A stretch of 64,000 nt of DNA from an uncultured Bacteroidales bacterium (GTDB lineage: Bacteria; Bacteroidota; Bacteroidia; Bacteroidales; DTU049). The notes under the pieces were generated by a model. That model did not search any database. It was not told the DNA's origin and saw nothing but the letters and a program-made list of their open reading frames with translations. Both the position numbers and the translations under genes were made by a program. The DNA lies in assembly GCA_964428185.1 (NCBI GenBank), contig CAYRXH010000005.1, positions 10,772 to 74,771 of the forward strand, read 5' to 3'. Numbering within the stretch: position 1 is the first letter of the stretch; every line of letters begins with the position of its first letter. Positions 1-64,000 of the stretch are shown here, one piece after another.

Positions 1-3000
1 TATTCAAAATTCTGGCGATAAAATAAAGAATATATATGATGTTGATCCTGCAACATTAAAAAGATATGATATTGATGAAGGTAAAGTAGGAGAAATTCAG
101 CAAAAGGCAAGTTCTGCTTGGAATATGGCAGGATTTTTTAATTATCATAATAGTCATTCTAATAATGTTCAAGAAACCCCAACAGCAAGAAAAATTGCTA
201 GTGCTACTGGACATAAATTTAATTATGGAGATTATGTTTCTACTGACATATATATGACTGATACACCTGGTATGTTGTTTGGCATGAGATATATGACTGA
301 TGAAGAATTAGCAGAGTTAAGGGATACTAAGTGGAATAAAGAATTGATAAAAAAATATGGTAAAGATTTAGTGAATTATTCGGCAGATGGTGCTGGTGAA
401 ATTGTAACAGTTAATGGTGAAACGCTTTTGTTATGGAAATCATTAACGTATGATGAAAATGGTATGCCACATTGGGAATGGGTGGATTTAAATAATTCTC
501 AAATACAAGGTCGTTTAAGACCTATATATGGACCAACTCCAATGTCAAGAACAGGATTTGGGGCATTTTCTAAAGGTTTATTTAATGTTATTGCTCAAGT
601 ACCTTCTATAGTTGGTTCAGCTATGGAGCAAATAGAAAATGCTATACTGTTAGGAGTTGATGAATTTATTGATTTGAACCCTAATGAATATTATATTGAA
701 AGTGTCGATGATAAAAGACCTTCTTATCTTTTACAAAATTTATCAGGAATGTTTATGTTCCATAATAGTTACAGAGGACAGCTTGATAGTTCATTTGGTA
801 GTGAGGGGTTTATGTTTAGTGCTGGAAATGTGATTGGTCAAGTTGCAGTTATGATAGCGTTATCAGCATTTTTAACTCCTGCGGCTGGATATTTATATGC
901 TGGTTTGAGTGCTGGCGATTCATTTAATCAAGTAGCAAAAGAAAGTAATGTTCCTGTTGATCAAAGACTTGCTATGTATGCTGGTAGTGTGATAACAGCT
1001 TTAGCTGTTGAAAGATTTGGTAGAATGATTGGATTAAGTCCTTTTGAACAATTTGGAGTAAGATCTGGCGTGTATAAAGGAATTACACAATATGCAAAAG
1101 AAATGGCGGAAAAGAGAACGGGAATTACAATACAACGAATGTATGAGGCATCTTTGAAGGATAAGAAGATATGGCAAAAATTATATATGAAAAATTTTTA
1201 CAAGCAAACATTTTCAAAATATGCCATGTATAATGCAATGGGTTCAGTGGAGGCGACATTAAGGCAATCAACTGGAGAAGGATTAGAAGAAGTTATGCAA
1301 CTTCCGCTTGATAATTTAATGTATGCTGTTCATGATTATGTAAATCAAGAAGAAATATTATATAGTCAAATAGCAGATGTAGAAGAAAGTAAGAGAAAAT
1401 TTTTATTGGATTATGATTATCGTGACAGTATGCTTAGAAATTATGTAAGAAATACATTTACATTAGGAAACATGTCATCACACTTTATACTAGGTTTTAT
1501 AGGTGGTTTAGGTGGTAGTTCAGTTGGTATGGCAATTAGAAAGTTGTCAAAAGACCCTAGCATAAAGAATCATAGGGAAATGAATTTGCTTACATTATAT
1601 ATGATATCTAAAGGCAATATAGAAAAGATAGAGAAAGCGGCTAAAGAATTATATTTAGGAAAAAAAGGAGGAAAAGCTCCATTATCTTTTACTCATACAG
1701 ATGGAACTACGCCAGTTAATATAGGAGATAAAAGTTTAAATGAAATAGCATATGAAGCATTTTTACAAGATATTAAATCTGTAAAACATATAATTGAAGA
1801 ATTAAAATTAAATTCTTTTAATATTAATGGGTCAATGGCTAGAGATAAAGAATTTTTACATGACGTATTAAATTTAAGTAATGAATACTTTATAGCTAAG
1901 ACCAAAGTAGAAAAGTTAAATGAAGAAATAGCAATATTACGTAATGAAAAAGGAAATGAAAGTACTATACAGTCTAAGGAAAAGGAGCTTGCAGATGCTA
2001 CTGCAAATATGAACGATGTTAAATCTAAAATACATGAATATACAACACCTGAATCAAACAGAAAACCATTTAGTAAACAAGCAAATGATAGAATAAGGGC
2101 ATATGCTTATGCAGAAGAAATATCTAAACAACAGTTAAAACAATTACGTGATAATCATGAGAAACTGTTAAAAGAAAAAAAGATAAAACCAGGAAGCAAA
2201 AAAGAGAAAGAGTTATTGCATAATATTGCATTAGAGGTTATGCAAAGTATGCCTAAATATAATGAAGTAAAGAAAACATGGACTAGTGTTGGTGAAAATT
2301 TTAATAAAGATGTATTAGAAGACCATAATAATAGTGTTAATGAGTTAGTATCAATATTTGATTCAATTGAGATTAGTATTTCTGAAGCACTTAAAAAAGC
2401 AGATCCTAGTGTTAATCTTAGTGGTGTACGTTTATCATCTATTATTGAACAAGGTAATATGTTACTATCAAGGATAGCAGAAAGAAAATATATTGATTTA
2501 CATAAGCAATTAGCAGCATCAGAAGGAATGGAATATGTTGTTGATCCAGATTTAGATGTAAGTGATTTAACATATGAAGCAGCACTTGAATTAAGAAATA
2601 ATATAAATAAAACATTTAGCGATAAAGGATTAAGATATTCTAATAAAGATGATGCAAATATTGATTTAATAAATATATTAGAATTGTATGCAGGTAAAGG
2701 AGGACTTGTTATTGATGGAAGTACTCAAAATGGACAGATATTGTTGGATTTATTAAGTAGAAATGGTTTTGAGTTTAATAGGATTTCAAAAGAAATAGAT
2801 AGTGGCAAATTGCCTGGTATAGAGAAAAATATTAATCATGTAGATAGCAATATTAGCATATCTAGTCCTGGTAAAGAAGGAAATAAATTGAATTTTTATG
2901 TTGCAGATTCATCCAAAATGTCCATTGAGGAAATATTATATTTACGTGGATTAATGATATACAATAACGTAAGAAATAATATTTTGGATGAAAATGGAAA

Positions 3001-6000
3001 TGTGAAAAAGGTAGATGTAGATATTGAGGCTAATATGATTGCATTAGATAATGTGATAGATGCATTAGCATTAATAAAAGCTAGGAGAGTATTTGATAGT
3101 GCGATGGGCAAGGTTAAAGAAAATGTACTTGATTTTCGTCAGGATAAAGATGGAGAAAGAATATATGATGAAGATGTACTTACTAATGATGATAAGATAG
3201 CAAATGAAGCTATAAAAGAAGAAATAGAAGTTTTAGAAAATGATGTTAATAAACTTATAGAACAATTAAAAGAAACAGATGTATATAAAAATTCTATAGC
3301 TGAAATTATTGCTTCATCAGAAGCTAAGAGAAAATTAGGTTTTTGGATAACAGCATTAACAGATGGTAATGAACCTTTGACAGCTGGTGTTCAGTTGTTA
3401 AAAAAAGCAAAGATTGGCAATATTGAATATTTGATAAAAGAGCTTATTGGGTTTAATAAGAAACTCATTAGAGAAGAAAATGAACTTAGAGAAAATGGAT
3501 ATAATACAGATAAAATGTCTCAAAGAAATAGAGTATTAATTAATAGTGCTATTGAAGTATTAGAAAGAGCAATATTTAAAGCGTACACAGATGTTGAAAA
3601 TCCTGGTGCAAAAGAATATATTAAAGAATGGATTAAGTTGCAGATGGATATCTATTTTACCCCAGTGATGAATGATAGTAATTCAAAGAATGTTTATTTC
3701 CTTAATTATTTTAGAAATCATATGGCGTATAATATAGTGGACCCATTACATCAAGGAGTGTCAAGTATAAAAGACGCATTTACTGAAGGTAAAAAAGCAC
3801 AAAACTATAATCCATCATATCATTGGATGGTTAATTATTTGCACACTATGATTAATAGTGATATGAGTTTACTTAAAAATAATATAACTTCAGCAATAGA
3901 AAATTTAAATACATATATTCCTTCACTTGAACAACAGTTAGTACAGATTTATATACAATCTGTTTTACAAAAAAAATATATTGATGACTTTGTTATTCAA
4001 TATGATATGGGAAAATATAAGCAAGCTATAGGAATGGTAGATGAGAATGGAGAAGTTGTAACTATAGAAAAAGCTAAGGAAATATATGCAAAGATGCAAG
4101 ATGGAAACTTAAAAACGGAGTATGCAAAGGTTATAGCAAAATATGAATCATCAATGTATCCTAAGTTTGAAAACGATGATACTATGTTTATGAATCATGG
4201 TGTAACATTAGTAGGAAATGCAGGAACTGGTAAAACAGAGATGACAGGATTAAGTGCGTTGATATATGCAATTAATAATGGGTTAAGTCATGTAAAATTA
4301 TCTGTTGTAGCGTCTGATATAGATTTGATAGAAAAGATTACAAATTCTATTAATAGAGTATTTGGAGAATATAATAAAAATAGTGAACAAAAAATAACAT
4401 TTGAAGTTAAAAAATCTTTATTGCAAGATGTATTATCTAAAGATGGTAATTCTGATGATAATTCATACATTATTAATTCATCTGATTTGGTTATTTTAGA
4501 TGAAGCAGGAAGATTGGATGATCAAATGTTGAAAAAAATAAGAAAATTACATAAAGCATCAAATATTAATAAACATACTGGATTTTTATTTTTAGGAGAT
4601 AATCAACAGATACAAGTGCATCCAAAAGATATGTCTGCTCAAGCATCAGGGATGAATGTAGCTATGCAAACAATTCATACTATGCCATTACAATATTCGT
4701 TTAGGAGTGGTAATACTATAATAAGTGAACTGAACAGGTGGTGGGGTGAAAGAGTATTTTCTTCACAATGGGTTGGTAATCTTGTTCCTACGCCTCCTAC
4801 AATGTATTATGAGGAATCATCTGATGGTATAAGAGATGGTGGTAAATATTATTCTTCAATAGATGAAATTGTAGAAGATTATATAAAAAGAAGAAAAGCG
4901 ATTGGTGAAAAAGCAATAATTGTATTTGAAACACAAGAAGCATTTGATGAGTATAGGAAAAAACATCCAGGTGTATTTAGTAATGATATAAGCGGAGTAA
5001 GGGTACTATATAATAATTTGCTTAGCACTGACCCTAATTTGTTACGTTCTATTCAGGGAGGAGAAGTTTCAGAAGTATATGTAGCAATAGAACCTGCAGA
5101 TACTCGTAATAGATTAGTGCCTGTTGATAAGACTGTATATCCAATGATGATGACAACTGCAACATCTAGGGCAATGAGATTTGTTGGTTCAATCATGGAT
5201 AATGCTAAATCATTAAATAAAAAAACAGATAAATCTTTTAAGATATACGAAAAACCTACTTCAGATAAAATTAAAGAAATAGCAGAAGCTAATAAAGAAT
5301 TAATAAGATTAGAAAATAAAAATGAGTTTCCAGACCTTCATCGTATAGTATTTTATAGTAGATATAATTATTTGTATGAAGACGAAGGAAAAGAGGAAGA
5401 CGAAGGAAAAGAGGAAGACGAAGGAAAAGAGGAAGACGAAGGAAAAGAGGAAGACAAAGGAAAAGAGAAAGACAAAGGAAAAGAGAAAGACAAAGGAAAA
5501 AAGGAAGGCGAAGGAAAAGGGAAAAGAAAATCTACAAATAAAAAAACAAAGAAAGAAAATAAAAAGAATTTTATTTTTCAAGAATCAGGATATAAAGCAA
5601 TGGCATATATTAATGGAGAATCAGTATCTGTTACTGTATTATTCCATTATATGGAAGGAGATGTGGAAAAGGTAATGACAGCAGAGCATGGTCCTTTATT
5701 AATTGATAATTTAATTGAAAAAAATCCAATAACAGAAGAAGCATATAGATCAGATACATATGTTAGTAGAGATAATTATAATTATGCAATAACGCCAGGA
5801 GTAGTATCAGAATCTGATTGGAATAAGGTATCATCAAAAAATAAACTTGTATTAGGCAAAATAAAGGCTATTAAGACAAAATTATTACAGGGTGCATATG
5901 ATGGGTCACTTTTAAAAGATTCTTCGTCTAAAGTCATTAAAATAATATATTCAAATATTCCCGAAAATTATGTAAATGCTGTTAGTCATGAATATAAAAA

Positions 6001-9000
6001 AGATGTTGAGGTTAAAACTGTTGGTTTCTATAATCAAATAAAGATTATGGTTAATATTAATATGCTAAATATTCAGAATGAAGAAGAATATAATTTAATT
6101 AATTCAATGGCGGATTCTGAAGGATGGGTTCAAGTAGGAAATGTTTATACATTTAACAATGGTTCATCAGATATATCAGATACTGCTGTTATTGAAAAAA
6201 TGAAATCTGAATATAAGTCATCTTATGTTTCTTCATCAAATACATCTATAGATAAACAATTAGATGGTGTTTATAGGATGGCAAATTATTTTAAAGGAGG
6301 AAAAACATATACATCTGAAGAATTTAAAGATATATTGGGAGATGATCATGTACATATGACACATCATATGGCTTCGTCAGGTATTGTACCAGTCGATGCA
6401 TTAGATATAGATTCAGCAATGAATCCAAGTATGAGTGAAGACAAGAAGATTATTATTACATTTTTGTCGAAAAATAAATTTGGGAGCGATATAGTAGCAA
6501 TTGCAAACACAATTAATTTGAAAGACAAAACAGAAATGGATCATAATTATTTAACTGTACTAAAAGAAGATATCGAAATATTAAAACAGTTAAAATCTGG
6601 CGTAATAACAGATGAAGAATATAAAAAACTTTCAGACAATATAGCATTGCGAATGATGTATATTGCCGCTAATAGGTCTGCTGTTGGTATGACAACGCAA
6701 TTTAATGCAAAATTGAGATTAGATGATGTAACAACATTATCTTACATAAAAGAATATATAGAAAGGCTTGAAGACTTTTTAAAAGATAGTAATAATCATG
6801 AACAATTATATGTTCCTGCATGGGATAAAGGTGAAATAAAATTTAATAATTTATATACAAGAGTGTTTGGTATAACAAATAATATGTTTATAGATGTAAA
6901 TAAATTAGGAGATATGCCAAAACCAAAAGATAGTGGTTCAAGATTAGAAAGTGCTGATTCAAGTTTAAGAGATACTGGTATAGATACAAAAGATACTGAT
7001 TTAGATACAAAACCAAAAGAACCATCTATTGATAAAAGTACAGAATCATTGAAAAAGAAAACAAGGGCATTCATGGAGAGAGATAATTCTGAAGTGGAGT
7101 GGGTTGATATTACAAATGAAATTATTGATTTAGCTGTTTCACAAATAGGTCAAAGTGAATTTGATAATATTGTATGGAATACAGATAAATTTAGAAAGGG
7201 AGTTGTTGGTGCTATATCTAATGCTAAAATGCATATTAAAATGCATAATGGAAAAATTGCAAAAGGTGTTATTCAACATGAGATATTTCATTTAATATTT
7301 AGATATGGTATAACTAATGAATCAAGAGTTAGAGTTATTGAACAATATAAAAGCAACCAAATTGCAAAAGGTAATTATTCTGTAGAAAATAAAACTTACG
7401 ATGATATAGAAGAAATGATGGCAAATGAATTTATGGCGATGGAAACAGAACCTGAGCCTACTTCATTATGGGGAAAACTCGTAAGATTTATGAGAAGATT
7501 GGTAGATCGTTTTATGGCATTTTTTACTGACCAAACTAAAGTATCTTCTTATGATTCCTTAGTAAAATATATTCAAAAAGGGTATTATGCAAATAAAATA
7601 AATGTTGATCGTTCAATTGTTTATGGTGATGCATATATGGAAGAAATAGACAATTCAGAAAACTATGAAGAATATGATAATAGCGAAGATCAATTAAATA
7701 ATGAAGAATTATTAGAAGTATATGAAATGTTTAAAGACAATACTTCTAAAGTAATGATAAGTAAGTTCGCAAAAAATGCTATATTAAATGGTACAATATA
7801 TGGACAAGGTGATGGTTCTAATGTTCATATATCAATAGAAGATTCTATAAATGAACTAAAGCAAGAAATAAAAAATACGTTAAAAAATTCTAATGAAAAT
7901 ACATTTAAAATTAGAAATCCAGAAACAGGGCAGATATATGATATAAGAACTATGTCGCCAACAGAATATAAAAGAATTGTTCCAGAACATTTAAGAGATT
8001 ATGATTTGTATTTTTATGGATTATTTTATGGATTAAGTGATAAAAAACTAGATAACAGGATTAATGCGTTTGTTAAAACATTATTTCCTAATGCCAAGAC
8101 AAAACAAGATTATAATATATTGTTTAGAGAATCTAATTTGAAGCCTGCCATAGAAACAATGTCAAATCCTATACGAGATTTGTTGTCAGGACTTGTTGTT
8201 GAAATGTTTACATATAAAGAGGTAAGAAAGAATACATATTTAGATACAGATAGTGGTTCTAAATTATATTCTAATCTTCCATATATAAATAACAATGCTA
8301 TTTATAAGATTGCAGGTATTATTTCTGAAGCTGTAGCGTTAGGTAGGATTAAAACTACAAATATTGAAGAAGGATTAATTCAGATGGCTAAGGAAATAGA
8401 AAATGCTGCGTTATCAGAAGTTAAAGTTAAAGGTGCTTCTCATTATAATTTTATGGCAGATCAATTGATGACTGTTGCTAAATATTTGTATAATGAAGCA
8501 GACATAAATAATTCTAACCCAACATCTATATGGGGTAGAATGAAAAAAACTGATAATAAATTAGTAAAATCTCATTTAGAAATGTTTGTGGTGGCGTTTA
8601 AGGTTCAAATGCAGTCTATCACAAGAAGAAATGTTGCTTTAATAAATACTAGAACTGGTATAAGATTTAAAGATAGTTCAGAGCTTGGTATATATAAATC
8701 TAATAAAAAGAATTCTATTATTAAAAAAATATATGATAATGGTTCAACATATACAGAAAAGGCTATACAATTATTTAGTAGAACAAGTTTAACACAAAAA
8801 TATCATGTCAGGAAAGATGGAGAAGGTGTATCAATTTATGGAAGAACTACTGATGGGGAACTACCATTAGTAACATTTAAAACTACATATAATGGTGTGG
8901 TGTTGGCAGAATATAATAAAGATATTCAACCTTCATTTATGGCACATTATTTTTCTGAAATATTAAATAGTATAGGGTTTTGGACAAGGACAACTGAAAT

Positions 9001-12000
9001 GTTGGATATTTTGGAAAATTATGTTAAGTATTCGGGTGCTATAGGTAATGTAATGCATAACAGTAGCGGTCGATTTTTGCCAGTTACTGTTGCAGGTTTT
9101 TTAACATCTGTGCAATTAGGTACTCAAGGACAATACATAAAAAATCTTATTAGTAAGATTAATAAGACTACTGCAGGACATCCTGTTAGAGATGGGGGTA
9201 TTGGACAAGCAATAGATTTTGTTTCTGATTTATGGATTCCTGTGTTTAGAAGTAGAGACCCAAAAAATATAAGTAATGGTTTACAAAAGAAAATAGATGA
9301 TTTAATAGGTGTTCTTAAATATAATGATATATATTCAAAAGAACTTGAAGAAAAAATAACACCTGTACTTAATTCAATTAAGGAAATATCTCAGTTTTAT
9401 AGAGAATTAATTGAACAATTTAGAGGTTCAAAAAATTTAACCTCTGATATAGATATAATGAATGTTCCTGAAGAAGATATTAATGTTGAAGAACAAAGAA
9501 ATAATATTACTCCATCTCCTTTGAATTTTGATATTACTTTTAATGTTCTATATGAAGTTTCACATGAGATGAAAATGTCACATAACAAGAATTACAGAAT
9601 TGATGGTACTGTTGATGCATATAATGTTCAAAGTGGTAATTCAGCAAAAGTTGTAAAGCAATTTGTAGGAAGTAGGGCACTTCCAAAAAAATATTCAAGA
9701 TTAAGAAAAGCAAAAGCAGAAGTTCGATATGCTTCAGAAAATAGAAATAGAGCATTAACTATGTTATTTAATCCTCTATTTCCTAGTGATAATGATGATC
9801 CACTGATTGATGTATATCAAATGGCGCATGTAACAGATTATGTAGAATATGGAAGGGGTGTTACTGATATGGAGCCAGGAGATGCTTTAATGGCAGAATT
9901 AACAGCTGTTATTACAGGATTAAAAAAAGATGATGCTATTATAGGTAAAAGTGTGTTTGGAGATAATAATCATCTATTTTTATATGAAGTTGAAGGTAAT
10001 ATGAAATATTATCTCCTTCAAGCATTAGCAGAGACTACTAGCGGAAAACCAATAAATTTAAATGAGAATGTATCATTAAATAATCCTATGAAATATACAT
10101 TGAAATTGTTAAAAAACGCTTTTATGTCATGCCATGTATCTCATGTCAATAGTGTTTTAAATTTATTGGATTCAATGAAGTCATTGCTTGTTAAGACCAA
10201 TATAGAAAGTTCAGCCAAAGGAGAACAAGATTACCTTATTGAGTTAGGTCTTGTAACAGGTCTTATTGAATATGTAGGAAAATTTGCGGTTTATAGTAAG
10301 AATCTTGAAGAAACAGCACACGAATATCATTTCAAGGATGTTATACTGAGAATGAATGACATATTAAAAAGACTTGAAACAATTTATGGAGATTCTAAAA
10401 ATACGTATGATAAGTTATTGGAGATGGGAGCAGTGGATGGTAAAGACATAAAATTATCTAATGGTAAATTAATTTTAGGTACAGCAGCTTCATTTAATAC
10501 ACAATCAGTATATAAAGAGAAAGGAGGATTTGAAAGATTTACAGTAGATGATTATGTATATAATGGTGTGAGCATGTATGGAACAGATAAGACAGAATCA
10601 ATAATGAAGTTCAATCCTACTACCATGAAAGAAGCTACAGATAAATTATGGGGGATGTTTGGGGTAGAAATGAATATTTATCAAAATTATATATATAATG
10701 TATTAAAACAGAATAGAACAAACAAAGATGTTAATAAGTTCTTTAGTTCAATAATTGGAACTGATGGTTCAGGAGTTATATTAAGAAAAGGAACAAATGA
10801 AGCTCCTATTTATAATCCTGGTATGTTTTTTTATTATTTGTATTATCATTTTGTTAATCAAGCAATGGATCATGCAATATCAGGGCATGCATTTAATTAT
10901 ACATCTCCAGAAGTAAATTCAATAAGAAAGAAAATGTTTGAAACTCCAGGAGAAAATGCAACTGCATCAGAAACAGGATTAGGAGAAACATATAAAGTAG
11001 CAATATTAAAAGATACAGAAATACCTGTAATGGTAGAAATGTATAATATGGCTGTAGAAGATTCAGAAAAGGTTACTGTTGAAGAAATAGCAACAATAAC
11101 GGATGGTGCTTCAATAGATACAGCAATAGGTAGAATGTTATTATTGAACAGTTTTGGAAATAAATTATCAGGATTAACAGCTACAGCATTAAAGTTTGCT
11201 TATGCAGACTATAATTGGCATACTGATGAAGTTGTTATTAAAAAAGATAGTCAATTATCTATTACACCTGAAGATGTATTACTATCTCCTGAAAAACATC
11301 TTGCATTAGAATATATTGCTTTAGCTCAATTCGATAAGTCGTTGGCAGATAAATTTATTGAAATATATAGTGATAATGTAAATAAAGGAAAAAGAAGGGA
11401 TCATGCATTTGCTGCTGCTGTGGAATATGCATATAATGTTATACAGGATATGCGAAAATCAAATCCAAAAATAATAGAAAATGTTATTGTTTCAATAACA
11501 CATCCTTCTGCTATTAAAATAGGTGCAAGGAATGTTAATAATATTACTTTGGATAATATTTTAGAAGCAAAACAACTAAATACAATTAGTCTTCATACTG
11601 AAAGTTTAAGAATGATTTTTAATCCTGATAGTGAAATTGAGAATAGCAGAGGTGAAGTATTATTTAAACAGGCATATCATTTAGGAAGCGGAGCACTTAA
11701 TCCTGATGATGCATTACAAATGGAAACTGAATTATCTGTGGCTATATTAAAGTCAATGGAAAAATTAGGGATGAATAAAGATGGTAAGTTGGATGAAGCC
11801 AATTTTACTGCAAAATCTATTATGGAAAAAGCATTGTCGAAAACTAGAACAGGGATGGAACAAACTATGACAGTTGGAACTGCAATAGATTTATTAGATG
11901 CCACAAGAAAACGCTTTGACTTGATTCAATTTGCTAATATAAATTCTAAGGTAATACAGTCATTAAGTAAAATGATAACAGAATCATCTGCTAAAATAAG

Positions 12001-15000
12001 GTTTACTGGAACAGGATATAACCAAGTTGTGGATGTTTTATATAAAGTATATGATGTTACCATATTAAACGATGATGGTTATAAAAGTACAATGACTGTT
12101 ACTAAAAATGGACTTGATACTTTAATGCAAAGATATTCAGCAGATAAATTAACTATTTCAAAGCCAAGAGCATTGAAAGAAATGGGAGTGAAAAATGGAA
12201 AAGCAACGAGAGGTGAAGTTATTGCTCAAACAGTTAATATGCATAAATTTGGTATTAGACCTGGCGAACATTACATGGCAGAGCTTATGCTTATGGATGT
12301 AAAAGTGCAGGATAAAGTACTAACAATTAATATTATGGATATTAGCGAAGATGGAATGTATAATGGGGTAAAAATATTTAATGAAAAAGGTAATATTAAA
12401 GATGTTAAAAATGCAACATTATTGGAAACTGAAGGTTCTAAAGAGTTTGCTAATCATCTTGATAAGATAAATAGTTTTAAAAAATCATTAGATTTACAGT
12501 TATATAGAAAGCCAACATCTACATTATCATCTGGTGGTTTATATGTTGTTGTTGAATTTAGGTCTGATAATAGTGCCATAACATCAAGCAAAAAAATTGC
12601 ATGGGATGATTCTGACTTTGATATTGACCGTTTATATGGATATGAATATTCATTGGATGATTATGTACATGATAAAAAAACTGGGGAAAAAGAATATACT
12701 CATGGAGTGCACTTGGACAATGTATTAACAATGATTAACAAAGCATATGATAATTTAGCAGCAAATGGTGATCTAAGAGTTTCCATATCAACAAAACAAT
12801 TAGAAGAACTTGATGTAGTTAAAAATCACAATAAGATTAAAAGTTCCATAAATACTCCACAATCTTCTCATACAATTAGACAGCAAAATTATGAAGGGAA
12901 AAAAGCTATTGATAGATATGCAAATATCTTAACAACAACTGCAATGTTGATAAAAATTGCAAAGATGGGTGATTTATCAAAAAATATTTTACACAATGAA
13001 TCCTATGATGGGATATTTGAACAGGCTTCAAATATAGTAAGAAATTTTTTCAATGTTAGTAACTATAAAGATATTATTCAAAAAGCTATTTTATTACAGG
13101 CAGCAATTGATAATGTTAAACAAGCTATGCTTGGGAAAACGGGATTAAGTCGTCATGCTACCAATGAGATAACAGCTATGCTTTATGGTAATAATTCAAT
13201 GAAAAGAATTGTTAAATTTATGAATCATCCTTTGGTAAGAGAAATATATGACGAAATAGATCGTAATAATAGATTAACAACTAATGGAAGAATAACAACA
13301 ACATTTATGTTATTGGCAAAGAAAGCATATGTTGAATCTGGTGGAAAGAGTTATTTTTTTGAAAAACCTGATAATATTAATGAAATACAAAATAAATTCT
13401 ATAAACTTAAAACACAAGATCAAATATTAGCACAGTATCACAATATGGTTAAAGGAATAGAATCATCAGAGAAATTGAGTGATGAGAAAAAACAACAGGC
13501 TGTTCAAAGAGCTTTTCTTTATTTACAAAATTCATTAGGTCATGAAAAAGAAATAAGAAAATATGTTTATTATATTTTACAGCAATATTCATTGGCTGGT
13601 GAGATATTTAAAAGAATAACATTTTTGACTGATGTAATGGATGGGGTAAAATCAAAATCATATGAAGAAGATAGTCTTATTAGGTTAGTTGAAAATGCCT
13701 TTGGAAAGCCATTTGATTCGATTGATTTTACAGAAGCAGGATTTGGAAAAGAATTATTGAATCATGATGATGAAGTTGTAGATAGATTAGTAAAATGGGA
13801 GGCTGTTAATAATGATATTTATATTAGAATGGAAGATGAAGTAAAGGGAGCTTATTTATTCATGATAGAACACATAAATAAAATTTTTAAGATAGGTAAT
13901 TTGTTTCAGGTTATGCCATTAATGAGAACTCATGCAATGATCCATCAATATAGAAATAGTATTGTATCTGAAACCATACATACTAATTCAAAGCAAATAG
14001 AAGACATAAGACAGAGGATAATGAAAAATTTAGGAATTGGTATATCTACAAATAAATCTCGTTTTTATGCCTTTCAAAATGCTATAAACAGTATGTTTTT
14101 ATCTGAAGCGTTTAATAAGTTTATTGATTCTCATCCAATATTTTCATCTGGCTTTAATATGGAATATTTTGAACTTATAGAAGGTGGAATTAAAGTAAAT
14201 GAAAACAATGAAGGATATAAAAATATAGATTTGAGGTCAGCTATTACAGGTCGTAGTAGATTTATTAAAAGATTTCCATCTTATATTATGAATTTTGCAG
14301 AATATCTTAATGCACTAAATTTTGCCAATCTTGTGCTTTCACGTGATCCTAAAAATCAACGTGCAATAGAAACAAGAGATATGATTATTTCAAATTTAAA
14401 AAATAGTTATTATGTTAAAGATACTACTGCTATAGAAGAATCACTAAAAAAATTTCAAGGAGATAACTTTTTTAATTATGTAACAGTATATGGTGAAAAT
14501 TATAATCAATTGTTGGTAATAAGAGATTCTGTTCAGTTGAGAGAAAGTGTAACTATGTTTATGTCTATACAGGAAATGTTTAGAGCATTACCCGAAGAAA
14601 TAAGAGATATGTTTGCTATATATGAATTAATATTAAATGAAATGAAGATAAAAAAATCTTCATTATATGATGTTATTGGTCCAGATATATTTGAAAAGTT
14701 AGTTCCTTATTTTCCCACAGCACAACAATTTTTAGAAAATGCTTCTTTTGATACTATATTGGAGAACATAGCACTAAGTGATGATATATTATATGCAGAG
14801 TATAATGAAGATAGTGATACTGTCAAATCAAAGCTCCTTGAACGAATGAAATTGACAGATACTAAAAAAACATATATAAAAAATAAAACAGTAAAAAAAT
14901 ACAATAATAAAGATGAGATTGTTAAATTAGTTGGTATAGATGAAGTAACAGATGAAGGAAGATCATTTGAATTTATTGGTATGCCTGTATGGAATGTTGC

Positions 15001-16327
15001 AGTAAAGAATGCATTGCCACATAGTAAAACAGAAAGGATGGGATCTGTTGATCGTGTAATGAAAAATCTAAATGAAAAACAAATAGCAGAATTAATTACC
15101 AAAGGTTCTACAAGAGTAGAATTATACAGAGGACATAATTATACACCAGATGATAAAAAGATAGAACAAGAGTATGTTACATATATGACTAATGCGGGAA
15201 TACGTGTAGTAATTACTGCAGTGAATGAAACAAATATTTATATAAGAGCAACAGAAGAAGAACAAGTAATTCCAATGGAAATTAAAGTTGAAGAAAAACA
15301 AAAACCAGAAGGAATTGCAACAGTTCATGATAAAGCTAAAGAAGTTGTGGGAATAAATGAATCAATCAATGATAATTTTGTTGGAAAGGGAAATTATTAT
15401 GTACACGTAAGAGATTCTAATTTTAAAAGGCTAAGAGTAACTACAGTATTAAATTCACAAACAGACATTAATAATGTACTTAAAGATGTTTCATATGATG
15501 AAATGAATTTAAGGACTAAACTTGCAATTAGTGATGGCAATATAGCAGACAGAGTGTTAAAACAATTTATACCAATGTTGCCAAATGTAATTCTTGTAGA
15601 AGAATATGCTAAGATTGTAAATTCTCCTATAATTGATGAGTTTGTTAAAGTTGTTAAGGAAGAATATGGTAAGTTAGGCATTGATAATCCAATCATTGAA
15701 TATATTAACAATGATACTATGTTGAGAGCTATAGGTGTAGAATATATTAGAGCTATAATGTTAAGTAGAAAACTTAATGATATACAAAGTATTGTTAATC
15801 CTGGTGGTAGAGTTAGTGTAGTTGGACTTAATGACATATCAGCATTTAAAAAGTATGGCAATATGGAGGTACAAGGAACAACAGATACAGTATTTATAAC
15901 AAGAGAAAAAGGGATGTTTGTTCATTATGTATTAGACTATAAGACATATAAAGCAGATGTTAAAGGTCTTGAATCAGATGCAATGAATAAAGCGATGCAA
16001 CAAGTAAAAACATATTCTGATATGATAACTTCAACATATCAAATTAGACCTGGTGGATATATGGTAATGAAAGTTATGAAGTTATCAGAATTTATTAAAC
16101 AAACTAGAATAAGGTTTGAAGAAGGAAAAGTAAAAGTTGATGGAATACCAAATAATATGGTATTTTTGAAAGCTGAAAAGTATAATTCTATGGATATGAA
16201 AAAACATATAGAAGATATTCAGAAAACAACTAATGAAATCAATGATTTATTAAGTTCAGAAGTTAATGCTCAGGTTATATCAGATATAAAGAAAAATAAT
16301 GGAGAAGCTAATAATATAAATTGCTAA
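1..16327 (+). CDS. Giant multidomain virion-RNAP polyprotein (crAss-type two-barrel RNA polymerase fused to hydrophobic N-terminal segments, SF1 helicase-like ATPase, zincin motif and RecB-like nuclease). The 5' end is probably outside the window.
   Basis: The ORF track gives 125..16327 (5400 aa). The same frame (codons from nt 2) has no stop back to the window edge. Motifs read in the translation: GNAGTGKT, ILDEAG, GDNQQ, HEIFH, RKPTSTLSSGG...DSDFDIDR, D..DYK..QVKTY. Confidence 0.85.
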   Translation, partial: IQNSGDKIKNIYDVDPATLKRYDIDEGKVGEIQQKASSAWNMAGFFNYHNSHSNNVQETPTARKIASATGHKFNYGDYVSTDIYMTDTPGMLFGMRYMTDEELAELRDTKWNKELIKKYGKDLVNYSADGAGEIVTVNGETLLLWKSLTYDENGMPHWEWVDLNNSQIQGRLRPIYGPTPMSRTGFGAFSKGLFNVIAQVPSIVGSAMEQIENAILLGVDEFIDLNPNEYYIESVDDKRPSYLLQNLSGMFMFHNSYRGQLDSSFGSEGFMFSAGNVIGQVAVMIALSAFLTPAAGYLYAGLSAGDSFNQVAKESNVPVDQRLAMYAGSVITALAVERFGRMIGLSPFEQFGVRSGVYKGITQYAKEMAEKRTGITIQRMYEASLKDKKIWQKLYMKNFYKQTFSKYAMYNAMGSVEATLRQSTGEGLEEVMQLPLDNLMYAVHDYVNQEEILYSQIADVEESKRKFLLDYDYRDSMLRNYVRNTFTLGNMSSHFILGFIGGLGGSSVGMAIRKLSKDPSIKNHREMNLLTLYMISKGNIEKIEKAAKELYLGKKGGKAPLSFTHTDGTTPVNIGDKSLNEIAYEAFLQDIKSVKHIIEELKLNSFNINGSMARDKEFLHDVLNLSNEYFIAKTKVEKLNEEIAILRNEKGNESTIQSKEKELADATANMNDVKSKIHEYTTPESNRKPFSKQANDRIRAYAYAEEISKQQLKQLRDNHEKLLKEKKIKPGSKKEKELLHNIALEVMQSMPKYNEVKKTWTSVGENFNKDVLEDHNNSVNELVSIFDSIEISISEALKKADPSVNLSGVRLSSIIEQGNMLLSRIAERKYIDLHKQLAASEGMEYVVDPDLDVSDLTYEAALELRNNINKTFSDKGLRYSNKDDANIDLINILELYAGKGGLVIDGSTQNGQILLDLLSRNGFEFNRISKEIDSGKLPGIEKNINHVDSNISISSPGKEGNKLNFYVADSSKMSIEEILYLRGLMIYNNVRNNILDENGNVKKVDVDIEANMIALDNVIDALALIKARRVFDSAMGKVKENVLDFRQDKDGERIYDEDVLTNDDKIANEAIKEEIEVLENDVNKLIEQLKETDVYKNSIAEIIASSEAKRKLGFWITALTDGNEPLTAGVQLLKKAKIGNIEYLIKELIGFNKKLIREENELRENGYNTDKMSQRNRVLINSAIEVLERAIFKAYTDVENPGAKEYIKEWIKLQMDIYFTPVMNDSNSKNVYFLNYFRNHMAYNIVDPLHQGVSSIKDAFTEGKKAQNYNPSYHWMVNYLHTMINSDMSLLKNNITSAIENLNTYIPSLEQQLVQIYIQSVLQKKYIDDFVIQYDMGKYKQAIGMVDENGEVVTIEKAKEIYAKMQDGNLKTEYAKVIAKYESSMYPKFENDDTMFMNHGVTLVGNAGTGKTEMTGLSALIYAINNGLSHVKLSVVASDIDLIEKITNSINRVFGEYNKNSEQKITFEVKKSLLQDVLSKDGNSDDNSYIINSSDLVILDEAGRLDDQMLKKIRKLHKASNINKHTGFLFLGDNQQIQVHPKDMSAQASGMNVAMQTIHTMPLQYSFRSGNTIISELNRWWGERVFSSQWVGNLVPTPPTMYYEESSDGIRDGGKYYSSIDEIVEDYIKRRKAIGEKAIIVFETQEAFDEYRKKHPGVFSNDISGVRVLYNNLLSTDPNLLRSIQGGEVSEVYVAIEPADTRNRLVPVDKTVYPMMMTTATSRAMRFVGSIMDNAKSLNKKTDKSFKIYEKPTSDKIKEIAEANKELIRLENKNEFPDLHRIVFYSRYNYLYEDEGKEEDEGKEEDEGKEEDEGKEEDKGKEKDKGKEKDKGKKEGEGKGKRKSTNKKTKKENKKNFIFQESGYKAMAYINGESVSVTVLFHYMEGDVEKVMTAEHGPLLIDNLIEKNPITEEAYRSDTYVSRDNYNYAITPGVVSESDWNKVSSKNKLVLGKIKAIKTKLLQGAYDGSLLKDSSSKVIKIIYSNIPENYVNAVSHEYKKDVEVKTVGFYNQIKIMVNINMLNIQNEEEYNLINSMADSEGWVQVGNVYTFNNGSSDISDTAVIEKMKSEYKSSYVSSSNTSIDKQLDGVYRMANYFKGGKTYTSEEFKDILGDDHVHMTHHMASSGIVPVDALDIDSAMNPSMSEDKKIIITFLSKNKFGSDIVAIANTINLKDKTEMDHNYLTVLKEDIEILKQLKSGVITDEEYKKLSDNIALRMMYIAANRSAVGMTTQFNAKLRLDDVTTLSYIKEYIERLEDFLKDSNNHEQLYVPAWDKGEIKFNNLYTRVFGITNNMFIDVNKLGDMPKPKDSGSRLESADSSLRDTGIDTKDTDLDTKPKEPSIDKSTESLKKKTRAFMERDNSEVEWVDITNEIIDLAVSQIGQSEFDNIVWNTDKFRKGVVGAISNAKMHIKMHNGKIAKGVIQHEIFHLIFRYGITNESRVRVIEQYKSNQIAKGNYSVENKTYDDIEEMMANEFMAMETEPEPTSLWGKLVRFMRRLVDRFMAFFTDQTKVSSYDSLVKYIQKGYYANKINVDRSIVYGDAYMEEIDNSENYEEYDNSEDQLNNEELLEVYEMFKDNTSKVMISKFAKNAILNGTIYGQGDGSNVHISIEDSINELKQEIKNTLKNSNENTFKIRNPETGQIYDIRTMSPTEYKRIVPEHLRDYDLYFYGLFYGLSDKKLDNRINAFVKTLFPNAKTKQDYNILFRESNLKPAIETMSNPIRDLLSGLVVEMFTYKEVRKNTYLDTDSGSKLYSNLPYINNNAIYKIAGIISEAVALGRIKTTNIEEGLIQMAKEIENAALSEVKVKGASHYNFMADQLMTVAKYLYNEADINNSNPTSIWGRMKKTDNKLVKSHLEMFVVAFKVQMQSITRRNVALINTRTGIRFKDSSELGIYKSNKKNSIIKKIYDNGSTYTEKAIQLFSRTSLTQKYHVRKDGEGVSIYGRTTDGELPLVTFKTTYNGVVLAEYNKDIQPSFMAHYFSEILNSIGFWTRTTEMLDILENYVKYSGAIGNVMHNSSGRFLPVTVAGFLTSVQLGTQGQYIKNLISKINKTTAGHPVRDGGIGQAIDFVSDLWIPVFRSRDPKNISNGLQKKIDDLIGVLKYNDIYSKELEEKITPVLNSIKEISQFYRELIEQFRGSKNLTSDIDIMNVPEEDINVEEQRNNITPSPLNFDITFNVLYEVSHEMKMSHNKNYRIDGTVDAYNVQSGNSAKVVKQFVGSRALPKKYSRLRKAKAEVRYASENRNRALTMLFNPLFPSDNDDPLIDVYQMAHVTDYVEYGRGVTDMEPGDALMAELTAVITGLKKDDAIIGKSVFGDNNHLFLYEVEGNMKYYLLQALAETTSGKPINLNENVSLNNPMKYTLKLLKNAFMSCHVSHVNSVLNLLDSMKSLLVKTNIESSAKGEQDYLIELGLVTGLIEYVGKFAVYSKNLEETAHEYHFKDVILRMNDILKRLETIYGDSKNTYDKLLEMGAVDGKDIKLSNGKLILGTAASFNTQSVYKEKGGFERFTVDDYVYNGVSMYGTDKTESIMKFNPTTMKEATDKLWGMFGVEMNIYQNYIYNVLKQNRTNKDVNKFFSSIIGTDGSGVILRKGTNEAPIYNPGMFFYYLYYHFVNQAMDHAISGHAFNYTSPEVNSIRKKMFETPGENATASETGLGETYKVAILKDTEIPVMVEMYNMAVEDSEKVTVEEIATITDGASIDTAIGRMLLLNSFGNKLSGLTATALKFAYADYNWHTDEVVIKKDSQLSITPEDVLLSPEKHLALEYIALAQFDKSLADKFIEIYSDNVNKGKRRDHAFAAAVEYAYNVIQDMRKSNPKIIENVIVSITHPSAIKIGARNVNNITLDNILEAKQLNTISLHTESLRMIFNPDSEIENSRGEVLFKQAYHLGSGALNPDDALQMETELSVAILKSMEKLGMNKDGKLDEANFTAKSIMEKALSKTRTGMEQTMTVGTAIDLLDATRKRFDLIQFANINSKVIQSLSKMITESSAKIRFTGTGYNQVVDVLYKVYDVTILNDDGYKSTMTVTKNGLDTLMQRYSADKLTISKPRALKEMGVKNGKATRGEVIAQTVNMHKFGIRPGEHYMAELMLMDVKVQDKVLTINIMDISEDGMYNGVKIFNEKGNIKDVKNATLLETEGSKEFANHLDKINSFKKSLDLQLYRKPTSTLSSGGLYVVVEFRSDNSAITSSKKIAWDDSDFDIDRLYGYEYSLDDYVHDKKTGEKEYTHGVHLDNVLTMINKAYDNLAANGDLRVSISTKQLEELDVVKNHNKIKSSINTPQSSHTIRQQNYEGKKAIDRYANILTTTAMLIKIAKMGDLSKNILHNESYDGIFEQASNIVRNFFNVSNYKDIIQKAILLQAAIDNVKQAMLGKTGLSRHATNEITAMLYGNNSMKRIVKFMNHPLVREIYDEIDRNNRLTTNGRITTTFMLLAKKAYVESGGKSYFFEKPDNINEIQNKFYKLKTQDQILAQYHNMVKGIESSEKLSDEKKQQAVQRAFLYLQNSLGHEKEIRKYVYYILQQYSLAGEIFKRITFLTDVMDGVKSKSYEEDSLIRLVENAFGKPFDSIDFTEAGFGKELLNHDDEVVDRLVKWEAVNNDIYIRMEDEVKGAYLFMIEHINKIFKIGNLFQVMPLMRTHAMIHQYRNSIVSETIHTNSKQIEDIRQRIMKNLGIGISTNKSRFYAFQNAINSMFLSEAFNKFIDSHPIFSSGFNMEYFELIEGGIKVNENNEGYKNIDLRSAITGRSRFIKRFPSYIMNFAEYLNALNFANLVLSRDPKNQRAIETRDMIISNLKNSYYVKDTTAIEESLKKFQGDNFFNYVTVYGENYNQLLVIRDSVQLRESVTMFMSIQEMFRALPEEIRDMFAIYELILNEMKIKKSSLYDVIGPDIFEKLVPYFPTAQQFLENASFDTILENIALSDDILYAEYNEDSDTVKSKLLERMKLTDTKKTYIKNKTVKKYNNKDEIVKLVGIDEVTDEGRSFEFIGMPVWNVAVKNALPHSKTERMGSVDRVMKNLNEKQIAELITKGSTRVELYRGHNYTPDDKKIEQEYVTYMTNAGIRVVITAVNETNIYIRATEEEQVIPMEIKVEEKQKPEGIATVHDKAKEVVGINESINDNFVGKGNYYVHVRDSNFKRLRVTTVLNSQTDINNVLKDVSYDEMNLRTKLAISDGNIADRVLKQFIPMLPNVILVEEYAKIVNSPIIDEFVKVVKEEYGKLGIDNPIIEYINNDTMLRAIGVEYIRAIMLSRKLNDIQSIVNPGGRVSVVGLNDISAFKKYGNMEVQGTTDTVFITREKGMFVHYVLDYKTYKADVKGLESDAMNKAMQQVKTYSDMITSTYQIRPGGYMVMKVMKLSEFIKQTRIRFEEGKVKVDGIPNNMVFLKAEKYNSMDMKKHIEDIQKTTNEINDLLSSEVNAQVISDIKKNNGEANNINC
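809..1012 (+). other. Gly/Ala-rich hydrophobic (membrane-insertion-like) segments in the giant protein
   Basis: FMFSAGNVIGQVAVMIALSAFLTPAAGYLYAGLSAG and LAMYAGSVITALAV. A further segment, HFILGFIGGLGGSSVGMAI, lies at about 1481-1540. These resemble channel-forming ejection or tape-measure segments. Confidence 0.4.
4214..5180 (+). other. SF1 (RecD-like) helicase/ATPase-like module in the giant protein
   Basis: Walker A GNAGTGKT (nt 4214-4237, aa 1364-1371 counted from the ATG at 125). Walker B VILDEAG (DE at 4499-4504). FLGDNQQIQ at about 4595. C-terminal TTATSRAMRFV resembles SF1 motif VI (TRA-type). Confidence 0.6.
5378..5521 (+). repeat. In-frame tandem repeat, 8 x 18 bp, encoding a charged EDEGKE to KDKGKE linker
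   Basis: gaagacgaaggaaaagag occurs 4 times perfectly, followed by 4 progressively diverged copies (E to K substitutions). Protein reads EDEGKEEDEGKEEDEGKEEDEGKEEDKGKEKDKGKEKDKGKKEGEGKG. Confidence 0.95.
7277..7291 (+). other. HExxH zincin metalloprotease motif (HEIFH) in the giant protein
   Basis: VIQHEIFHLIFRYG is followed about 45 aa later by IEEMMANEFMAM, a possible third-ligand Glu (gluzincin-like arrangement). Confidence 0.5.
12614..12628 (+). other. DxDxD catalytic metal-binding motif (DFDID) of a two-barrel RNA polymerase
   Basis: LYRKPTSTLSSGGLYVVVEF...KKIAWDDSDFDIDRLYGY parallels the beta-prime pattern RQPSLH...NADFDGD. aa 4164-4168 counted from the ATG at 125. Confidence 0.75.
15884..16015 (+). 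other. RecB/Cas4-type PD-(D/E)xK nuclease core at the C-terminus of the giant protein
   Basis: GTTD(5254)TVFITREKGMFVHYVLD(5271)YK(5273)TYK, then QQVKTY (QxxxY, 16001-16015). Confidence 0.6.
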
Positions 16328-16331
16328 TTAT

Positions 16332-19300
16332 ATGGAATGTGTATTATATAATGGACAGGTAATATCTCAACAAATATTTGAAGATAAGATAAGGGATGAA
16401 ATATTTAATAGAGCAAAAGCATATAATGCTTCATTATATATTCCTGTTAAAAATGGATTAAATGATACTATATCAAAAATACAAAATGAAACATTAACAG
16501 AAACAGATAGTTATATAAATGAAGATATAAAGAAAAGAGCAGATACAATTGAATTATTGCAATATAAGTATGAGCAGTTATCTGGAACAAATCCTACTAA
16601 TATTACAAAGAGTTTATTAAATTATGTACAACAGAAGTTAAATGTTACTACACAAAAAGCCTTACAGGGGGTATTTAAGCACATTGGAGATAGGAATAAT
16701 GTATTAATTCATTTTCATAATAAAACGCCACAGTATCGAGATAAACAAGTTTTAGGATGGTATTCTGATGGTGATATTAATTATAATGCAAATGAGATTA
16801 CAATAGATACCTATATGCATGAATTTTCTCATTTATGGATGAAGGTATTAAAGTCTAAAGATATAAATACATATGATGAAATTATTCAAAAGGTAGAAAA
16901 TTTTTTAAAATCTGATACTCCTTTTGCTAAACTTGTTAATAAAAGATTAGCATCATATCCTAATGAATCTGTTGCGGAAGAAGCAGCAGCAATAATTGCT
17001 GGATTTGTATCATTGCCTGCTTTTATGAAGTTTGTATCTAATGAATTATCATTAAATGATATGAGTTATTCCGAAATAGTAGAATTATTTGGGGATAATA
17101 TAGCAAATATATATATGCATGTGAGAAATGAATTTGATATGATATCTTCATTGTCTGATATAGATATACCATCATCAAACTTGTATTCAATATTTAATGC
17201 GTTTGTTAATGATATATTTAATGGTAACAATCCTTTTGAAATTTATGGGGAGACATTAGAACAATTAAAAGTACAAGGAGATTTAAATGGGTACATGGAA
17301 AATAATGTTGGTACTGAAAATATTATTACTACTATATCTGACTTTAAGAATGCTTTAAAAAATGATGTTATTAAAAGAAAAGAATTTGAAGAAATGACTT
17401 CTGTTGAGATTGAAGATTTTATCAAGTCTCATTTTAATAAGTTTTCATATAAGAAGATTAATGGACAATGGGTGTGGAGTATGATGGGATATGAAATAGA
17501 AATAGATGTTACTAAAGATGGAATAACACCTGAAAGTATATCTTCTATTAAAAATTTAGTTTTAACAGTTACAGATAAACAATTGGATACATGGATTGAA
17601 GTAGGTAATAAAATTGCAGCAACACAATCAAGCAGAAGGATATCACCTACAAATAATCCTGCTGCTGATGTTATATTAGATACTTTTAAAACAAGATATG
17701 GTAATACAAAGTATAATGTATCAACTGCAAAAAAAATTGCAGATATAATGGGATTTAGTACAGGAGTTCATGATGTATTTAGATTAGAAGATATTGTACA
17801 AAAATATCCTAGTGTTTTTGGTTTTATTGATAAAAATCTTATTAAAGAATTAAATGTTTTAGTAGTATTACATAACGACCCAAGAGGAGATGATCCATCT
17901 GTTCAAATATCATTGTTTTCTCTTGAAAAAATTGTTAATCATATAAGTCCATCAAAGGAAAAAAATATTTTTAATAAATTTGAATCAGTACAAGATAAAG
18001 ATGTTATTAAGCATGGAGCAGCATTAAGAAATAATTCATCATCTATTAATAATTTAATGCTTGGATTTGTTGTTGCTCATTTAGCAAACAATATTAAGAA
18101 TTTACGAATAAGAACAATTGCAACATTAGAGATGACAAGAGAGTTTAGACCTGCTCCAATAGAATTAAATGTATTAATGAAAGCAATTGGATATATAAAA
18201 AATGTTCCTGCATTATTTAATTTGATACAAAATGAAGAAATTAAAAATATTATAGAGAAAGCTAATGATAATAAATATACTTGGCTTAATCAAAGTGCTG
18301 AAGACAAACTTAAAACATTTTACTATAATGGAGTGTATTATTCATCAGATACAGAAGAATTTATAAAAGGGAAATCTACAGAATATTTTTCAATGACCAA
18401 AACTGAAAAGAAAAGTTTTCTTAGAGCAAGAATGAAGTACTTAGAAAATTATTATGGAACATCATCTTCATCTGCACTTATGGCTGACCCTGAATATAAG
18501 TTAATAGCAAATGAATATAAAAGTCTTGACGATATTGGTTATTCAGTTGAGCAGCTGAATCAGGCTGCAGAAAAAGAAATGGGATTTAGACATGAAATAA
18601 TAAAAAAATTAGCATTACCACATAATATAAAATCTGATGTTGTTCAATGGGCAATTAATTCAATACAGACAAATGAAAGATTGGTAATTCATCATTTTAG
18701 GAAATACAGAGATGAATTTCATAAAGTGTTAAAACCTGTATGGAAAAACAGAACAAGTGTATTGCCTAAGATGAGTGATATTGGTTCAAAGACATTTGAA
18801 CATATGTTTATTACAAAAGAACAAGATGGAATAAAATTTAAATTACCATATATATATTTTAATGGTCATGAAATATTTAAAGGCATGACTGAATCACAAA
18901 AAAGAGAAGAACTTAATAGATTGAATTTAACAGAAGATGATTTAGCACTTGGTGATTTTATTATGGAGGCTGTTGAAAATGCTTTGATAGAGGCTGAATT
19001 TATAGACTTACAGAATGCGGCAACAAATGTAGATCAAGCAAATAAAGTTACCAAAGCAGAAGCAAAAGAATCAATATTAAAAAAAGGATGGAGAAAAGAA
19101 ACAGGACAAGTATTTGTAATTTCAAAATCAGCTTCTGAATTAACAGCATCTGGCAAAATTAAAGCAGGTTATGAAAGATTTAAACAACAATCTGTTGATA
19201 TAAATACAATATTTGAGGATCAAGTTTTAGTTGAAGAATTAGGAACGCTAAGAAATACATTTAGTAATCAATTGTCCCATGATATATTATTACAAATGGC

Positions 19301-20873
19301 AGGAATAGAGTATCAAGGTGACAATAAATATAGGTTATTTGACAAAGAAAAAAATGATAGAATGTCAACTAATCTAGAAACAATTACTAATTATGCTGTG
19401 ATGTCATCTATAAGACAATTAATACACTCAAGAGAATCTGAATTTGTATATAAAGCAGCATTAGCTATGATAAATGATATGTGGCAATTTGCAGCAAGTA
19501 ATGATAAAAAATCATATGAAAGATTAAAAGAATATTTAGAAGAATATTGGGAATCAATGGTTAAAGGAAAAAGAATTGATGGAGAACTAACCTTATGGAT
19601 GGGGAAAAAATCTCCTAAAGTTAATATTATGGCAGGAGTTGATATGGCTACACGTGCTATGAGTTTTTCATTAATAGCATATAGACCTAAATTAGTATTA
19701 AAGTCATTTTCATATAATTTATTTAATGCTATTTTATGGGGGGCTGGTAATATATTTGGAAGGGGAGAAGGATTGCCTACATTAACAGACATAATGAAAG
19801 CGTCTGCTATATATGCTAGGGAATATGAAAGAGTTGTACATTGGGCTTCTTTTTATCAAATTGCAAATGCAAGCGCATATGAAACATTAAATTCTGCTGT
19901 GCAAAATGTATCTAAAAAATATGCGCTTAATGATCAAGTTGGATATATCGCATTGCAATTTACTGATGAAGCATGGAGACATATTGTAATGTTATCTTAT
20001 TTAATAAAAGATGGTTCATGGGATGCTCATACATACCATATAGACGAAAATGGAAATGGTGTTATAAAGTATGATGAAAAAAATGATAAAAGATTGTATG
20101 AAGATGGAGTATTAACAGAAAAAGGAAAAGTTTTAAAAGCAGCTATAAAAAATGACCTTGTAGAGCAAGGATTAATGGATGAATCAGATACAGAATTAAA
20201 ATATGGTTATGATATGCAGGAAGCTGTTATGATGAAAACTTTAGCGGATAAATGGGTTATAGGTTCTATGTCAGCTGATGCTGCAGCAAACATAACACAT
20301 GATATTTTAGGAAGACAATTTGCTAAATTCAGAAGATTTGTATTTGATAATTTAGCAAATATGGGTTTAGGAACAGACCCTGGATTGTCTAGAGTATTAT
20401 CAAGAAGGGTTGTTAAACAAGATGAAGAAGGTAATTATTATTCTGTAAAAGAGATGAGAGAGGTTGTGGGTGTTATACAATCTTGGATACAAGCATTTAA
20501 TGTATTTAAAGAACACAGATTTAAAGGATTTTCAGAATTACAAAATTTATCAGAAGCAAGTAAAGCTAATTTATCTCGTTCATTATTATGGATAGTATTA
20601 TTGCTAATTTTAAAAGCATTATTTGGTAAATTTAGAGATGAAGATGAAAGAAGAAGATATTATCTTGACTTACATAGATGGTTAATAGATACAAGTGTAT
20701 GGAACAATGTATCAGATATAGAAAGGTCTCCATTTCCAATGTATGGAGCATTTCAAAGATTTATAGAAACAGGAATTAATGATCCTATTAGATTATTATA
20801 TTATTTACCAGGAGGAGGATTAGTAAAAGATACACAAGAAATTATTAATTCATTTGAAAAAGAAAATAAATAA
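16332..20873 (+). CDS. Large virion/ejection-associated protein (1513 aa) with an N-terminal HExxH zincin motif and a C-terminal hydrophobic segment
   Basis: The ORF starts 4 nt after the giant ORF stop. YMHEFSHLWMK is followed about 50 aa later by VAEEAAAIIAGF. A TM-like segment LLWIVLLLILKALFG lies near the C-terminus. Confidence 0.8.
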   Translation: MECVLYNGQVISQQIFEDKIRDEIFNRAKAYNASLYIPVKNGLNDTISKIQNETLTETDSYINEDIKKRADTIELLQYKYEQLSGTNPTNITKSLLNYVQQKLNVTTQKALQGVFKHIGDRNNVLIHFHNKTPQYRDKQVLGWYSDGDINYNANEITIDTYMHEFSHLWMKVLKSKDINTYDEIIQKVENFLKSDTPFAKLVNKRLASYPNESVAEEAAAIIAGFVSLPAFMKFVSNELSLNDMSYSEIVELFGDNIANIYMHVRNEFDMISSLSDIDIPSSNLYSIFNAFVNDIFNGNNPFEIYGETLEQLKVQGDLNGYMENNVGTENIITTISDFKNALKNDVIKRKEFEEMTSVEIEDFIKSHFNKFSYKKINGQWVWSMMGYEIEIDVTKDGITPESISSIKNLVLTVTDKQLDTWIEVGNKIAATQSSRRISPTNNPAADVILDTFKTRYGNTKYNVSTAKKIADIMGFSTGVHDVFRLEDIVQKYPSVFGFIDKNLIKELNVLVVLHNDPRGDDPSVQISLFSLEKIVNHISPSKEKNIFNKFESVQDKDVIKHGAALRNNSSSINNLMLGFVVAHLANNIKNLRIRTIATLEMTREFRPAPIELNVLMKAIGYIKNVPALFNLIQNEEIKNIIEKANDNKYTWLNQSAEDKLKTFYYNGVYYSSDTEEFIKGKSTEYFSMTKTEKKSFLRARMKYLENYYGTSSSSALMADPEYKLIANEYKSLDDIGYSVEQLNQAAEKEMGFRHEIIKKLALPHNIKSDVVQWAINSIQTNERLVIHHFRKYRDEFHKVLKPVWKNRTSVLPKMSDIGSKTFEHMFITKEQDGIKFKLPYIYFNGHEIFKGMTESQKREELNRLNLTEDDLALGDFIMEAVENALIEAEFIDLQNAATNVDQANKVTKAEAKESILKKGWRKETGQVFVISKSASELTASGKIKAGYERFKQQSVDINTIFEDQVLVEELGTLRNTFSNQLSHDILLQMAGIEYQGDNKYRLFDKEKNDRMSTNLETITNYAVMSSIRQLIHSRESEFVYKAALAMINDMWQFAASNDKKSYERLKEYLEEYWESMVKGKRIDGELTLWMGKKSPKVNIMAGVDMATRAMSFSLIAYRPKLVLKSFSYNLFNAILWGAGNIFGRGEGLPTLTDIMKASAIYAREYERVVHWASFYQIANASAYETLNSAVQNVSKKYALNDQVGYIALQFTDEAWRHIVMLSYLIKDGSWDAHTYHIDENGNGVIKYDEKNDKRLYEDGVLTEKGKVLKAAIKNDLVEQGLMDESDTELKYGYDMQEAVMMKTLADKWVIGSMSADAAANITHDILGRQFAKFRRFVFDNLANMGLGTDPGLSRVLSRRVVKQDEEGNYYSVKEMREVVGVIQSWIQAFNVFKEHRFKGFSELQNLSEASKANLSRSLLWIVLLLILKALFGKFRDEDERRRYYLDLHRWLIDTSVWNNVSDIERSPFPMYGAFQRFIETGINDPIRLLYYLPGGGLVKDTQEIINSFEKENK
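16818..16832 (+). other. HExxH zincin motif (HEFSH) in the 1513-aa protein
   Basis: DTYMHEFSHLWMKVL, aa 163-167. It has the same HExxH...EE-x-A-A arrangement as at nt 7277. Confidence 0.5.
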
Positions 20874-20879
20874 AATATT

Positions 20880-22076
20880 ATGGCACATAATCAATCTTTA
20901 CAATTTATTATTATACAAGGCGGAACTTGTGATTATATTAATGTACGTGAACAGGCTCTTTGGGAATCTGCTGAATTACCAGTAGAAAGAGAAGATGTTG
21001 GATTAGCACTATTTTATGTTCATCCTATTTCTGGGTTAATAGGTTGTGATTTAAGTAATCCTGGAAATAACAATACGAATGCAGAATGGACAGTTCCAAT
21101 AGTAAATACGGGACAGTATCATGTTTATATGTTTGCTGTTATGAGATGGACACCAGGTAGTGTATGGGATCAAGGGAGTATAGTATATCATAATGGATAT
21201 TTTTGGCAAAGTTTAGTATTAACAAATAATGAACCTACAGATATTAGTCCCGATTGGGAACAGTTAGATTGTACTAATTTTAATGAATTTAATATATATT
21301 GTACAAATAGTGTTCCTGTACCATTTGAATCAGCATATTTTACATCTATATATAATAGTGAATGTGTAAGTGCTAGGATATATAATATTGCGTGTAATAG
21401 TTATGTAGTTCAAAACATAGCAGCACCTGATATAAACCAGCAACCAAACTTTTTATTACCAATATTAATAAAAGTATGGAATTTGTCCATGACTGAAGAA
21501 GTTATGGAATGTATATATGTTGATGTTATGGCAGGAGAAACATTTTCTAACATTCAATTACCAAATAATGATGGAGTTTATATTATAGAAGTAGGTTATG
21601 GAAGTTATACAAATGTTGTATGGGATAATAATAATCCACCTAATATGATATCATATGAAATAGTAAGAAATTGTGTATTTAATGCAGATTTGCCAACAAA
21701 TCAATATGTAGTATATGGAATATGTAATATAGAATCATGTTGGAAAGCCTTATATGATAAGATAATGTGTAAACCAATAGACCCATGTTGTCAAAGTTGT
21801 GACCCAGAGGAAAAAGAAGAAATAGAAAATTTTAGATATACATTAAATATGATTAATGCATTATGGTTTAATTTAATGTCATATATTGAATTAGAACAAG
21901 GGATATATATGCATATGTATAATATTTACAGTATAAACGGAGAAGTCATAGACCCTGTTAGAATGAATTTTATACAACATATAGCAGATACAATAGAAAA
22001 AATAAATGAATTAACAAATAGATGTGGTGATTGTAATGGCACTCAAAGTAATATAAGTAATTGTACTGAATGTTAA
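20880..22076 (+). CDS. Cys-rich structural protein with a CBM5/12-like carbohydrate-binding motif (candidate receptor-binding or tail protein)
   Basis: WTPGSVWDQGSIVYHNGYFWQSLVLTNNEPTDISPDWEQL resembles the W..Y..G..V.Y.G..Y.......P......W pattern. The C-terminal third holds many Cys (CKPIDPCCQSCDPEE, CGDCNG, CTEC). Confidence 0.45.
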   Translation: MAHNQSLQFIIIQGGTCDYINVREQALWESAELPVEREDVGLALFYVHPISGLIGCDLSNPGNNNTNAEWTVPIVNTGQYHVYMFAVMRWTPGSVWDQGSIVYHNGYFWQSLVLTNNEPTDISPDWEQLDCTNFNEFNIYCTNSVPVPFESAYFTSIYNSECVSARIYNIACNSYVVQNIAAPDINQQPNFLLPILIKVWNLSMTEEVMECIYVDVMAGETFSNIQLPNNDGVYIIEVGYGSYTNVVWDNNNPPNMISYEIVRNCVFNADLPTNQYVVYGICNIESCWKALYDKIMCKPIDPCCQSCDPEEKEEIENFRYTLNMINALWFNLMSYIELEQGIYMHMYNIYSINGEVIDPVRMNFIQHIADTIEKINELTNRCGDCNGTQSNISNCTEC

Positions 22077-22088
22077 GGAGGATATAAT

Positions 22089-22562
22089 ATGTTTGATATA
22101 GTAGAATATAGTAAAACATTTAATTGTTGTGGCAAGCAGTATTTAACGCAGTTAGAATATATTAAAACACGTTATTATACTATTGTACTAACAAAAGATA
22201 AACAGTTTAAAGAAAAAAATTACATTAAAGAATTATATGGTAAAAGAGAAAACAATTGGAATGATTTAAATATTATTCATTATTTTTGGAACTTGATGTC
22301 ATTGATGTATAGATATCAAACTAGATATTATAATCAATATCTATTGAATATAATTACATATGACGAAGTACCTAACGCATTATGGTATAGAGATGAGTTT
22401 AATTTAGAATGTATTAGAAAAACATTGAAATGTATAGGAATAGATATATTACCATTGTTAAGTCTTATAGGTTTAAATTACGTAATACAAATTAAAGATG
22501 GTATTGATTATATGGCAATAGTTCCGAATATGACCTCAAGACCTGATTTTTGGGTAAGATAA
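22089..22562 (+). CDS. Hypothetical protein (157 aa)
   Basis: ORF tightly packed in the rightward operon. No motif recognised. Confidence 0.6.
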   Translation: MFDIVEYSKTFNCCGKQYLTQLEYIKTRYYTIVLTKDKQFKEKNYIKELYGKRENNWNDLNIIHYFWNLMSLMYRYQTRYYNQYLLNIITYDEVPNALWYRDEFNLECIRKTLKCIGIDILPLLSLIGLNYVIQIKDGIDYMAIVPNMTSRPDFWVR

Positions 22563-22658
22563 TATTAAAAAGACAAAGAATAAGGAATAAAGAAAAAGAA
22601 TTAGTTTAAATATTAAAAAATACACATATTAAATTAAAAGAATTAAAAACATAAAATT

Positions 22659-24254
22659 ATGGCTATTTACAAAAAACAACATTTTCACACTGGTCCCGAT
22701 GGAGCTGCTGGGATATTATTTAGAACAGGTAATTTCCCCCGTTCAACAGTATTTAAAGATTTATTTGAATCTGTATTGTTTAAATTAAATCCTGAAGATA
22801 GTGCAACACATGATGTTGCAGGACATTCAAGAATAGAAACAGATCAAAGAGCAATATTAAGAAGTCTTGAAGTTGGTGATGGGTTTACACGATTTGTACA
22901 ATCTCATCATTTACCTGTTGTAATAGCTGCACCTAGTGGACAACATGTATTACATAGTTCAGTTAATAATGGTGATATAGGTGTAGATGAATATATATAT
23001 AGTTACAATAGTGGAGAAACAAGAATGGATTATTTAGTAAGGAGTAGATTATCATTTATATCTTCTAATAATTCCATTGTAATAACACCAAATGGAGAAG
23101 GAGAATATGATTTTCATGTTAATCCTGCTTATAGTGATACATATATGGTAATAATGAATGCAGGTGATAATAATCCTGATTATATAGGTAATAAAATAGA
23201 TACATCATTATATGTAACACCATCAACATTGTTAGGAGTTAATCATGGTAATACAGATACAGTATTAATAAATACAACTCCTAATGGAATATTAGCAAAT
23301 GTTAATTATCAAAATACTAATAGTATAAGTATAGGTGAAGATGCTTTAGGATTATATGCAAATTTAATATTAGATGGCAATACATTGAGTGTTGGTGTAA
23401 ATGGAGTAAAAGTTACAAAACCATGTAATGATATTATTAGTAGCAATAATTCATTAGCAACATCATATAATGTTGTAACTGGTGTATGGGATATAACATT
23501 ATCTTCGTTGATAGGAAGTATAGGAACTCATGATGTTCAACTGTCAGATGGTAATGGTGGTTTTACATGTGTTACAGCACCAAATAATATAAGATTTAAA
23601 TTTGATGCATTTCATGGTGGTGTTTATTTAGGGACATTATTACCTACAAATGGAGTATCAAATGCTACTTCATTTACAATTGGATATAATCAAAATAATA
23701 ATTCTTATTCTTCGTACATGTGTGGAAGAACGAATAATAATACAGGTAATAGTTCAATCATATATGGTCAAGGAGCAATTAATGATATACCATTAGCATT
23801 AGTAAGAGGATTTTCTGAAATATATGGTCCCCCAGAATTAATGTTGGGAAAAAGACAAGAGGGTTCATTTCCAATGATTCGTTTGACTGCTAATGCCGAA
23901 CCTTCATATATGGAATTAGTTAATACTGGAATTACTAATATAAATATTACATTAAATACAGTATGGAGGGTCGAAATTGATATGTTAGCAAATGGTAATG
24001 GCACACCAGCAAGTGCTATATGGAGTAAAGTAGTATTTGGCATAAGAAATATTAATAACAATGTTGAATTTGTTGGTAATCCAAATGTTACAGGTATATT
24101 GCCTGAATATTCAGATTTTACTGATAATATTAGTTTTGGCATACAAATTAATATGACAAATATAAGAATATTTGTTGTTGGATTAAATACAGAAGATATT
24201 ATTTGGGGAGCAATAGTAAGATATGTACGTATAGGAACAGATATTCCTATTTAA
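22659..24254 (+). CDS. Putative tail fibre / receptor-binding protein (531 aa)
   Basis: Last gene of the virion block. The composition is N/G/T/S-rich and beta-rich. The call rests on position only. Confidence 0.4.
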   Translation: MAIYKKQHFHTGPDGAAGILFRTGNFPRSTVFKDLFESVLFKLNPEDSATHDVAGHSRIETDQRAILRSLEVGDGFTRFVQSHHLPVVIAAPSGQHVLHSSVNNGDIGVDEYIYSYNSGETRMDYLVRSRLSFISSNNSIVITPNGEGEYDFHVNPAYSDTYMVIMNAGDNNPDYIGNKIDTSLYVTPSTLLGVNHGNTDTVLINTTPNGILANVNYQNTNSISIGEDALGLYANLILDGNTLSVGVNGVKVTKPCNDIISSNNSLATSYNVVTGVWDITLSSLIGSIGTHDVQLSDGNGGFTCVTAPNNIRFKFDAFHGGVYLGTLLPTNGVSNATSFTIGYNQNNNSYSSYMCGRTNNNTGNSSIIYGQGAINDIPLALVRGFSEIYGPPELMLGKRQEGSFPMIRLTANAEPSYMELVNTGITNINITLNTVWRVEIDMLANGNGTPASAIWSKVVFGIRNINNNVEFVGNPNVTGILPEYSDFTDNISFGIQINMTNIRIFVVGLNTEDIIWGAIVRYVRIGTDIPI

Positions 24255-24273
24255 TATTGAGAGTAATTTTATT

Positions 24274-24304
24274 AAAAAAAAGGTGCTGAAAAATATCAGC
24301 ACCT
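24274..24304 (-). terminator. Intrinsic terminator at the convergence of the rightward and leftward blocks (potentially bidirectional)
   Basis: 9-bp stem AGGTGCTGA (24281-24289) / TCAGCACCT (24296-24304) with a 6-nt loop. An A7 run precedes it on the + strand, which gives a T-run after the hairpin on the - strand. Confidence 0.75.
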
Positions 24305-24397
24305 TAATGGTTAACAATATAACATGAAACACAATTATTATCGAGTAATGAATAAATATAAAGTTATATTTATTCAAACATTGATAATAAATCATTT

Positions 24398-24643
24398 TTA
24401 ATCTTGTTTTATCAAAATAAGTTTGCTTTTGTAACCTTTGCTTAGTTTATAATATTCGTCTGTTGTCATAAACTGATTCCAATCATTGCCTGTCCACCAA
24501 TAGGATTGGTCGAATTCTTCTTGTATCATCGGAAATGTTCTGTACTTTATTCCGTCAACTTTGAAGGTGTGGGTACGTTCTTTTCGGTTGGAACTGATGA
24601 ATTCAAACTCTCTTTTAGTAATACTTTGTTTGTATGTTTTCAT
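24398..24643 (-). CDS. Hypothetical protein (81 aa), last gene of the leftward block
   Basis: ORF with its own consensus promoter 34 nt upstream and the terminator downstream. Confidence 0.55.
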   Translation of the reverse strand: MKTYKQSITKREFEFISSNRKERTHTFKVDGIKYRTFPMIQEEFDQSYWWTGNDWNQFMTTDEYYKLSKGYKSKLILIKQD

Positions 24644-24676
24644 TATTTTGATTTTTTAGGGTTATTAATTATGATA

Positions 24677-24708
24677 CAAATATACAACAATTAATTTTAA
24701 TATCCAAA
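24677..24708 (-). promoter_or_regulatory. Bacteroidota-type promoter (-7 TATATTTG, -33 TTTG)
   Basis: On the - strand, TATATTTG (24677-24684) matches TAnnTTTG. TTTG (24705-24708) lies 20 nt upstream. The ATG is at 24643. Confidence 0.55.
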
Positions 24709-24717
24709 TTTTAGTTG

Positions 24718-25005
24718 TTAATTATATGTTAAAGTTTTTTGTTTTGAATTAAAGAAATTAACTACTCTTAACACATCAACGAAGCAGCACGTCTCTCTTG
24801 TCTGTTCATTATAGACAAGCTCTGAACGTGTTACCTTATAATTCCAACCAAACCCGATTGCGCCGAACACTTCAGTCATCTTCTCAATCCGCCATTGCGG
24901 ATTGATGTCTGTCTTACCTCTCAGCCGTCCGCCATCTATTACACGCTGTGCATCTGAAGGGACTTCTCTTAATTTTTTGTATAATTCTAAATTTTTTGTT
25001 TCCAT
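24718..25005 (-). CDS. Rad52/Sak-like single-strand annealing protein, N-terminal fragment (probably a truncated remnant)
   Basis: LREVPSDAQRVIDGGRLRGKTDINPQWRIEKMTEVFGAIGFGWNY resembles the N-terminal half of Rad52-family phage annealing proteins as I remember them. Composition switches from GC-rich to AT-rich at about 24771, and the ORF stops 17 codons later. Confidence 0.4.
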   Translation of the reverse strand: METKNLELYKKLREVPSDAQRVIDGGRLRGKTDINPQWRIEKMTEVFGAIGFGWNYKVTRSELVYNEQTRETCCFVDVLRVVNFFNSKQKTLTYN

Positions 25006-25020
25006 AATATTTAATTTTTT

Positions 25021-25839
25021 TTAATAAAATAATTCAACAAACTTATTATCTTCGTTTAACACGTATGTTGTGTCTGGTAGTATGCCGTCTTTGCCTACAT
25101 AACCTTTGACAGGCTTATAGGTGTCTTCATTAGCATCATAATAATCCAGCGATAGCACAGACCCGTTACCACCCCTCACACTTGAACCTACTCCGCCCTT
25201 AACTATTGAGTTGTCGCCGCCGACAACACCTGAATAGAGCCCGCCATATAATAATGATTCATTGCCACCAATGACAATAGACCCGTTGCCGCCCATGACA
25301 ACAGACCCGTTGCCGCCCATAACCTTAGACCAGTCAAGTCCTGCTACTATTGTTTCATCACCACCTACAATTAAAGAGAAGTTACCCGCTTTCATATACG
25401 TTAATTTTCCGCCGATAATTACAGCGTAGTCACCACCTATAGCCTTCTCTCCAATGCCTAACCTAACGATTGCACCAATTATACCTATGTGCCCATACAC
25501 GCTTGCAATAAGTTCTGTAGCTGTCAGTCTATCACCCACATACACTACTGTGCCCCCTTTGAACTTTATTAGTCCGTCCAGTGGTATTATGCCTGCTTCT
25601 TCTACTTCAAGAACAACCCATAAGGCTTCATCGCTCCAATCGAACAACGTACCATCACCACATCCCTTTAACGCTCCGTGCAAGCCGTTACCACATTCAG
25701 GGGTAAGCTCCCAGTCGGGAGCTTCTACCCAGCCTGATTGTGGATACTGAAAGCCTTTACGTGAACGATTGTTCTTGTCATTAGTCCGCAACACTAATAC
25801 GTGTCCGTCTTTTACTTTGAATTCTTTTTTTGTTTCCAT
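25021..25839 (-). CDS. Octapeptide-repeat solenoid protein, GC-rich paralog (12 GGxxSxhx units)
   Basis: I prefer the start METKKEFKVKDGHVLVL (25839), which is homologous to the starts of the 37377..38453 and 38528..39277 products. The N-terminal domain, repeats and C-terminal cap are shared. Confidence 0.8.
   Translation of the reverse strand: METKKEFKVKDGHVLVLRTNDKNNRSRKGFQYPQSGWVEAPDWELTPECGNGLHGALKGCGDGTLFDWSDEALWVVLEVEEAGIIPLDGLIKFKGGTVVYVGDRLTATELIASVYGHIGIIGAIVRLGIGEKAIGGDYAVIIGGKLTYMKAGNFSLIVGGDETIVAGLDWSKVMGGNGSVVMGGNGSIVIGGNESLLYGGLYSGVVGGDNSIVKGGVGSSVRGGNGSVLSLDYYDANEDTYKPVKGYVGKDGILPDTTYVLNEDNKFVELFY
25150..25437 (-). repeat. 12 uninterrupted octapeptide units (GGDYAVII ... GGNGSVLS)
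   Basis: Read directly from the translation. Confidence 0.9.
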
Positions 25840-25903
25840 GATTTTTTTTTGGTTATAAATTACATTCCACTGCAATAGTGGCACAACTCTTTATTTTCAA
25901 CTT

Positions 25904-26428
25904 CTACCGAGAACATACATCGCATACATGCTCATCACCATCAGTGGCATGCAGCTTGTGAGCGTGCAATCCGCATGTGTCACACACACGTAAGTTAAGG
26001 TTTTCGGTGCAAGATGGACAATAACGTGAACCATCTATTGCATCGTTCATTGTGTACTTGTATATGTATTTTTCGCATCTGTCGCATACTATGCAATACT
26101 TATGCAAGCAATCTTCGCAATAGTCACCGTCACTTGTTTTGAAAAGGGTTGTGTGGAGATATTTACAGCAATTGCACAAGGACAGGCCACGTTTCTCAGC
26201 GCAATCCGCACAAAGGGGGTGTTTGTTGTCTATCCATGCAACATCATCTTCATAAAAGTTTCCTTCGCAGCAATCGCAAGCAACAAGCCCCATCTCATCG
26301 TAACAACTCCAACATGCGATACCTCTTGGGGTATCATCATAGAAATCAATACTTACATTTATGCTTCTTCCGCAGATTTCACATTTGATTTCTTTGTCAT
26401 TAATTTCAATTTCATTTTTTGTTTTCAT
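25904..26428 (-). CDS. Protein made of five tandem zinc-ribbon (CxxC...CxxC) units
   Basis: CEIC..CWSC / CDCC..CADC / CNCC..CEDC / CDRC..CPSC / CDTC..CDVC, each unit about 33 aa. GC-rich. Confidence 0.7.
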   Translation of the reverse strand: MKTKNEIEINDKEIKCEICGRSINVSIDFYDDTPRGIACWSCYDEMGLVACDCCEGNFYEDDVAWIDNKHPLCADCAEKRGLSLCNCCKYLHTTLFKTSDGDYCEDCLHKYCIVCDRCEKYIYKYTMNDAIDGSRYCPSCTENLNLRVCDTCGLHAHKLHATDGDEHVCDVCSR

Positions 26429-26530
26429 AATTTTTAGATTTATTGGGGTTATTAATTTTTTTTGTTATTAGTATGTTCCTTTTTGTTTGTATGTTTTTAT
26501 GTTCATAAATTTATTTTATAATTGATTAAA

Positions 26531-26932
26531 TTAGATGAATTGTTTATAGTAAATATCGTATTCATTGCTAAAGCTATATACAATATTTTCTTCAACAATA
26601 ATACGTATTGATTCATTAATTAATTCTGAAGATTGATTAATTTTATATTGTGATTTTAATTCTTTTAATTTAGATATGGAATCACTACAATAAATAGCAT
26701 CTTCAACAATAAAAGACCTTTTATTATCACATACTTCTTCACTTTTCCATATTTCAACAAATGGGAATTTGTTTTTCTTGATTGGATAGGTTAGGTCACC
26801 ATAATAACAATTATCTATGACTGCAAATAATGAAGGTTTATCTGTACCATGTTCAATACTTCTTACAATATGTCCTATAATTGTATCTGGATATTTCTTT
26901 TTAATATCAGATACCTTGATATTAAATGCCAT
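26531..26932 (-). CDS. Hypothetical protein (133 aa)
   Basis: ORF only. Confidence 0.55.
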   Translation of the reverse strand: MAFNIKVSDIKKKYPDTIIGHIVRSIEHGTDKPSLFAVIDNCYYGDLTYPIKKNKFPFVEIWKSEEVCDNKRSFIVEDAIYCSDSISKLKELKSQYKINQSSELINESIRIIVEENIVYSFSNEYDIYYKQFI

Positions 26933-26995
26933 AGTATTTATTAAATTATTTTGGTTGTGTTAATTACTTTTGTACTATTTTGATTTAAATGTAAG

Positions 26996-27496
26996 TTAAT
27001 TAACAAAACTCATTAACAAGTCATGTATTATACTTTGGTCATATAAATTATATGATTTAGAATACTTTGAATAATTTAATGTAATTGTATTTATTTTGTA
27101 ATTTATTAATAATTTTAAATCATGTTCAGATAATTCACATATAAATGGAGGAACACTATTGTCAGTTGGGCATATAGGTTCATTTGCAATATCTGTAAAT
27201 AGTTTAAATGACATATTATTTACAAAGTTAATTTGAATAAATGAATGTTTTGTTATGCAACCAAGATAATCATCATGAGAGATAAAATATAATAAATAAA
27301 CATAACCACCACCCTTTACACAGTTACATGCTTCCACAGCAAAACAGTATAATTTGTCATCTTCACTAATTGATATTATGTCTGTTCCTCTCCACATAAT
27401 ATCTTCTTCAACAAAAACTTCACATTTTGTAATTGGATATTGTGCAAACAAGATGTGAGAATAAATAAATAATAGTGTAAATAATAAATTTTTCAT
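26996..27496 (-). CDS. Secreted hypothetical protein (signal peptide)
   Basis: The N-terminus MKNLLFTLLFIYSHILFAQ looks like a cleavable signal peptide. Confidence 0.55.
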   Translation of the reverse strand: MKNLLFTLLFIYSHILFAQYPITKCEVFVEEDIMWRGTDIISISEDDKLYCFAVEACNCVKGGGYVYLLYFISHDDYLGCITKHSFIQINFVNNMSFKLFTDIANEPICPTDNSVPPFICELSEHDLKLLINYKINTITLNYSKYSKSYNLYDQSIIHDLLMSFVN

Positions 27497-27508
27497 AAAT
27501 AAATATAA

Positions 27509-27760
27509 TTAAGGGTTTGACAAATAGGCTTTACCAACATCTGTTATATCATAAAATATAACATCTTGACTTATTTCAACAGGAGATATTGAAGATGTAT
27601 AATATAATATTTCAAAATCTAAACTTGTAATACGATATTGGTTTTCTAATTTAAAATTAATCAATGATGTTGAGTTTTTATCTTTTGCAATAGTATAACC
27701 ATTGATTAAATATTCAAGTATCCATAATTGTTTTTTTAAATCCATAAATGTATGAATCAA
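27509..27760 (-). CDS. Hypothetical protein (83 aa)
   Basis: ORF only. Confidence 0.45.
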   Translation of the reverse strand: MIHTFMDLKKQLWILEYLINGYTIAKDKNSTSLINFKLENQYRITSLDFEILYYTSSISPVEISQDVIFYDITDVGKAYLSNP

Positions 27761-27789
27761 ATAATAATTTTTTTAAGTTACATAATTAA

Positions 27790-28017
27790 TTAATTTAAGC
27801 TGACAAAACAAAATTTATTATTATTTATCCAGTTTTTAATTTTATTTTCTGATTTAATTTTATCACCTTCAGATAATATATAGTTATTTGTTTTGAGATT
27901 TTCTTTGTCAAGCCATAAAATTTTATCAGTAATAAAGTCGTAATAACATTTCCATAACGAGTTGTATTTGATAAAACTTACTGTAACTAAATTGTTTTTT
28001 ATGAAATATTTATTCAT
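27790..28017 (-). CDS. Hypothetical protein (75 aa)
   Basis: ORF. It shares a 4-nt ATGA overlap with the upstream gene. Confidence 0.45.
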   Translation of the reverse strand: MNKYFIKNNLVTVSFIKYNSLWKCYYDFITDKILWLDKENLKTNNYILSEGDKIKSENKIKNWINNNKFCFVSLN

Positions 28018-28217
28018 ATGATAAAAGAAATTAATTCGATAGTATCTTTTTTTACATATCTCATATTACTCTTAATATAGTTATATTTATTTTTTTGAAA
28101 TGGAGTAATAATCAATATAATTAAAATAGTATTTACATAAAATAGTCCTGCTGATAAAAATATCATTATTATACTTGGCAGTAACATAGTGTATTTTAAT
28201 AAATAATAATAGAGCAT
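28014..28217 (-). CDS. Small membrane protein (two TM segments)
   Basis: LLPSIIMIFLSAGLFYV and TILIILIITPF are hydrophobic stretches. Confidence 0.45.
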   Translation of the reverse strand: MLYYYLLKYTMLLPSIIMIFLSAGLFYVNTILIILIITPFQKNKYNYIKSNMRYVKKDTIELISFII

Positions 28218-28244
28218 AATGTTTTTTTTACAAAGTTAGTAAAT

Positions 28245-28505
28245 TTATTTTGTTAGAAATTTTAATAAGTCGTAAACAAATTTGGAATTGTAGTATCTAC
28301 TGTTGTTTATTGTTAAATAAACAGATTCTTTAGTGAATTTCATAAAAAGAAATTCAGCATTAGCTTCATTCATAATTCCGTCATAACAAATGTAATTGTT
28401 TAGTAAAATTCCAACTATATACCCATGAATATATAGGTCATGAAAGCCATCATAGCAAATATATCCATGAGTATTAATAGCTGAAATATTAGAGGTTGTG
28501 ATCAT
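28245..28505 (-). CDS. Hypothetical protein (86 aa)
   Basis: ORF. It overlaps the upstream clamp-like gene's 3' end by 4 nt. Confidence 0.45.
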   Translation of the reverse strand: MITTSNISAINTHGYICYDGFHDLYIHGYIVGILLNNYICYDGIMNEANAEFLFMKFTKESVYLTINNSRYYNSKFVYDLLKFLTK

Positions 28506-29932
28506 AACATTGGCATTAGAAGAAATTTATCATCAATAACAATAGCATCACTATTTTTCAAAAACTTAAATGATAGAGAACCATTACAATGTTTTAAAAT
28601 TGTCAGCATAAATTTATGGTTAAAATTGATGTTAAATAATAAAGATGAATCTGTGTTAGTTTCAGTATCGACAAAATAATTTTCAAGGTTTTTCAAATCT
28701 TCTTGACTTCCAAAATGAATTAATTTGTCTGGTTGTAATATTTTATATTCATAGTGAGAATCTGTAGATGATTCATCTTTATGACAAATTCTTTGCATTA
28801 CACTATATTGATTTATTTCATCATCACTGTTAATAATAGAATTTGAATCGACATAAAATACATCTTTTATATCTTTAGTGCAAATTTTTAGTGATTTAGG
28901 ATTTAGTAATACTATTTTTTCATCATTTGTTTCAGCAAAAACATTTGAATTATCAATTTTGTTAAAAACATAGTATTGATATTTAGCAATGTTCATATTT
29001 GTAATACTGTTTATTTCATAATAATTTTCTATTATATAAGAATAGAATTTATTAAATTGAATAAAAGTATTTAATTTGTTTTTATAAAACAAATTCTGTT
29101 CTATATCAGGTGCGTTAACTTGAAAGTGAGTTGGATTTAATAAATCAATTGTTAGTGTAATTTTATCAAGTGTATTAAAAGATTTAATATCATTTAATAT
29201 ACTTTTAAGTTTTTCTGTTTCTATAACAGATTTAAACATAAAAGAATTAGGGATAACACTTTTAACATTTAATTTGTGAGGTGTTACATTGTTGATTCTA
29301 ATCCATACATCTTTTAGTTTAATATGAACATAATAATCATCATCATTTGTTTTGCTAAAAGTAAATGGAATAATTTTACAATCTAATAATTTAATAATCT
29401 TTTTAAGTGAATTAGGAATTGTAATATTAAAGTTAGTTGTTTTAGGTAAATAATCATAACACATATAATGTGCATCAGTGCCAACAAACATATCTTGGTT
29501 TATGATTATACCACATAAAGTAGGTTTTAAATCATCATTAGATGTAAAATCAAACATTCTTAATACTTTGTCTTTTGAAAGGTTAATATTTTCAGATTCA
29601 ATAAATTCTGGGTCTTTAAATAATTCATTAACAGATGAAAATTCATTTTTATTAATATCAGTTAATTTTATATTTAATACCTTATTTGATAATGTAGATG
29701 AATCTGGATTGAATGTAAGATTTGTATTGTTTGATGTGACAATTTGTTTAAGAGTTTTTAATGGAACATTGAATTCATGTTCATAATAATCATTAAGAAA
29801 TATTTCAATATATATTTTACGATTAGTATATCTAATTATATTTTCTTTAATATAAACATTATCTGAAAAATCTGATTTAAAGTGTTTGCTATAAGCACTG
29901 TCAATTAATTTAATTGCTTGTTTTAAATTCAT
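28502..29932 (-). CDS. Divergent DNA polymerase sliding clamp (DnaN/beta-like)
   Basis: DDLKPTLCGIIINQDMFVGTDAHYMCY parallels rp.L.Gv.i...l..vATDGHRLA. NITIPNSLKKIIKLL, and PHKLNVKSVIPNSFMFKSVIETEKLKSILNDI parallels fPdy..viP...v....l...l. Confidence 0.5.
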   Translation of the reverse strand: MNLKQAIKLIDSAYSKHFKSDFSDNVYIKENIIRYTNRKIYIEIFLNDYYEHEFNVPLKTLKQIVTSNNTNLTFNPDSSTLSNKVLNIKLTDINKNEFSSVNELFKDPEFIESENINLSKDKVLRMFDFTSNDDLKPTLCGIIINQDMFVGTDAHYMCYDYLPKTTNFNITIPNSLKKIIKLLDCKIIPFTFSKTNDDDYYVHIKLKDVWIRINNVTPHKLNVKSVIPNSFMFKSVIETEKLKSILNDIKSFNTLDKITLTIDLLNPTHFQVNAPDIEQNLFYKNKLNTFIQFNKFYSYIIENYYEINSITNMNIAKYQYYVFNKIDNSNVFAETNDEKIVLLNPKSLKICTKDIKDVFYVDSNSIINSDDEINQYSVMQRICHKDESSTDSHYEYKILQPDKLIHFGSQEDLKNLENYFVDTETNTDSSLLFNINFNHKFMLTILKHCNGSLSFKFLKNSDAIVIDDKFLLMPML

Positions 29933-29943
29933 AGTTTTGAATA

Positions 29944-30525
29944 TTAAAGATTAAAGAATAATTTTACTTCAAACAATCGTCTTTCATATATTCTACGATT
30001 ATTCATATTAAAACTTGTCCATGAATTAATAATCAAAGATGTATCATAATTTGGAATAATGTTATATTTTTGTTCAATAAGATGATTGTGAAAAGTTGAA
30101 TTACGAATAGCAGATGGTTTAACATTATAGTATAACATTGCCATTGCTAATGCTTTGTTTCCTGTTAAGAAGTATGTTTTAGATACATAAATTATGCGTT
30201 TATGAAAATCTGAATTTAATAATGAATCTGCTTCATGTAAAGAAATATTATCAGGCTTATATGGATATTGATGTCCATATCCTATGTACCAAAATGTATC
30301 ATTTGGTAATTGATATGGTTCTAATCTTAATCCTTCATATTTCTTTATATTTTCAATAGCTAAATCATAATTTACGTTATTAAGAACAAGATTTATATCA
30401 TATTCTTTACTAATTATATTTTTAGGAAGTTCGTTATTTATTAAATATGATATAAAACATAATCCTGAAATAAAAATTGCTATTACTGTAAGGAGAAAAA
30501 ATGAGACAATGTTTTTATTTTCCAT
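29944..30525 (-). CDS. Membrane-anchored GH24 (T4-type) lysozyme
   Basis: IKKYEGLRLEPYQLPNDTFWYIGYGH matches the T4 lysozyme EGLRL..Y.D..G..TIG.GH block. An N-terminal TM segment IVSFFLLTVIAIFISGLCFISYLI is present. I prefer the MENKN start at 30525, which overlaps dnaB by 11 nt. Confidence 0.7.
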   Translation of the reverse strand: MENKNIVSFFLLTVIAIFISGLCFISYLINNELPKNIISKEYDINLVLNNVNYDLAIENIKKYEGLRLEPYQLPNDTFWYIGYGHQYPYKPDNISLHEADSLLNSDFHKRIIYVSKTYFLTGNKALAMAMLYYNVKPSAIRNSTFHNHLIEQKYNIIPNYDTSLIINSWTSFNMNNRRIYERRLFEVKLFFNL

Positions 30526-31933
30526 AATCGTGAATAAATTTAAAATCAGAGTATTGTAAATCTGCAAAAAATCTAAATATTCCTGTTGAGCCGTTTCTAT
30601 TTTTTGTTATTTCTGCAACACCTAATTTCATTAAAATATCTTTTGATTCAGGATATGCATCAATAAGGTCGGGATAATTAGCAAATCTGTTTAGAAGCAT
30701 AATTTGTGTTGAAGCGTCTCTAATTCTTGTAGAGCCTTTGAAATGTTTTTCTCTTGGTCTATAGGCAGTTTTTAGATTAGTAGTATCTAGTTGTTCATCA
30801 GTAAAGTGATGAAGAACTATAATATAAGACTTAATTTTATTAACATAACAAGCATTTCTGATATTATATATTTCTCTTGCAATAGTATCATCAATTCTTA
30901 CTTGATTTTCTTTATTTCCATGATCGTTGAGTAACATTAGATTATCAATTATTAAGATATTAAATCTATCTGGTCTTTTAGAAACAAAAGCCTTGTATTC
31001 TGTGTTAATATCAATAATTGATCTTGGTTGTTCTACAATATCAACATCATATTTAGAGAAAATATTTCTATAGGATAATACAGTATGAAGTTCAAGTTCA
31101 GACATTTTATAGTTCTTACCTTCCATCTGTTCATCTGTTAATCCTATCATTGGTGAAAGAAAACATCTAACAAGTTTATTTGCATCATCTTCTAAACTGT
31201 ACCATTTTATACTTATTCTATCAGAGTTATATTTTAAGAGTTCTCTTATAAGAGCAATAACGAGTCTTGTTTTTCCTGAACCTGATTTACCACCAATTAA
31301 TAATGTATTATTTTCTGATATTAAGGCAAATTTGTCAATAACTTCATTATTAAATGGTATCCATTGCTCTTTTAATAAATTATCGTTATTATGAATATTA
31401 TAGATATTCATAATGACATCATCTATATTTTTAGAAAACTCTTTTTGTTCCAACATTCTTGTCCATTCTACTAATTTAGTTAATGAACTGTTTGTTACAG
31501 AAATTATATCAAATGGGTCATTGTTGTCAAATGATTTATTAACAGCATTATGACAAATGTTGATAATTTCTCTTAAAATATACTTTTCTACGATGTATAA
31601 AGCATATTTAACAGTGTCATTAGCGTATAAAAAGTTTCTTGTTAAATCCATTATATATGATGCACCACCTACTTGTTCTAGTTTACCAATGTCACGGAGT
31701 TTTTGTATAATATAAGATATTTCAATAGGTTCATCAGATTGAAATAAATTAGATAGTACAGTAAAAATTATTTGATGTGCTTCTTTGAAAAAGTGAAATG
31801 GTTTAATTATGTTAATTGTGAAATGAAATGTTTTAGGATTAGAAATAATCATACCTAAATATGTAGCTTCAATATCAACACATTCAGGTAATTTTTTTTC
31901 AAAATCCTGAAAAAGTTTAATAGATTTTGTCAT
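30515..31933 (-). CDS. dnaB: DnaB-like replicative DNA helicase
   Basis: The N-terminal EATYLGMIISNP resembles the DnaB N-domain. Walker A LIGGKSGSGKTR, Walker B IIDNLMLL. Length is 472 aa. Confidence 0.7.
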   Translation of the reverse strand: MTKSIKLFQDFEKKLPECVDIEATYLGMIISNPKTFHFTINIIKPFHFFKEAHQIIFTVLSNLFQSDEPIEISYIIQKLRDIGKLEQVGGASYIMDLTRNFLYANDTVKYALYIVEKYILREIINICHNAVNKSFDNNDPFDIISVTNSSLTKLVEWTRMLEQKEFSKNIDDVIMNIYNIHNNDNLLKEQWIPFNNEVIDKFALISENNTLLIGGKSGSGKTRLVIALIRELLKYNSDRISIKWYSLEDDANKLVRCFLSPMIGLTDEQMEGKNYKMSELELHTVLSYRNIFSKYDVDIVEQPRSIIDINTEYKAFVSKRPDRFNILIIDNLMLLNDHGNKENQVRIDDTIAREIYNIRNACYVNKIKSYIIVLHHFTDEQLDTTNLKTAYRPREKHFKGSTRIRDASTQIMLLNRFANYPDLIDAYPESKDILMKLGVAEITKNRNGSTGIFRFFADLQYSDFKFIHDYGK

Positions 31934-32291
31934 ATTCTTCTCTTAATTTATCAAGGTCGCCAAAAATATAAATACTTCTAGGGTCTTTTCTGGAAATTTT
32001 GTTAAAATTTTGCAAGTGCATTTGACTATTTAAGAAATCTATTGGAGATTTAAGTCTTTCATCTTTTGGGATAAAATCTTTATTAGCTGAAGAATATTTG
32101 GCATTCCACCATAGTACATAAGATTCGTATTTATTAATGATATAATCTGCATCTATTAATTTATCTTCAAATGTATAACCACAAACAGATTGCATTTCAT
32201 ATTTTAATAAATTTAAATCTATTGGTTCAGGATTAATAGCATGCATTTTATTTACATCATACATTGTAATTGTAACTTTAACTTTTTCCAT
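31917..32291 (-). CDS. Hypothetical protein (124 aa)
   Basis: ORF only. Confidence 0.5.
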   Translation of the reverse strand: MEKVKVTITMYDVNKMHAINPEPIDLNLLKYEMQSVCGYTFEDKLIDADYIINKYESYVLWWNAKYSSANKDFIPKDERLKSPIDFLNSQMHLQNFNKISRKDPRSIYIFGDLDKLREEYDKIY

Positions 32292-32293
32292 AG

Positions 32294-32872
32294 TTAGTAT
32301 TTTAATAATTTAATTTTGCTAATAGCGAAAAGTGAATGATCAATTTCTGGTAAAAGGTCAAGTTCGGTTGAATTAATAATGTTTTCAAAATAATCTATGA
32401 TGGCGTCTAATGGATAAAAATTATTTACATTACAAATAATAACCCCATGATTATCTTTGTTTACTTCATATCCTAGAGGATATGGCCAAATATAGTCCAT
32501 GTTATCATCCTCAAAATAGTTATATTTTACCATAAGGTCTTGGATGATTTGAACAGCATTAATAAAGTCAAATTTTCTGTGTGAATCTCTTAGGAAATAA
32601 AAACCTACTTTCCATATTTTATCATTTTTAAATAAGTTTTGGATTTCTACTTTATTTTGTACATACACATGACCATAATTTTTGTAATATGTTTCAACAG
32701 TTTTTGATGGTCCTAATCTTTTAAATTCTTTTAACACATAAGAATTATCATGTGTATCGTCAGTAACCCATTTTTTATACGTTTGTATTTCCTTACTGTT
32801 TTTAAGAGAAGGAATGTTCCCATTTAGGAACACTCCTTTATTAATAATTAAATTTAACAAATCTCTATTCAT
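32294..32872 (-). CDS. RusA-like Holliday junction resolvase
   Basis: IPSLKNSKE plus VGFYFLRDSHRKFDFINAVQIIQDLMVKYNYFEDDN parallels E. coli RusA PPSNNRYY ... [35 protein letters not shown]. Confidence 0.5.
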   Translation of the reverse strand: MNRDLLNLIINKGVFLNGNIPSLKNSKEIQTYKKWVTDDTHDNSYVLKEFKRLGPSKTVETYYKNYGHVYVQNKVEIQNLFKNDKIWKVGFYFLRDSHRKFDFINAVQIIQDLMVKYNYFEDDNMDYIWPYPLGYEVNKDNHGVIICNVNNFYPLDAIIDYFENIINSTELDLLPEIDHSLFAISKIKLLKY

Positions 32873-33738
32873 AATGATGTTATGTTTTCGTTAATAAAGG
32901 ATAAAAAGATAGAACTAAATTCTGTGTTTTGACTAATGATATTAGATATTTCCATTGATTGTGGCTTATGAAGGTTAGTACCTATATTATATACTTCGTA
33001 TCCAGATAGAGTGTTATTGTTTGAGATTGAAAGAGATGATAATATATTTTCTGTAAATTTGGAAATCTGTCCTTGATTTAGAGCATATATATTTTTATCA
33101 TTGATATAATTTTTAATAGTATTAGAATCTTTTTCAACTCTAATAGCTGTTAATAAGCCAATAAATTGAAAACAGTTGTCTAAAGAAAATTCAATATTTT
33201 TTAGTTTATTAATTGTATTTTCATGAAAATATATATGTTCTTCATGTTTATAAATCCAATCAGAGACGATATCAAACATGTGTGTTAATTTAATATTTTT
33301 AGTTGATAAATAGTTATCATAATTAAAGATAGATAAATTATTACATATTTTGATATTTGCCCCTATTGCTATTTCAATACTATTTTGGTGATATGATATA
33401 GCAATTTTAGTGTTCCATTCATCATTACCTGTTTCAATTGAAAATCCAGTTATTAATCTTCTAAACACATGAGCTTCTATAGATTTTTCACCTTTAATTT
33501 GTTCTACATAAGGCAATACTGAAACACCTGGAATTTTAGAAGGGCCACTATTTGAAACATATATATCTTCTATATTAGCAATAAATCTTTTATTAATAAT
33601 ATTACTTACATTGTCAATTACATCTACATGTGACATTCCATGTACAGATTTGCCACTAATCATTTTTTCATCTAATGACAATTTTAGTTCATCAAAAGAG
33701 ATGATTTCATAGCCATCTTTGAAATTCAATTTTTTCAT
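32869..33738 (-). CDS. Hypothetical protein, possibly DUF932-like
   Basis: AISYHQNSIEIAIGANIKICNNLSIF weakly recalls the DUF932 core (..S.D.s.a..i..G..v.vC.N). Confidence 0.3.
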   Translation of the reverse strand: MKKLNFKDGYEIISFDELKLSLDEKMISGKSVHGMSHVDVIDNVSNIINKRFIANIEDIYVSNSGPSKIPGVSVLPYVEQIKGEKSIEAHVFRRLITGFSIETGNDEWNTKIAISYHQNSIEIAIGANIKICNNLSIFNYDNYLSTKNIKLTHMFDIVSDWIYKHEEHIYFHENTINKLKNIEFSLDNCFQFIGLLTAIRVEKDSNTIKNYINDKNIYALNQGQISKFTENILSSLSISNNNTLSGYEVYNIGTNLHKPQSMEISNIISQNTEFSSIFLSFINENITSL

Positions 33739-33756
33739 AATTAAAATTTTAATAAG

Positions 33757-34743
33757 TTAAACAACTTTAATATTAATTGCTTCCTGACATGAACCTGTAT
33801 TTTTAGGATTATGAGGACAATCTTTACAATTATTGAAAGAACCAATTTGAGGAAATTCTGTGTCAAAGCAATATGTTAGTTCTATAATAGTTTGTTTGAT
33901 TCTTGCATGCATCATTTTGATGTCATCTTCATCTGGGTTGTGCATGAATATTTCTTGGTTCATGTTTTTAGAATAATCAAAGACCCAATATAAGCATGTT
34001 TTTCCTGATAAAAAGTTATATATGTCAAATTGAATATGATCCATATACTCAGGTTTACCCCAAGCATATGGACCAAATGAATTATTAATGTTTTCTGTTA
34101 GTTTAAGGTCAATTACACAATCAATAAATTCATTTTGATGATAAATGGGATGTACGATATCGACAATACCTTTTATATAAAATGTAAATCTATCATCATA
34201 TTCAGTTTGATAATTGATTTTGTATTTGATTTGTGTATTTATACCAGGAAGTATATTTATTCCATATTGTTGGCAAAGCCGTTTAAATTCTATAGCTTGA
34301 TTTTCAATGCGTATTTGGTCTAGGGTTTTTTGTCCTAATGGTTTTACAGTTCTTGGCAAATCCAATATTTTATCATTACTTGATGTACCACCTAAACACA
34401 ATGTTTCAAAGTAATTACCTTTTAACATTGGTAAAGATTTTATGACAGAATGAGATTTGATAATAAAACAAGTATATATTTTAAAAGGACAATAATTTAA
34501 TACTGTTCCTTTATTAGTAGTAAATTGTTTTATTAAACTTTGAGAGATATTAATAATTGGTTTGCCATTATCATATTTTAATACAGCATTGGTATTATAT
34601 TTGACACTATCGATAGTGTTATCATTTTTAGCATTGCCAAAAGCAACAGGAATAGTAGCAAATTTAGTATTTTTTTCATCGTTTTTAATATTATCATCAG
34701 TTATTGGGTTTTTTTTTAGATATTTATCAAAGATAGAATTCAT
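33757..34743 (-). CDS. Cas4/RecB-like PD-(D/E)xK exonuclease with a Cys cluster
   Basis: GIVDIVHP...CVIDLKLT...HIQFDIY gives D..DxK..QxxxY. A C-terminal CKDCPHNPKNTGSC and an N-terminal Cys are present. Confidence 0.6.
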   Translation of the reverse strand: MNSIFDKYLKKNPITDDNIKNDEKNTKFATIPVAFGNAKNDNTIDSVKYNTNAVLKYDNGKPIINISQSLIKQFTTNKGTVLNYCPFKIYTCFIIKSHSVIKSLPMLKGNYFETLCLGGTSSNDKILDLPRTVKPLGQKTLDQIRIENQAIEFKRLCQQYGINILPGINTQIKYKINYQTEYDDRFTFYIKGIVDIVHPIYHQNEFIDCVIDLKLTENINNSFGPYAWGKPEYMDHIQFDIYNFLSGKTCLYWVFDYSKNMNQEIFMHNPDEDDIKMMHARIKQTIIELTYCFDTEFPQIGSFNNCKDCPHNPKNTGSCQEAINIKVV

Positions 34744-35180
34744 GATTTTAGTTTATTTTCAAACTCATTTTTTAATTTGATAGATATTTCACAAAGTCTG
34801 TATGCAGTTTCTTCTATTTTATTAATATCAAGTTTACTGTGACAGACAAGCATTATGGCATTTGAAATTGCATTACCTACCATTGGTCCAACAGTATCAA
34901 GTGGTCTGGAGAAATTGGTATGAGGATTTTTTGGAACAGGGGTATTATCAGTTTTAATAGGAGTTATTTTATAGTATTTTTCGTTATTAGAGTTTAATTT
35001 TAATTCCATATTATAACTAATCAAATCTCCTTTGATAAATTTAGTTTGTTCTTTGGATTGAGAAATATATTCGCCTGTATCTCCATTTTCAAAACTAATT
35101 TTGTGAACATAGAAAGAGCCATAATTGTTACTAAATTCTCTTTCAAATTTTACTTCTAATACTTTGCTTTGTTTAATCAT
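34740..35180 (-). CDS. Hypothetical protein (146 aa), possibly an OB-fold DNA-binding protein
   Basis: ORF with a beta-rich N-terminal half. No firm motif. Confidence 0.3.
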   Translation of the reverse strand: MIKQSKVLEVKFEREFSNNYGSFYVHKISFENGDTGEYISQSKEQTKFIKGDLISYNMELKLNSNNEKYYKITPIKTDNTPVPKNPHTNFSRPLDTVGPMVGNAISNAIMLVCHSKLDINKIEETAYRLCEISIKLKNEFENKLKS

Positions 35181-35211
35181 TGGTTTAGGTTTTAATGGTT
35201 AATAAAAAATA

Positions 35212-35219
35212 CAAAGTTA
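35212..35219 (-). promoter_or_regulatory. Bacteroidota-type -7 promoter element (TAACTTTG)
   Basis: The - strand reads TAACTTTG 32 nt upstream of the ATG at 35180. No clear -33 TTTG. Confidence 0.35.
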
Positions 35220-35352
35220 AATATAAATACTAAGATATTAAAGGAAAATTTGTTAAATTATATTTTATTATATGTTTTAATATTTTAGTATTTATGAGTA
35301 TGGGATTATATTATGTAATTTAATTTAATTTAATTAGTGGTTTAGATTAATT

Positions 35353-35412
35353 TTAAGAGGACTTTATTATAAAGATAGTATCAGGTACTACTTCGTGATA
35401 AAGTCCTCTTAA
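35353..35412. repeat. 15-bp perfect inverted repeat with a 30-nt loop
   Basis: TTAAGAGGACTTTAT (35353-35367) / ATAAAGTCCTCTTAA (35398-35412). The loop holds a small AGTA-tcagg-TACT hairpin. No flanking T-run on either strand. Confidence 0.8.
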
Positions 35413-35436
35413 AAACGTTTAAAATGGATAAAATGA

Positions 35437-37206
35437 CTATTCTTCTATTAGGGCTTCTACTTTTAATCCACCTTGTGGAATAACTTTTTCTAATAAAACA
35501 ATAGCTTTATTATTAACAGCTAGTTCATGCAAAATCTTTAATCTTTCATTATCAAAACTTTCACCTCTACCAACCAAAAGAATAGGAAAATGAGAATTAA
35601 GTTTTAAAAGTATCTTGCATGCAATTATCATTTGTTTAGATTGAGATATTTGTGTATCAGATAATGGTAAATAATCATTATCATGAAGAACGTAAATACA
35701 ATCATCTTCTATTTTAATATCTTCTAATATAGGATTATTTTTAATTAGTAATTTTTTCTGTTCTCTTAGTGATTCTATCTTTTCATCTAATTCTTGTTTA
35801 GCAATGGAACATTCATAGTATTTCTTTTGTGCTTCTTCATAATCTTGATACTTATAGAGTGTTGAATTTATTAATTTTTCCATTTCCAATGCTTGAAGAT
35901 ATTTTTCTTCTAAGATATCATCAGGAACAAAGTTAAGTTCTGATAGTTCTTTAGTTATTTCATCTTTCTTAATGTTATATCTTCTTTCAATATCAGTTTT
36001 TTCTTCAATTAAGTTATTATATTCATTTTTTAAGTCATTGATAGTTTTATTAATAATATCAATTCTTTGATTGATTTTATTAATAATATCATCATATGAT
36101 GTTTTTATAAGTTCAAGATTATCATTAAGAGATTGCATTTTTATAGAAATAGATTTCTTTTCTTCATATTCTGTTTTTGTCTTTTTTATTTCGTCTTCTA
36201 TTTCTAAAATATCTTTTGATATTAGTTCTTTTTCAGTGTCTGTTATATTTATTTCTTTTAATCTTTTAGAATAGTGTGCTATATCAGTGTATATGGGTGT
36301 TCGTAAATCATAATTAATTTTTTCTTTTTCTGTTAGGTCAAGATATAGATTACGAACATTTTCATCTAGACATTTAAGGAATATTTCGGATTGTTTTTTT
36401 CTGCCTTCTGCTGTTTTTCCCCATGATACAAATTCTTCAGCGGTAAAGTCTTGATATGAGAATATGTCTCTTATAGAAGTTATAGAATGTGTTCTTATAC
36501 CTTTATTATTTACCATTGTAAATTTGACTTTACCATCTTTATGAGCTTCCATTGTCACTGAATATGTATTTCCGTCAGGGGTATCAATAATACCTGTTAT
36601 CAAAGACTCTTGTTCGCCTATGGATACTGGTATTTTTGTATCATTCTTTGCTTTTATTAAACTTTTGAAGGCTTCTAATATAGACGATTTTCCTACTTCG
36701 TTTTGTCCAGATATTATATATACATTACTATTATTCAATTCTACATTTAAGTTCTTTATTAACTTATAGTTCTTAATGTGAAATTTTATATTGAATGTAT
36801 AATCATTATCTGTGGTTGTTTCATTTTCATTAATCAATGATGATGGTATTTCTTCTTTTGAAGGATTATTATTAGAAGAAATACTTTCTTCTTCAGGTGA
36901 GGAAGAAAGTATTTCAGGTGTATCAGGGCTATTGATTACAAGAACATCATTTTCATCAATATTAACCAGTTCAAAATAGGTTTCATCTAATTCTGTATCT
37001 GAGAAATTATTATGTACTATACTGAAATATTTGTTATATTCATCCAGTACATCAATAATATGAATATAAGAATCATATTTTTTACTGTATAGAATCATAC
37101 CTTTTTTAAGAGGCAAGAAAGTTTTAAAATAAAATTCTTCTTTTAATGCTAAGTGATTATTGTCTGTTTCTTTTATTTTTGAGATTTTGACAATTATTGT
37201 TTTCAT
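35437..37206 (-). CDS. SMC/Rad50/SbcC-like coiled-coil ATPase
   Basis: Walker A IISGQNEVGKSS, a long coiled-coil middle region, and C-terminal ILLVGRGESFDNERL (Walker B / D-loop-like). Confidence 0.55.
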   Translation of the reverse strand: MKTIIVKISKIKETDNNHLALKEEFYFKTFLPLKKGMILYSKKYDSYIHIIDVLDEYNKYFSIVHNNFSDTELDETYFELVNIDENDVLVINSPDTPEILSSSPEEESISSNNNPSKEEIPSSLINENETTTDNDYTFNIKFHIKNYKLIKNLNVELNNSNVYIISGQNEVGKSSILEAFKSLIKAKNDTKIPVSIGEQESLITGIIDTPDGNTYSVTMEAHKDGKVKFTMVNNKGIRTHSITSIRDIFSYQDFTAEEFVSWGKTAEGRKKQSEIFLKCLDENVRNLYLDLTEKEKINYDLRTPIYTDIAHYSKRLKEINITDTEKELISKDILEIEDEIKKTKTEYEEKKSISIKMQSLNDNLELIKTSYDDIINKINQRIDIINKTINDLKNEYNNLIEEKTDIERRYNIKKDEITKELSELNFVPDDILEEKYLQALEMEKLINSTLYKYQDYEEAQKKYYECSIAKQELDEKIESLREQKKLLIKNNPILEDIKIEDDCIYVLHDNDYLPLSDTQISQSKQMIIACKILLKLNSHFPILLVGRGESFDNERLKILHELAVNNKAIVLLEKVIPQGGLKVEALIEE

Positions 37207-37357
37207 GGTTATGATGTTTTTGATTAATTAATTCATTTAATTGAACAAGTTCTTCAATACAATCTGAACATATTGTATATTCTCCTGGGTAATATGCATG
37301 ATTGCATCTTAAACAAACTATTTTCTTTTTGTTTTTTGGATTATGTAAGTTTTTCAT
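37157..37357 (-). CDS. Small zinc-ribbon protein (66 aa)
   Basis: MKNLHNPKNKKKIVCLRCNHAYYPGEYTICSDCIEEL (CxxC-x11-CxxC). It starts at an internal ATG of the listed ORF 37157..37567 and overlaps the downstream gene start by 50 nt. Confidence 0.35.
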   Translation of the reverse strand: MKNLHNPKNKKKIVCLRCNHAYYPGEYTICSDCIEELVQLNELINQKHHNHENNNCQNLKNKRNRQ

Positions 37358-37376
37358 ATTTTCTTTTACTATAATT

Positions 37377-38453
37377 TTATTTTTTGTTTTTGTGGTTATT
37401 TTGTTTAATGGTAAAATTATTATTATTATCAAGAATATATTCAGTATTTGGCAATATATTGTTTTCACCCACATAAACTGTGACAGTCCTAATAACATTA
37501 TACGAATCTCTGTATTCAAGTGATAACATTGAATTATCGCCGCCTTTAACACTCGAACCGATACCACCTTTTAGTTTGGAATTATTGCCACCTGATATGA
37601 TAGAATGGTCACCACTGTTAATAATAGTATCATTTCCACCACTTACTATTGAGCCATAATCTGTTGTAATAAAAGAATAATCACCACCTTGAACTTCTGC
37701 CCAGTTTCTACAAGTAATAACAGATCTATTACCTCCTGTTGCTGTGGATTGCATGCCTCCTGAGATTACAGATTCATTACCACCTGTTATTATTGTGCCA
37801 GAACCACCTGTAATGAATGAATTATTACCTCCTTCAATAAAGGATTTATTACCTCCTGTAATTGTTGAATAGTTTCCACCTTTAACTTTTGACCAGTGAC
37901 CTCCTACGATTACAGAATCATTACCACCTGTAACAGTAGAGCCATTCCCTCCCCTAATAATAGACATGTTGCCGCCAGTTACTTGAGAAAGGTCGCCTCC
38001 TATGACGTTAGAAAAATCACCTCCTTTGATTATAGAATAGTCTCCTCCAACAGCAACTTCTCCGTTACCTACAACAATTGTAGCTCCTATTATACCTATA
38101 TTACCATAGACATTTGCTATAATGTTTGTAGCTGTTTCTCTATCTCCTACATATATTACATTGCCACCTTTAAATTTAACTTTACCATTAAGGTCTATGA
38201 TTCCTTTTTCTTTTACTTCTAATACCATCCATAATGCATCATCGTTTGTATAAAATAAAGTACCATCACCTCGTCCTTTTAAAGCACCGTGCAAACCTTT
38301 GCCAAAAATAGGTGAAGGATTCCAATCAGGTGCTTCTACCCAACCTGACATAGGATATTGAAAATGTTCAAAATTGGAACAATTATTTTTATCATTTGTT
38401 CTTAATACTAATACATGACCTTTTTTTACTTTAAACTCTTTTTCTCTTTTCAT
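37377..38453 (-). CDS. Octapeptide-repeat solenoid protein (22 GGxxSxhx units)
   Basis: Its N-terminal domain is homologous to the 25021..25839 and 38528..39277 products. It has 22 uninterrupted octads (aa 136-311) and the conserved C-terminal cap. Confidence 0.85.
   Translation of the reverse strand: MKREKEFKVKKGHVLVLRTNDKNNCSNFEHFQYPMSGWVEAPDWNPSPIFGKGLHGALKGRGDGTLFYTNDDALWMVLEVKEKGIIDLNGKVKFKGGNVIYVGDRETATNIIANVYGNIGIIGATIVVGNGEVAVGGDYSIIKGGDFSNVIGGDLSQVTGGNMSIIRGGNGSTVTGGNDSVIVGGHWSKVKGGNYSTITGGNKSFIEGGNNSFITGGSGTIITGGNESVISGGMQSTATGGNRSVITCRNWAEVQGGDYSFITTDYGSIVSGGNDTIINSGDHSIISGGNNSKLKGGIGSSVKGGDNSMLSLEYRDSYNVIRTVTVYVGENNILPNTEYILDNNNNFTIKQNNHKNKK
37521..38048 (-). repeat. 22 uninterrupted octapeptide units (GGDYSIIK ... 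GGDNSMLS)
   Basis: Counted in the translation. There are no indels between units. Confidence 0.9.
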
Positions 38454-38527
38454 ATTGCTTTTTTTAAAGTTAAACCCAAATCCATCATTATTGATTCTAA
38501 TGACAGATTTGGGTTAAAAATGAATTA

Positions 38528-39277
38528 TCAACAATTTAATGAAAAATTATTGTTTATATCTAATGTGTAATATACATTTGGTCTTAGTCCATTTTCTCCA
38601 ACCTTTGCAACAAAAGATTTACCAACAGAATTTTTTAGTATTATGGTAGTATTATTTCCCCCAGATGCTATTGTTCCATAGTCTCCTATTATTATTGAGT
38701 CTTCTCCAACTTTTACTTCACAATATTTATCTGCATATACAACTGAACTGTTACCTCCTGTTATTGTTGAGTTATGACCTCCCATTATAGTTGTATCATC
38801 TCCTCCTTTTAATATAGATTCACCACCTCCTTTTATTAAACAGTTATTACCACCTGTTAAATTTGACATATAACCTCCTGTTATTATTTGAATATCTCCT
38901 GTTGTTGCTTCCAATCCTATTACTCCTATGTTACCATATACATTGGATATAATAGTTGCTGCTGTTCGCATGTTACCAGAATATAATATAGTACCCATTC
39001 TGAAACGTACAAAACCATCATATTCTATTATATCTTGTTCAGATACTTCTAATACTGACCATATTGAATCTTCACTATAATTTAATAAATGTCCATTACC
39101 ACAACCTTTTAACATACCTTCTAAACCACCAATACGTGTTTGTGAATAAAAATTTTCGTCTTCTATAATTCCTAATCTCGGAAATTGAATACCATGACGA
39201 GAACAATTATTTTTGTCATTTGAACATAATACTAATACATGACCTTCTTTTAACTGAATTTTATTTATTGTTTCCAT
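38528..39277 (-). CDS. Octapeptide-repeat solenoid protein (10 units)
   Basis: METINKIQLKEGHVLVLCSNDKNNCS..., octads at aa 134-213, C-terminal cap VGENGLRPNVYYTLDINNNF. Confidence 0.8.
   Translation of the reverse strand: METINKIQLKEGHVLVLCSNDKNNCSRHGIQFPRLGIIEDENFYSQTRIGGLEGMLKGCGNGHLLNYSEDSIWSVLEVSEQDIIEYDGFVRFRMGTILYSGNMRTAATIISNVYGNIGVIGLEATTGDIQIITGGYMSNLTGGNNCLIKGGGESILKGGDDTTIMGGHNSTITGGNSSVVYADKYCEVKVGEDSIIIGDYGTIASGGNNTTIILKNSVGKSFVAKVGENGLRPNVYYTLDINNNFSLNC
38639..38878 (-). repeat. 10 octapeptide units (GGYMSNLT ... GGNNTTII)
   Basis: Read from the translation. Confidence 0.85.
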
Positions 39278-39315
39278 TTCTTTTTTTCTCCTATTATTTT
39301 GTTAAATTATTATTT

Positions 39316-39735
39316 TTATTTTTTATTAAATTCTAAAAACATTTGTGGCTCAAATAAAAATCTTGATGAACCATTTAATAACTTAGAATTACATAGCTGT
39401 GAGATAAATACATAATTTGATATGTCTTCTCTTAGAGATTTATAAGTTATTATGTACCTATTACGATATATAGAGATAAATCCATGACGCCTCTTACCAT
39501 TGCATAAATCCTTCTCTAATATTATATCATAATATTTCTTCTCCCTTATAACACCATTAAATATATTTATTATACTATCCTCTGTCTTGTACTTGATACG
39601 ATAGTTGAGTAATGTACAGTAACGCTTTAGCAATTCTAATGTGATATTATTACAATATGTACGATCTAAGCGCACAAAATTATTGGAGACCCTTTGTTCT
39701 CCAATAAAATTATCTACAAATTCTGATGTTTTCAT
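39316..39735 (-). CDS. Hypothetical protein (139 aa)
   Basis: ORF only. Confidence 0.5.
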   Translation of the reverse strand: MKTSEFVDNFIGEQRVSNNFVRLDRTYCNNITLELLKRYCTLLNYRIKYKTEDSIINIFNGVIREKKYYDIILEKDLCNGKRRHGFISIYRNRYIITYKSLREDISNYVFISQLCNSKLLNGSSRFLFEPQMFLEFNKK

Positions 39736-39916
39736 AACTCTTATATTTTATGTTATATTATTAATCGGATTTCTATTCTTGATTTTGTTATAAGTAATTT
39801 TATTTAATTTGTTAATGGGTTTTTGTTATTCATATATAATTTCCAAGAAAATTATATAATAATGCAATATTAAGTATTATTATATATATGAAAAACAAAA
39901 TTGGGAAGGAAAGGAT

Positions 39917-39974
39917 TCCCCTGTCAACGAGGGCAAGTGCATAAAAATGTAAATGCTTGATAATCAACAGGGGA
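39917..39974. repeat. Imperfect extended hairpin (8-bp outer stem TCCCCTGT/ACAGGGGA plus an inner GCAAG.GCAT/ATGCTTG pairing)
   Basis: Read directly. It is relatively GC-rich within an AT-rich spacer between leftward genes. Confidence 0.6.
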
Positions 39975-40070
39975 AAATATGATGAGGATAAATGTTAAAA
40001 TCGACAAAAAGTGATAACATTGTATCTCAAAATAGGGGGTTTAGAAAAATTAGTAGAAAGAAATAGTTAA

Positions 40071-40289
40071 TTAGTCATGAATCAGGTGAAAGGGGATAAC
40101 AGCTTCACATGCAGAGATGATTTTGATATCGTCTTCGAGTTGAAGAAGGATGTTGATATCGTCGTTAGTCATGTCCATAAAAGCGATATTAGCAATATGA
40201 TATGCATTTATGGTGTCATGATCTGATGAACAAGAAAGATTACTTTCTTTTAGATCATGTTTGATTTGGAAGTTTTGTTTTGTTTTCAT
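40071..40289 (-). CDS. Small acidic hypothetical protein (72 aa)
   Basis: ORF with 12 Asp/Glu against 5 Lys. Confidence 0.4.
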   Translation of the reverse strand: MKTKQNFQIKHDLKESNLSCSSDHDTINAYHIANIAFMDMTNDDINILLQLEDDIKIISACEAVIPFHLIHD

Positions 40290-40354
40290 GGTATTATCTT
40301 TTTTTATTATTGAATTAAGGAATAAATGATAAATGAACTAATGTGATAAAGAAA

Positions 40355-40448
40355 TGTTATATGTAAGATGAATAAAGTAGTATTATCGCAGATATGTGAA
40401 CTAAGCGTTACAGAAATAATACAGACTTATTGCATCTTACATATAACA
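40355..40448. repeat. 16-bp perfect inverted repeat with a 62-nt loop
   Basis: TGTTATATGTAAGATG (40355-40370) / CATCTTACATATAACA (40433-40448). Confidence 0.85.
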
Positions 40449-40501
40449 AATTAAATAGAGCCGCATCTTATCTTATGATAAGAAAATGAAATGTTTCTTT
40501 T

Positions 40502-40526
40502 AAAAAAACCCCCGAAGGGGCTTTTC
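40502..40526 (-). terminator. Intrinsic terminator (CCCC-UUCG-GGGG followed by a U7 run on the - strand)
   Basis: The - strand reads GAAAAGCCCCTTCGGGGGTTTTTTT immediately after the stop of the 40528..40893 gene. Confidence 0.75.
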
Positions 40527-40527
40527 A

Positions 40528-40893
40528 TTAATTGACCCGAAATTCCACAAATCTTCCTTTCTTGACAACAAGACTTCCATTGACGGGTATCAGTTTCCCT
40601 TCAGTATCTTCAGTCAAGACTTTCCTGCTGTAAAAACTCAGTAAAGCTCCATCCATCTCCATATTGAGCCAAAAATAGTCGTTTCCATTGACATTCTTCT
40701 TGACATCGGAGATACTTGCATTACTGTACAAATAAGTACCATCCTTCAAACGTAAGTCCATCTGAGTTGTCCCATCAATACCACACTGAGGGATCATTAC
40801 CTGATTGATTGGCTGTTGTGGTACAGCCTGATTTGCAAACTGTGCATAATTTCCATAATTTGCAAATTGTCCATTTGTTACTTGTGTTTCCAT
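40528..40893 (-). CDS. Hypothetical protein (121 aa), GC-richer than its surroundings
   Basis: ORF with a Q/N-rich N-terminus (QFANYGNYAQFANQ). A terminator lies directly downstream. Confidence 0.6.
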   Translation of the reverse strand: METQVTNGQFANYGNYAQFANQAVPQQPINQVMIPQCGIDGTTQMDLRLKDGTYLYSNASISDVKKNVNGNDYFWLNMEMDGALLSFYSRKVLTEDTEGKLIPVNGSLVVKKGRFVEFRVN

Positions 40894-40961
40894 GTTTTTA
40901 TGATTTTATTGTTAACCAAAGGTTAGGGGGGTGCAGGGGGGATACTCCGTAAGTCCGTTTG

Positions 40962-40982
40962 AGTTGAGCATTAGTTGAGCAT
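40962..40982. repeat. Tandem AGTTGAGCAT x2 (11-bp period) next to G6-TGCA-G6 (40926-40941)
   Basis: Read directly in the divergent intergenic region 40894-41349. Confidence 0.8.
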
Positions 40983-41285
40983 ATGGCGTTATATATTTTC
41001 ATTTATATTATATCAATTATATCTATCATATTGTGGTTTTGTTTTATTCATATATTATTTATTATATATTTCAATTATTATATATATGTAAAGTTTCACT
41101 ACGTTGTTTGGTGTAAAGTTTAAGATTTCCCGACTTTAAAATCAGGAAATTCCGTCCGCATACCATTTATTACTCACTTGCGGAAATAGAACATGAAGTC
41201 ATTAAATCAATTTGCATTTGGAAAGTGGTACGAACTTAGCCCTAAAATTTTTTCAGAAAACCACTTCAGTATAAAAATAAAGTAT

Positions 41286-41293
41286 TAACTTTG
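41286..41293 (+). promoter_or_regulatory. Bacteroidota-type -7 promoter element (TAACTTTG) for the rightward ASCH cassette
   Basis: TAACTTTGCAAAAGG lies 57 nt upstream of the ATG at 41350. Confidence 0.45.
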
Positions 41294-41349
41294 CAAAAGG
41301 AATTTAAATCAAAGGAAGATATTAAAGTAAACAATTATTCAGTCGGAAA

Positions 41350-41718
41350 ATGAAAGTATTATTGTCCATAAAACCAGAGTTCGCTTTCAAAATCTTTGAA
41401 GGCAAAAAGAAATTTGAATTTCGTAAAGTAATTTTCAAAAATCCAAATGTAAAGACAGTTGTTGTTTACGCGTCATCACCTGTTCAAAGGGTCATTGGAG
41501 AATTTGAAATTGCAGACATCCTAAGTTATGACCCAAGTGAAATTTGGAGACAGACAAAAAAATATTCAGGAATTTCAGAAGATTTTTTCTATGAGTATTT
41601 CGCGAATAGAGAAATTGCACACGCAATAAAAATTAAGAATCCCAAAAAGTATAAACAACCATTACACTTGCAAGACAACTACAATGTTGTTCCGCCACAA
41701 TCGTATGTTTACTTGTAA
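41350..41718 (+). CDS. ASCH-domain (PUA-like) protein
   Basis: MKVLLSIKPEFAFKIFEGKKKFEFRK...VVVYASSPVQRVIGEFEI...IWRQTKKYSGISEDFFYEYF...AHAIKI matches the remembered ASCH pattern (LSIKPeya.kI..G.K..EfRr ... iYat.P...ivG.f.i). Confidence 0.6.
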   Translation: MKVLLSIKPEFAFKIFEGKKKFEFRKVIFKNPNVKTVVVYASSPVQRVIGEFEIADILSYDPSEIWRQTKKYSGISEDFFYEYFANREIAHAIKIKNPKKYKQPLHLQDNYNVVPPQSYVYL

Positions 41719-41747
41719 ACATTACAATTATTATATTAGAATAAAAG

Positions 41748-42257
41748 ATGAAATTCAAACAATCAAAAAACATAAATGGGAAAAATGTATATAAATATTT
41801 AGAAGACCGTCATAGTATGGTAGGAGTAACGGTACGATTATATGATATTAGTAATATTATATCTAAAGAATTAGGATATAGGGAATCAGAGGTTCGTTAT
41901 ATTATAGAGTTTATGTTGCGATATAGTAGTTATATATTAGGATTGGGATATGGATTTCGATTTCGAGAATTTATGGTACATCCTGAATTGAAATACATAG
42001 ATTATTTACGATTTTTAGAAAAAGATATATTATTAAAGTTTTTATTAGAATATGATATGGAGCAAGTATATAGCAATCATCATGGATTAGATAAGAATGT
42101 ATTAGGAGAGATACGGACACAGCGTTTATTATTGCGTAGGTTAAGCATAAGAAATTTTAAGCGTATCATATCTAAGAAGGAAAGTGTACAACTACTAAAG
42201 CGTTTATCAGATAAAAAGCATAGGGGTGGTATAAAGCGATTAAAATTGAATAAATGA
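41748..42257 (+). CDS. Hypothetical protein, possibly HU/IHF-like DNA-binding
   Basis: ISKELGYRESEVRYIIEFMLRYSSYILGLGYGFRFREF loosely parallels the HU pattern ia...gls...v..vl..l...i...L..G..v.l.gfG.F. The tail is basic. Confidence 0.3.
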   Translation: MKFKQSKNINGKNVYKYLEDRHSMVGVTVRLYDISNIISKELGYRESEVRYIIEFMLRYSSYILGLGYGFRFREFMVHPELKYIDYLRFLEKDILLKFLLEYDMEQVYSNHHGLDKNVLGEIRTQRLLLRRLSIRNFKRIISKKESVQLLKRLSDKKHRGGIKRLKLNK

Positions 42258-42324
42258 TCTTTAATATTAAATTAGGAATTATTAATTTAAAAGATAATTT
42301 CTAATAAAATAATTATATAAAATA

Positions 42325-42987
42325 TTAAAAGTTGTAATTAACATAGCAATCAGATTTTAAGAATACCCAGAAGTAAGCATGATATTTACGTGCGTGAATT
42401 TGTTTTTTCCATTTAGAGCCGTTAAAGGCATTAATTCTATTTTTTGCAATAAGTATAAAAAGGTCTTTAGGATAAAATCCTATTTTTAAAGCCATATTCA
42501 TAATTAGAACATGTGAAAAATGATTTTTACCACTTGCGACCACATCTTGGCATTTAAAGACGAGTATTCCATTGCTTTGGAGTATTCTATAAATTTCTTT
42601 AATTGAGTTGTAATAATGATTTTTAAGTTCATCAAAAGAATTATAGGACTCAAATCTTTTAGCAATAATACTACTACCCATTTTATTATTTTTATATGTA
42701 CTACCTGCAATAGTGAAAGGAGGGTCAAACATAACACTTTTCATCGATTGATTTTCAAAAGGTAGGTTAGAGCTATCAGCTTTTAGAACATTATTGTTAT
42801 GAGGATATAAATCTGTTTTATATATAGGTTTAGGTAAATTTTTCCAGAATTGTCCTTTACTATATGTACAATCGAGGTCAAATTTTTCAATATTATAGAG
42901 ATGCATTATATTTCTAATTATTTCTTCATTGCTAAAAGATATTGATATAATTGGTTTAAATCCGAATAAAGTATTTTTAATTTCCAT
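42325..42987 (-). CDS. DNA methyltransferase (N6-adenine/N4-cytosine type, DPPF motif)
   Basis: SVMFDPPFTIAG is a motif IV DPPF. It is followed by NGILVFKCQD. Length 220 aa. Confidence 0.55.
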   Translation of the reverse strand: MEIKNTLFGFKPIISISFSNEEIIRNIMHLYNIEKFDLDCTYSKGQFWKNLPKPIYKTDLYPHNNNVLKADSSNLPFENQSMKSVMFDPPFTIAGSTYKNNKMGSSIIAKRFESYNSFDELKNHYYNSIKEIYRILQSNGILVFKCQDVVASGKNHFSHVLIMNMALKIGFYPKDLFILIAKNRINAFNGSKWKKQIHARKYHAYFWVFLKSDCYVNYNF

Positions 42988-43030
42988 TTATATTTAAATA
43001 ATTAATTATAGAATATATTAATGATTTATA

Positions 43031-43378
43031 TTATCGTTGACTCATGTATTTAGTAACTGTATGCTCAAATTCCTCGAAGCTGTTACAAACAGCAACCATA
43101 TATCCTGCATAATACAGTTTTGTGATTATTTCAGTTTGTGATTTAGTTGGTTTGTTATTTCCTGCCTTTAGCTCAATAAACAATCCTGCATGCACCTTTG
43201 TCTGTTCGGCAATGAACAGGTCAGGGACTCCTGCAAGCACACCCTCTGCCTTCATCCTTACAGCGGTAACCTTGTTCCTATGCCCGCCGTTGGGTATGGC
43301 AAAGATAAGGCTATCGGGGTACTGATACCTGAACCACCTTACACATGCCACTTGTAAGTTATGCTCTCTTTGTATCAT
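43031..43378 (-). CDS. VRR-NUC domain nuclease
   Basis: EHNLQVACVRWF...FAIPNGGHR......MKAEGVLAGVPDLFI....GLFIELKAGNNKPTKSQ..I...L...GY.VAVCNSFEEF fits the VRR-NUC layout (PNGG, G.PD, ElK, Q). GC-rich. Confidence 0.65.
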   Translation of the reverse strand: MIQREHNLQVACVRWFRYQYPDSLIFAIPNGGHRNKVTAVRMKAEGVLAGVPDLFIAEQTKVHAGLFIELKAGNNKPTKSQTEIITKLYYAGYMVAVCNSFEEFEHTVTKYMSQR

Positions 43379-43382
43379 GGTA

Positions 43383-43754
43383 TCATGTTATATTATTCCA
43401 TGTTCTTCCGTCGTAAGTAACGACGTTATTAAACAAATCAATAATTATGCTATCATCTATCCAATCAAACTCATAAATATATTTATTTAATAAGCACATA
43501 TTTATTGGGCTTATATATAAATATCTGTTTTCACGAGCCATAAGAATAAGTTTAATAAAATTCATAAATTCTTTTATTATATATCTTTCTGCAGGATTAA
43601 CTCCATAAAATGTTTTTTCTTTATTACCTAAAAAATGAAGTTCTACTTTGTATTTTCGGACGTTGTACTGAACAGTAGAATACATTGTTGCAACCTTTAT
43701 ACCGTTATGATTGTAGGTTGTAAGGTTTCGTTCTTCTTTTTTTTGCAAAATCAT
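43383..43754 (-). CDS. Hypothetical protein (123 aa)
   Basis: ORF with a 4-nt overlap with the upstream gene. Confidence 0.5.
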   Translation of the reverse strand: MILQKKEERNLTTYNHNGIKVATMYSTVQYNVRKYKVELHFLGNKEKTFYGVNPAERYIIKEFMNFIKLILMARENRYLYISPINMCLLNKYIYEFDWIDDSIIIDLFNNVVTYDGRTWNNIT

Positions 43755-43981
43755 AAGTACCTCCTGACTGTTAATTCTGCTTCTGTTAATTTCCTTCTGG
43801 GGGGTCTCTTGGTGTAATTAAGGCACATAACCGCTGTGGCGTTGTCTATCAAGACAGGATTATGTGGTGACAACACGCAATTATTAGCCACGCCCCTGCT
43901 AATGTGGCAATGAACACATGTTAAGCAACACTTGATGCGTGTGCCCTTATCAGTCACGTATTGCTGTGCCTTCAGGAGCAT
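43751..43981 (-). CDS. Small Cys-rich hypothetical protein (76 aa)
   Basis: KCCLTCVHCH...NNC...MC. GC-rich. Confidence 0.45.
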   Translation of the reverse strand: MLLKAQQYVTDKGTRIKCCLTCVHCHISRGVANNCVLSPHNPVLIDNATAVMCLNYTKRPPRRKLTEAELTVRRYL

Positions 43982-43984
43982 CGA

Positions 43985-44215
43985 CTATTTTTTTAGAATT
44001 CTAAAAACCTCGTCTGTCGTTGTCCCTATGTATTCAGCAATTTGTTCCACCCACTCTGCCTTGAAGATGCGTACATCTTCGTTCATGAGTTTGCGGAATT
44101 GTTCACGCCCCGAAGGGGTGTTGCTGTATAGCATACGCCACAATTCTCTCTTGCACGTCCGCCTGTCTATGCCTCTGTCTCGGCAATAACTTACTATATT
44201 TCTGATTTTGTACAT
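43985..44215 (-). CDS. Small helix-turn-helix-like protein (76 aa)
   Basis: The C-terminal VEQIAEYIGTTTDEVFRILKK looks like an HTH. GC-rich. Confidence 0.4.
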   Translation of the reverse strand: MYKIRNIVSYCRDRGIDRRTCKRELWRMLYSNTPSGREQFRKLMNEDVRIFKAEWVEQIAEYIGTTTDEVFRILKK

Positions 44216-44292
44216 AATGATGTATTTATTGTTAAACCATAAATTAAATTCAATTTTTTATATTTATCTTTCATACCAATACGCAATGTTTA

Positions 44293-45237
44293 TTATGCAT
44301 AAATATTATTAACATATTTTTCTGCTAAGAAAATATAATCATTATACTCTATTATTTGTTTTTTTGTATAACCTTTTTCTTTTCCAATTTTTTTAATATT
44401 TGTTTTCCAAAAATCAATTGAATATATATGACATCCTATTTTAATTTCTGAATGAGAGGCTAAGTTAAAAAAGTCCTTACTGCCGTGTATTAACAGAGGA
44501 GAAACATTCCACATGTCGTTTTTTATTAGAGCATCACCGTAAACATTAGCAAAGCCACAAATTATTGCATTACCATAAACACTGGCATTTCCATATATTC
44601 TTGCGTTTCCATATATACATGCATTATCAAAAACACATGCATAACCAAAGATTTTAGCATTGTCATATACTTTCGTATCCCCATATACTTTTGCATTTTC
44701 AGAAATATTTACATCCCCAAATACTCTTGCACTGCCAAATATTCTTGCATTATCTGATATTCTTGCGTTATCTAATAATCTTGAATTATCATAAATTTTT
44801 GCATTATCAAGTATTATTACATTGCCAAAAACATTTGCATTTCCTGTAATTTTTACATTACCCGATACTTTTGCATTATCATATACATTCGCATTATCAT
44901 AAACACAAGCATTACCTGAAATTCTAGCATTTCCAAAAATAACAGCATTATTAAATATTTCTACATCATCGTATATTTTTGCACTTTCAAATACTTTGGC
45001 ATTCCCAAAGATTTTTACATTGTCATATATCTTTGCATTACCTGATATCGAAGCATTGTCATATACACATGCATTATCTGTTACCCATGAGTTATCATTT
45101 TGATTTAAATTATTTTCTGATTGTATCCATCCGCCTTTATCACCTTTTTTAATATCACAAAAATCTCGAATTGCTTCAATTTGTATCAATGTTATACCAT
45201 TGACCTCTTTTGTTGTGTTTGTTAGTTTATACTTCAT
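44293..45237 (-). CDS. Hexapeptide-repeat (left-handed beta-helix type) protein, first gene of the leftward block
   Basis: 31 uninterrupted hexads (TDNACV YDNASI SGNAKI ... YGDALI, aa 53-238). They are flanked by a 52-aa N-terminal and a 76-aa C-terminal non-repeat domain. Confidence 0.8.
   Translation of the reverse strand: MKYKLTNTTKEVNGITLIQIEAIRDFCDIKKGDKGGWIQSENNLNQNDNSWVTDNACVYDNASISGNAKIYDNVKIFGNAKVFESAKIYDDVEIFNNAVIFGNARISGNACVYDNANVYDNAKVSGNVKITGNANVFGNVIILDNAKIYDNSRLLDNARISDNARIFGSARVFGDVNISENAKVYGDTKVYDNAKIFGYACVFDNACIYGNARIYGNASVYGNAIICGFANVYGDALIKNDMWNVSPLLIHGSKDFFNLASHSEIKIGCHIYSIDFWKTNIKKIGKEKGYTKKQIIEYNDYIFLAEKYVNNIYA
44524..45081 (-). repeat. 31 hexapeptide units, consensus (Y/F)(G/D)NA(K/R)(I/V)
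   Basis: Counted in the translation. Confidence 0.9.
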
Positions 45238-45340
45238 TTAATTTTGTTGTTTTAAACATTTTTAATTTATTATGGTTGTTTTTGTATTTATTAGGATATG
45301 CTTTTATATTGTGAGGTTTTTAAAATAATTAATTACAACA

Positions 45341-45372
45341 CAAAGATACAATAAAATATAAGGCAATACAAA
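45341..45372 (-). promoter_or_regulatory. Bacteroidota-type promoter for the leftward block (-7 TATCTTTG, -33 TTTG)
   Basis: The - strand reads TATCTTTG (45341-45348). TTTG (45369-45372) lies 20 nt upstream. The motif sits about 100 nt upstream of the ATG at 45237. Confidence 0.5.
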
Positions 45373-45470
45373 TATTATTATGTTAAAATAGTGTTAAAAA
45401 ATATGAGTAAATAATTATGTTTTTATGTTGTAGTTAAAATAAAGGTAAAAACAAAGTTTGGTTAGTTAGA

Positions 45471-45486
45471 TAATATTTAAATATTA
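45471..45486. repeat. 16-bp perfect A/T palindrome TAATATTTAAATATTA
   Basis: Read directly. Confidence 0.9.
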
Positions 45487-45512
45487 ATTAATTTAAATTT
45501 AAAAATCAATGC

Positions 45513-45583
45513 TTATAATATATAATAATTATATAATTATATTTATTATATAATTATTATAATATATAATTATATATAAATTA
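45513..45583. repeat. 71-nt tract of pure A/T built from TATAAT/TATAATTAT variants
   Basis: No G or C between 45513 and 45583. Confidence 0.9.
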
Positions 45584-45714
45584 GATATTATAATAATATC
45601 TAGTTATAATATCTAGTATAATATCTAGTATAATATCTAGTTATAATATCTAGTATAATATCTAGTTATAATATCTAGTTATAATATCTAGATCTAGTAT
45701 CTAGTATTATAATC
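45582..45714. repeat. Iteron array: a 21-bp palindrome, then seven 12/13-bp units CTAGT(T)ATAATAT, ending in the CTAGATCTAG palindrome
   Basis: CTAG starts at 45600, 45613, 45625, 45637, 45650, 45662, 45675, 45688, 45694 and 45701. Every full unit contains TATAAT. An A12 run follows at 45715-45726. Confidence 0.9.
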
Positions 45715-45839
45715 AAAAAAAAAAAATTAAATAATTAATGAGATGTTGTATTAAGGTGCATAAATACAAAAAATAAAAAAAAGAATAAAAAAATCAAAAT
45801 ATGATTAAAATAAATTTGGTAATAAAAAAAAAATGTTTT

Positions 45840-45846
45840 TACTTTG
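45840..45846 (+). promoter_or_regulatory. Near-consensus Bacteroidota -7 element (TACTTTG, one nt short of TAnnTTTG) for the rightward block
   Basis: TTTTTACTTTGCAAATGG lies 34 nt upstream of the ATG at 45880. It shares the TTTGCAAA core with the elements at 41286 and 47435. Confidence 0.35.
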
Positions 45847-45879
45847 CAAATGGATATGAACAATAAAATTTAAATAAGT

Positions 45880-46413
45880 ATGAAAGTTTATGCAGCAAGA
45901 GGATATGTAGAATCTTTACATTATGAAGATATAGAGTTTATAGATACAAAATCTGGGACAGAAACAATAAAAACAATTAAAAAGTTAGAATGTAGAATAA
46001 GAACTATTGAAGATGATATAATACTTCCTATTACATTTTGGGGGCAAAAATCTATGGATTTGTTTTTAGATATTCAAGAAGGTTCACCAGTTGTTTGTTC
46101 TTTTGCTATTGCATCAAAATATTACAAAGATAGATATTATATTAACCTTAAAGGATATAAAATAGAACGTTATCTTGGATTAACTGCTGATGAAAAAGAA
46201 GAAAGAAGTGCTAAGCATAGACAACAGATTGCGGATAACAAGAAAGAAGTGGAAAACAGAACACTTGAATATATAGACCCTATATATGGTAACAAAACTG
46301 CACAAGAAATAGCTGAAATGATGAATGATACAGAAAATTGGGAAAGTGAAGATGATTTGAAATATAAACAAAATACTGTAAACAAACATGATGATGAAAA
46401 ATTACCATTTTAA
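45880..46413 (+). CDS. ssb: Single-stranded DNA-binding protein (OB fold with an acidic C-terminal LPF tip)
   Basis: ITFWGQKSMDLFLDIQEGSPVVCSFAIASKYY parallels the SSB v.vwgk.Ae....l.KGs.v.veG.l....w. The protein ends ...HDDEKLPF, like the canonical DDDIPF tail. Confidence 0.55.
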   Translation: MKVYAARGYVESLHYEDIEFIDTKSGTETIKTIKKLECRIRTIEDDIILPITFWGQKSMDLFLDIQEGSPVVCSFAIASKYYKDRYYINLKGYKIERYLGLTADEKEERSAKHRQQIADNKKEVENRTLEYIDPIYGNKTAQEIAEMMNDTENWESEDDLKYKQNTVNKHDDEKLPF

Positions 46414-46438
46414 TAAACAGATATATAATTAAAATATT

Positions 46439-46780
46439 ATGAATATGAACAAAGTTATTTTAAGAGAAAATGTAATATTGGGAGAACTAATAGATGTAAA
46501 ACCTAAAGATAGTACAATTATTTTGCCTAATGAAAAACAAAAGGATAAATATTTTTTTGATGAACATCCAATTCAAGTTAAAGTAAAATATGTTGGTATA
46601 AACAAAGAAACATATTCTTTTTTTGATGGAAAGACTGGCACACCATATAAAATAAAACCAGGTGATATTTTATATCTTGATAGATTTCCTTCCGAAAACG
46701 AATATGTACTTTTGAATAAAAATATATATGTAAAAGTTTTAGTTGGTAATATTTTATGTGTTATTTCTGAAAAAGAATAA
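46439..46780 (+). CDS. Possible GroES/Gp31-like co-chaperonin
   Basis: KVILRENVILGELIDVKPKDSTIILPNEKQ and IKPGDILYLDRF...YVKVLVGNILCVI loosely align with GroES (RPLHDRVIVKR...GGIVL; VKVGDIVIF...ILAIV). Confidence 0.3.
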   Translation: MNMNKVILRENVILGELIDVKPKDSTIILPNEKQKDKYFFDEHPIQVKVKYVGINKETYSFFDGKTGTPYKIKPGDILYLDRFPSENEYVLLNKNIYVKVLVGNILCVISEKE

Positions 46781-46845
46781 AACATTTTACCTATATTGCA
46801 ACCATAATGAAATAAATTTAGTATTAATCAAAAAATAAAGTTAAT

Positions 46846-47280
46846 ATGAAAAATCTTACAAAAGCAGAATTACTACAAAAATTGGTAGTTGAATTATCTA
46901 AAAATAGTTTATATTCAAAATCAATTTTTAAAAAATATGAAAAAATAGGATTAGAGATTCGCAATCTTGACACTAAATTAGTTGATATTGAAAATAAATT
47001 AAAAAAAGAAATTGTAGATGTTAATCCTGAAATGACAGTAGAAAAGATAAATGAATATGTGAAAACAAATAAAATTCCATCAAAACAAAGACCAATTATA
47101 GAAAAGATGATTAGTGAAGTCTATAAAGAAATGCATAATCATACAGTTAATATCCCAAAATTTAATTGGATAGATTTAAGAAAAATGAATGTAGGTATGG
47201 TAGATTTGTTGAAAAGTTATGGATTAGTAGATGAAAGGAAATTTATGTTTTTATTTAAAACTCATAATCGAGTCATATAG
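46846..47280 (+). CDS. Hypothetical protein (144 aa)
   Basis: ORF with a strong terminator directly downstream. Confidence 0.55.
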   Translation: MKNLTKAELLQKLVVELSKNSLYSKSIFKKYEKIGLEIRNLDTKLVDIENKLKKEIVDVNPEMTVEKINEYVKTNKIPSKQRPIIEKMISEVYKEMHNHTVNIPKFNWIDLRKMNVGMVDLLKSYGLVDERKFMFLFKTHNRVI

Positions 47281-47323
47281 AAAATCCTATTGTTCATATC
47301 CTTATTTACATGTCGGATTTTCA

Positions 47324-47352
47324 AGGAGTGTAATTTTACACTCCTTTTTTTA
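47324..47352 (+). terminator. Intrinsic terminator inside the rightward block
   Basis: AGGAGTGTA (47324-47332) / TACACTCCT (47337-47345), a 4-nt loop, then TTTTTTT. Confidence 0.8.
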
Positions 47353-47409
47353 TTCTTATTCTGAAAATAAATTATATTTTTTATTATAATTTAATTTTTT
47401 TTAAAAAAA

Positions 47410-47442
47410 TTTGTTTATACAAAATTATGTTTTATATATTTG
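47410..47442 (+). promoter_or_regulatory. Bacteroidota-type promoter (-33 TTTG, -7 TATATTTG)
   Basis: TTTG at 47410-47413, a 21-nt spacer, TATATTTG at 47435-47442, then the ATG at 47470. Confidence 0.55.
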
Positions 47443-47469
47443 CAAAAAGAACATTATATAACTTGGAAT

Positions 47470-47796
47470 ATGGAATATAAGAAAAATTGGATAGAAGAAG
47501 GTATGGAGGTTGCCCACAAAGATAATCCTCAACAAAAGTTGATTGTTAATAGAATTATAAGACAAAATAAACCAATAAAAGTTCAAGAAAATAATGATTG
47601 GGTTACAGTTACAAAATCATTTGTTATAGCTGTTGAGGTGCATTGGTGGGAGAAAGATTTAGATACAGGTCAAAACAAATTACAAACTGCAAAGTTCCAT
47701 ACAAGATTGCTAATCCCTTGGCAAGTAGCTATGGAGTCTTTTACTAAAGGGGTTCATGTAATCGAAAATTTTATCAAAAGAATAAATAAAATATGA
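47470..47796 (+). CDS. Hypothetical protein (108 aa)
   Basis: The ORF track starts at a TTG (47440) that lies inside the promoter -7 element. The ATG at 47470 (MEYKKNW) is more plausible. Confidence 0.55.
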   Translation: MEYKKNWIEEGMEVAHKDNPQQKLIVNRIIRQNKPIKVQENNDWVTVTKSFVIAVEVHWWEKDLDTGQNKLQTAKFHTRLLIPWQVAMESFTKGVHVIENFIKRINKI

Positions 47797-49559
47797 AAAT
47801 ATCTAAAAAAAACAAAAATAGTTTAAGAAGTGGTGGTAGAGAATATTTCTTTTATCAAAAGAAGTTTCTTGGAATAAATGATCAATTAATGGAGTTAGAT
47901 GGTGCAACAGGTGTAAAACCTGTAGATGGTAAATTTATTGATGCTTCTTATATTGCTAATTTAAATATTATTTTGGAAGGCGAAAATTATAGATATATTG
48001 ATGCAGACAAGACTCCTCTTGAAAATGGAAATAGATTAGTAACAACTTACAATGCTGCGAAAACAGCAACCCCAAATGGTCTTCCTTTGTCAATTGACAA
48101 TCCAATAAATATTTTAGTATCTCCTGGTAAATATCAATTTGATAATACGTTTAGATTAGATACTTCTTATATCAACATTAAATGCTTAACTAATGAAGCT
48201 GAAATTTATTTAGTAGGCTCATCAGGTATTTACATAGAAGATGATATAGTTACTCATTTAAAAGGTGTGGATGCAAGAGGATTAACTATGGCTAATGGAC
48301 AAGAAATTAATTTATTGGTAATGAATCCTAATACAATTATTGAAAATTGTTATGCAAACAGTAATTCTTTTGGATATAGCACTACAGATGCAATAATTTT
48401 AAGCGGAACTTTTAAAAATGTTACTTCAGGAGACAATTCATTTGGTCGTTCAACATCAGGAAGTGTTTATTTGCATGGAAAATATGAAGATATAACTTCT
48501 GGTGATTATTCGTTAGGTTGTAGCGATAGTGGATATGTGGACATAGCTGGGGTAATTAGGAATTTAAACATAGGTTCTTTATGTGTGGGTATTACTGATA
48601 ATGGTCTTGTACGTTTACATTCTTTTATTGAAAATGTAATATGTAGATTTAAATGTTTTGGTGTATCAATGAATGGAAATGTAGAGGTTCATTGTCATGC
48701 AAAAAATGTAATGGTTATTTTAGGTGGAGGATGCTTTGGTAGTTCTATTGGAGGAAATGTGACTTTGCAAAATGTGGTATTGGAAAATATAATTTTAATA
48801 AATGTAAAAGGTGGCGATAGTTCATTTGGATATAGTTCTTCAGGTACTGTAGTTATTAATAATTCAAAGTTTAAAAATTGCAAAACATCAAAACTTAATT
48901 TTTGTAATAGTTTTGGATATTCTGGCTCTAATACAGTAACAATAGAAAATACAATAGTAGAAAATTGTTGGGGAGGAAGTTCATGTTTTGGGGTTGGTGG
49001 ATTAGATGTGTTAATATCTTATACAACAGTCATAGGAACTGAATTTGTATCATGTTGTATATCATCAAATGGAAATGTTTTAAATACTGCAAAATTTAGA
49101 GATTGTAAAATTTTAGAGTTTAGTCCATCAAATAACTTTAATGGAGAACTAGTAAACTGTATATTAGAAGCAGGTTCTTTATCAAGTGGATATATGTATG
49201 GAAGAATTATTAATTGTGTCTTTGAACTGGGTACAGGAATTTTCCCCGATCCTGTTGGAAAATGTCAAGGTGTTACTATTGTTAATCCAGGAACAGGATA
49301 TAATACTGGCGAAATATTAACAGTTGTTGGTGGAACAGGTGTGCCTGCAACATTACATGTAGATATGGCAGTTGGTGGTGCGATATTACAAATATCTATT
49401 ATAAGTGGAGGAGCATATACTGAAAAACCTATTAACCCAGTTCTTACAACAGGATCATCAATTAATGATGCTTTATTTGATTTAAGTAATTGGGAGGAAG
49501 GATGTGTGGTACAATGTGTAAATGGAGACAACACCATTAGTACTAAATATGTAGTCTAA
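47793..49559 (+). CDS. Beta-helix fibre / tailspike-like protein
   Basis: About 22-24-aa periodic repeats with recurring SFGYS/SFGRS/CFGVS/CFGSS motifs across aa 190-400. N-terminal ILVSPGKYQF is a pectate-lyase-like start. C-terminal VTIVNPGTGYNTGE...GGAYTEKP. Confidence 0.5.
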   Translation: MKISKKNKNSLRSGGREYFFYQKKFLGINDQLMELDGATGVKPVDGKFIDASYIANLNIILEGENYRYIDADKTPLENGNRLVTTYNAAKTATPNGLPLSIDNPINILVSPGKYQFDNTFRLDTSYINIKCLTNEAEIYLVGSSGIYIEDDIVTHLKGVDARGLTMANGQEINLLVMNPNTIIENCYANSNSFGYSTTDAIILSGTFKNVTSGDNSFGRSTSGSVYLHGKYEDITSGDYSLGCSDSGYVDIAGVIRNLNIGSLCVGITDNGLVRLHSFIENVICRFKCFGVSMNGNVEVHCHAKNVMVILGGGCFGSSIGGNVTLQNVVLENIILINVKGGDSSFGYSSSGTVVINNSKFKNCKTSKLNFCNSFGYSGSNTVTIENTIVENCWGGSSCFGVGGLDVLISYTTVIGTEFVSCCISSNGNVLNTAKFRDCKILEFSPSNNFNGELVNCILEAGSLSSGYMYGRIINCVFELGTGIFPDPVGKCQGVTIVNPGTGYNTGEILTVVGGTGVPATLHVDMAVGGAILQISIISGGAYTEKPINPVLTTGSSINDALFDLSNWEEGCVVQCVNGDNTISTKYVV

Positions 49560-49560
49560 T

Positions 49561-49598
49561 ATATGTAATAATAAGAAATATATGTAATAATAAGAAAT
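49561..49598. repeat. Perfect 19-bp tandem duplication (ATATGTAATAATAAGAAAT x2)
   Basis: Read directly, immediately after the fibre gene stop. Confidence 0.9.
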
Positions 49599-49647
49599 AA
49601 AGAAAAGGAGATAGCCAAATCATAATATTAATTTTAATTTAAATTAT

Positions 49648-49953
49648 ATGCTTATTCAAACACAATTATCTTTAACATTAGCTGAAATACTTGGAATAAT
49701 TGGATTATTATCAATGATTGTAGGAGTATGGATTGATGCACGTATTAGAATATCATCTTTGGAAATTAAAATGAAAGGTATAATAAGTATATTAGAATCA
49801 CATATCGAATCTAATGATTCAAAGTTTATAGAATATGCAAAAGAAATGCGAGAACAATCTTGTGAAACAAGAAAAGAAATAAAAGAAATTGCAGAAAGAA
49901 TATATGAACTTCATCTGTTAATAGAAAGAAAAATTAATCAAAAGGAGAAATAA
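49648..49953 (+). CDS. Membrane protein with one N-terminal TM segment and a coiled-coil (lysis-cassette component)
   Basis: LAEILGIIGLLSMIVGVWI is followed by a charged helical tail. Confidence 0.5.
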   Translation: MLIQTQLSLTLAEILGIIGLLSMIVGVWIDARIRISSLEIKMKGIISILESHIESNDSKFIEYAKEMREQSCETRKEIKEIAERIYELHLLIERKINQKEK

Positions 49954-49955
49954 AT

Positions 49956-50366
49956 ATGGATGCAATAATTCAACATTTAATTGAGGCTTTTAAGTATATA
50001 ATTGATTCAGTAGATTGGGTATATTTAGTTATTTATATGCTTACTGCATATATTGTATTAAAGGGTTTTGGTTTACAGAATAAAGAGAAAAAAGAAAAAT
50101 TTACTTTACCTGTATGGTTGTTTAAGACAAGATGGATTGTATTAGGTATAGGTGTTTTTTATGCATTATTATTTTCAATATTAAAAATATTTGATTATCT
50201 AACTTGGCATAATCCAGAAGATGTTCCTTATGGATTTATGGTTTTTTTCTCATTTATTCTAGGGCAATTTTTAAATTTGTATGGAATAGAAAAATTAGTA
50301 GATGCAATTATTGCTGGAGTAAATGTATTTTATAAACATATGTTGAATAAATTTAAAACATCATAG
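49956..50366 (+). CDS. Holin-like protein with three TM segments
   Basis: WVYLVIYMLTAYIVLKGFG, WIVLGIGVFYALLFSILKIF and YGFMVFFSFILGQFLNLYG. It is adjacent to a putative cell-wall enzyme. Confidence 0.45.
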   Translation: MDAIIQHLIEAFKYIIDSVDWVYLVIYMLTAYIVLKGFGLQNKEKKEKFTLPVWLFKTRWIVLGIGVFYALLFSILKIFDYLTWHNPEDVPYGFMVFFSFILGQFLNLYGIEKLVDAIIAGVNVFYKHMLNKFKTS

Positions 50367-50373
50367 TATAGTT

Positions 50374-51012
50374 ATGAATCATTTATTGAATGTCACATAT
50401 GAGCAAATAGAAGCAGTTTATAAAAAATTTGGCTTTAAATTTTTTCAATCAGATAAAAAAGATTATGATATTAATATCTGGGGGATCAGGTCTTGTGATT
50501 TAGAAACTGATGTGTATAATGATGTAATAGGTGTTTCATGGAAATACAAAGGAAAAATTAATCATTACACATTTGCTGCAACTACTGATCCTGGATTATT
50601 TTATCTTAAATATCCAATGTCCGTTAATGGTTCAGCATTGATTGTTCATAATAGACAATATAGAGGAGTATATATGGCAGGTAAACATAATCCATGTTTG
50701 CCAACAGAACATGAGGCATTAAGACAAGTAAAACCTATGTTATATTGGAGAGATAATAATAGAAATTCTTATAGAGATATTGAGAAAGGAAAAATATATG
50801 AAGGTATTTATTATACAAATCTTCATTCAAGGTCTCATAATAAGCCAATGTTACAAACAATAGGCAAGACGAGTGCTGGTTGTCAGGTTATTCAAAACCC
50901 CAAAGATTATTTTAATGATTTTATTCGTATTAGAGATATGGCTGTAAAAAATTGGGGACCATTATTTACATACACTTTGTTTTTTGAAAGAGATATAAAA
51001 GATTTATTATGA
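50374..51012 (+). CDS. Putative peptidoglycan-active enzyme with a YkuD-like His...S-x-G-C signature
   Basis: YTNLHSRSH...IGKTSAGCQVIQ recalls the L,D-transpeptidase-fold catalytic H...(S/T)xGC(I/V)R. It is flanked by membrane proteins. Confidence 0.35.
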   Translation: MNHLLNVTYEQIEAVYKKFGFKFFQSDKKDYDINIWGIRSCDLETDVYNDVIGVSWKYKGKINHYTFAATTDPGLFYLKYPMSVNGSALIVHNRQYRGVYMAGKHNPCLPTEHEALRQVKPMLYWRDNNRNSYRDIEKGKIYEGIYYTNLHSRSHNKPMLQTIGKTSAGCQVIQNPKDYFNDFIRIRDMAVKNWGPLFTYTLFFERDIKDLL

Positions 51013-51314
51013 AAAAATATGGCAACATAATAATTATTATTTTATTAACTATTGTTATATTGTTATATTTTTTTGATTATCATAAAAACTCACAAGAGAT
51101 ATTTGGAAAGATTGATAGTTTAACAAATGTAATAGAAATAAAAAAAGAGTTTGAGGATTCATTATTATTGGAATTGCAAAATATAGAAATTATAGATACA
51201 GAAAAAGTAAATAATTATTATGAGATTAAATATGAAAAAGAAGCATCTATTATTCGTGGGAATAATGTTAACTCGGATATTGAGTTTTTCTCAACATGGT
51301 ACTATTCCCGTTGA
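51009..51314 (+). CDS. Type-II membrane protein (N-terminal TM segment), i-spanin-like
   Basis: NIIIIILLTIVILLYFF is followed by a charged periplasmic-type domain. The start overlaps the previous stop (ATGA). Confidence 0.45.
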   Translation: MKKYGNIIIIILLTIVILLYFFDYHKNSQEIFGKIDSLTNVIEIKKEFEDSLLLELQNIEIIDTEKVNNYYEIKYEKEASIIRGNNVNSDIEFFSTWYYSR

Positions 51315-51645
51315 CGATTTAAAACCATTAGATGTTGTTATATCAAGAGAAGATACACTGATATTACTTAGTGATGATATGCTAAAATCTGTAAACTTAT
51401 TGATCATAAAAAGTAAAATTCAGGATGAACATATTGATAGTTTGAATTATCTTATTCAAAAAAAAAATATAGAAATAGATGATTGTATAACATTATCTAT
51501 ATCACAAAAAGAAACAATTAAACTTCAAGAAGAAAGATATGTTCTTATAGAAGATGAATATTACAAAGAACAGAAAAAGACTAAAACATATAAAACAATA
51601 ATGATTGCTGAACTTGCACTAATTATTGTATTATTGTTGTTTTAG
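51232..51645 (+). CDS. Protein with an N-terminal signal-like sequence and a C-terminal TM anchor, overlapping the previous gene in another frame (spanin-like)
   Basis: MKKKHLLFVGIMLTRILSFSQ at the N-terminus and TIMIAELALIIVLLLF at the C-terminus. It overlaps 51009..51314 by 83 nt. There is no lipobox Cys. Confidence 0.4.
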   Translation: MKKKHLLFVGIMLTRILSFSQHGTIPVDDLKPLDVVISREDTLILLSDDMLKSVNLLIIKSKIQDEHIDSLNYLIQKKNIEIDDCITLSISQKETIKLQEERYVLIEDEYYKEQKKTKTYKTIMIAELALIIVLLLF

Positions 51646-51724
51646 AAATATATGATGATGAATAATTATCATATAATATATTTTACAATAATATGATTTA
51701 TGTTTAAATGAAATAAAAAAGCAT

Positions 51725-52318
51725 ATGCTAAGATATAATGAGAATAATTTAGTTGAATTTATTTATCCTGGAGAAACACTACATGCTTCTGTGGAATTGA
51801 TAAATGAATATAAAGATAATACTGAATTATTACAGAAAGTTTTGGTTTATGTGTTTAATGTATATTCTCCTAATAGTATTTATTCTGAATTTACCCCAGA
51901 GCAAAGAAAAGAACGTGTGTGTTTGGATTTGTTTGATAATAAGATTAAAAAAGAATATTTTGAAAGTAAAACGATTAAATCATTTGTTGATTTGTTTGTA
52001 GAGATGTCAATGACAGCAGTTCAAAGAGATCATGAAAGGTGTAAAAGAGATATTGAAGATTTACATGAATATATATCATCCATTCAATTTGTAAAAAAAC
52101 AAAAGATAAAAAGAAAGATCGTATTTAAAGATGAAGAATTAGGTAGGGAATTTGAAAAAGAAATTGATCTTGTAATTGATATAGATAATTCAGAAGAAAA
52201 GATTAAAGCAATATCTGTTAGAGAAAAATTATACAGTATAGATCAAAGATTGAGAAAACTTGTAGAAGCAGAAAAGATAGAAAAAGAATTAAGTGCAAAA
52301 ACAATGTTTGAACAATAA
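51725..52318 (+). CDS. Candidate small terminase subunit
   Basis: The call rests on position only. It is immediately upstream of TerL and its stop overlaps the TerL start. Confidence 0.3.
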   Translation: MLRYNENNLVEFIYPGETLHASVELINEYKDNTELLQKVLVYVFNVYSPNSIYSEFTPEQRKERVCLDLFDNKIKKEYFESKTIKSFVDLFVEMSMTAVQRDHERCKRDIEDLHEYISSIQFVKKQKIKRKIVFKDEELGREFEKEIDLVIDIDNSEEKIKAISVREKLYSIDQRLRKLVEAEKIEKELSAKTMFEQ

Positions 52319-54375
52319 TGATTTTTGTTGATACAAAAAGATTTCAACCTGTTATTTATGGAAATGATCTTCCACATAGGTATGATTTGTTTCATCATAA
52401 TTATTTAGATATTCCAAACACTGAACCAAGATATATAAAGTATATTAAAGATAATAATATTATAGTAGATAGGACGTGGTGGACAAAACAATATGAAAGA
52501 TGTATTAATGGTTTTACTATTCCAAATGTTGTTGTGAAAGGTGGTGATGCTATAAGAGATGGAATTGATGCTATATGGTTTGATGATAGAATATATCTCC
52601 CACAATTAGATTTTACAATAAGCAATAGAGATATATGGATAACTGGACGGATGTACTTTTATCTTAATTTTTGGAATATAAAAAGAGTTGATTTGAAAAC
52701 CAAAAGAAAAATGATAGGACCTCCACGATTTACATCTTTATCATGGAAAAATTGGATAATAAGAGAGTTGTCGGTACAAAATATGAAAGATTTGTTATGG
52801 GTTAAAAGACGACAATGTGGTTTATCAGAAGAAACAGCAGCAGATATTGCATATGATTATTTATTTATAAAGGATTCTCAAAATGCAATAGTTGCTGGTG
52901 AAGAAAAATATTCTGTTAATACTTTTAAAATGGTTAAACGTGGGATTGAGAGATTAATTAATACACAATTTTACAAATGGAGTAGTATAAATAATAACGA
53001 ATTGTTAAAGTCAAAATATTTTGGTTCTGAAATATATTGTAGAACGGCAAAAGATAATGAACAGGTTTTATCTGGTTTATCTCCAACTAAAGTAATTTAT
53101 GAAGAATCTGGTATTTGGAAAAAAGGATTAGTAAGAACAACGGCAGAATTTGTAAATCAATCATTGGAAGCAGAGGGAATTAAAACAGGACAAAATGTTT
53201 TTATATCTACAGCTGGTGATATAAATGATTCTGTATCTGATATAGAGTATATGTGCTATAATCCTGACGAATTTAATTTGATGAAATTTAAAAATATTTA
53301 TGAAAAAGAACAAAGTGCAAGATATGCAGATGTGGCTTGTTTTATCCCTGGATGGGAATTTGAAATTATAGATGAAGATGGTAATACTCTTAGAAAAGAA
53401 AGTGAAGAAAAGTTAATTGTAGATAGAACATCAAAATCTTCTAAAGATAGATTCCGTGCAATTACAATGAAACCTTTTTATTTATCAGAATTATTTAGTA
53501 ATATTACAGGAGGATATTTTGGAGAAGAAATTATATTTAATCTTAATGAAAGAAAATCTCATTTATATACACATAAAGCATTAATAGTTGCACGCTATTA
53601 CAGGTTAGAATGGAATGATCCAAGAGATTGGAGCAAGGGAGTAACAGCAATAGAAGATGAAGAAGGTGAATTTTATATTATGGAACATCCAATGACTGGT
53701 AAAGATGGATTGGTTTATGAAAATTTATATAAGGCTGGTACAGATAGTTATGATAAGGATGAAGCAAATGAGAGTAATTCTAAAGGTTCTTTATATGTAT
53801 TTAAGGGTTTTTTAAATGCAAATCATTCATATAAAAAGTGGTGTGCAAGGCTTACACAAAGACCTAGAATAGACGAAGGAGGTTCATATAAATTTTATGA
53901 AAATACAATAAAATTAGGAATATACTATAATTTTATTAATCTTATTGAATGGTCAAATATTCGTATCTTTGATTTTTATAAAAAGAATGGAATGGAGTAT
54001 ATATTGAAAGAACGTCCAGATATGGTTATATCAAGATATGTATTGAAATCAAATACTACAAATACATATGGTATAGACCCTTCAACAAAACCACATTGGT
54101 TGGCTATATTAAAAGATTATTTATCAGTAAAAGAAAATATTGATAAAATGGATGATATAGAACAAATAGATGCATTTGCACGTTTTAAATATGATCCGAC
54201 TGGGAAAAAGTATAATTGTGATATTACTATAGCCTCTGCATTATCATTAGTTTGTTATGAAGATGAGACAGAATTACAAACAATAGAACAGGAAGATGAG
54301 AAGATACGAGAAATAATTGGAGTTATGGTTTATACAGAAGATCAATATGGAAATATTAGTCAATTATTAAGATAA
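52318..54375 (+). CDS. terL: Terminase large subunit
   Basis: VKRRQCGLSEETAADI is a Walker A variant (RQ.G.S/T). KVIYEESG is Walker B-like. Length 685 aa, located upstream of the portal. Confidence 0.8.
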   Translation: MIFVDTKRFQPVIYGNDLPHRYDLFHHNYLDIPNTEPRYIKYIKDNNIIVDRTWWTKQYERCINGFTIPNVVVKGGDAIRDGIDAIWFDDRIYLPQLDFTISNRDIWITGRMYFYLNFWNIKRVDLKTKRKMIGPPRFTSLSWKNWIIRELSVQNMKDLLWVKRRQCGLSEETAADIAYDYLFIKDSQNAIVAGEEKYSVNTFKMVKRGIERLINTQFYKWSSINNNELLKSKYFGSEIYCRTAKDNEQVLSGLSPTKVIYEESGIWKKGLVRTTAEFVNQSLEAEGIKTGQNVFISTAGDINDSVSDIEYMCYNPDEFNLMKFKNIYEKEQSARYADVACFIPGWEFEIIDEDGNTLRKESEEKLIVDRTSKSSKDRFRAITMKPFYLSELFSNITGGYFGEEIIFNLNERKSHLYTHKALIVARYYRLEWNDPRDWSKGVTAIEDEEGEFYIMEHPMTGKDGLVYENLYKAGTDSYDKDEANESNSKGSLYVFKGFLNANHSYKKWCARLTQRPRIDEGGSYKFYENTIKLGIYYNFINLIEWSNIRIFDFYKKNGMEYILKERPDMVISRYVLKSNTTNTYGIDPSTKPHWLAILKDYLSVKENIDKMDDIEQIDAFARFKYDPTGKKYNCDITIASALSLVCYEDETELQTIEQEDEKIREIIGVMVYTEDQYGNISQLLR

Positions 54376-54384
54376 TCATTAATT

Positions 54385-56958
54385 ATGAGAATACCAAATC
54401 AGGTTATACCAGAGTCACAAAAGACAAAGTCTTTTGTAGAAAAAACTATTAAAGCAATTGTTATTGGTTGTAAAAATTCGTCAGAAGGAAAGCAAAAAGA
54501 TTATGAATCATGGATGTTATATAATGAACAATTTAATGATAGTGAACATAATTATTTAAGAAAAATTGGTGATTATGTTCTTCCTGCTAAGTTTAGATGG
54601 ATTGGGGTTCAACGACCTAGAATTAATCTTTTAGCCTCTCAAGAAAGTAAACGCCCCTGGGTTTATACTTTACGTGTGGGAGACATGGATTCTAAAAAAG
54701 AAAAAATTATTAATAAGTCAAGATATTTAATTAGTAAAATCGTTTCTCAAATAGAAAGCAAAAAGGTTAATTTGCAAAGACAAATATTGGCTATTCAAAA
54801 TCAAATTGGGAAATTGGAGTTGATGTTACAGCAAGAGCCACAGAATGATGAACATGCAATGCAGTTACAGGAAATTGCACAGAAGATCCCAGAGATTAGA
54901 CTTATCATGCAACAGCATCAAAATATGATTCAAAAGGAAATATTATTTACCGATAAAGAAATAGATGATTTGGATGTTTATTTAAGGATGTCATGGAAAG
55001 ATCAAAAGGAGTTGTATGCTCAGATTTTATCTGATAAACTGAAACTAAAATTAAATTTAAAATCTAAGAAAATAGAAGGTTTTATTGCAAGTTGTGTGAC
55101 AGGTAAGGCAACTTATTATGTTGATTATCATAAAGGAAAAATTTTGCCTGATTTTGAAGTCATAGATGATGTAAAAGTGTATTTTCCTAAAATATCTACA
55201 ATTGATTATATCCAAGATGGTCCCTGGGTTGCAATAGAAGAAGCATATACTCTTGATAAACTTATTGGCTTATTGGGAGATGAGATAAGTCAAGAGGAGA
55301 TTAGTAATCTAGAAGAAAATTTTACATATAATAATTATGATTATAGTGGAGAAAGTACTACAAAAGAAGCATCTATTGGACAAATAAATAGTTATGAAGG
55401 GTCAGAATTAAATTATACAATGATCAGATGTTGGAAAGTATTTTATAAGTCTCCAAGAAAAATATATATAAAATCATCACCAAATCCATATAAGGAAGGA
55501 GCATACTTTAGACATTTTATAGAAGAAGATGAAGTAAAAAATGTGAAAGAGAAAAAAGGAGAGAAACTAGAAGTAAGATATGTTACTGATGTTTATGAGG
55601 GTATATATGTAGAATCATTGGATAAAGTTTTTAAAGCAGGTAAAAAGAAATATAACAGAACTTATTTGGACGATTATACAAAAAAAGATTTACCTGTTTA
55701 TGGATATACATTTTCAAGATTATCTAAAAGACCATATAGTTTGATTAAAGCTACTGCAGAACTTCAAAAATTAATAAATATATTTCATTATCATCGTGAA
55801 CTTTTGCTTGCATTATCAGGAACAAAAGGAACTGTAATAGATTTATCTCAAATACCAAGTGGTATGTCGGTAGAAGAACACCAATATCACAAGAAGAAAG
55901 GTTCATTATATATTCAAACAATATCAAAAGGAGGAAGAAAAATTAATACATCATTTAATCAATGGCAACAGTTTGATGAAACATTATCTCCAGCAATTCA
56001 ATATTTGGATAACATGATTGTTTCAACAGATCAGATGATAGGTTATTTAATGGGTATTGGACCTCAAAGGATGGGACAAGTTGTACAAGGAGATCAAGTA
56101 GGAAAAACACAAATGAGTATTCAACAAAACGCATTAGTAACTGAAATATTATATTATAATCATGATCAATTATTTGGCAAAGCATTTGAAGCAGCTTTAA
56201 ATTTATCAACAAAATATTGTGCTCATGAGGGAGGAATAATATCGAGAGATGATCAAGTACAGGGAGAACAACATGTTATAATACCAAAAGGAATGTTTAA
56301 AAATGTGGAATTTGAAATTAATATAGAAAATAGTACCGAAGAAGAAACATCTTTGTTAGAATTAAAACAGTTGGCAGTACAATCTTATATGGCAGGAAAA
56401 ATTCCTTTTTCAAATTTAGTGTCTATGTATAGATTAAAAGCGTTAAAAGAGTTGGAAGAAAAATATGAATATTTTGAATCTAAGGCTATTGAAGCAGCAC
56501 AAGCAGCAGAAAGTGGTAAAATAAATGAATTAAGAGAAATGGAGAAGCAAAAATTACAAATAGAACAAGAATATAAGGCAATTATTGAAAAACAAAAAGC
56601 TGAATTAGAGTTAATGAATATGCAAATTGAAAAAGAAAAATTAGAATTTGAAAAAGTTAAGTTTGGGGCAGAAATGGAAATTAGAGATAAAGAAATGAGG
56701 TCAAAGATGGCTACAGAATTATATAAGGCTGATAAGGAACATAATGTTGAAATAGAATATTTGGTAGAACAACAGAGACAAGCACAGATAGATGAAAGAT
56801 TAAGAGAAATAGAGTTAAAGCTCGAGGCGTTTTTTAGACAAACAGAAATTTCTATGAAGAATACAAAACAAATGTATGATGTGTTTAATGAGAGAGATAA
56901 ATTAAGAATTGAAGATAGAAAATCTAATATTAAAAGTAAAGAAAAAATAAAAGATTAA
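54385..56958 (+). CDS. Portal protein with a long C-terminal coiled-coil
   Basis: 857 aa, directly downstream of TerL, as in crAss-like phages. The C-terminal 200 aa are E/K/Q-rich coiled-coil. Confidence 0.65.
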   Translation: MRIPNQVIPESQKTKSFVEKTIKAIVIGCKNSSEGKQKDYESWMLYNEQFNDSEHNYLRKIGDYVLPAKFRWIGVQRPRINLLASQESKRPWVYTLRVGDMDSKKEKIINKSRYLISKIVSQIESKKVNLQRQILAIQNQIGKLELMLQQEPQNDEHAMQLQEIAQKIPEIRLIMQQHQNMIQKEILFTDKEIDDLDVYLRMSWKDQKELYAQILSDKLKLKLNLKSKKIEGFIASCVTGKATYYVDYHKGKILPDFEVIDDVKVYFPKISTIDYIQDGPWVAIEEAYTLDKLIGLLGDEISQEEISNLEENFTYNNYDYSGESTTKEASIGQINSYEGSELNYTMIRCWKVFYKSPRKIYIKSSPNPYKEGAYFRHFIEEDEVKNVKEKKGEKLEVRYVTDVYEGIYVESLDKVFKAGKKKYNRTYLDDYTKKDLPVYGYTFSRLSKRPYSLIKATAELQKLINIFHYHRELLLALSGTKGTVIDLSQIPSGMSVEEHQYHKKKGSLYIQTISKGGRKINTSFNQWQQFDETLSPAIQYLDNMIVSTDQMIGYLMGIGPQRMGQVVQGDQVGKTQMSIQQNALVTEILYYNHDQLFGKAFEAALNLSTKYCAHEGGIISRDDQVQGEQHVIIPKGMFKNVEFEINIENSTEEETSLLELKQLAVQSYMAGKIPFSNLVSMYRLKALKELEEKYEYFESKAIEAAQAAESGKINELREMEKQKLQIEQEYKAIIEKQKAELELMNMQIEKEKLEFEKVKFGAEMEIRDKEMRSKMATELYKADKEHNVEIEYLVEQQRQAQIDERLREIELKLEAFFRQTEISMKNTKQMYDVFNERDKLRIEDRKSNIKSKEKIKD

Positions 56959-56964
56959 AAAATA

Positions 56965-56997
56965 TTTGTTTTGTATTATTAAATATTTATATCTTTG
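56965..56997 (+). promoter_or_regulatory. Bacteroidota-type promoter (-33 TTTG, -7 TATCTTTG)
   Basis: TTTG at 56965-56968, a 21-nt spacer, TATCTTTG at 56990-56997, then the ATG at 57015. Confidence 0.5.
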
Positions 56998-57014
56998 TAA
57001 AAAAAAAATTAATT

Positions 57015-58100
57015 ATGACACCGATATATGATTTTATAAAAAATAAAAAAGATTCTAATAGAAAGAATAAAAAAAAAGATGAAGTATATACAATGGATGT
57101 TGAAGCATTTAATAAAGCAATTGTAACACTTGACCATGAATATGGAATAAATGTTACTGATTTATTGAATAGTAATAATGGAAAATATAATGAAAGGACA
57201 GCTACAATAAAATATACTGGTAAAAAAAATGACGATCTTGCATTTAGAGATTTTCAAAAATCTGTAGTGTTGATTGAAAATATTGCAAAAGGTGGAATAC
57301 TTTCATCTAATGAACATGAACAAATATATACAAAGGTTTATGGAAAATATGATAAAAGTTATTATAAACCTAGAAGAAATGTAGATTATGTTGGAACTAC
57401 TGAACCTACAGTTACTGAACCTACAGTTACTGAACCTACAATTACTGAACCTACAGTTACTGAACCTACAATTACTGAACCTACAATTACTGAACCTACA
57501 GTTACTGAACCTACAGTTACTGAACCTACAGTTATTGAACCTACAGTTATTGAACCTACAGTTATTGAACCTACAGTTACTAAACCTACTACTTCTAGAT
57601 CAAATAAAAAAGAAGATAAAAATGTTGTTAAGTTACCAGTTAAATCACCTGTTGTTGAACATGATACTGAGGCATATGAAAATTATTTTGTAAGAGTAAT
57701 TATATACGGGAGGGAAAATGCGGATAAATTAAATAATCGATTTGCACCATTATCTGCTGGGGAAAAACTTTGGTATAATGAATTTATGAAAAGTACTCTT
57801 AGAAAAAATTTGGATATACCTGATAATGCTACGCCAAGAGAAGTTGCTAAATTGATGCAGTTTACTGGTGACCAAATATATCGACCTGAAGCAATGTTTA
57901 AATCTACTGCAAGAGGAGAAGAAAGTGAAATGGCAAAATTAGCAAGGATGGCTGATACAATATATTCTCCATCTGAAATTGTGACTACAATGTATAAGAA
58001 GAATCAGGAAAATGCTGCTGCAAATAAGGCGGCGAACACAAAGCCAAAATCTAATCCAAATGAATCATTATATAGTATATATACTAGAAGAAGAAAATAA
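57015..58100 (+). CDS. Head-module protein with a 13-unit TEPTV pentapeptide repeat
   Basis: ORF between the portal and the scaffold-like gene. See the repeat feature. Confidence 0.6.
   Translation: MTPIYDFIKNKKDSNRKNKKKDEVYTMDVEAFNKAIVTLDHEYGINVTDLLNSNNGKYNERTATIKYTGKKNDDLAFRDFQKSVVLIENIAKGGILSSNEHEQIYTKVYGKYDKSYYKPRRNVDYVGTTEPTVTEPTVTEPTITEPTVTEPTITEPTITEPTVTEPTVTEPTVIEPTVIEPTVIEPTVTKPTTSRSNKKEDKNVVKLPVKSPVVEHDTEAYENYFVRVIIYGRENADKLNNRFAPLSAGEKLWYNEFMKSTLRKNLDIPDNATPREVAKLMQFTGDQIYRPEAMFKSTARGEESEMAKLARMADTIYSPSEIVTTMYKKNQENAAANKAANTKPKSNPNESLYSIYTRRRK
57399..57593 (+). repeat. In-frame 15-bp tandem repeat, 13 units (TEPTV/TEPTI/IEPTV)
   Basis: actgaacctacagtt and single-base variants. 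Protein reads TEPTVTEPTVTEPTITEPTV...IEPTVTKPTT. Confidence 0.95.
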
Positions 58101-58179
58101 ATATAGAGTAATAAATTTTTTACCAATATAATACAAATTAGTTAATAATAATATATTTTAACTTTAAAATATTATAGCT

Positions 58180-59124
58180 ATGGAAAATAATCAAGAACAA
58201 GAAAATATGTTATCATATGAACAAGAGGATGATTTAATGTCGTCATTAGCAGGTTATCCTGTTAGTACATCAAATGAGCCTGAAAAGAATATTGAGGGAC
58301 AAAATTTGGCTAATGAAAAGGTTGTTAATGATGGTAATAATAATCAAAATCAACAAGTAGAAAAAACTGATGAACAAAATCAAGATTATGCGAACTATCC
58401 TGAATATATGATTAACTTGTATGATCTCCCAGAAGATTTACAAGAATATGTCGTTGCTTCAAGAGAAGATAATTTTGATGTAGATAAATTCAGAGCAGAT
58501 ATTAAAAAAAGAAATGATCTTTTAGCATTAGGAAATAAAGAGTTCTATGAGGCGTATTTAAGAGCAAATCATTTTAAATCAGAACAAAATCCTGATGGGG
58601 TATTGGAAACTGATGAAGATGTAGCAAAGGAATTAGCAAGATTATCTCCATTGGAATTAAAAATTAAGGTAAACGAAATGAAGCAAGAGCTTCGACAACA
58701 TTTAGATAGCAAAAGAAAAGAAAGATTAGATAAATTAGCTTCTGAGCCATTATTTGATGAAGAAGAATATAAACAAAGTGTAGAAGAAGTAATATTAAGA
58801 AATAACAATGTTAAGGAATTTTTTGGCTTTCAATTCAACGAAGTTGAAAAGAAAGAAATAGATGAAGCATTCCGAACATATACACGAATAGATCCCTCAA
58901 CAGGTAAGGCTTTAATTCATGACATAATAGAGGATGATGATATGCTTTACAAAGTAATAGCTTTCATTCATAAAGGAGAGTCAGGAATAAAAAGCAAGAT
59001 TAGTGAGAGAATAGAATTAGCAAAACAAAAAATTATGGAAAAATTAGGTGTTGAGCCTACAGAAACAGGTGGAGGTACAATTGCAGGGATTCCAACAAGA
59101 GTGAATCCAGATTTTTTTATTTAA
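58180..59124 (+). CDS. Scaffold-like acidic coiled-coil protein
   Basis: Acidic, helical, and immediately upstream of the major capsid gene. Confidence 0.4.
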   Translation: MENNQEQENMLSYEQEDDLMSSLAGYPVSTSNEPEKNIEGQNLANEKVVNDGNNNQNQQVEKTDEQNQDYANYPEYMINLYDLPEDLQEYVVASREDNFDVDKFRADIKKRNDLLALGNKEFYEAYLRANHFKSEQNPDGVLETDEDVAKELARLSPLELKIKVNEMKQELRQHLDSKRKERLDKLASEPLFDEEEYKQSVEEVILRNNNVKEFFGFQFNEVEKKEIDEAFRTYTRIDPSTGKALIHDIIEDDDMLYKVIAFIHKGESGIKSKISERIELAKQKIMEKLGVEPTETGGGTIAGIPTRVNPDFFI

Positions 59125-59139
59125 TTAAAAGTAATAATT

Positions 59140-60579
59140 ATGAGATTACTTCCAGGACAACCAACGCATATTGCAAATCAAAGTATTGATAGTTTATCGT
59201 TGATGAAAAATGCTGTAGCGAATCCTGACGTTCTTCCTACAGTATTTGAATTGTTTAAAGATGAGTACACTCCTCTTTCAACTATTTTGAACGTCAAAGG
59301 AATGAAAACAAAGGGACTTTATGATGGTTTTTCAGGTTCACACTATAGAGTTGTTAAATCAAATGTTGTTCAATATTTGATTAAACATTCAGATCGTGTA
59401 AAACTTCATTTTGTTAAAGGACCTAATGGAACAACGTTTGAATGTGATGCTTATCCTAACGAGCCAGGTAAAAATCAGTCTATTGTTTACTGTTATTTTG
59501 ATACTAACTGGGCAGGACCTAAAGAGGTTATTGAATTAAACGATAATGAAACAAAAATATATGTAATTGATGACCAGCCTCCTGTTGAAGTTGGTGGTGC
59601 ATGGAGACATATGTGTCGTATTGTAAGCAATAATGTTGATTCATTTATTAATCCTGTGCTTATGGAAGAAAATTCTGAAGCAGCAGTGGTTTATACAATG
59701 TATGAACATGATTTTTCTGAAACAGGTAATGAGAAATATACCTTTGATTCTTATGGACAGGCATACATGACACTTCAACGTCTTAAATATTCATATTCAG
59801 GGACAGCAGAAGCTACAACTGTAGATAAATACTGGACAATGCACAAAGGGCATTCGACATGGTTATCATATGCTGAAAAAGTGATGTTAGAAAGAGCAGC
59901 AAAATATCATGAATATGCAACTATTTTTGGTAAAGGAACAGTTGCTATTGATGGTACTATCTTAATGAAGGACAAACAAGGACGAGAAATTATGGCAGGT
60001 GATGGTATTTTGTATCAAGGTGATGGAGCTTATGAATATCCATACAATATGTGGACTATGAAATTTTTAGAAGCTATTATGGAAGATGCTGACCTTCGTG
60101 CAGATTCTAATGGAAAGTTGGAAATTGTGTTTATTGGTGGGCAGAAATGTATTAATGGTTTTTCTAGATTAATGCGTGAATCAGGATTTACTACACAAAA
60201 CAATAATGTTGTAGGTGATGCTGAAAAGAAAGGTATAAATAATGATTATGAATATTATGAATTTGGTGGTGTAAGAATTATTCCTAAGCGTTGGAGATGG
60301 TTTGATTCTGAAGAAAGACCACACAAAGAGCTTTCAGATGGAACAAGAAAAGGTTCATGGGATGGTATTTTTATACCTCTTGGAAAAACTTCTTCTGGTG
60401 ATAATCAGATTGAACTTGTTCAATTAAGACCTCCTAAATCTGGTGCTGTTCATGGTATCAATAAGGGTGGTGGAGAAATGAGTAATTCTGTTGATGGTTC
60501 ACATCATCACTTTTTGTTCCAATCAGGAGTTATTTTAAGAGCAAAAGTTCAGAGAATTTTCAGACCTTATAATTCATAA
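59140..60579 (+). CDS. Major capsid protein
   Basis: 479 aa. The position (TerL-portal-x-scaffold-MCP) and size fit crAss-like HK97-fold MCPs. No search was run. Confidence 0.6.
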   Translation: MRLLPGQPTHIANQSIDSLSLMKNAVANPDVLPTVFELFKDEYTPLSTILNVKGMKTKGLYDGFSGSHYRVVKSNVVQYLIKHSDRVKLHFVKGPNGTTFECDAYPNEPGKNQSIVYCYFDTNWAGPKEVIELNDNETKIYVIDDQPPVEVGGAWRHMCRIVSNNVDSFINPVLMEENSEAAVVYTMYEHDFSETGNEKYTFDSYGQAYMTLQRLKYSYSGTAEATTVDKYWTMHKGHSTWLSYAEKVMLERAAKYHEYATIFGKGTVAIDGTILMKDKQGREIMAGDGILYQGDGAYEYPYNMWTMKFLEAIMEDADLRADSNGKLEIVFIGGQKCINGFSRLMRESGFTTQNNNVVGDAEKKGINNDYEYYEFGGVRIIPKRWRWFDSEERPHKELSDGTRKGSWDGIFIPLGKTSSGDNQIELVQLRPPKSGAVHGINKGGGEMSNSVDGSHHHFLFQSGVILRAKVQRIFRPYNS

Positions 60580-60607
60580 TAGTATTAATTAGAAAATAAG
60601 TATAAAG

Positions 60608-61828
60608 ATGGAAGATCAAAGAGTAATAGTACGTATAGTTGCTCAAGACAAGCGATATACTAAAATGCATTATAGATCAGTTCCAACATGGAAAGAGAAT
60701 TGGAGTACATATCTTACTGGTCAACATATTAATCCTGAAGAAAAATCTACATTAGGAAATCTTAGTGTTGAACAAATGCTTGGAAAACAGCCATTAACTA
60801 AAGAGCAACGAGAAAAATTTGGCTATGTAATTAATCCTGAAGATGGATTATTGATTAAACATAATTCTCGTTATGATATTACTTTAGATGAAAATGGTAA
60901 TCCCTTAAATCATAAAGATTATTGGGAAGTTGAGTACATGAAATATCAATCGGTTGTAGCACTATCAAAGATGGAATTTAATGTAGATGTTCATAGATTT
61001 TATATAGAAAACAAGATTGCAGAAGCGAAAAAAAGTATATCTAAGCGTGAAAAAGTATATAAAGCTGTAGAGATGTTTCGTTCAAATCTGACTATGGAGA
61101 AAATGTATGACATATCTTTAATGCTAAACTATTATGTTCCTACTTTTAGAGTAGATCCAAAAAAGATATCTAAGGTTGTATTAGAAGAAATGATCTATGA
61201 GCAATGTGAAAAGAATCCTGATGATGTTTTGAAATGTTTTGGTCCAAATTCACAAATGGAAACATATATTCTAAAAATGTGCGATGTAGGCATATTAAGA
61301 AGAATGGGGAATGACTTCTTTTATGGAGATACATTTGTAGGACAGGGCTTAGAGAAGGTACAAGCCTTCATGACTAAGGAAGATAACCGTGCTACAGTTA
61401 ATAAATGGGCCTCCTTAATGAAAGGAGATCAGTTCATTAGTGGTGGTGATAAAGCAGGAAAAGCAGAATCAGAAATCTTAAACATATTTGCTGAAGGATT
61501 ATCTGCTATTATTTCAGGAGATGCGTCTAAAATAGCTTATGTAAAGAAAAGATTAGTAGAATTAAATGCTACTGCTTATCTTGAGAAGCTACAAGAAGCA
61601 GCAACAAAAGCAGAATCAGATTCTTCAAATAGAAAAGATAGAAATATTAATGAAGATAATACATCTAATGATACCAATTATAGCGAAGATAATGCTGTAC
61701 CATCGTTGTTAACGTTGAAGCAGCAAGCTGGAAGATTGGGTATTGAAAAAGATGTTTATCAGAACATGAATCAGGAAGAATTGTTTAGATATATTGAAAA
61801 TTATAAGTCACAAAACAAAAAACAGTAA
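60608..61828 (+). CDS. Head-associated structural protein (406 aa)
   Basis: Position after the MCP. Confidence 0.4.
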   Translation: MEDQRVIVRIVAQDKRYTKMHYRSVPTWKENWSTYLTGQHINPEEKSTLGNLSVEQMLGKQPLTKEQREKFGYVINPEDGLLIKHNSRYDITLDENGNPLNHKDYWEVEYMKYQSVVALSKMEFNVDVHRFYIENKIAEAKKSISKREKVYKAVEMFRSNLTMEKMYDISLMLNYYVPTFRVDPKKISKVVLEEMIYEQCEKNPDDVLKCFGPNSQMETYILKMCDVGILRRMGNDFFYGDTFVGQGLEKVQAFMTKEDNRATVNKWASLMKGDQFISGGDKAGKAESEILNIFAEGLSAIISGDASKIAYVKKRLVELNATAYLEKLQEAATKAESDSSNRKDRNINEDNTSNDTNYSEDNAVPSLLTLKQQAGRLGIEKDVYQNMNQEELFRYIENYKSQNKKQ

Positions 61829-61839
61829 AACATTAGTTC

Positions 61840-62613
61840 ATGATACTAACTGTTACTGATATGTATAAGGCTTTTTTAGCTGGCATAAAGAAGGAACAAA
61901 CCACAATTGCTCCTCCATCTACATTTAACCAACTCATAAATGAGGAACAGGATAAATGGTTTAAGGAGAAAGTATATGCTGTGGAGTTAGATCAAAAGAG
62001 AATTGATGATTTGCAAGTTTTACGTGTTGTAACAGATGGAGTATATGAGTATTCTGGAATAGTCCTTAATCCAATAGGACCTGATACTTATAATGGGTAT
62101 GTTTTTACACTTCCTATTAATCCTGCTCAACATATTAATAATATGTGGGCAGGAGTGCCTCCATTGGCTACTCAACAAACATATCCTCGTTATAGAAGAT
62201 TATTAAATATAGAATTTAAAATAAGATATAATGATAATGAGTGTGAGTTAATAGGAATATCGGAATGGTTAAAAGCACATATTATGAGGTCTGACCAGTT
62301 ATCCGAGATAAAGGAAAATCCTTATAGAAAGCCAAAGGATAGTAGATTATATTATGAAATCATAAATAATAAGATACGTCTTATAACTGGCACATCAAGT
62401 ACAGGGGTTGGAATGAAGTTGGAATATTTGCGTTATCCCGATGTAATAACTTTTGTGGCGATTAATGATCCTTTGAACGTTGATTGTGAGTTATTGCCTG
62501 AACAACAACAAGAAATTGTTGATAGAGCAGTCGTAACTTATATTGAACGTTCAAAGAATCCGAGATATCAGACAATAAGCATAGAACAACAAAAAAATCA
62601 AATTTTTAAATAA
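61840..62613 (+). CDS. Head/neck structural protein (257 aa)
   Basis: Position only. Confidence 0.4.
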   Translation: MILTVTDMYKAFLAGIKKEQTTIAPPSTFNQLINEEQDKWFKEKVYAVELDQKRIDDLQVLRVVTDGVYEYSGIVLNPIGPDTYNGYVFTLPINPAQHINNMWAGVPPLATQQTYPRYRRLLNIEFKIRYNDNECELIGISEWLKAHIMRSDQLSEIKENPYRKPKDSRLYYEIINNKIRLITGTSSTGVGMKLEYLRYPDVITFVAINDPLNVDCELLPEQQQEIVDRAVVTYIERSKNPRYQTISIEQQKNQIFK

Positions 62614-62630
62614 TTTAAAATAGGAGTAAT

Positions 62631-64000
62631 ATGGCAAATAACACAGGTGGTGTATTAACATCTTCAACACAAAGTTTTCTTTTTAATTCTGCAATTACAG
62701 CAGCAGATTTAGGTGGTTACAGAGACTCAGTCACTGGTGATCCAGTATTAATATTTAAAAAACTTGGGTATTCAATTTATAGTATTAATAGAAATGCAAA
62801 AGTTTATTTAACATGTAATGATCCTGGTGCGTGGAAAGCGTTACTTGTAACCATGAATCCTCATTGTCCTTGTGATGAATGTAATTATGAATACGGATTT
62901 AAAATTGTTTCAAAAGTACAAATGCCAGGACATAAAAATTCTATTTCTAACTTTCTCACAAATACTTATTTTAGTAAGATGGAATCAGTAGAATGTGATC
63001 AGGGTTATATAGAACAGAGTCTAATTTTGAAAATGGAAGATAATTTAATCAATCAGATTAATTCTTATGAACCATTTAATCAAGATGGACTGATGCCAGC
63101 ACAATATGCAACTCGTTATTATGTAATCGAAGATACTGATACTTCAGATGCTTCAACACTTACAGTTACTATTGATGGTATTGATTATGTAATTTCATCT
63201 ACTGTACCTAATGAAACACTTGTAGAAGCTATTAATAATAATGCAGGTATTGCAGGTAGAGTAAAAGCAATATATCTTACCAATCCATCAGGTTCGACAT
63301 ATCAATTTGCTGTTTTTGGTGAAATTCTTGGTGTAGGAGATATGTTTACAGTAACTGCAGGGACAGATACAAATATTGAACAACGGTCTATTATGATTTT
63401 AAGCAGAGATAAAAGATTTAATATTTCTGTTGAAATTAATAATAGTGTTGGATTTGTTGATGGTATAAATATTGCTAAAATTTATATGAACGATGGTTCT
63501 GCAATGGATGAATATTGTATTACATTTCGTGATAGTATAGGAGGAGATTCAAGAGCATTAAATTCTGTTTGTTGTTCAGATAATGCGTTTACACCAAATA
63601 CAGTTCAGTATGAGAATGTAAATACATGGCATTTAACTACAAATGGTTATGATATTTATGCATATAGTGAAGATGATGATGCATATATTTCATATGAACC
63701 TGGTAATTATACTGTTCAATTAGGAACAAAATATGGAATGTGGGAAATACTAAGTAATGATAAAGTGTTTGAAGTATTTTCACATAGTCCTAATTTTGGT
63801 GGACTTTCTCAACAGGTTAGAAAAAAATATCCATTGGAAGATACAAGGTATTGTAAAATTGATATTGTTTGGGAACTTCCAATTGCTGATTTAGTTGGTT
63901 CTAATCATATGAATTCAAGGAGAGGTTCTGTTTCAATGTATTTTCCTATGATGCATGCGTGTGATGTTAATTTTAATAGTGCAAATCCAATGGGTACAGG
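62631..64000 (+). CDS. Structural protein, 3'-truncated by the window edge
   Basis: The ATG at 62631 (MANNTGGVLTSSTQ...) opens a frame that I translated to nt 64000 without meeting a stop. It is absent from the ORF track because no stop lies in the window. Confidence 0.6.
   Translation, partial: MANNTGGVLTSSTQSFLFNSAITAADLGGYRDSVTGDPVLIFKKLGYSIYSINRNAKVYLTCNDPGAWKALLVTMNPHCPCDECNYEYGFKIVSKVQMPGHKNSISNFLTNTYFSKMESVECDQGYIEQSLILKMEDNLINQINSYEPFNQDGLMPAQYATRYYVIEDTDTSDASTLTVTIDGIDYVISSTVPNETLVEAINNNAGIAGRVKAIYLTNPSGSTYQFAVFGEILGVGDMFTVTAGTDTNIEQRSIMILSRDKRFNISVEINNSVGFVDGINIAKIYMNDGSAMDEYCITFRDSIGGDSRALNSVCCSDNAFTPNTVQYENVNTWHLTTNGYDIYAYSEDDDAYISYEPGNYTVQLGTKYGMWEILSNDKVFEVFSHSPNFGGLSQQVRKKYPLEDTRYCKIDIVWELPIADLVGSNHMNSRRGSVSMYFPMMHACDVNFNSANPMGT

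What the first reader, a model, noticed from the sequence alone, without database searches (positions are those of the whole stretch)
37157..39277. Tandem paralogs of a solenoid family built from uninterrupted octapeptide GGxxSxhx repeats of variable copy number
Seen: the adjacent leftward genes (358 aa and 249 aa) and a third copy at 25021-25839 share three parts. First, a ~130-aa N-terminal domain (K.GHVLVL..NDKNN.S...(F/I)Q(Y/F)P...GL(H/E)G.LKG.G.G...W.VLEV...VYG(N/H)IG(I/V)IG). Second, a run of exact 8-residue units with a GG doublet and a Ser at position 5, in 22, 10 and 12 units with no indel between units. Third, a conserved C-terminal cap (VG(E/K)(N/D)(N/G)(I/L).P(N/D)..Y.L....F). An 8-residue period does not match the solenoid periods I know (pentapeptide, hexapeptide LbH, RTX nonapeptide). 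The genes sit in the early/replication block rather than among virion genes. A small CxxC...CxxC protein (37157-37357) lies directly downstream of the 22-unit copy. Inference: this is an expanded, length-variable repeat family of unknown function. Candidate roles are host takeover, mimicry or anti-defence.
Basis: partly seen in the sequence, partly recalled or inferred. Interest (0 to 1): 0.75.

Follow-up and report, generated by a model that had tools for sequence, protein, structure and literature searches.

The report
Phage mini ice-nucleation-protein homologues
A divergent crAss-like phage carries three short genes that match bacterial ice-nucleation proteins from end to end, so the 'unknown' eight-residue repeat is the known INP solenoid; the proteins are too short and lack the right surface to nucleate ice, and their role is still unknown.

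Summary
Three leftward genes (37377-38453, 38528-39277, 25021-25839) share a ~122-aa N-domain, an indel-free octad array G-G-(N/D)-x-S-x-(I/V)-x of 23, 11 and 13 units (22, 10 and 12 without the degenerate first unit), and a conserved C-terminal cap.

The claim that the period matches no known solenoid does not hold. All three align end to end with published InaK-NC, the N-domain, a few coils and the C-cap of a Pseudomonas syringae ice-nucleation protein (BLASTP 7e-28, 2e-22, 2e-20; hhalign 99.9%, E 2.6e-36). Two octads correspond to one 16-residue INP coil (AGYGSTQT+AGEDSSLT). AlphaFold2 gives pLDDT 95 and 93, with one short strand per octad.

The family is large and mostly phage-borne. It corresponds to Pfam DUF7666 and PHROG 18079, with 2,202 N-domain cluster representatives and 313 IMG/VR loci. 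It includes Bordetella phage Bbp36, whose repeat array is 'variable region 2', and a Burkholderia phage gene already annotated 'ice nucleation protein'.

Ice nucleation is very unlikely: the arrays make about 6-12 coils against the 13-15 needed, and there are almost no TxT motifs.

My best functional guess, which is inferred and not shown, is a non-essential accessory protein that acts alone and is targeted to the envelope. The downstream CxxC ORF is not a conserved partner.

The parts
37377..38453 (-). Mini-INP copy A (358 aa). N-domain aa 1-123 (nt 38085-38453). Octads aa 124-311 (nt 37521-38084; 23 in-register G-G-x-x-S-x-h-x units from aa 128). INP-type C-cap aa 312-358 (nt 37377-37520).
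   Evidence: ORF. Octads. PHROG 18079 E 2.8e-32. DUF7666 E 1.2e-4, below the gathering score. BLASTP to InaK-NC 2e-22 covering the N-domain and repeats, plus a separate HSP at 1e-8 covering repeats and cap. AF2 pLDDT 93.2, pTM 0.82, 24 regular 3-residue strands at octad positions 6-8.
38528..39277 (-). Mini-INP copy B (249 aa), the most degenerate copy. N-domain aa 1-121 (nt 38915-39277; it has lost the C..GLH motif). 11 octads, aa ~122-213 (nt 38639-38914). Cap aa 214-249 (nt 38528-38638).
   Evidence: ORF. Octads. PHROG 18079 E 1.5e-15 over aa 10-245. BLASTP to InaK-NC 2e-20, end to end. GC3 0.104, i.e. fully adapted to the phage's composition.
25021..25839 (-). Mini-INP copy C (272 aa). N-domain aa 1-122 (nt 25474-25839; it keeps the C49/H54 motif CGNGLHG). 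13 octads, aa 123-230 (nt 25150-25473). Cap aa 231-272 (nt 25021-25149).
   Evidence: ORF. DUF7666 E 3.7e-6, 27.8 bits, above the gathering score of 27. PHROG 18079 E 9e-34. BLASTP to InaK-NC 7e-28 over 298 columns. AF2 pLDDT 95.0, pTM 0.86. GC 0.441, GC3 0.385, against 0.282 for the window.
37157..37357 (-). Neighbour, not part of the unit: a 66-aa zinc-ribbon-like ORF (C15xxC18...C30xxC33) 19 nt downstream of copy A, overlapping the start of the SbcC-like gene by 50 nt.
   Evidence: Only sub-threshold family hits. A comparable small CxxC ORF lies downstream on the same strand in only 5 of 68 related loci.

Best explanation
**What it is (shown).** The three genes encode miniature but complete homologues of bacterial ice-nucleation proteins (INPs; InaZ/InaK/PbINP).
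- Each has the ~120-aa globular N-domain, catalogued in Pfam as DUF7666, that also heads INPs. Here it is fused directly to the solenoid, with no linker.
- Each then has an INP-type beta-solenoid.
- Each ends with the INP-type C-terminal cap.

**Solenoid anatomy.**
- Shown by the AF2 secondary structure: every octad G-G-(N/D)-x-S-x-(I/V)-x gives one short strand at positions 6-8.
- Inferred by homology to published INP models: positions 1-4 form the turn, Ser5 and the aliphatic residue 7 point inward, and two octads make one 16-residue coil. That gives about 11.5, 5.5 and 6.5 coils.

**Family.** They are new members of a large, mostly phage and prophage family (PHROG 18079) that includes Bordetella phage Bbp36, whose octad array is the classical 'variable region 2'.

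**How it works (inferred, about 0.3).**
- It is a non-essential accessory protein that acts alone.
- It is made early in infection, or in temperate relatives from the immunity region.
- Its N-domain and C-domain take it to the cell envelope, as the engineered INP-NC surface-display anchor does.
- There it presents a rigid rod. Rod length is set by octad number. The binding surface is set by the outward residues at positions 3, 4, 6 and 8.
- It would act in conflict at the cell surface, for example receptor masking or superinfection exclusion.
- It is not an ice nucleator.
For: **Identity**
- BLASTP of C, A and B against InaK-NC as printed in PMC2690846 gives 7e-28, 2e-22 and 2e-20, spanning N-domain, repeats and cap.
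- hhalign of the family alignment against InaK-NC gives 99.9%, E 2.6e-36, columns 12-281 against residues 4-297.
- The INP coil consensus AGYGSTQTAGEDSSLT is two octads. In the INP AlphaFold model S5 and S13 form inward serine ladders, which matches the conserved Ser5 here.
- The three PbINP cap residues whose joint mutation abolished activity (F1204, D1208, Y1230) line up with a hydrophobic residue, a Asp conserved in at least 70% of sequences, and the invariant Tyr of the family cap. This is my reading of the alignments.
- AF2 models are confident: pLDDT 95.0 and 93.2, with one strand per octad at positions 6-8.
- One relative, P0254, carries both PF24703 and PF00818.
- Burkholderia phage Mica gp52 is annotated 'ice nucleation protein' from a BLASTP hit to SwissProt Q47879.

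**Family size and setting**
- 2,202 N-domain representatives at E<=1e-3; 313 loci in IMG/VR.
- Of 259 N-domain hits, 195 have at least 3 octads.
- Bbp36 of phage BIP-1 is the N-domain, 20 octads of AG(ES/NY/YR)GTAT and the cap.

**Function leads**
- bbp36 is reported non-essential, and VR2 copy number differs between isolates.
- The only recurrent neighbour is a cI/LexA-like repressor upstream on the same strand, in 19 of 70 loci. No partner gene is conserved.
- The P. aeruginosa copy lies between the repressor and the integrase of a prophage.
- InaK-NC takes a passenger protein to the E. coli outer membrane, where it is accessible to proteinase K.
- One relative, P0220, replaces the solenoid with a DUF1566 domain, which I recall is the Lcl adhesin C-terminal domain.
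Against: **Function**
- No experiment bears on localisation or function for any member.
- None of the proteins has a signal peptide or transmembrane segment by inspection. How INPs themselves reach the outer membrane is unresolved.
- INP lacking its N-domain stays cytoplasmic yet remains active. That shows the solenoid itself works in the cytoplasm, so an intracellular role for the phage proteins is equally possible.
- The host here is presumably a Bacteroidota bacterium, where the INP export route has never been tested.
- The window phage looks virulent, so the argument from the immunity-region context of temperate phages transfers only loosely.

**Identity**
- Pfam does not link DUF7666 to the INP N-domain: InaK-NC hits only PF00818.
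- The window proteins do not hit PF00818 at E<=1.
- Copy B has lost the C..GLH motif.
- I could not inspect model coordinates. 'Two octads per coil' therefore rests on homology to published INP models, not on a measurement.
Confidence: 0.55

Rival explanations
1. Cytoplasmic self-assembling solenoid. Like INPs, which form dimers and long fibres through their C-terminal coils and cap, the phage proteins would polymerise inside the infected cell into filaments or a scaffold. This would be bactofilin-like in function though not in ancestry, and could serve replication or compartment organisation.
For: - INP fibres form inside recombinant E. coli, and the C-terminal coils plus cap drive multimerisation.
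- INP without its N-domain is cytoplasmic and still active.
- The window genes sit among replication genes.
- In copy A, position 6 of the odd-numbered octads is mostly hydrophobic (V, I, F, M). If two octads make a coil, this would form an exposed hydrophobic stripe, i.e. a possible interface (my reading).
Against: - The arrays lack the arginine-rich position 12 that defines INP R-coils (compared with the units).
- bbp36 is non-essential, so any scaffold role is dispensable.
- In temperate relatives the gene lies by the repressor, not in the replication module.
Confidence: 0.2
2. Counter-defence or protection from abortive infection, mediated by the N-domain. The DUF7666/INP N-domain would be a remote relative of the conserved C-terminal domain of T4 RIIB, the 'protector from prophage-induced early lysis', and the protein would work at the membrane against prophage-encoded exclusion systems.
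For: - Foldseek against BFVD returns several RIIB proteins at probability 1.00, covering about 100-124 columns at rmsd 3.4-4.5 A.
- The one region aligned by hhalign places the family's 'P.SG.VE.PDW...C.NGLH' on RIIB's 'PG..VEMPR...TCS.GLH', followed by a hydrophobic strand.
- The genomic position is early in infection or within the immunity region.
Against: - hhalign is not significant: 0.7% against the single T4 sequence and 5.1% (E 0.0076) profile against profile.
- The Foldseek E-values are only 0.01-0.1.
- Pfam finds no DUF7666 in T4 RIIB.
- PADLOC gives no hit, although it models defence systems rather than anti-defence.
- The RIIB mechanism is itself unknown.
Confidence: 0.12
3. One reading: a new beta-solenoid class with an unprecedented 8-residue period and no characterised relatives.
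For: - There is no significant PDB fold match; the best E-value is 0.73.
- Pfam calls the N-domain a DUF.
Against: - The proteins are homologous end to end with INPs.
- The lack of PDB matches is expected, because no experimental INP structure had been reported (abstract of PMC3196904, listed).
- An 8-residue period is also known in the T4 gp5 beta-helix (Pfam PF06715, weak hit).
Confidence: 0.02
4. A T4 gp5/VgrG-type triple-stranded beta-helix built from VxGxxxxx octads, i.e. a virion needle or fibre component.
For: Weak hits to Gp5_C PF06715 (E 0.021, below the gathering score) and to PHROG 430, baseplate hub (E 6e-4 and 4e-3).
Against: - These scores are 20-30 orders of magnitude weaker than the INP and PHROG 18079 matches.
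- AF2 folds the monomer confidently on its own.
- The genes lie on the replication arm, opposite the structural genes.
- bbp36 is non-essential.
Confidence: 0.03
5. A genuine ice-binding or ice-nucleating protein, or a DNA mimic acting as an anti-restriction decoy.
For: - The proteins are homologous to INPs.
- Copy B has a weak hit to the grass antifreeze beta-roll PF21300 (E 0.0019).
- Relatives in proteobacterial phages carry T-x-T in 603 of 975 octads.
Against: - The window copies have TxT in only 3/23, 1/11 and 0/13 octads, and make about 11.5, 5.5 and 6.5 coils. PbINP needs at least 13-15 coils.
- The phage's nearest relatives are Crassvirales, mostly recovered from gut samples.
- The outward residues are near neutral (K+R against D+E: 9/11, 4/7, 6/6), unlike strongly acidic DNA mimics.
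Confidence: 0.03

Closest known systems
Bacterial ice-nucleation proteins (InaZ/InaK of Pseudomonas syringae, PbINP of P. borealis; Pfam PF00818 repeat)
   Same: - The same three-part order with homologous parts: a ~110-120-aa globular N-domain, a solenoid of (A/G)-G-x-x-S-x-h-x half-coils with an inward Ser ladder, and a ~41-aa C-terminal cap with the same key hydrophobic/Asp/Tyr positions.
- There is no canonical signal peptide, by inspection.
   Different: - The phage proteins are 249-358 aa against ~1,200 aa.
- There is no flexible linker, so the N-domain abuts the solenoid.
- They have about 6-12 coils, against 50-80 tandem copies reported for INPs generally.
- The octads are all of one kind rather than alternating in a 16/48-residue super-repeat.
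- There are no TxT/SxT/Tyr water-organising arrays and no Arg-rich R-coils.
- They are phage-encoded, and ice nucleation is not expected. PF00818 is not hit.
Bbp36 of Bordetella phages BPP-1/BMP-1/BIP-1, the gene that holds 'variable region 2' (VR2)
   Same: - It is a full member of the same family: DUF7666-type N-domain, octad array and the same cap.
- Its function is unknown and it is non-structural.
- The copy number of octads varies between isolates.
   Different: - VR2 is a young, near-identical 24-bp DNA repeat (19.9 copies, 91% matches) in which only the dipeptide at positions 3-4 varies (ES, NY, YR).
- The window arrays are diverged at the DNA level and also vary at positions 6 and 8.
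- BPP-1 is a temperate phage of a beta-proteobacterium. The window is a crAss-like phage with three copies.
Pfam DUF7666 (PF24703) / PHROG 18079 proteins, e.g. Burkholderia phage Mica gp52 (annotated 'ice nucleation protein') and Pseudomonas phage vB_PaeS-D14O (annotated FliK)
   Same: - Same family by HMM.
- Same position in the early or regulatory region.
   Different: - Those members come mostly from high-GC proteobacterial temperate phages (median locus GC 0.60) and carry the TxT-rich octads AGxxGTAT or GGxxSTLT.
- The window copies are at the low-GC extreme and have mixed faces.
Engineered INP-NC surface-display anchor
   Same: It is an artificial construct of N-domain, a few coils and C-cap. 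Apart from its linker, that is the natural architecture of the phage proteins. It reaches the E. coli outer membrane and surface.
   Different: It keeps the INP linker and was tested only with INP sequences in Proteobacteria. Nothing shows that the phage proteins behave the same way.
T4 gp5 C-terminal beta-helix (PF06715) and other short-period beta-solenoids (grass antifreeze beta-roll PF21300, bactofilin)
   Same: An 8-residue (gp5) or 7-8-residue (grass AFP) strand-turn period rich in Gly, with weak HMM cross-hits.
   Different: gp5 is an intertwined trimer in the virion. No bactofilin hit appears at all. The scores are far below the INP match.

Membership tests
Bacterial ice-nucleation protein (INP) superfamily | Conserved ~110-aa globular N-terminal domain | tested here: met
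   BLASTP of C, A and B against InaK-NC aligns residues ~14-113 with INP residues 6-105 within HSPs of 7e-28, 2e-22 and 2e-20. hhalign gives 99.9%. In alignment A4, which includes InaK, five columns are invariant.
Bacterial ice-nucleation protein (INP) superfamily | Tandem 16-residue coils AGYGSTxTAGxxSxLT (Pfam PF00818) | tested here: inconclusive
   The octad skeleton (A/G)-G-x-x-S-x-h-x, equal to half a coil, is present without indels, and the repeats align with INP R-coils. However, PF00818 is not hit at E<=1 by any window copy, and no 16-residue alternation is visible. A relative, P0254, does carry PF00818.
Bacterial ice-nucleation protein (INP) superfamily | ~41-residue C-terminal cap with conserved Phe/Asp/Tyr (PbINP F1204, D1208, Y1230) | tested here: met
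   The cap aligns. The equivalent positions hold a hydrophobic residue, a Asp conserved in at least 70% of sequences, and the invariant Tyr (Y259 of copy C).
Bacterial ice-nucleation protein (INP) superfamily | Continuous water-organising arrays (TxT, SxT, Tyr ladder) and at least 13-15 coils | tested here: not met
   TxT occurs in 3/23, 1/11 and 0/13 octads, and the arrays make about 11.5, 5.5 and 6.5 coils.
Bacterial ice-nucleation protein (INP) superfamily | Ice-nucleation activity; outer-membrane location | not testable with these tools
   Needs droplet-freezing assays and cell fractionation.
DUF7666 (PF24703) / PHROG 18079 | HMM match to the family model | tested here: met
   PHROG 18079: E 9e-34 (C), 2.8e-32 (A) and 1.5e-15 (B), near full length for C and B. 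PF24703: C scores 27.8 bits against a gathering score of 27, A scores 22.9 bits (below), and B is not listed.
Bbp36 / VR2-type phage proteins | N-domain + octad array + cap in one ORF | tested here: met
   tblastn of copy C hits bbp36 of BPP-1, BMP-1 and BIP-1. The BIP-1 ORF of 357 aa shows the same three parts.
Bbp36 / VR2-type phage proteins | Near-identical 24-bp DNA repeats (19 bp constant + 5 bp variable) with copy number changing between isolates | tested here: not met
   In the window, TRF finds only 2-6 units at 64-91% identity, against 19.9 copies at 91% in BIP-1. No second isolate of the window phage was available.
T4 gp5 / VgrG triple-stranded beta-helix (PF06715) | HMM match above threshold; virion baseplate context | tested here: not met
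   PF06715 gives E 0.021 and 15.3 bits against a gathering score of 20.4, for copy C only. The genes are on the replication arm.
Bactofilin | Bactofilin (DUF583) domain | tested here: not met
   No such hit at E<=1 in Pfam, and none in NCBIfam.
T4 RIIB C-terminal domain (for the N-domain only) | Significant profile or fold similarity | tested here: inconclusive
   Foldseek gives probability 1.00 but E 0.01-0.1. hhalign gives 5.1%, E 0.0076 over 52 columns around the shared C.GLH motif.

The most novel reading that the evidence does not exclude
Ice-nucleation proteins may be a recent, greatly expanded offshoot of an old and widespread phage and prophage family of mini-INPs: the DUF7666 N-domain, a uniform octad solenoid and a cap.
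- In this reading the 8-residue unit is the ancestral state.
- The linker, the 16/48-residue super-repeat and the water-organising faces are later additions.
- The original job of the scaffold has nothing to do with ice. It would be an envelope-directed accessory function in phage-host or phage-phage conflict.
- The N-domain might be shared with T4 RIIB.

The window would then show this family in a crAss-like phage, in three copies of different ages.
Probability: 0.4. Interest if true: 0.65.

Novelty: new variant of a known kind. Interest (0 to 1): 0.5.

Why it matters
- **INP origin.** The INP literature I could read treats INPs as confined to a few gammaproteobacterial genera plus fungal transfers. 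It also states that no structural homologues of the N- and C-domains could be found. Here those domains turn out to define a family with more than 2,000 cluster representatives, mostly in phages. That gives a concrete hypothesis for where INPs came from.
- **Experimental models.** These are small, tractable natural proteins of 250-360 aa, confidently modelled, for studying the INP fold, its cap and its unexplained export.
- **A named phage family.** A frequent 'hypothetical protein' of phages gets a name, and the 20-year-old VR2 puzzle of Bordetella phages is linked to a defined fold. The hypervariable dipeptide would sit in the turn between successive strands, by homology to the INP models.
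- **Annotation.** The repeat arrays break assemblies and produce many 'partial' or mis-annotated entries, such as FliK.
- **Limit.** The function in the crAss-like phage remains unknown, so the immediate biological payoff is moderate.

Tried and rejected
- blastn (distant mode) of 36000-40000 against GenBank phages gave no match. tblastn of the 588-aa ORF at 47793-49559 also gave none.
- NCBIfam gave nothing useful. PADLOC gave no hit for any family member.
- Foldseek against the PDB found nothing with E<0.7.
- I considered the T4 gp5-type beta-helix and bactofilin and rejected both.
- I considered a DNA mimic and rejected it on charge.
- I tested whether the CxxC ORF is a conserved partner and rejected it. 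More generally, neighbour clustering found no conserved partner gene.
- The RIIB link was not significant by hhalign, so I keep it only as a lead.
With the narrow subgroup it found only one Saccharibacteria MAG contig, so I have no host inference from cellular genomes.
- An exact look-up of copy C's contig found nothing. Cluster look-up gave no names.
- The original VR2 paper (Liu et al. 2004) is not held, so VR2 facts are cited second-hand from PMC2884959.
- Literature searches for DUF7666 and for 'INP-like' phage proteins found nothing relevant.

Full report
**1. Observation**

- Cutting the sequences after the conserved YG(N/H)IG(I/V)IG motif gives uninterrupted 8-residue units.
- In the G-G register there are 23, 11 and 13 units.
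- The consensus is G1 G2 (N/D)3 x4 S5 x6 (I/V)7 x8. Positions 1, 2, 5 and 7 have low entropy; positions 4, 6 and 8 have high entropy.
- All 20 (A), 7 of 9 (B) and all 11 (C) GG doublets fall in one period-8 register. No shuffle out of 20,000 reached this.
- At the DNA level the units are diverged: TRF finds only 2-6 units at 64-91%.
- The neighbourhood is the replication arm: SbcC-like, DnaB-like, processivity-factor-like and exonuclease-like genes. TerL, portal and MCP are on the other arm.
- TerL is about 25% identical to Crassvirales terminases, so 'divergent crAss-like phage' is fair.

**2. What it is**

First-pass family scans placed the proteins in uncharacterised families.
- Pfam gave only DUF7666 for the N-domain, with C above threshold and A below.
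- PHROGs gave family 18079, of unknown function, for all three.
- There were weak cross-hits to Gp5_C, a grass antifreeze beta-roll and PHROG 430.

Homologues from a first database search carried octads such as GGYGSTVT and AGDYGTAT, and a cap reading 'IKYWDG.RYR....YVGEDGI.PNV.Y.L'. This reminded me of ice-nucleation proteins.

To test that with real data I found a paper that prints the InaK-NC construct: the INP N-domain, linker, a few coils and the C-domain (PMC2690846). The comparisons were clear.
- BLASTP of C, A and B against InaK-NC gives 7e-28, 2e-22 and 2e-20. The alignments run from the N-domain through the repeats into the cap.
- The family profile against InaK-NC gives hhalign 99.9%, E 2.6e-36, over 258 columns.

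Published INP features match the octad.
- The INP coil consensus is AGYGSTQTAGEDSSLT, which is two octads.
- In the AlphaFold INP model each 16-residue repeat is one coil, with S5 and S13 forming inward serine ladders and the x of TxT pointing inward. These correspond to Ser5 and aliphatic residue 7 here.
- The three cap residues whose joint mutation destroys PbINP activity (F1204, D1208, Y1230) correspond to a hydrophobic residue, a conserved Asp and the invariant Tyr of the family cap.

AlphaFold2 with the family alignment is confident: C has pLDDT 95.0 and pTM 0.86; A has 93.2 and 0.82. The models show one short strand per octad at positions 6-8, a mixed alpha/beta N-domain directly abutting the solenoid, and a beta-hairpin cap.

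Foldseek finds nothing in the PDB. That fits the absence of any solved INP structure. It does find DUF7666 and other phage proteins in BFVD.

So the proteins are miniature, complete INP homologues. The '8-residue period' is the INP half-coil.

**3. The wider family**

- A profile of the N-domain finds 1,148 clusters at 90% identity through the word index. It finds 2,202 representatives at 50% identity by exhaustive HMMER, of which 1,613 score at or below 1e-10.
- Of 259 retrieved hits, 195 have at least 3 in-register octads and 136 match the cap motif used.
- A few have other C-terminal modules, for example P0220 with DUF1566.
- IMG/VR holds 313 confirmed loci. Three contigs there carry two copies.
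- Full-length relatives are 190-397 aa with 4-26 octads. There are two octad flavours, AGxxGTAT and GGxxSTLT, and almost all variation is in positions 3-4.
- Locus GC ranges from 0.32 to 0.72 with a median of 0.60. The window, at 0.28, is an outlier.

In GenBank phages the family appears in three settings.
- Burkholderia phage Mica, where it is annotated 'ice nucleation protein' from a SwissProt hit.
- Pseudomonas phage D14O, where it is mis-annotated as FliK.
- Bordetella phages BPP-1, BMP-1 and BIP-1, as gene bbp36.

The BIP-1 ORF consists of the N-domain, 20 octads of AG(ES/NY/YR)GTAT and the cap. Its array is exactly the annotated 'variable region 2'. According to PMC2884959, citing Liu et al., VR2 is a 24-bp unit (19 bp plus one of three 5-bp spacers) repeated 9-20 times depending on the isolate. 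It is not linked to tropism, and bbp36 is non-essential.

In Pseudomonas aeruginosa the gene sits in a prophage between the S24 repressor and the integrase. Its array has been replaced by an assembly gap. That explains the many 'partial' database entries.

**4. How it probably works**

Shown:
- The fold class and the three-part architecture.
- There is no conserved partner gene. Neighbour clustering of 70 loci finds only a cI/LexA-like repressor upstream on the same strand, in 19 loci.
- A CxxC ORF lies downstream on the same strand in only 5 of 68 loci.

Not ice nucleation:
- About 11.5, 5.5 and 6.5 coils, against the 13-15 needed.
- TxT in only 3/23, 1/11 and 0/13 octads.

Not a DNA mimic:
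- The outward residues are near neutral.

Inferred:
- InaK-NC is essentially this architecture plus a linker, and it carries passengers to the E. coli outer membrane and surface. The most economical mechanism is therefore an envelope-directed rigid rod.
- Rod length would be set by octad number, and the exposed ladders at positions 3, 4, 6 and 8 would form a binding surface.
- Three things fit a dispensable conflict or accessory function such as receptor masking or superinfection exclusion. The gene sits in the immunity region of temperate phages. The positions 3-4 dipeptide is hypervariable. Bbp36 is dispensable.
- I put this at about 0.3. The identity claim I put at about 0.95.

Rivals:
- A cytoplasmic self-assembling scaffold. 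INPs form fibres via their C-terminal coils and cap, and N-less INP is cytoplasmic.
- An RIIB-like membrane-protection role. Foldseek gives RIIB hits at probability 1.00 but E 0.01-0.1, and there is a shared 'P.G.VE.P...C..GLH' motif. hhalign, however, gives only 5%.

**5. The three copies**

- In the N-domain, copy C is 72% identical to A and 48% to B.
- Copy C has GC 0.441 and GC3 0.385. A has 0.340 and 0.184. B has 0.297 and 0.104. The window average is 0.282.
- Copy C therefore looks like a later arrival, or a gene less adapted to the phage's composition, than the tandem pair. B is the oldest and most degenerate copy: it has lost the C..GLH motif and three of its octads lack a Gly doublet.

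**6. Novelty**

- I found no paper describing short phage INP homologues.
- Forbes et al. 2022 explicitly report finding no structural homologues of the INP N- and C-domains.
- A 2026 survey lists InaZ orthologues only in Pantoea, Pseudomonas, Xanthomonas and Mortierellaceae.
- On the other hand, annotation pipelines have already labelled at least one phage member (Mica) and a Caulobacter gene whose sequence I did not check as 'ice nucleation protein'. The family is also catalogued as DUF7666 and PHROG 18079.

I therefore call it a new variant of a known kind. It is a real and interesting link with a plausible evolutionary story, but not a new fold class, and its function is still open.

Noticed in passing
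window 25474-25839, 38085-38453, 38915-39277 (N-domains); L005 (T4 rIIB); alignment A7: The DUF7666/INP N-domain may be remotely related to the conserved C-terminal domain of T4 RIIB. Foldseek gives RIIB hits at probability 1.00 (E 0.01-0.1), and the motif order 'PG..VE.P....C..GLH' followed by a hydrophobic strand is shared. Profile-profile hhalign gives only 5% (E 0.0076).
   Followed up: partly
window 25021-25839: Copy C is a compositional outlier: GC 0.44 and GC3 0.385 in a phage of GC 0.28, while the tandem copies have GC3 of 0.18 and 0.10. This suggests a more recent horizontal acquisition rather than an in-genome duplication.
   Followed up: partly
window 25904-26428 (-): A 174-aa Cys-rich ORF directly upstream of copy C on the same strand carries about a dozen CxxC/CxC pairs, like multiple zinc ribbons. 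It has no PHROG hit and only a sub-threshold PADLOC Cas10 hit (E 0.038). With the 66-aa zinc-ribbon ORF after copy A, both mini-INP loci have a zinc-ribbon neighbour, but this is not conserved in other phages.
   Followed up: partly
window 125-16327 (+) and 16332-20873 (+): There are giant ORFs of 5,400 aa and 1,513 aa. The 1,513-aa ORF has no PHROG hit and the 5,400-aa ORF was not scanned. Very large virion-associated proteins are typical of crAss-like phages; I did not analyse these.
   Followed up: no
L004 7450-8270 (P. aeruginosa GCA_950101375.1 prophage); proteins P0020-P0070: The octad arrays break or collapse assemblies. The P. aeruginosa gene has a run of N where the array should be, and dozens of NCBI entries are 'hypothetical protein, partial' fragments holding only the last octads and the cap. 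Family size and copy numbers in databases are therefore underestimates.
   Followed up: partly
P0220, P0305: The N-domain also occurs with other C-terminal modules: DUF1566 (P0220) and a leucine-rich-repeat-like tail (P0305). It therefore behaves as a separable module.
   Followed up: no
L003 4001-4660 (Pseudomonas phage vB_PaeS-D14O): This family member is annotated 'phage flagellar hook-length control protein fliK'. That is almost certainly a mis-annotation driven by the repeats.
   Followed up: no
literature: PMC10688885: In Caulobacter, the operon CCNA_02815-02816, annotated as 'ice nucleation protein' plus a hypothetical protein, is among the genes whose transcripts fall after phiCbK infection. 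It is listed among those with a phage TgrL ChIP peak in the promoter. It may be an expression handle on a cellular member of this family; I did not check the sequence.
   Followed up: no
window 24718-25005 (-): This 95-aa ORF matches only the first ~62 positions of a 242-position exonuclease PHROG (7838). It may be a truncated or split gene next to copy C.
   Followed up: no

Follow-up and report, generated by a model that had tools for sequence, protein, structure and literature searches.

The ASCH gene near the start of the region analysed here is a recent and precise capture from a bacterial operon, in which the toxin gene was left behind. What we infer, with slightly better than even confidence, is its function, mechanism and expression timing: the orphan phage ASCH protein would be an antidote that neutralises a host GNAT-EVE toxin and would thus serve in counter-defence. 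By comparison with related phages, the region reads as two separate additions, the ASCH gene and a leftward block of genes, to a conserved backbone (Table 1). The window (the whole 64,000-nt stretch that was analysed) appears to belong to a very divergent crAss-like phage, apparently non-integrated rather than a prophage, and a megablast search with the region found nothing similar among 50,697 phage records. All seven open reading frames of the initial annotation, which had described the region as a patchwork of recently exchanged genes, are present where it had placed them and on the same strands.

Table 1. Features of the region, in positions of the window
Feature	Coordinates	Strand	Evidence or remark
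51-nt IS/MITE-end-like sequence	41087..41137	+	also present at contig ends of the co-binned MAG
Bacteroidota-type -7 promoter element TAACTTTG	41286..41293	+	sequence; position
Captured segment: 17 nt of the PDC-M11A 3' end and the complete ASCH gene	41333..41717	+	nucleotide match to bacterial loci
ASCH gene (PDC-M11B/GevA-type), 122 aa	ORF 41350-41718	+	Pfam, PDC-M11B HMM
169-aa basic, helical protein, lineage-conserved backbone gene	41748..42257	+	neighbourhood in relatives
220-aa DPPF amino-methyltransferase (PF01555 family), orphan	42325..42987	-	Pfam, PHROG, AF2/Foldseek
115-aa stand-alone VRR-NUC nuclease (PD-(D/E)xK), GC 42%	43031..43378	-	Pfam, phrog_824/5702
123-aa ORF, phage-typical GC 26%, no relatives	43383..43754	-	
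76-aa Cys-rich ORF, GC 45.5%, ORFan	43751..43981	-	
76-aa ORF, weak C-terminal HTH-like stretch, GC 43%, ORFan	43985..44215	-	
314-aa hexapeptide-repeat protein, first gene of the block	44293..45237	-	beyond the coordinates of the initial annotation

The captured ASCH gene

The assignment of an ASCH-domain protein held in Pfam (PF04266, 25.2 bits vs a cutoff of 21.2), and the protein matches the PDC-M11B profile PDLC04425 over its full length (residues 1-122, E 1e-51). It has 3358 homologues at E<1e-10 and keeps the GxKxxExR motif, of which G18, K20, E23 and R25 are invariant (alignment A1). Among proteins of solved structure, ZmASCH comes closest to it (E 3e-10, residues 3-121), and it is 54% identical to the protein annotated as 'GevA antitoxin' in the E. 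coli phage PhiR47_2. In that GenBank record (PV340567.1), a gene annotated as 'GevT toxin' lies upstream of GevA, and GevT is a PDC-M11A protein (E 2e-133). Judged by these profile and sequence matches, the phage gene is the B, or putative antitoxin, component of the (PIN)-GNAT-EVE + ASCH module. The earlier remark that ASCH proteins often stand beside modification and restriction genes was too generic and gives way to this specific identity.

The module, (PIN)-GNAT-EVE + ASCH (+AAA_17), is the PADLOC candidate PDC-M11 and has been predicted to be a toxin-antitoxin or defence system associated with type I R-M; Bell, Wolf & Koonin (2020) suggested for ASCH a role in binding modified DNA or in regulating expression (PMC7641849). 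The GNAT-EVE assignment of the A protein is taken from the same paper; in the bacterial A proteins considered here, PIN_3 is the only domain detected by Pfam, and they have no sequence match in the PDB. No experimental or functional study of PDC-M11/GevAT was found in the literature searched, and the toxin and antitoxin roles of GevT and GevA derive from one GenBank annotation and comparative genomics. PDC-M11 occurs widely, both in defence islands and in prophages. Bacterial operons of the donor type have the order 150aa - AAA_17 - 506-aa PDC-M11A (E 2e-217) - ASCH, with ASCH as the last gene, and sit within mobile/defence islands; one host-order copy adjoins hsdM/hsdS. A PDC-M11A homologue is found upstream of ASCH in about 32 of the 33 evaluable bacterial loci and in 78 of 79 evaluable IMG/VR contigs.

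The captured segment is 96.9% identical at the nucleotide level to bacterial loci L012-L016 and L022 over 385 nt with 0 gaps, and the bacterial homology ends at the ASCH stop codon. The upstream remnant of PDC-M11A in the phage is confined to the 17 nt of its 3' end; the gene is absent from the window and from the whole 2.85-Mb bin, so that an A gene immediately upstream in the same operon, which characterises the complete PDC-M11 module, is not found in the phage. The ASCH protein shares 99% of its amino acids with a bacterial copy (P0005), and a Parafilimonas MAG is the best species-level match to the segment (96.6% nucleotide identity). A scan of IMG/VR (2.9 M viral contigs) for close relatives of the protein found no other close copy, the viral ASCH copies there being 50-59% identical in an alignment-based scan, and an exact look-up of the protein gave no further contig.

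The captured gene is under purifying selection. The phage copy differs from its counterpart in L012 at 10 synonymous sites and 1 non-synonymous site (pN/pS 0.03); five changes are specific to the phage, of which four are synonymous and one non-synonymous (P = 0.006 vs neutrality), and 5/5 run from GC to AT.

The initial annotation had proposed a promoter of its own for the rightward genes. The element TAACTTTG is indeed present, 56 nt ahead of the start codon of ASCH and separated by 39 nt from the captured segment, but the extended promoter word TANNTTTGCA, with 8 matches vs 8.7 expected, shows no enrichment. The case for a promoter thus comes from where the element lies and from a similar element, ATTATCTTTGC, which relatives carry just upstream of the 169-like gene; TAACTTTG probably served the 169-aa gene as its ancestral promoter. 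Further upstream, the 51-nt IS/MITE-end-like sequence agrees at 49/51 positions with the ends of contigs C40 and C125, and contig C16 ends in a diverged copy of it; the full 51-mer occurs in 0/40 related genomes. A 12-nt direct repeat (41072-83 and 41725-36) might be an insertion mark. Such a reading clashes with the ancestral-looking promoter, and the repeat may be due to chance in AT-rich DNA.

The phage backbone and the leftward block

The 169-aa protein had been described as HU-like, a description that found no footing. It has no match in Pfam, PHROG, NCBIfam or the PDB, nor does a four-sequence profile match the PDB; a word-index search returned the protein itself, and only 3 distant relatives were found among 1.8 billion representative proteins. 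A single-sequence AF2 model of low confidence (pLDDT 47) is all-helical and has no beta arms, and an HU/IHF-like identity was rejected on the lack of a profile match and on this model. In related contigs (L007, L008, L009 and L011) the gene lies directly upstream of an SSB-113-144-118 aa block. By its gene order it is a backbone gene and not a partner of ASCH; the conserved backbone comprises a G-rich divergent intergenic region, the 169-aa gene, an AT-rich iteron/origin region and SSB.

In relatives, the 169-aa gene and the iteron/SSB region are adjacent, whereas here they are separated by the leftward block (six genes, 42325-45237), which is missing at the same junction in related phages. 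Comparison of the junctions shows that the block was inserted there, next to the origin/SSB region; it appears to have its own promoter and is made up of ordinary phage accessory genes.

Two of these genes bear out what had been read from the sequence. The DPPF methyltransferase matches PF01555 just above the cutoff (27.2 bits vs 26.7) and phrog_24333, 'DNA methyltransferase' (E 1e-60), and has 1417 homologues, the best at 74% identity. DPPF occupies residues 88-91, and D88-P89-P90-F91 are invariant in 50 homologues; the motif I stretch, FDLDCTYSKG, is non-canonical vs FxGxG, with D39, C40, T41, Y42 and G45 invariant. The initial annotation had made its reading depend on AdoMet binding, and here the AF2 model (pLDDT 80, pTM 0.80) predicts an AdoMet-binding SAM-methyltransferase fold: in a Foldseek search of the PDB, the best 50 of 248 matches (E<=1e-3) are mostly SAM-dependent methyltransferases, at a TM of about 0.45-0.5. 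This orphan enzyme of the N6A/N4C type probably protects against restriction. The VRR-NUC protein is above its Pfam cutoff (PF08774, 32.5 bits vs 23.8); it has matches in 971 phage records (best 50% identity; best 54% in IMG/VR), and its GVPDL (D53) and IELK (E69, K71) motifs align with those of the phage VRR-NUC structure 4QBL. It probably processes branched DNA. For the two 76-aa ORFs, searches of phages, IMG/VR and 400 genomes of the phylum yielded no relatives, and the last of them, which had been called HTH-like, gave sub-threshold matches only.

Composition is indeed non-uniform: GC content averages 28.1% over the window (sd 3.5) and reaches 38.2% at 43031-44215 (z = 2.9), and it is equally high elsewhere in the window only at 24.4-26.6 kb. 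The GC-richer stretch is nonetheless patchy, since the 123-aa gene that intervenes between its GC-rich genes does not share this composition. No real match to the DNA of the stretch was found in 300 genomes of the order, and recent exchange is therefore unproven for the GC-rich genes. The picture of a patchwork of exchanged accessory genes is borne out in part: the near-identical ASCH segment is a recent transfer, and the block is absent from the same junction in relatives, but for the GC-rich genes no recent donor was found.

A candidate counter-defence gene and its alternatives

A 385-bp piece of an AAA_17 / PIN-GNAT-EVE / ASCH operon was captured, with the toxin gene left out, and now stands behind a phage promoter and ahead of the first backbone gene. 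In the reading that we favour, the ASCH protein would be made during infection and would keep the host GNAT-EVE toxin harmless. It might bind the toxin, as the resident antitoxin would, or it might enzymatically strip an acetyl mark written by the GNAT domain; with either option, the abortive-infection response would fail. The second option is raised because ASCH proteins are ac4C/N-acyl amidohydrolases: in vitro, 19/19 of the ASCH proteins assayed, ZmASCH among them, remove the acetyl group from ac4C-tRNA (bioRxiv 10.64898/2026.02.27.708502), and YqfB is an N4-acylcytosine amidohydrolase (PMC6972931). An enzymatic eraser, whereby PIN-GNAT-EVE acetylates tRNA or another nucleic acid on infection and ASCH removes the mark in trans, is a tentative possibility to which we assign clearly less than even odds. 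If true, it would provide natural evidence for PDC-M11/GevAT as a writer-eraser (DarTG-like) anti-phage system, and the phage gene would be the first crAss-like anti-defence gene assigned to reversal of nucleic-acid acetylation.

Among other explanations, it is conceivable, if unlikely, that ASCH serves the phage independently of defence, as an ac4C eraser or ssRNA nuclease acting on host tRNA/rRNA or in nucleotide salvage. The tRNA deacetylation mentioned above would fit, as would the ssRNA RNase activity of ZmASCH (reported in a study cited by PMC7641849) and the fusion of the same ASCH subfamily to ribosomal protein L22 in NF008917 (E 1e-14), and purifying selection is compatible with any function. 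However, the subfamily is almost never found without PDC-M11A, which argues that its activity is tied to PDC-M11A, and the 99% identity to the ASCH of a cognate operon suggests capture for that specificity. It is less probable still that the gene is a recent, selectively neutral hitch-hiker with no role in the phage, carried for example with an IS/MITE fragment. In its favour, the IS-end-like 51-mer that also occurs in the co-binned MAG is only 196 nt away on the upstream side, ASCH is missing from two related phages, and no second close copy was found in the viral contigs; yet the ORF is intact, cut precisely from its operon and placed as the first gene behind a promoter, and the synonymous, AT-ward excess among the changes on its own branch speaks against neutrality.

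The initial annotation had singled out ASCH and the 169-aa gene as a cassette, which could be a new two-gene toxin-antitoxin or nucleic-acid-modification pair, and the two are indeed co-directional, 29 nt apart and served by one promoter. This we regard as very improbable. By a test set in advance, the pair proved not to be conserved: the homologues of the 169-aa gene lie in the SSB/origin backbone of four contigs and have no adjoining ASCH gene (0/2 where the upstream side is evaluable, L007 and L008), 0/115 ASCH loci examined have a 169-like neighbour, the usual partner being PDC-M11A instead, and the 169-aa protein bears no similarity to GevT. An assembly chimera of phage and bacterial reads is the most improbable account of all. 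Although the contig comes from a metagenome bin of different GC content (28% vs 38%) and the 5' junction is covered by this assembly alone, phage sequence flanks the segment on both sides, the segment diverges by at least 3% from every bacterial copy with AT-biased substitutions, and the 3' junction is crossed without a single mismatch by an independent Logan contig (L057).

With regard to the antidote reading, a capture of ASCH alone that is very recent and under purifying selection amounts to a natural experiment, which argues for a genuine anti-phage action of the module, with ASCH as the component that neutralises it. The presence of PDC-M11 in the real host remains putative, given that the co-binned MAG lacks the system and only 2/60 related genomes carry it. 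To our knowledge, the counter-defence genes of crAss-like phages are mostly not known, and with so few known the phage ASCH is a concrete candidate. Together with the bacterial operon, it offers a ready cognate pair (99% identical proteins) for a toxicity-rescue test. The corrected map should also aid annotation of this divergent lineage, with the 169-aa gene as part of the backbone and the block as an insertion at a variable junction by the putative origin.

Comparison with known systems

The accessory genes of the block resemble orphan phage PF01555 methyltransferases and stand-alone VRR-NUC proteins (PDB 4QBL) in family and catalytic motifs, and both kinds are common in phages; the methyltransferase differs in the non-canonical motif I (DLDCTYSKG) ahead of DPPF. 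The phage ASCH belongs to the same fold family as ZmASCH (PDB 5GUS/5GUQ) and the YqfB-type ASCH amidohydrolases, although its identity to them is low and its own activity is putative. The closest system is PDC-M11 itself (PMC7641849; GevT/GevA, PV340567.1), of which the phage protein is a full-length B-family member, 99% identical and with GxKxxExR kept. Unlike that module, the phage has neither (PIN-)GNAT-EVE nor AAA_17, and its ASCH gene stands solitary behind a phage promoter.

Counter-defence by phage antitoxins has precedents in T4 Dmd, which acts against RnlA/LsoA, and in PhiTE, which captures or mimics the ToxI antitoxin RNA. Unlike in these cases, the candidate antidote here would be a protein with a probable enzymatic (amidohydrolase) fold. 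As in them, the phage carries what would be the neutralising half of a host toxin-antitoxin/abortive-infection module without the toxin and, as in the case of ToxI, the phage copy was taken directly from the bacterial system.

Identity and setting of the ASCH gene

The phage contig (77.8 kb, 28.3% GC; the window spans its positions 10772-74771; co-binned MAG, 2.85 Mb, 38.2% GC) carries a giant ORF of 5,441 aa together with terminase, portal, major head protein and DnaB-type helicase genes, and no nucleotide match to its DNA was found among 50,697 phage records. All ORFs named in the initial annotation were recovered at the place and on the strand assigned to them, and its view of the region as a mosaic island is partly right: the ASCH gene is a recent capture and the leftward block was added, but the "ASCH/HU-like cassette" is not a unit.

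The ASCH domain scores above the curated Pfam cutoff, and the protein matches PADLOC PDC-M11B over its full length (E 1e-51). It is 54% identical to the "GevA antitoxin" of E. coli phage PhiR47_2, in which the gene overlapping upstream, annotated "GevT toxin", is PDC-M11A, assigned to the (PIN-)GNAT-EVE type. The ASCH subfamily also matches the C-terminal "unknown domain" of the ribosomal protein L22 fusion NF008917 of NCBIfam (E 1e-14), which hints at a possible ribosome- or RNA-linked activity.

Elsewhere, the two genes are rarely separated. Of 35 bacterial species genomes with close ASCH relatives, about 29 have an A homologue directly upstream and three more have one within about 1 kb; one other locus retains only an A remnant, and two are cut by contig ends. 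The same arrangement is found in 78 of 80 IMG/VR contigs, mostly prophage-like, one of the others being cut and one (L201) carrying the sole other toxin-less viral copy, fused to a MORN/YwqK-like repeat protein. Given this near-universal pairing, a solitary intact ASCH gene is exceptional. In the bacterial "solo" copy L019, an intact ASCH gene follows the last 54 codons of PDC-M11A, which shows loss of the toxin with retention of the antidote inside a defence island; this locus adjoins a PDC-M38 (AbiL-like) pair.

Features of the window and of related contigs (window positions unless a contig is named)
Feature	Position	Strand	Remark
GC-rich stretch	24400-26600		about 43% GC; ORF 25021-25884 (-)
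30-nt segment	24992-25021		29/30 to MAG contig C49
G-rich motif GGGGGGTGnAGGnGGGATAC	40925-40948		L007 about 2571-2593; L008 about 551-573
12-nt direct repeat CAATTATTATAT	41072-41083, 41725-41736		exact
51-nt sequence	41087-41137		MAG contigs C40 (3' end), C125 (5' end); diverged at C16 (3' end)
Bacterial homology	41333-41717		385 nt, gap-free
ASCH ORF	41350-41718	+	122 aa
169-aa gene	41748-42257	+
Six-gene leftward insertion	42325-45237	-	between 169-aa gene and iteron region
GC-richer stretch	43031-44215		38.2% GC
11-bp iteron array	45590-45700		AT-rich arrays: L008 1380-1470; L011 300-380
SSB block	45880-47796		SSB; 113-, 144-, 118-aa ORFs
"Solo" ASCH	L019 4840-5369		bacterial
ASCH fusion	L201 2070-3866		598 aa, ASCH C-terminal (IMGVR_UViG_2799112742_000002)

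Capture from a bacterial operon

The closest of 3,358 ASCH homologues, P0005, is 99% identical in protein sequence and present on 17 bacterial contigs. At the nucleotide level, the phage segment is 96.9% identical to P0005-type loci and 96.6% identical to a Parafilimonas MAG; homology starts 17 nt before the ATG, within the 3' end of the A gene, and ends at the stop codon, and no trace of the rest of PDC-M11A was found in the window or the whole bin. The phage gene differs from that of the bacterial locus L012 by 10 synonymous changes and one non-synonymous change (D86N; pN/pS 0.03). When polarised with a further bacterial locus (L022), five changes are phage-specific, namely four synonymous third-position C-to-A/T substitutions and D86N (G-to-A), a split with P = 0.006 under neutrality. 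This AT-ward drift agrees with phage composition and thus speaks against an assembly chimera, in which the bacterial segment would have been joined to phage DNA artificially; the 3' junction is also spanned by an independent Logan contig with 0 mismatches.

Upstream of the promoter, the phage intergenic region contains 51 nt that are 49/51 (96%) identical to the termini of two MAG contigs. The flanks differ in all MAG contigs carrying copies, and a search of 40 related genomes gave no copy of the full 51-mer. The sequence is probably the end of a putative multicopy IS or MITE collapsed by the assembler; this shared sequence connects the phage with the co-binned MAG, with IS-mediated exchange hinted at as the route of capture. 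The 12-nt repeat flanks the IS-like end, promoter and ASCH gene (641 nt) and may reflect target duplication or microhomology, or may have arisen by chance in AT-rich DNA.

Ancestral gene order and the leftward block

When 1.8 billion representative proteins were searched in full with HMMER, three distant relatives of the 169-aa protein emerged (35-44% identity). In all four phage contigs carrying 169-like homologues (L007, L008, L009 and L011), the gene sits immediately before SSB-block homologues, in the same orientation, and no ASCH gene precedes it in L007 and L008, in which the upstream side is present. The ASCH/169-aa pair proposed initially therefore fails the conservation test set out with it, nor did any Pfam, PHROGs or NCBIfam profile support "HU-like"; judged by its neighbourhood, the gene belongs to the phage backbone and is not an ASCH partner. 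The G-rich motif opens the divergent intergenic region in the window, L007 and L008, and the DNA around it is not alignable among these distantly related contigs. AT-rich tandem arrays lie between the 169-like gene and SSB in L008 and L011, and the iteron array occupies the equivalent position here, between the inserted block and SSB; repeat units differ among the three phages, and the shared position supports reading the iteron region as a putative origin. Together, the 169-like/SSB adjacency, motif and arrays indicate an ancestral order of G-rich intergenic region, promoter, 169-like gene, iteron/origin and SSB, to which this phage has made two additions: ASCH between promoter and 169-aa gene, and the six leftward genes beyond it.

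Within this block, the methyltransferase exceeds the curated Pfam cutoff for N6_N4_Mtase by a narrow margin (PHROGs "DNA methyltransferase", E 1e-60) and has a family numbering 1,417 proteins (best 74% identical), in which DPPF and a non-canonical motif I-like DLDCTYSKG are invariant. The AF2 model (50 sequences; pLDDT 80, pTM 0.80) supports a predicted AdoMet fold: the best 50 of 248 Foldseek matches (E<=1e-3) are mostly SAM-dependent methyltransferases, and structural matches include Trm11, CcrM, TTHA0409 and an N4-cytosine enzyme. VRR-NUC, likewise above its Pfam cutoff, is a nuclease often encoded as a stand-alone protein by phages (971 phage records; at best 50-54% identical in phage records and IMG/VR), and its PD...ExK residues align with structure 4QBL. 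No relatives were found for the 123-aa ORF in Pfam and PHROGs or for the two 76-aa ORFs in phage records, IMG/VR and 400 genomes of the phylum, and no profile supports "HTH-like" for the last 76-aa ORF. The GC-richer stretch noted initially is a real rise (z = 2.9 versus the window, equalled only at 24.4-26.6 kb) but patchy, with VRR-NUC at 42%, the 76-aa ORFs at 43-45% and the intervening 123-aa gene at only 26% GC. Composition suggests a foreign origin of the GC-rich genes; a search of 300 genomes from the order yielded no donor DNA. The 30-nt segment near that other GC-rich stretch matches a promoter-proximal region of MAG contig C49.

A possible role for the solitary ASCH gene

The simplest reading of the solitary phage gene, we infer, is antidote theft: the phage would supply the neutralising half of a host toxin module and so hold the toxin in check at infection, when it would otherwise be set free. 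ASCH might bind the toxin like a type II antitoxin, for which the 4-23-nt overlap of A and B genes in bacterial and phage loci can be cited, or might enzymatically reverse an acetyl mark, for which its closest solved relative, ZmASCH, can be cited. In a 2026 preprint, 19 of 19 assayed ASCH proteins, ZmASCH among them, are reported to deacetylate ac4C-tRNA in vitro (bioRxiv 10.64898/2026.02.27.708502), and YqfB is an N4-acylcytosine amidohydrolase (PMC6972931). Antidote theft has its weak points: a literature search found no experimental work on PDC-M11/GevAT, the co-binned MAG lacks PDC-M11, and only 2/60 of its relatives carry it.

Nearly every (PIN)-GNAT-EVE protein has an ASCH gene as companion, and an AAA_17 gene is a frequent further one; proteins of the long PIN form occur near type I R-M systems and those of the short form in proteobacterial prophages (Bell, Wolf & Koonin 2020, PMC7641849). 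The loci examined here agree with this picture in their A proteins of 506-510 aa with an N-terminal PIN domain, in the AAA_17/18 gene upstream and, in a single genome from the MAG's order, in adjoining hsdM/hsdS; GNAT and EVE domains were not detected in these A proteins by simple Pfam and PDB sequence searches. The phage ASCH gene, recently captured and solitary, would be the antidote gene of this GNAT-EVE/ASCH defence candidate, a directly testable addition to the already known class of phage-borne antitoxins.

What the first reader, a model, noticed from the sequence alone, without database searches (positions are those of the whole stretch)
45238..45879. Divergent control region with an A/T-only tract, palindromes and seven CTAG/TATAAT iterons: candidate replication origin or promoter array
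Seen: the 640-bp gap between the leftward and rightward blocks contains several elements. A leftward consensus promoter (45341-45372). A 16-bp palindrome (45471-45486). A 71-nt tract with no G or C (45513-45583). A 21-bp palindrome TAGATATTAT-A-ATAATATCTA (45582-45602). Seven head-to-tail 12/13-bp units CTAGT(T)ATAATAT in the spacing pattern 13,12,12,13,12,13,13. A terminal CTAGATCTAG palindrome, an A12 run, and a rightward near-consensus promoter (45840). Ten CTAG tetranucleotides fall within about 105 bp. The SSB gene is the first gene to the right. Established: iterons next to an easily melted A/T tract are the classic architecture of plasmid and phage origins. Every unit also contains a TATAAT hexamer, so it could instead be a binding array for an RNAP or a regulator. 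Inference: this is an origin of replication and/or a regulatory switch between the two transcription directions.
Basis: partly seen in the sequence, partly recalled or inferred. Interest (0 to 1): 0.65.

Follow-up and report, generated by a model that had tools for sequence, protein, structure and literature searches.

The report
Candidate replication origin, crAss-like phage
Between the two outward-facing gene blocks of a very divergent crAss-like phage lies a real, non-coding array of eight identical 11-bp sites next to the most easily melted DNA in the window; this is the classic layout of a replication origin, but its function is unproven and no related genome could be found to test conservation.

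Summary
Window 45593-45691 holds 8 exact copies of ATAATATCTAG at 13,12,12,13,12,13,13-bp spacing. One inverted copy abuts the array and forms the 21-bp palindrome. Ten of the window's 50 CTAGs lie here, although CTAG is avoided elsewhere (O/E 0.43). The adjacent 71-nt A/T-only tract is part of the least stable 100 bp in the 64 kb (z 4.65).

The window is a distant crAss-like phage: Crass-type capsid, TerL about 25% identical to Crassvirales, and a 5400-aa protein with the DFDID RNA-polymerase motif. The two flanking promoters are Bacteroidetes-type (TTTG-N20-TAnnTTTG). They face outward and sit 220 and 223 bp from the palindrome centre. The TATAAT hexamers therefore do not form a promoter array.

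The motif occurs in no other intergenic region, so this is a single-locus cis element. The best reading (about 0.4) is an origin made of iterons plus an unwinding element.

- Against a bidirectional origin: GC skew at 4-fold sites keeps one sign across the junction.
- There are no DnaA boxes and no recognisable initiator gene.
- No relative carrying this junction was found.

Rivals are a regulatory switch array, a packaging or terminus site, a centromere and a neutral repeat. This is an ordinary kind of element in a new lineage. Interest is moderate to low.

The parts
44293..45237 (-). First gene of the leftward block: 314-aa beta-solenoid (hexapeptide/YdcK/bactofilin-like) protein
   Evidence: Pfam PF18836/PF00132, PHROG 7964. 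Belongs to a broad repeat family with no close orthologue.
43985..44215 (-). 76-aa small helical protein in the leftward operon, with a weak XRE/Cro-like HTH fold. It is a candidate DNA binder; this is inference only.
   Evidence: AF2 pLDDT 87.7, five helices. Foldseek top hits are PrgX-N, CapH-N, C.BclI, ClgR, SinR and 434 repressor, at E 0.17-2 and TM about 0.5. No sequence-family hit.
45341..45372 (-). Leftward Bacteroidetes-type promoter TTTG-N20-TATCTTTG
   Evidence: Exact match to TTTG-N18-22-TAnnTTTG. Four of the 7 window matches lie just upstream of gene starts in the right orientation.
45466..45476 (-). Degenerate inverted copy of the core (TTAGATAATAT, 2 mismatches) on the far side of the A/T tract
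   Evidence: 5 matches at up to 2 mismatches outside the array against 0.86 expected, P 0.0025.
45471..45486 (.). 16-bp A/T palindrome TAATATTTAAATATTA, within a 37-nt A/T-only tract (45470-45506)
   Evidence: Not significant on its own.
45513..45583 (.). 71-nt A/T-only tract, the candidate DNA-unwinding element. It has roughly 11-bp internal periodicity and a 17-bp-stem hairpin potential at 45521-45561.
   Evidence: Longest A/T-only run in the window. 45512-45611 is the least stable 100 bp in the 64 kb, z 4.65. TRF period 11. ssDNA fold z -5.8.
45581..45591 (-). Inverted core copy (TTAGATATTAT, 1 mismatch). With the first direct core it forms the 21-bp palindrome 45582-45602, centred at 45592.
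45593..45691 (+). Array of 8 exact direct cores ATAATATCTAG with T or TT spacers (units of 12 or 13 bp)
45688..45713 (.). Array terminus: CTAGATCTAG palindrome, two further ATCTAG hexamers, and a degenerate inverted copy CTAGTATTATAAT. Hairpin potential at 45679-45712.
45715..45726 (+). A12 run opening a 165-bp A-rich stretch (AT skew +0.35) with repeated A-tracts upstream of the rightward promoter
45815..45850 (+). Rightward near-consensus Bacteroidetes-type promoter: TTTG (45815-45818), N20, TTACTTTGCAAA (45839-45850)
   Evidence: Sequence. The same -7 box, TAACTTTGCAAA, lies at 41286 upstream of gene 41350.
45880..46413 (+). First gene of the rightward block: 177-aa SSB-like OB-fold protein with an acidic C-terminal tail ...HDDEKLPF
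   Evidence: PF11325 at 27.7 bits against a cut-off of 27, and PHROG 4932 'SSB' at E 1.3e-5. Tail sequence. A low-confidence AF2 model (N-terminal pLDDT 60-81) hits mostly bacterial SSB, PriB and RPA.

Best explanation
The region is a single-copy, non-coding site where proteins assemble on the DNA. It is most likely the phage's origin of replication.

Proposed mechanism. Every step is inferred and none was shown here.
1. A sequence-specific phage protein coats the 8 contiguous ATAATATCTAG sites. Spacing of 12-13 bp places successive sites about 50-85 degrees around the helix, so the protein would spiral along the DNA rather than sit on one face.
2. A dimer form could bind the head-to-head pair that makes the 21-bp palindrome at the array's left edge.
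3. The filament abuts the 71-nt A/T-only tract, the least stable duplex in the window, which opens.
4. Opening is helped by negative supercoiling generated between the two outward-firing promoters, which lie 220 and 223 bp from the palindrome centre.
5. The SSB-like protein encoded immediately to the right and the phage DnaB-type helicase then take over.
6. Neutral-site skew suggests that forks travel mainly rightward (unidirectional, rolling-circle or end-initiated replication) rather than bidirectionally.
For: - Eight exact direct repeats plus inverted copies at the edges.
- Adjacent A/T tract that is the stability minimum of 64 kb, z 4.65, with strong hairpin or cruciform potential, z -5.8.
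- The element is non-coding, with stop codons in every frame.
- It lies between two outward-facing host-type promoters without overlapping either.
- The motif is confined to this locus: all 40 other CTAGs are in coding sequence and none is in another intergenic region. This favours a one-per-genome cis site over a regulon operator.
- CTAG is avoided elsewhere (O/E 0.43), yet 10 copies are kept here.
- The neighbours are replication genes: SSB-like on the right, and VRR-NUC, DnaB and a clamp-like protein on the left.
- Published precedents: Ceduovirus origins lie in the non-coding region between divergent early and late blocks (PMC7150918). SaPI origins are 6-12 short iterons around an A/T-rich centre (PMC9371898). 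An origin is predicted at the head of the forward-strand block of p-crAssphage (PMC10983915).
- Strand-fixed 4-fold-site skew is compatible with a rightward unidirectional origin.
Against: - The skew shows no polarity switch at the junction, so the classic bidirectional signature is absent. The skew does not locate any origin.
- No DnaA box within 1 mismatch.
- No recognisable initiator (Rep, RepL, O-like or primase-helicase) next to the array or elsewhere in the window.
- Units are 12-13 bp, contiguous and out of helical phase, unlike the 17-22-bp phased iterons of classical theta origins. Such arrays are at least as typical of operator or centromere sites.
- Perfect identity of the copies is what recent slippage would give.
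- The divergent junction of phi14:2, the best-studied crAss-like phage, has no such array.
- No relative with this junction was found, so conservation is untested.
Confidence: 0.42

Rival explanations
1. The array is a transcriptional control array. A small phage DNA-binding protein, for example the 76-aa XRE-like HTH encoded 1 kb to the left, polymerises on the direct repeats and the palindrome. It sets the balance or timing of the two divergent operons, in the way P2 Cox, 186 Apl, omega of pSM19035 or phi29 p4/p6 act in their switch regions. It has no role in replication.
For: - The array sits in the only control region between the two major blocks, almost exactly midway between the two promoters.
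- Contiguous short repeats (12-13 bp, 8 or more copies, mixed orientation at the edges) are typical of filament-forming regulators (established knowledge).
- A small HTH-like protein is encoded in the leftward operon.
Against: - The array does not overlap either promoter. It ends 104 bp from the rightward -33 box, and the A/T tract begins 141 bp from the leftward one.
- No other copy of the motif lies in any other intergenic region.
- The extreme A/T-only tract and hairpins have no obvious role in this model.
- The HTH assignment is weak (E 0.17-2), and nothing links that protein to this sequence.
Confidence: 0.25
2. The region is the genome terminus or packaging-recognition region. The physical ends (direct terminal repeats) or the terminase recognition site lie here, as in N4- and T7-type phages. 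In those phages the ends fall between outward-facing gene blocks and short repeat arrays flank the terminal repeat. P1 pac, with its seven methylatable hexamers, is another model.
For: - The junction is divergent, as it would be in a circularised map of an N4-like linear genome (established knowledge).
- The strand-fixed neutral skew fits end-initiated unidirectional replication.
- A clustered palindromic 4-mer and an orphan methyltransferase 2.6 kb away recall P1 pac.
- A linear form with terminal repeats is proposed for p-crAssphage (PMC10983915).
Against: - The array is 6 kb upstream of the putative small and large terminase genes rather than next to them.
- No long duplicated segment is visible.
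- Nothing in the sequence marks an end.
- The short-read contig breaks are explained by the repeat itself.
Confidence: 0.12
3. The array is a neutral or nearly neutral minisatellite that expanded by slippage in an A/T-rich promoter-spacer region. The A/T tract is simply UP-element-like upstream DNA for the two promoters.
For: - The 8 cores are identical. The only variation is a T/TT spacer, as expected of recent slippage.
- The A/T tract itself looks like decayed copies of the unit (ATAATATATAA twice).
- The region upstream of TerL is not conserved even in the 79% relative.
- The phi14:2 junction has no array.
Against: - The genome otherwise avoids CTAG (O/E 0.43) and other restriction-type palindromes, so a 10-CTAG cluster should be selected against if it were useless.
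- The layout is organised: inverted copies at both edges, a central palindrome equidistant from both promoters, and flanking hairpins.
- It is the only strong non-coding tandem repeat in 64 kb.
Confidence: 0.12
4. The array is a centromere-like partition site for a plasmid-like carrier state, in the manner of ParR/parC or omega/parS arrays.
For: - The architecture (8-10 contiguous short repeats) resembles type Ib/II centromeres (established knowledge).
- A phage-plasmid lifestyle has been proposed for p-crAssphage (PMC10983915).
Against: - No ParA, ParM or ParB-type gene is detectable in the window.
- The array is not at the promoter of a par-like operon.
Confidence: 0.05
5. The array is an assembly artefact: a collapsed, expanded or chimeric join.
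For: Short-read assemblies of the same phage break inside the array.
Against: - Two independent assemblies reproduce the left flank through the inverted copy and the first unit and a half (L009).
- They also reproduce the right flank from the last three units onward (L008), base for base.
- The element (about 120 bp) is shorter than a typical read.
Confidence: 0.03

Closest known systems
Iteron-plus-unwinding-element origins of plasmids and phages (lambda ori, P1 oriR, pPS10/pSC101/R6K-type oriV)
   Same: Multiple direct repeats of one binding sequence lie next to an A/T-rich region that is the local stability minimum. An inverted pair made of the same sequence sits at the edge of the array, as in the Rep-dimer operator of iteron plasmids. 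A gene begins just downstream.
   Different: Units are 12-13 bp, contiguous and out of helical phase, rather than 17-22 bp at about two turns. There are no DnaA boxes. There is no recognisable Rep gene, and the downstream gene is SSB-like. Function is untested.
SaPI origins (Staphylococcus pathogenicity islands; PMC9371898)
   Same: Short iterons in 6-12 copies are associated with an A/T-rich segment, and some copies point in opposite directions.
   Different: In SaPIs the iterons are 5-6 nt, split about evenly on both sides of the A/T region, and lie immediately downstream of the rep helicase gene. Here 9 copies lie on one side and only one degenerate copy on the other, and no self-loading Rep is adjacent.
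Ceduovirus (Lactococcus phage c2) origin (PMC7150918)
   Same: The origin lies in the non-coding region that separates two divergently transcribed gene blocks, and it is flanked by promoters.
   Different: The c2 origin works through a non-coding transcript from an early promoter that reads into the region. Here both mapped promoters read outward, and no tandem iteron array is described for c2.
Predicted origin of p-crAssphage, Carjivirus communis (PMC10983915)
   Same: It is a crAss-like phage, and the origin is predicted at the head of the forward-strand (replication) block, at a change of gene orientation.
   Different: That prediction rests on OriFinder, skew and nanopore coverage, and lies upstream of repL. 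This phage has no RepL and is only about 25% identical in TerL. Its neutral-site skew does not switch at the junction.
Operator or centromere arrays bound by small dimeric proteins (omega heptads of pSM19035, ParR/parC of R1, P2 Cox boxes, 186 Apl sites)
   Same: Seven to ten or more contiguous short repeats, some inverted, lie in a control region, and a small candidate DNA-binding protein is encoded nearby.
   Different: Those arrays overlap or abut the promoters they control, or they accompany a partition ATPase. Here neither holds.
Methylation-site clusters in oriC, P1 oriR and P1 pac (GATC)
   Same: A 4-bp palindrome that is rare in the genome is concentrated in one cis element, and a DNA methyltransferase is encoded nearby.
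   Different: The palindrome here is CTAG. The specificity of the phage methyltransferase is unknown. No SeqA-like system is implied.

Membership tests
Iteron-type theta origin | Three or more direct repeats of a specific binding sequence | tested here: met
   8 exact cores ATAATATCTAG at 45593-45691.
Iteron-type theta origin | Adjacent A/T-rich DNA-unwinding element | tested here: met
   45512-45611 is the least stable 100 bp in the 64 kb, z 4.65.
Iteron-type theta origin | Cognate initiator (Rep) gene adjacent to or containing the iterons | tested here: not met
   No Rep, RepL, O-like or primase-helicase family hit in the flanking genes or anywhere in the window with Pfam, PHROGs or NCBIfam. 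An unrecognisable initiator cannot be excluded.
Iteron-type theta origin | Iterons of about 17-22 bp spaced in helical phase | tested here: not met
   Units are 12 or 13 bp and contiguous.
Iteron-type theta origin | Host DnaA boxes | tested here: not met
   No TTATCCACA match within 1 mismatch in 45238-45879.
Iteron-type theta origin | Strand-composition polarity switch at the origin (bidirectional forks) | tested here: not met
   4-fold-site GC skew is positive on the + strand in all 12 bins. G/(G+C) is 0.64 in + strand genes and 0.67 in - strand genes.
Iteron-type theta origin | Supports autonomous or phage-dependent replication | not testable with these tools
   Requires cloning, marker-frequency analysis or 2D gels.
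SaPI-type origin | Iterons on both sides of the A/T region, at least two per side, in opposite orientation, downstream of rep | tested here: not met
   Only one degenerate copy (45466-45476) lies left of the A/T tract, and no rep gene lies upstream.
Ceduovirus-type transcription-activated origin | Non-coding region between divergent early and late blocks | tested here: met
   642-bp gap between genes 44293-45237 (-) and 45880-46413 (+).
Ceduovirus-type transcription-activated origin | Promoter producing a non-coding transcript through the origin | tested here: inconclusive
   The two consensus promoters read outward. No inward promoter was identified, and no RNA data are available.
Sigma-70-type promoter cluster | -10 hexamers paired with -35 hexamers at 16-18 bp, enriched over chance | tested here: not met
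   10 sites against 18.7 +/- 4.3 in shuffles. Only 2 sites touch the array edge. The genome uses TTTG/TAnnTTTG promoters.
Partition centromere (ParR/parC, omega/parS) | Partition NTPase and centromere-binding protein genes adjacent | tested here: not met
   No ParA, ParM or ParB family hit in the window.
Genome terminus / direct terminal repeat | Read-start pile-up and 2x coverage, or a duplicated terminal segment | not testable with these tools
   No read data are available. Contig breaks in the Logan assemblies are explained by the repeat.
Crassvirales (identity of the genome) | Crass-type capsid, portal and TerL, plus a giant virion protein with the DFDxD RNAP motif | tested here: met
   PF23898 Crass_capsid. 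TerL, portal and MCP PHROGs. TerL is about 25% identical to Crassvirales records. DFDID at residue 4164 of the 5400-aa ORF.

The most novel reading that the evidence does not exclude
This crAss-like lineage shows no DNA polymerase in the 64 kb examined. It may start replication from a new type of origin in which a phage protein forms a continuous spiral filament on contiguous CTAG-centred 12/13-bp sites and opens the adjoining A/T tract. That would recruit the host replisome without DnaA boxes. Firing might be gated by methylation of the ten clustered CTAGs by the phage's orphan methyltransferase, in a genome that otherwise purges CTAG. The same element could double as the early/late switch.
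Probability: 0.08. Interest if true: 0.65.

Novelty: new member of a known kind. Interest (0 to 1): 0.36.

Why it matters
I am not aware of any Crassvirales origin that has been mapped experimentally (own knowledge). The only published proposal I found, for p-crAssphage, rests on computation and coverage. This element is a compact (about 250 bp), sharply defined candidate that could be tested directly by cloning, footprinting and marker-frequency analysis.

The strand-fixed neutral-site skew found alongside it suggests unidirectional replication in this lineage. That bears on how these abundant phages copy and package their DNA.

If the element proves to be a regulatory array or a terminus instead, it would still mark the central control point of the genome. 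As a kind of element it is classical, and no new principle is needed to explain it.

Tried and rejected
**Searches for relatives carrying the junction**
- Megablast of 44000-47500 against phage records: no match.
- Exact array pattern in IMG/VR: no match.
- SSB-like protein: no homologue in IMG/VR, in phage records, or in the 5.8-billion-protein set other than itself.
- 588-aa neighbour: no relative in IMG/VR and only remote hits in the protein set. L011, fetched through one of those hits, is unrelated.
- TerL relatives at 79% identity (L001, L003, L004) sit on contigs of about 11 kb that stop short of the junction. L003 loses synteny upstream of the 101-aa gene.
- Methyltransferase relatives L012 and L013 are unrelated phages. 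VRR-NUC is generic.
- The beta-solenoid protein gives only repeat-family hits at 40-50% identity.
- A TerL-profile scan found relatives at 37-47% identity (L217, L222, L223). None has a strand switch or array within reach.
- Both genome-contig scans were empty.

**A generic search for ATCTAG arrays** in IMG/VR returned 120 or more unrelated arrays. The two inspected differed: L199's lies inside an ORF and L107's is intergenic. None shares genes with this phage beyond one weak hit, so the search was dropped as uninformative.

**Comparison with other crAss-like phages**
- The phi14:2 divergent junction has no comparable array.
- The p-crAssphage record is not in the collection.
- Azobacteroides phage has a different gene order.

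**Features tested and not found**
- Sigma-70 promoter array: rejected.
- DnaA boxes: none.
- tRNA or Rfam families in the window: none.
- Coding potential of the array: rejected, because TAG occurs in every unit on both strands.
- The other long gaps were inspected as alternative origin sites. 27497-28501 shows no comparable repeat array or A/T-only tract and was not analysed further. 39736-41349 has only weak A/T repeats.

**Untested impressions.** My readings that the 113-aa protein is GroES-like and the 169-aa protein HU-like got no support from Pfam or PDB sequence searches. I do not claim them.
Full report
**What is there**

- In the register ATAATATCTAG there are eight exact direct copies at 45593-45691, spaced 13,12,12,13,12,13,13 bp. 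The units differ only by a T or TT spacer.
- A ninth copy, inverted and with one mismatch (45581-45591), abuts the first direct copy. Together they make the 21-bp palindrome 45582-45602.
- The right end decays into CTAGATCTAG, two more ATCTAG hexamers and a degenerate inverted copy (45688-45713). An A12 run follows at 45715-45726.
- Ten of the window's 50 CTAGs lie within 105 bp.
- To the left is a 71-nt tract with no G or C (45513-45583). It is the longest such tract in the window, and a 37-nt one precedes it.
- Nearest-neighbour stability puts 45512-45611 as the least stable 100 bp in the 64 kb (z 4.65; the next is 3.05).
- As single-stranded DNA, 45500-45725 folds far better than shuffles (z -5.8). 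Hairpins form in the A/T tract (45521-45561) and at the array's right end (45679-45712).
- Degenerate copies of the core also occur outside the array: 5 at up to 2 mismatches against 0.86 expected, P 0.0025. One is an inverted copy on the far side of the A/T tract, and two are CTAG-less copies inside it.
- The 16-bp palindrome alone is not beyond chance, but the number of palindromes is.

**Is it an artefact?**

Contigs from two independent short-read assemblies of the same phage (Logan, SRR11582162 and SRR11582163) match the window base for base up to and into the array from both sides, and then break inside it. A k-mer assembler is expected to break there. The element is therefore real, but its exact copy number is not independently confirmed.

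**What genome is this?**

The window belongs to a distant crAss-like phage on a 77.8-kb contig.

- It has a Crass-type capsid protein.
- Its terminase, portal and capsid match PHROG families.
- Its TerL is only about 25% identical to Crassvirales records.
- A 5400-aa ORF carries DFDID, the catalytic motif of the phi14:2 virion RNA polymerase.

The leftward block (25-45 kb) holds DnaB, a clamp-like protein, an SbcC-like ATPase, VRR-NUC and a methyltransferase. No DNA polymerase was recognised in the window.

The rightward block opens with a 177-aa SSB-like protein and runs on into the lysis-like and structural genes. The SSB assignment rests on:
- DUF3127, just above its cut-off, and a PHROG 'SSB' family hit;
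- a C-terminal acidic ...DDEKLPF tail;
- a low-confidence model whose best matches are SSB, PriB and RPA.

**Promoters**

- 45372 to 45341 is an exact TTTG-N20-TATCTTTG.
- 45815-45850 is TTTG-N20-TTACTTTGCAAA. It shares its -7 box with TAACTTTGCAAA upstream of gene 41350.
- Four of the seven exact matches to the full motif in the window sit just upstream of gene starts in the right orientation.
- Full sigma-70-type sites are fewer than in shuffles (10 against 18.7).

The TATAAT hexamers in the units are therefore not a promoter array. Both real promoters fire outward. Their -33 boxes lie 220 and 223 bp from the palindrome centre (45592). The array and A/T tract occupy the middle and overlap neither promoter.

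**Tests bearing on function**

1. *Skew.*
   - The raw cumulative GC skew has a local minimum at the junction. This comes from gene orientation: first codon positions are G-rich in the coding sense in both blocks.
   - At 4-fold degenerate sites the + strand is G-rich in all 12 bins. G/(G+C) is 0.64 in + strand genes and 0.67 in - strand genes.
   - The neutral bias is therefore strand-fixed across at least 64 of 78 kb, with no reversal at 45.6 kb. This argues against a bidirectional origin signature here. It fits unidirectional, rightward replication, whose start point the skew cannot locate.
2. *DnaA boxes.* None.
3. *Proteins.* No initiator, partition or RepL-type protein was recognisable anywhere in the window. 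A 76-aa ORF in the leftward operon models confidently as five helices and weakly resembles XRE/Cro-type HTH domains.
4. *Distribution of the motif.* It is unique to this locus. All 40 other CTAGs are in coding sequence.
5. *Palindrome avoidance.* Outside the array the genome avoids restriction-type palindromes: CCGG 0 of 9.7 expected, GGCC 0.17, CGCG 0.30, GCGC 0.36, CTAG 0.43, GATC 0.46. A cluster of ten CTAGs is therefore unlikely to be tolerated without a reason.

**Comparative evidence**

This could not be obtained.

- Neither flanking gene has a useful homologue.
- The closest relatives (TerL 79%) are on 11-kb contigs that end before the junction. They already differ in gene content upstream of window position 49648.
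- More distant relatives (37-47%) show no strand switch within 10 kb upstream of TerL.
- The genome-contig scans were empty.
- The divergent junction of phi14:2 has no such array, so the feature is not universal in crAss-like phages.

**Interpretation**

The anatomy is that of a single-copy site where proteins assemble next to an unwinding element. I rank a replication origin first, at about 0.42. Three published cases support this ranking:
- Ceduovirus origins lie in the non-coding region between divergent early and late blocks (PMC7150918).
- SaPI origins consist of 6-12 short iterons around an A/T-rich centre (PMC9371898).
- An origin is predicted at the head of the forward-strand block of p-crAssphage (PMC10983915).

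Negative supercoiling between two outward-firing promoters would favour opening of the central A/T tract. This is an inference from the twin-domain model.

Weighing against an origin, or at least against a classical one:
- the missing skew switch;
- the missing DnaA boxes and initiator gene;
- the short, contiguous, out-of-phase units, which suit operator or centromere arrays at least as well;
- the perfect identity of the copies, which is what recent slippage would produce.

The rivals are a regulatory filament array for the early/late switch (0.25), a terminus or packaging site (0.12), a neutral minisatellite (0.12), a centromere (0.05) and an artefact (0.03).

**Verdict**

The 'origin and/or switch' interpretation is reasonable but unproven. 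The 'promoter array' alternative is not supported.

As a kind of element it is classical. Its value is as a compact, testable candidate for an origin in the Crassvirales, for which the only published origin proposal I found is computational.

Noticed in passing
window 1-64000 (4-fold degenerate sites of 48 ORFs): Neutral-site GC skew is strand-fixed. The + strand is G-rich at 4-fold sites in genes of both orientations (G/(G+C) 0.64 and 0.67, all 12 bins positive). This suggests unidirectional, rightward replication of this phage.
   Followed up: yes
window 125-16327: A 5400-aa ORF carries DFDID at residue 4164, the catalytic motif of the crAss-like virion RNA polymerase. This is more than twice the 2180 aa I recall for phi14:2 gp66 (own knowledge, not checked here). 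It also contains an 18-bp coding repeat (5378-5523, EDEGKE about 8 times).
   Followed up: partly
window 57398-57589 (in gene 57015-58100): A near-perfect 15-bp repeat, 12.8 copies, encodes (TEPTV/TEPTI)n. It looks like a proline/threonine linker in a protein encoded between portal and capsid, and is likely length-variable.
   Followed up: partly
whole window outside 45581-45714: There is strong avoidance of restriction-type palindromes: CCGG 0 observed of 9.7 expected, GGCC O/E 0.17, CGCG 0.30, GCGC 0.36, CTAG 0.43, GATC 0.46. An orphan N6/N4 DNA methyltransferase is encoded at 42325-42987. Its closest relatives are in unrelated phages (L012, L013), which suggests a mobile gene.
   Followed up: partly
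window 25021-45237: No DNA polymerase or primase was recognised in the 64 kb, although DnaB (30515-31933), a clamp-like protein (28502-29932) and an SbcC-like ATPase (35437-37206) are present. Yutin et al. 2021 (PMC7886860) note that a few non-gut crAss-like phages lack a polymerase.
   Followed up: partly
window 25021-25884, 37377-38453, 38528-39277, 44293-45237: Several repeat-rich proteins recur in the leftward block. The first three share PHROG 18079 (two of them also DUF7666). The fourth, 44293-45237, is a hexapeptide/beta-solenoid protein in different PHROGs. Function unknown.
   Followed up: no
window 39736-41349: There is a second divergent junction (gene 40528-40893 leftward, gene 41350 rightward). 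It has a G-rich stretch (about 40920-40945), A/T repeats at 41007-41085, and a 792-bp apparently non-coding gap at 39736-40527. It has no Rfam or tRNA hit and could hold an unannotated RNA or early promoters.
   Followed up: partly
window 24255-25020: The 'convergent' gap is not empty. A terminator-like hairpin lies at 24283-24306. An 81-aa ORF (24398-24643, - strand) has its own exact TTTG/TAnnTTTG promoter (24677-24708). A 95-aa ORF lies at 24718-25005. Logan contigs from both samples end at about 24832.
   Followed up: partly
L222 (IMGVR_UViG_3300002703_000097) and L223 (IMGVR_UViG_2721755344_000003): In distant relatives (TerL 37-46%) the 10 kb upstream of TerL is all on one strand. In L222 a 2309-aa giant gene ends 1.7 kb upstream of TerL. 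The leftward replication block of this phage is therefore not at that position in those genomes.
   Followed up: partly
window 52318-60579: The gene order is TerL, portal, then capsid. It differs from the order in Azobacteroides phage ProJPt-Bp1, which is TerL, capsid, then portal.
   Followed up: no
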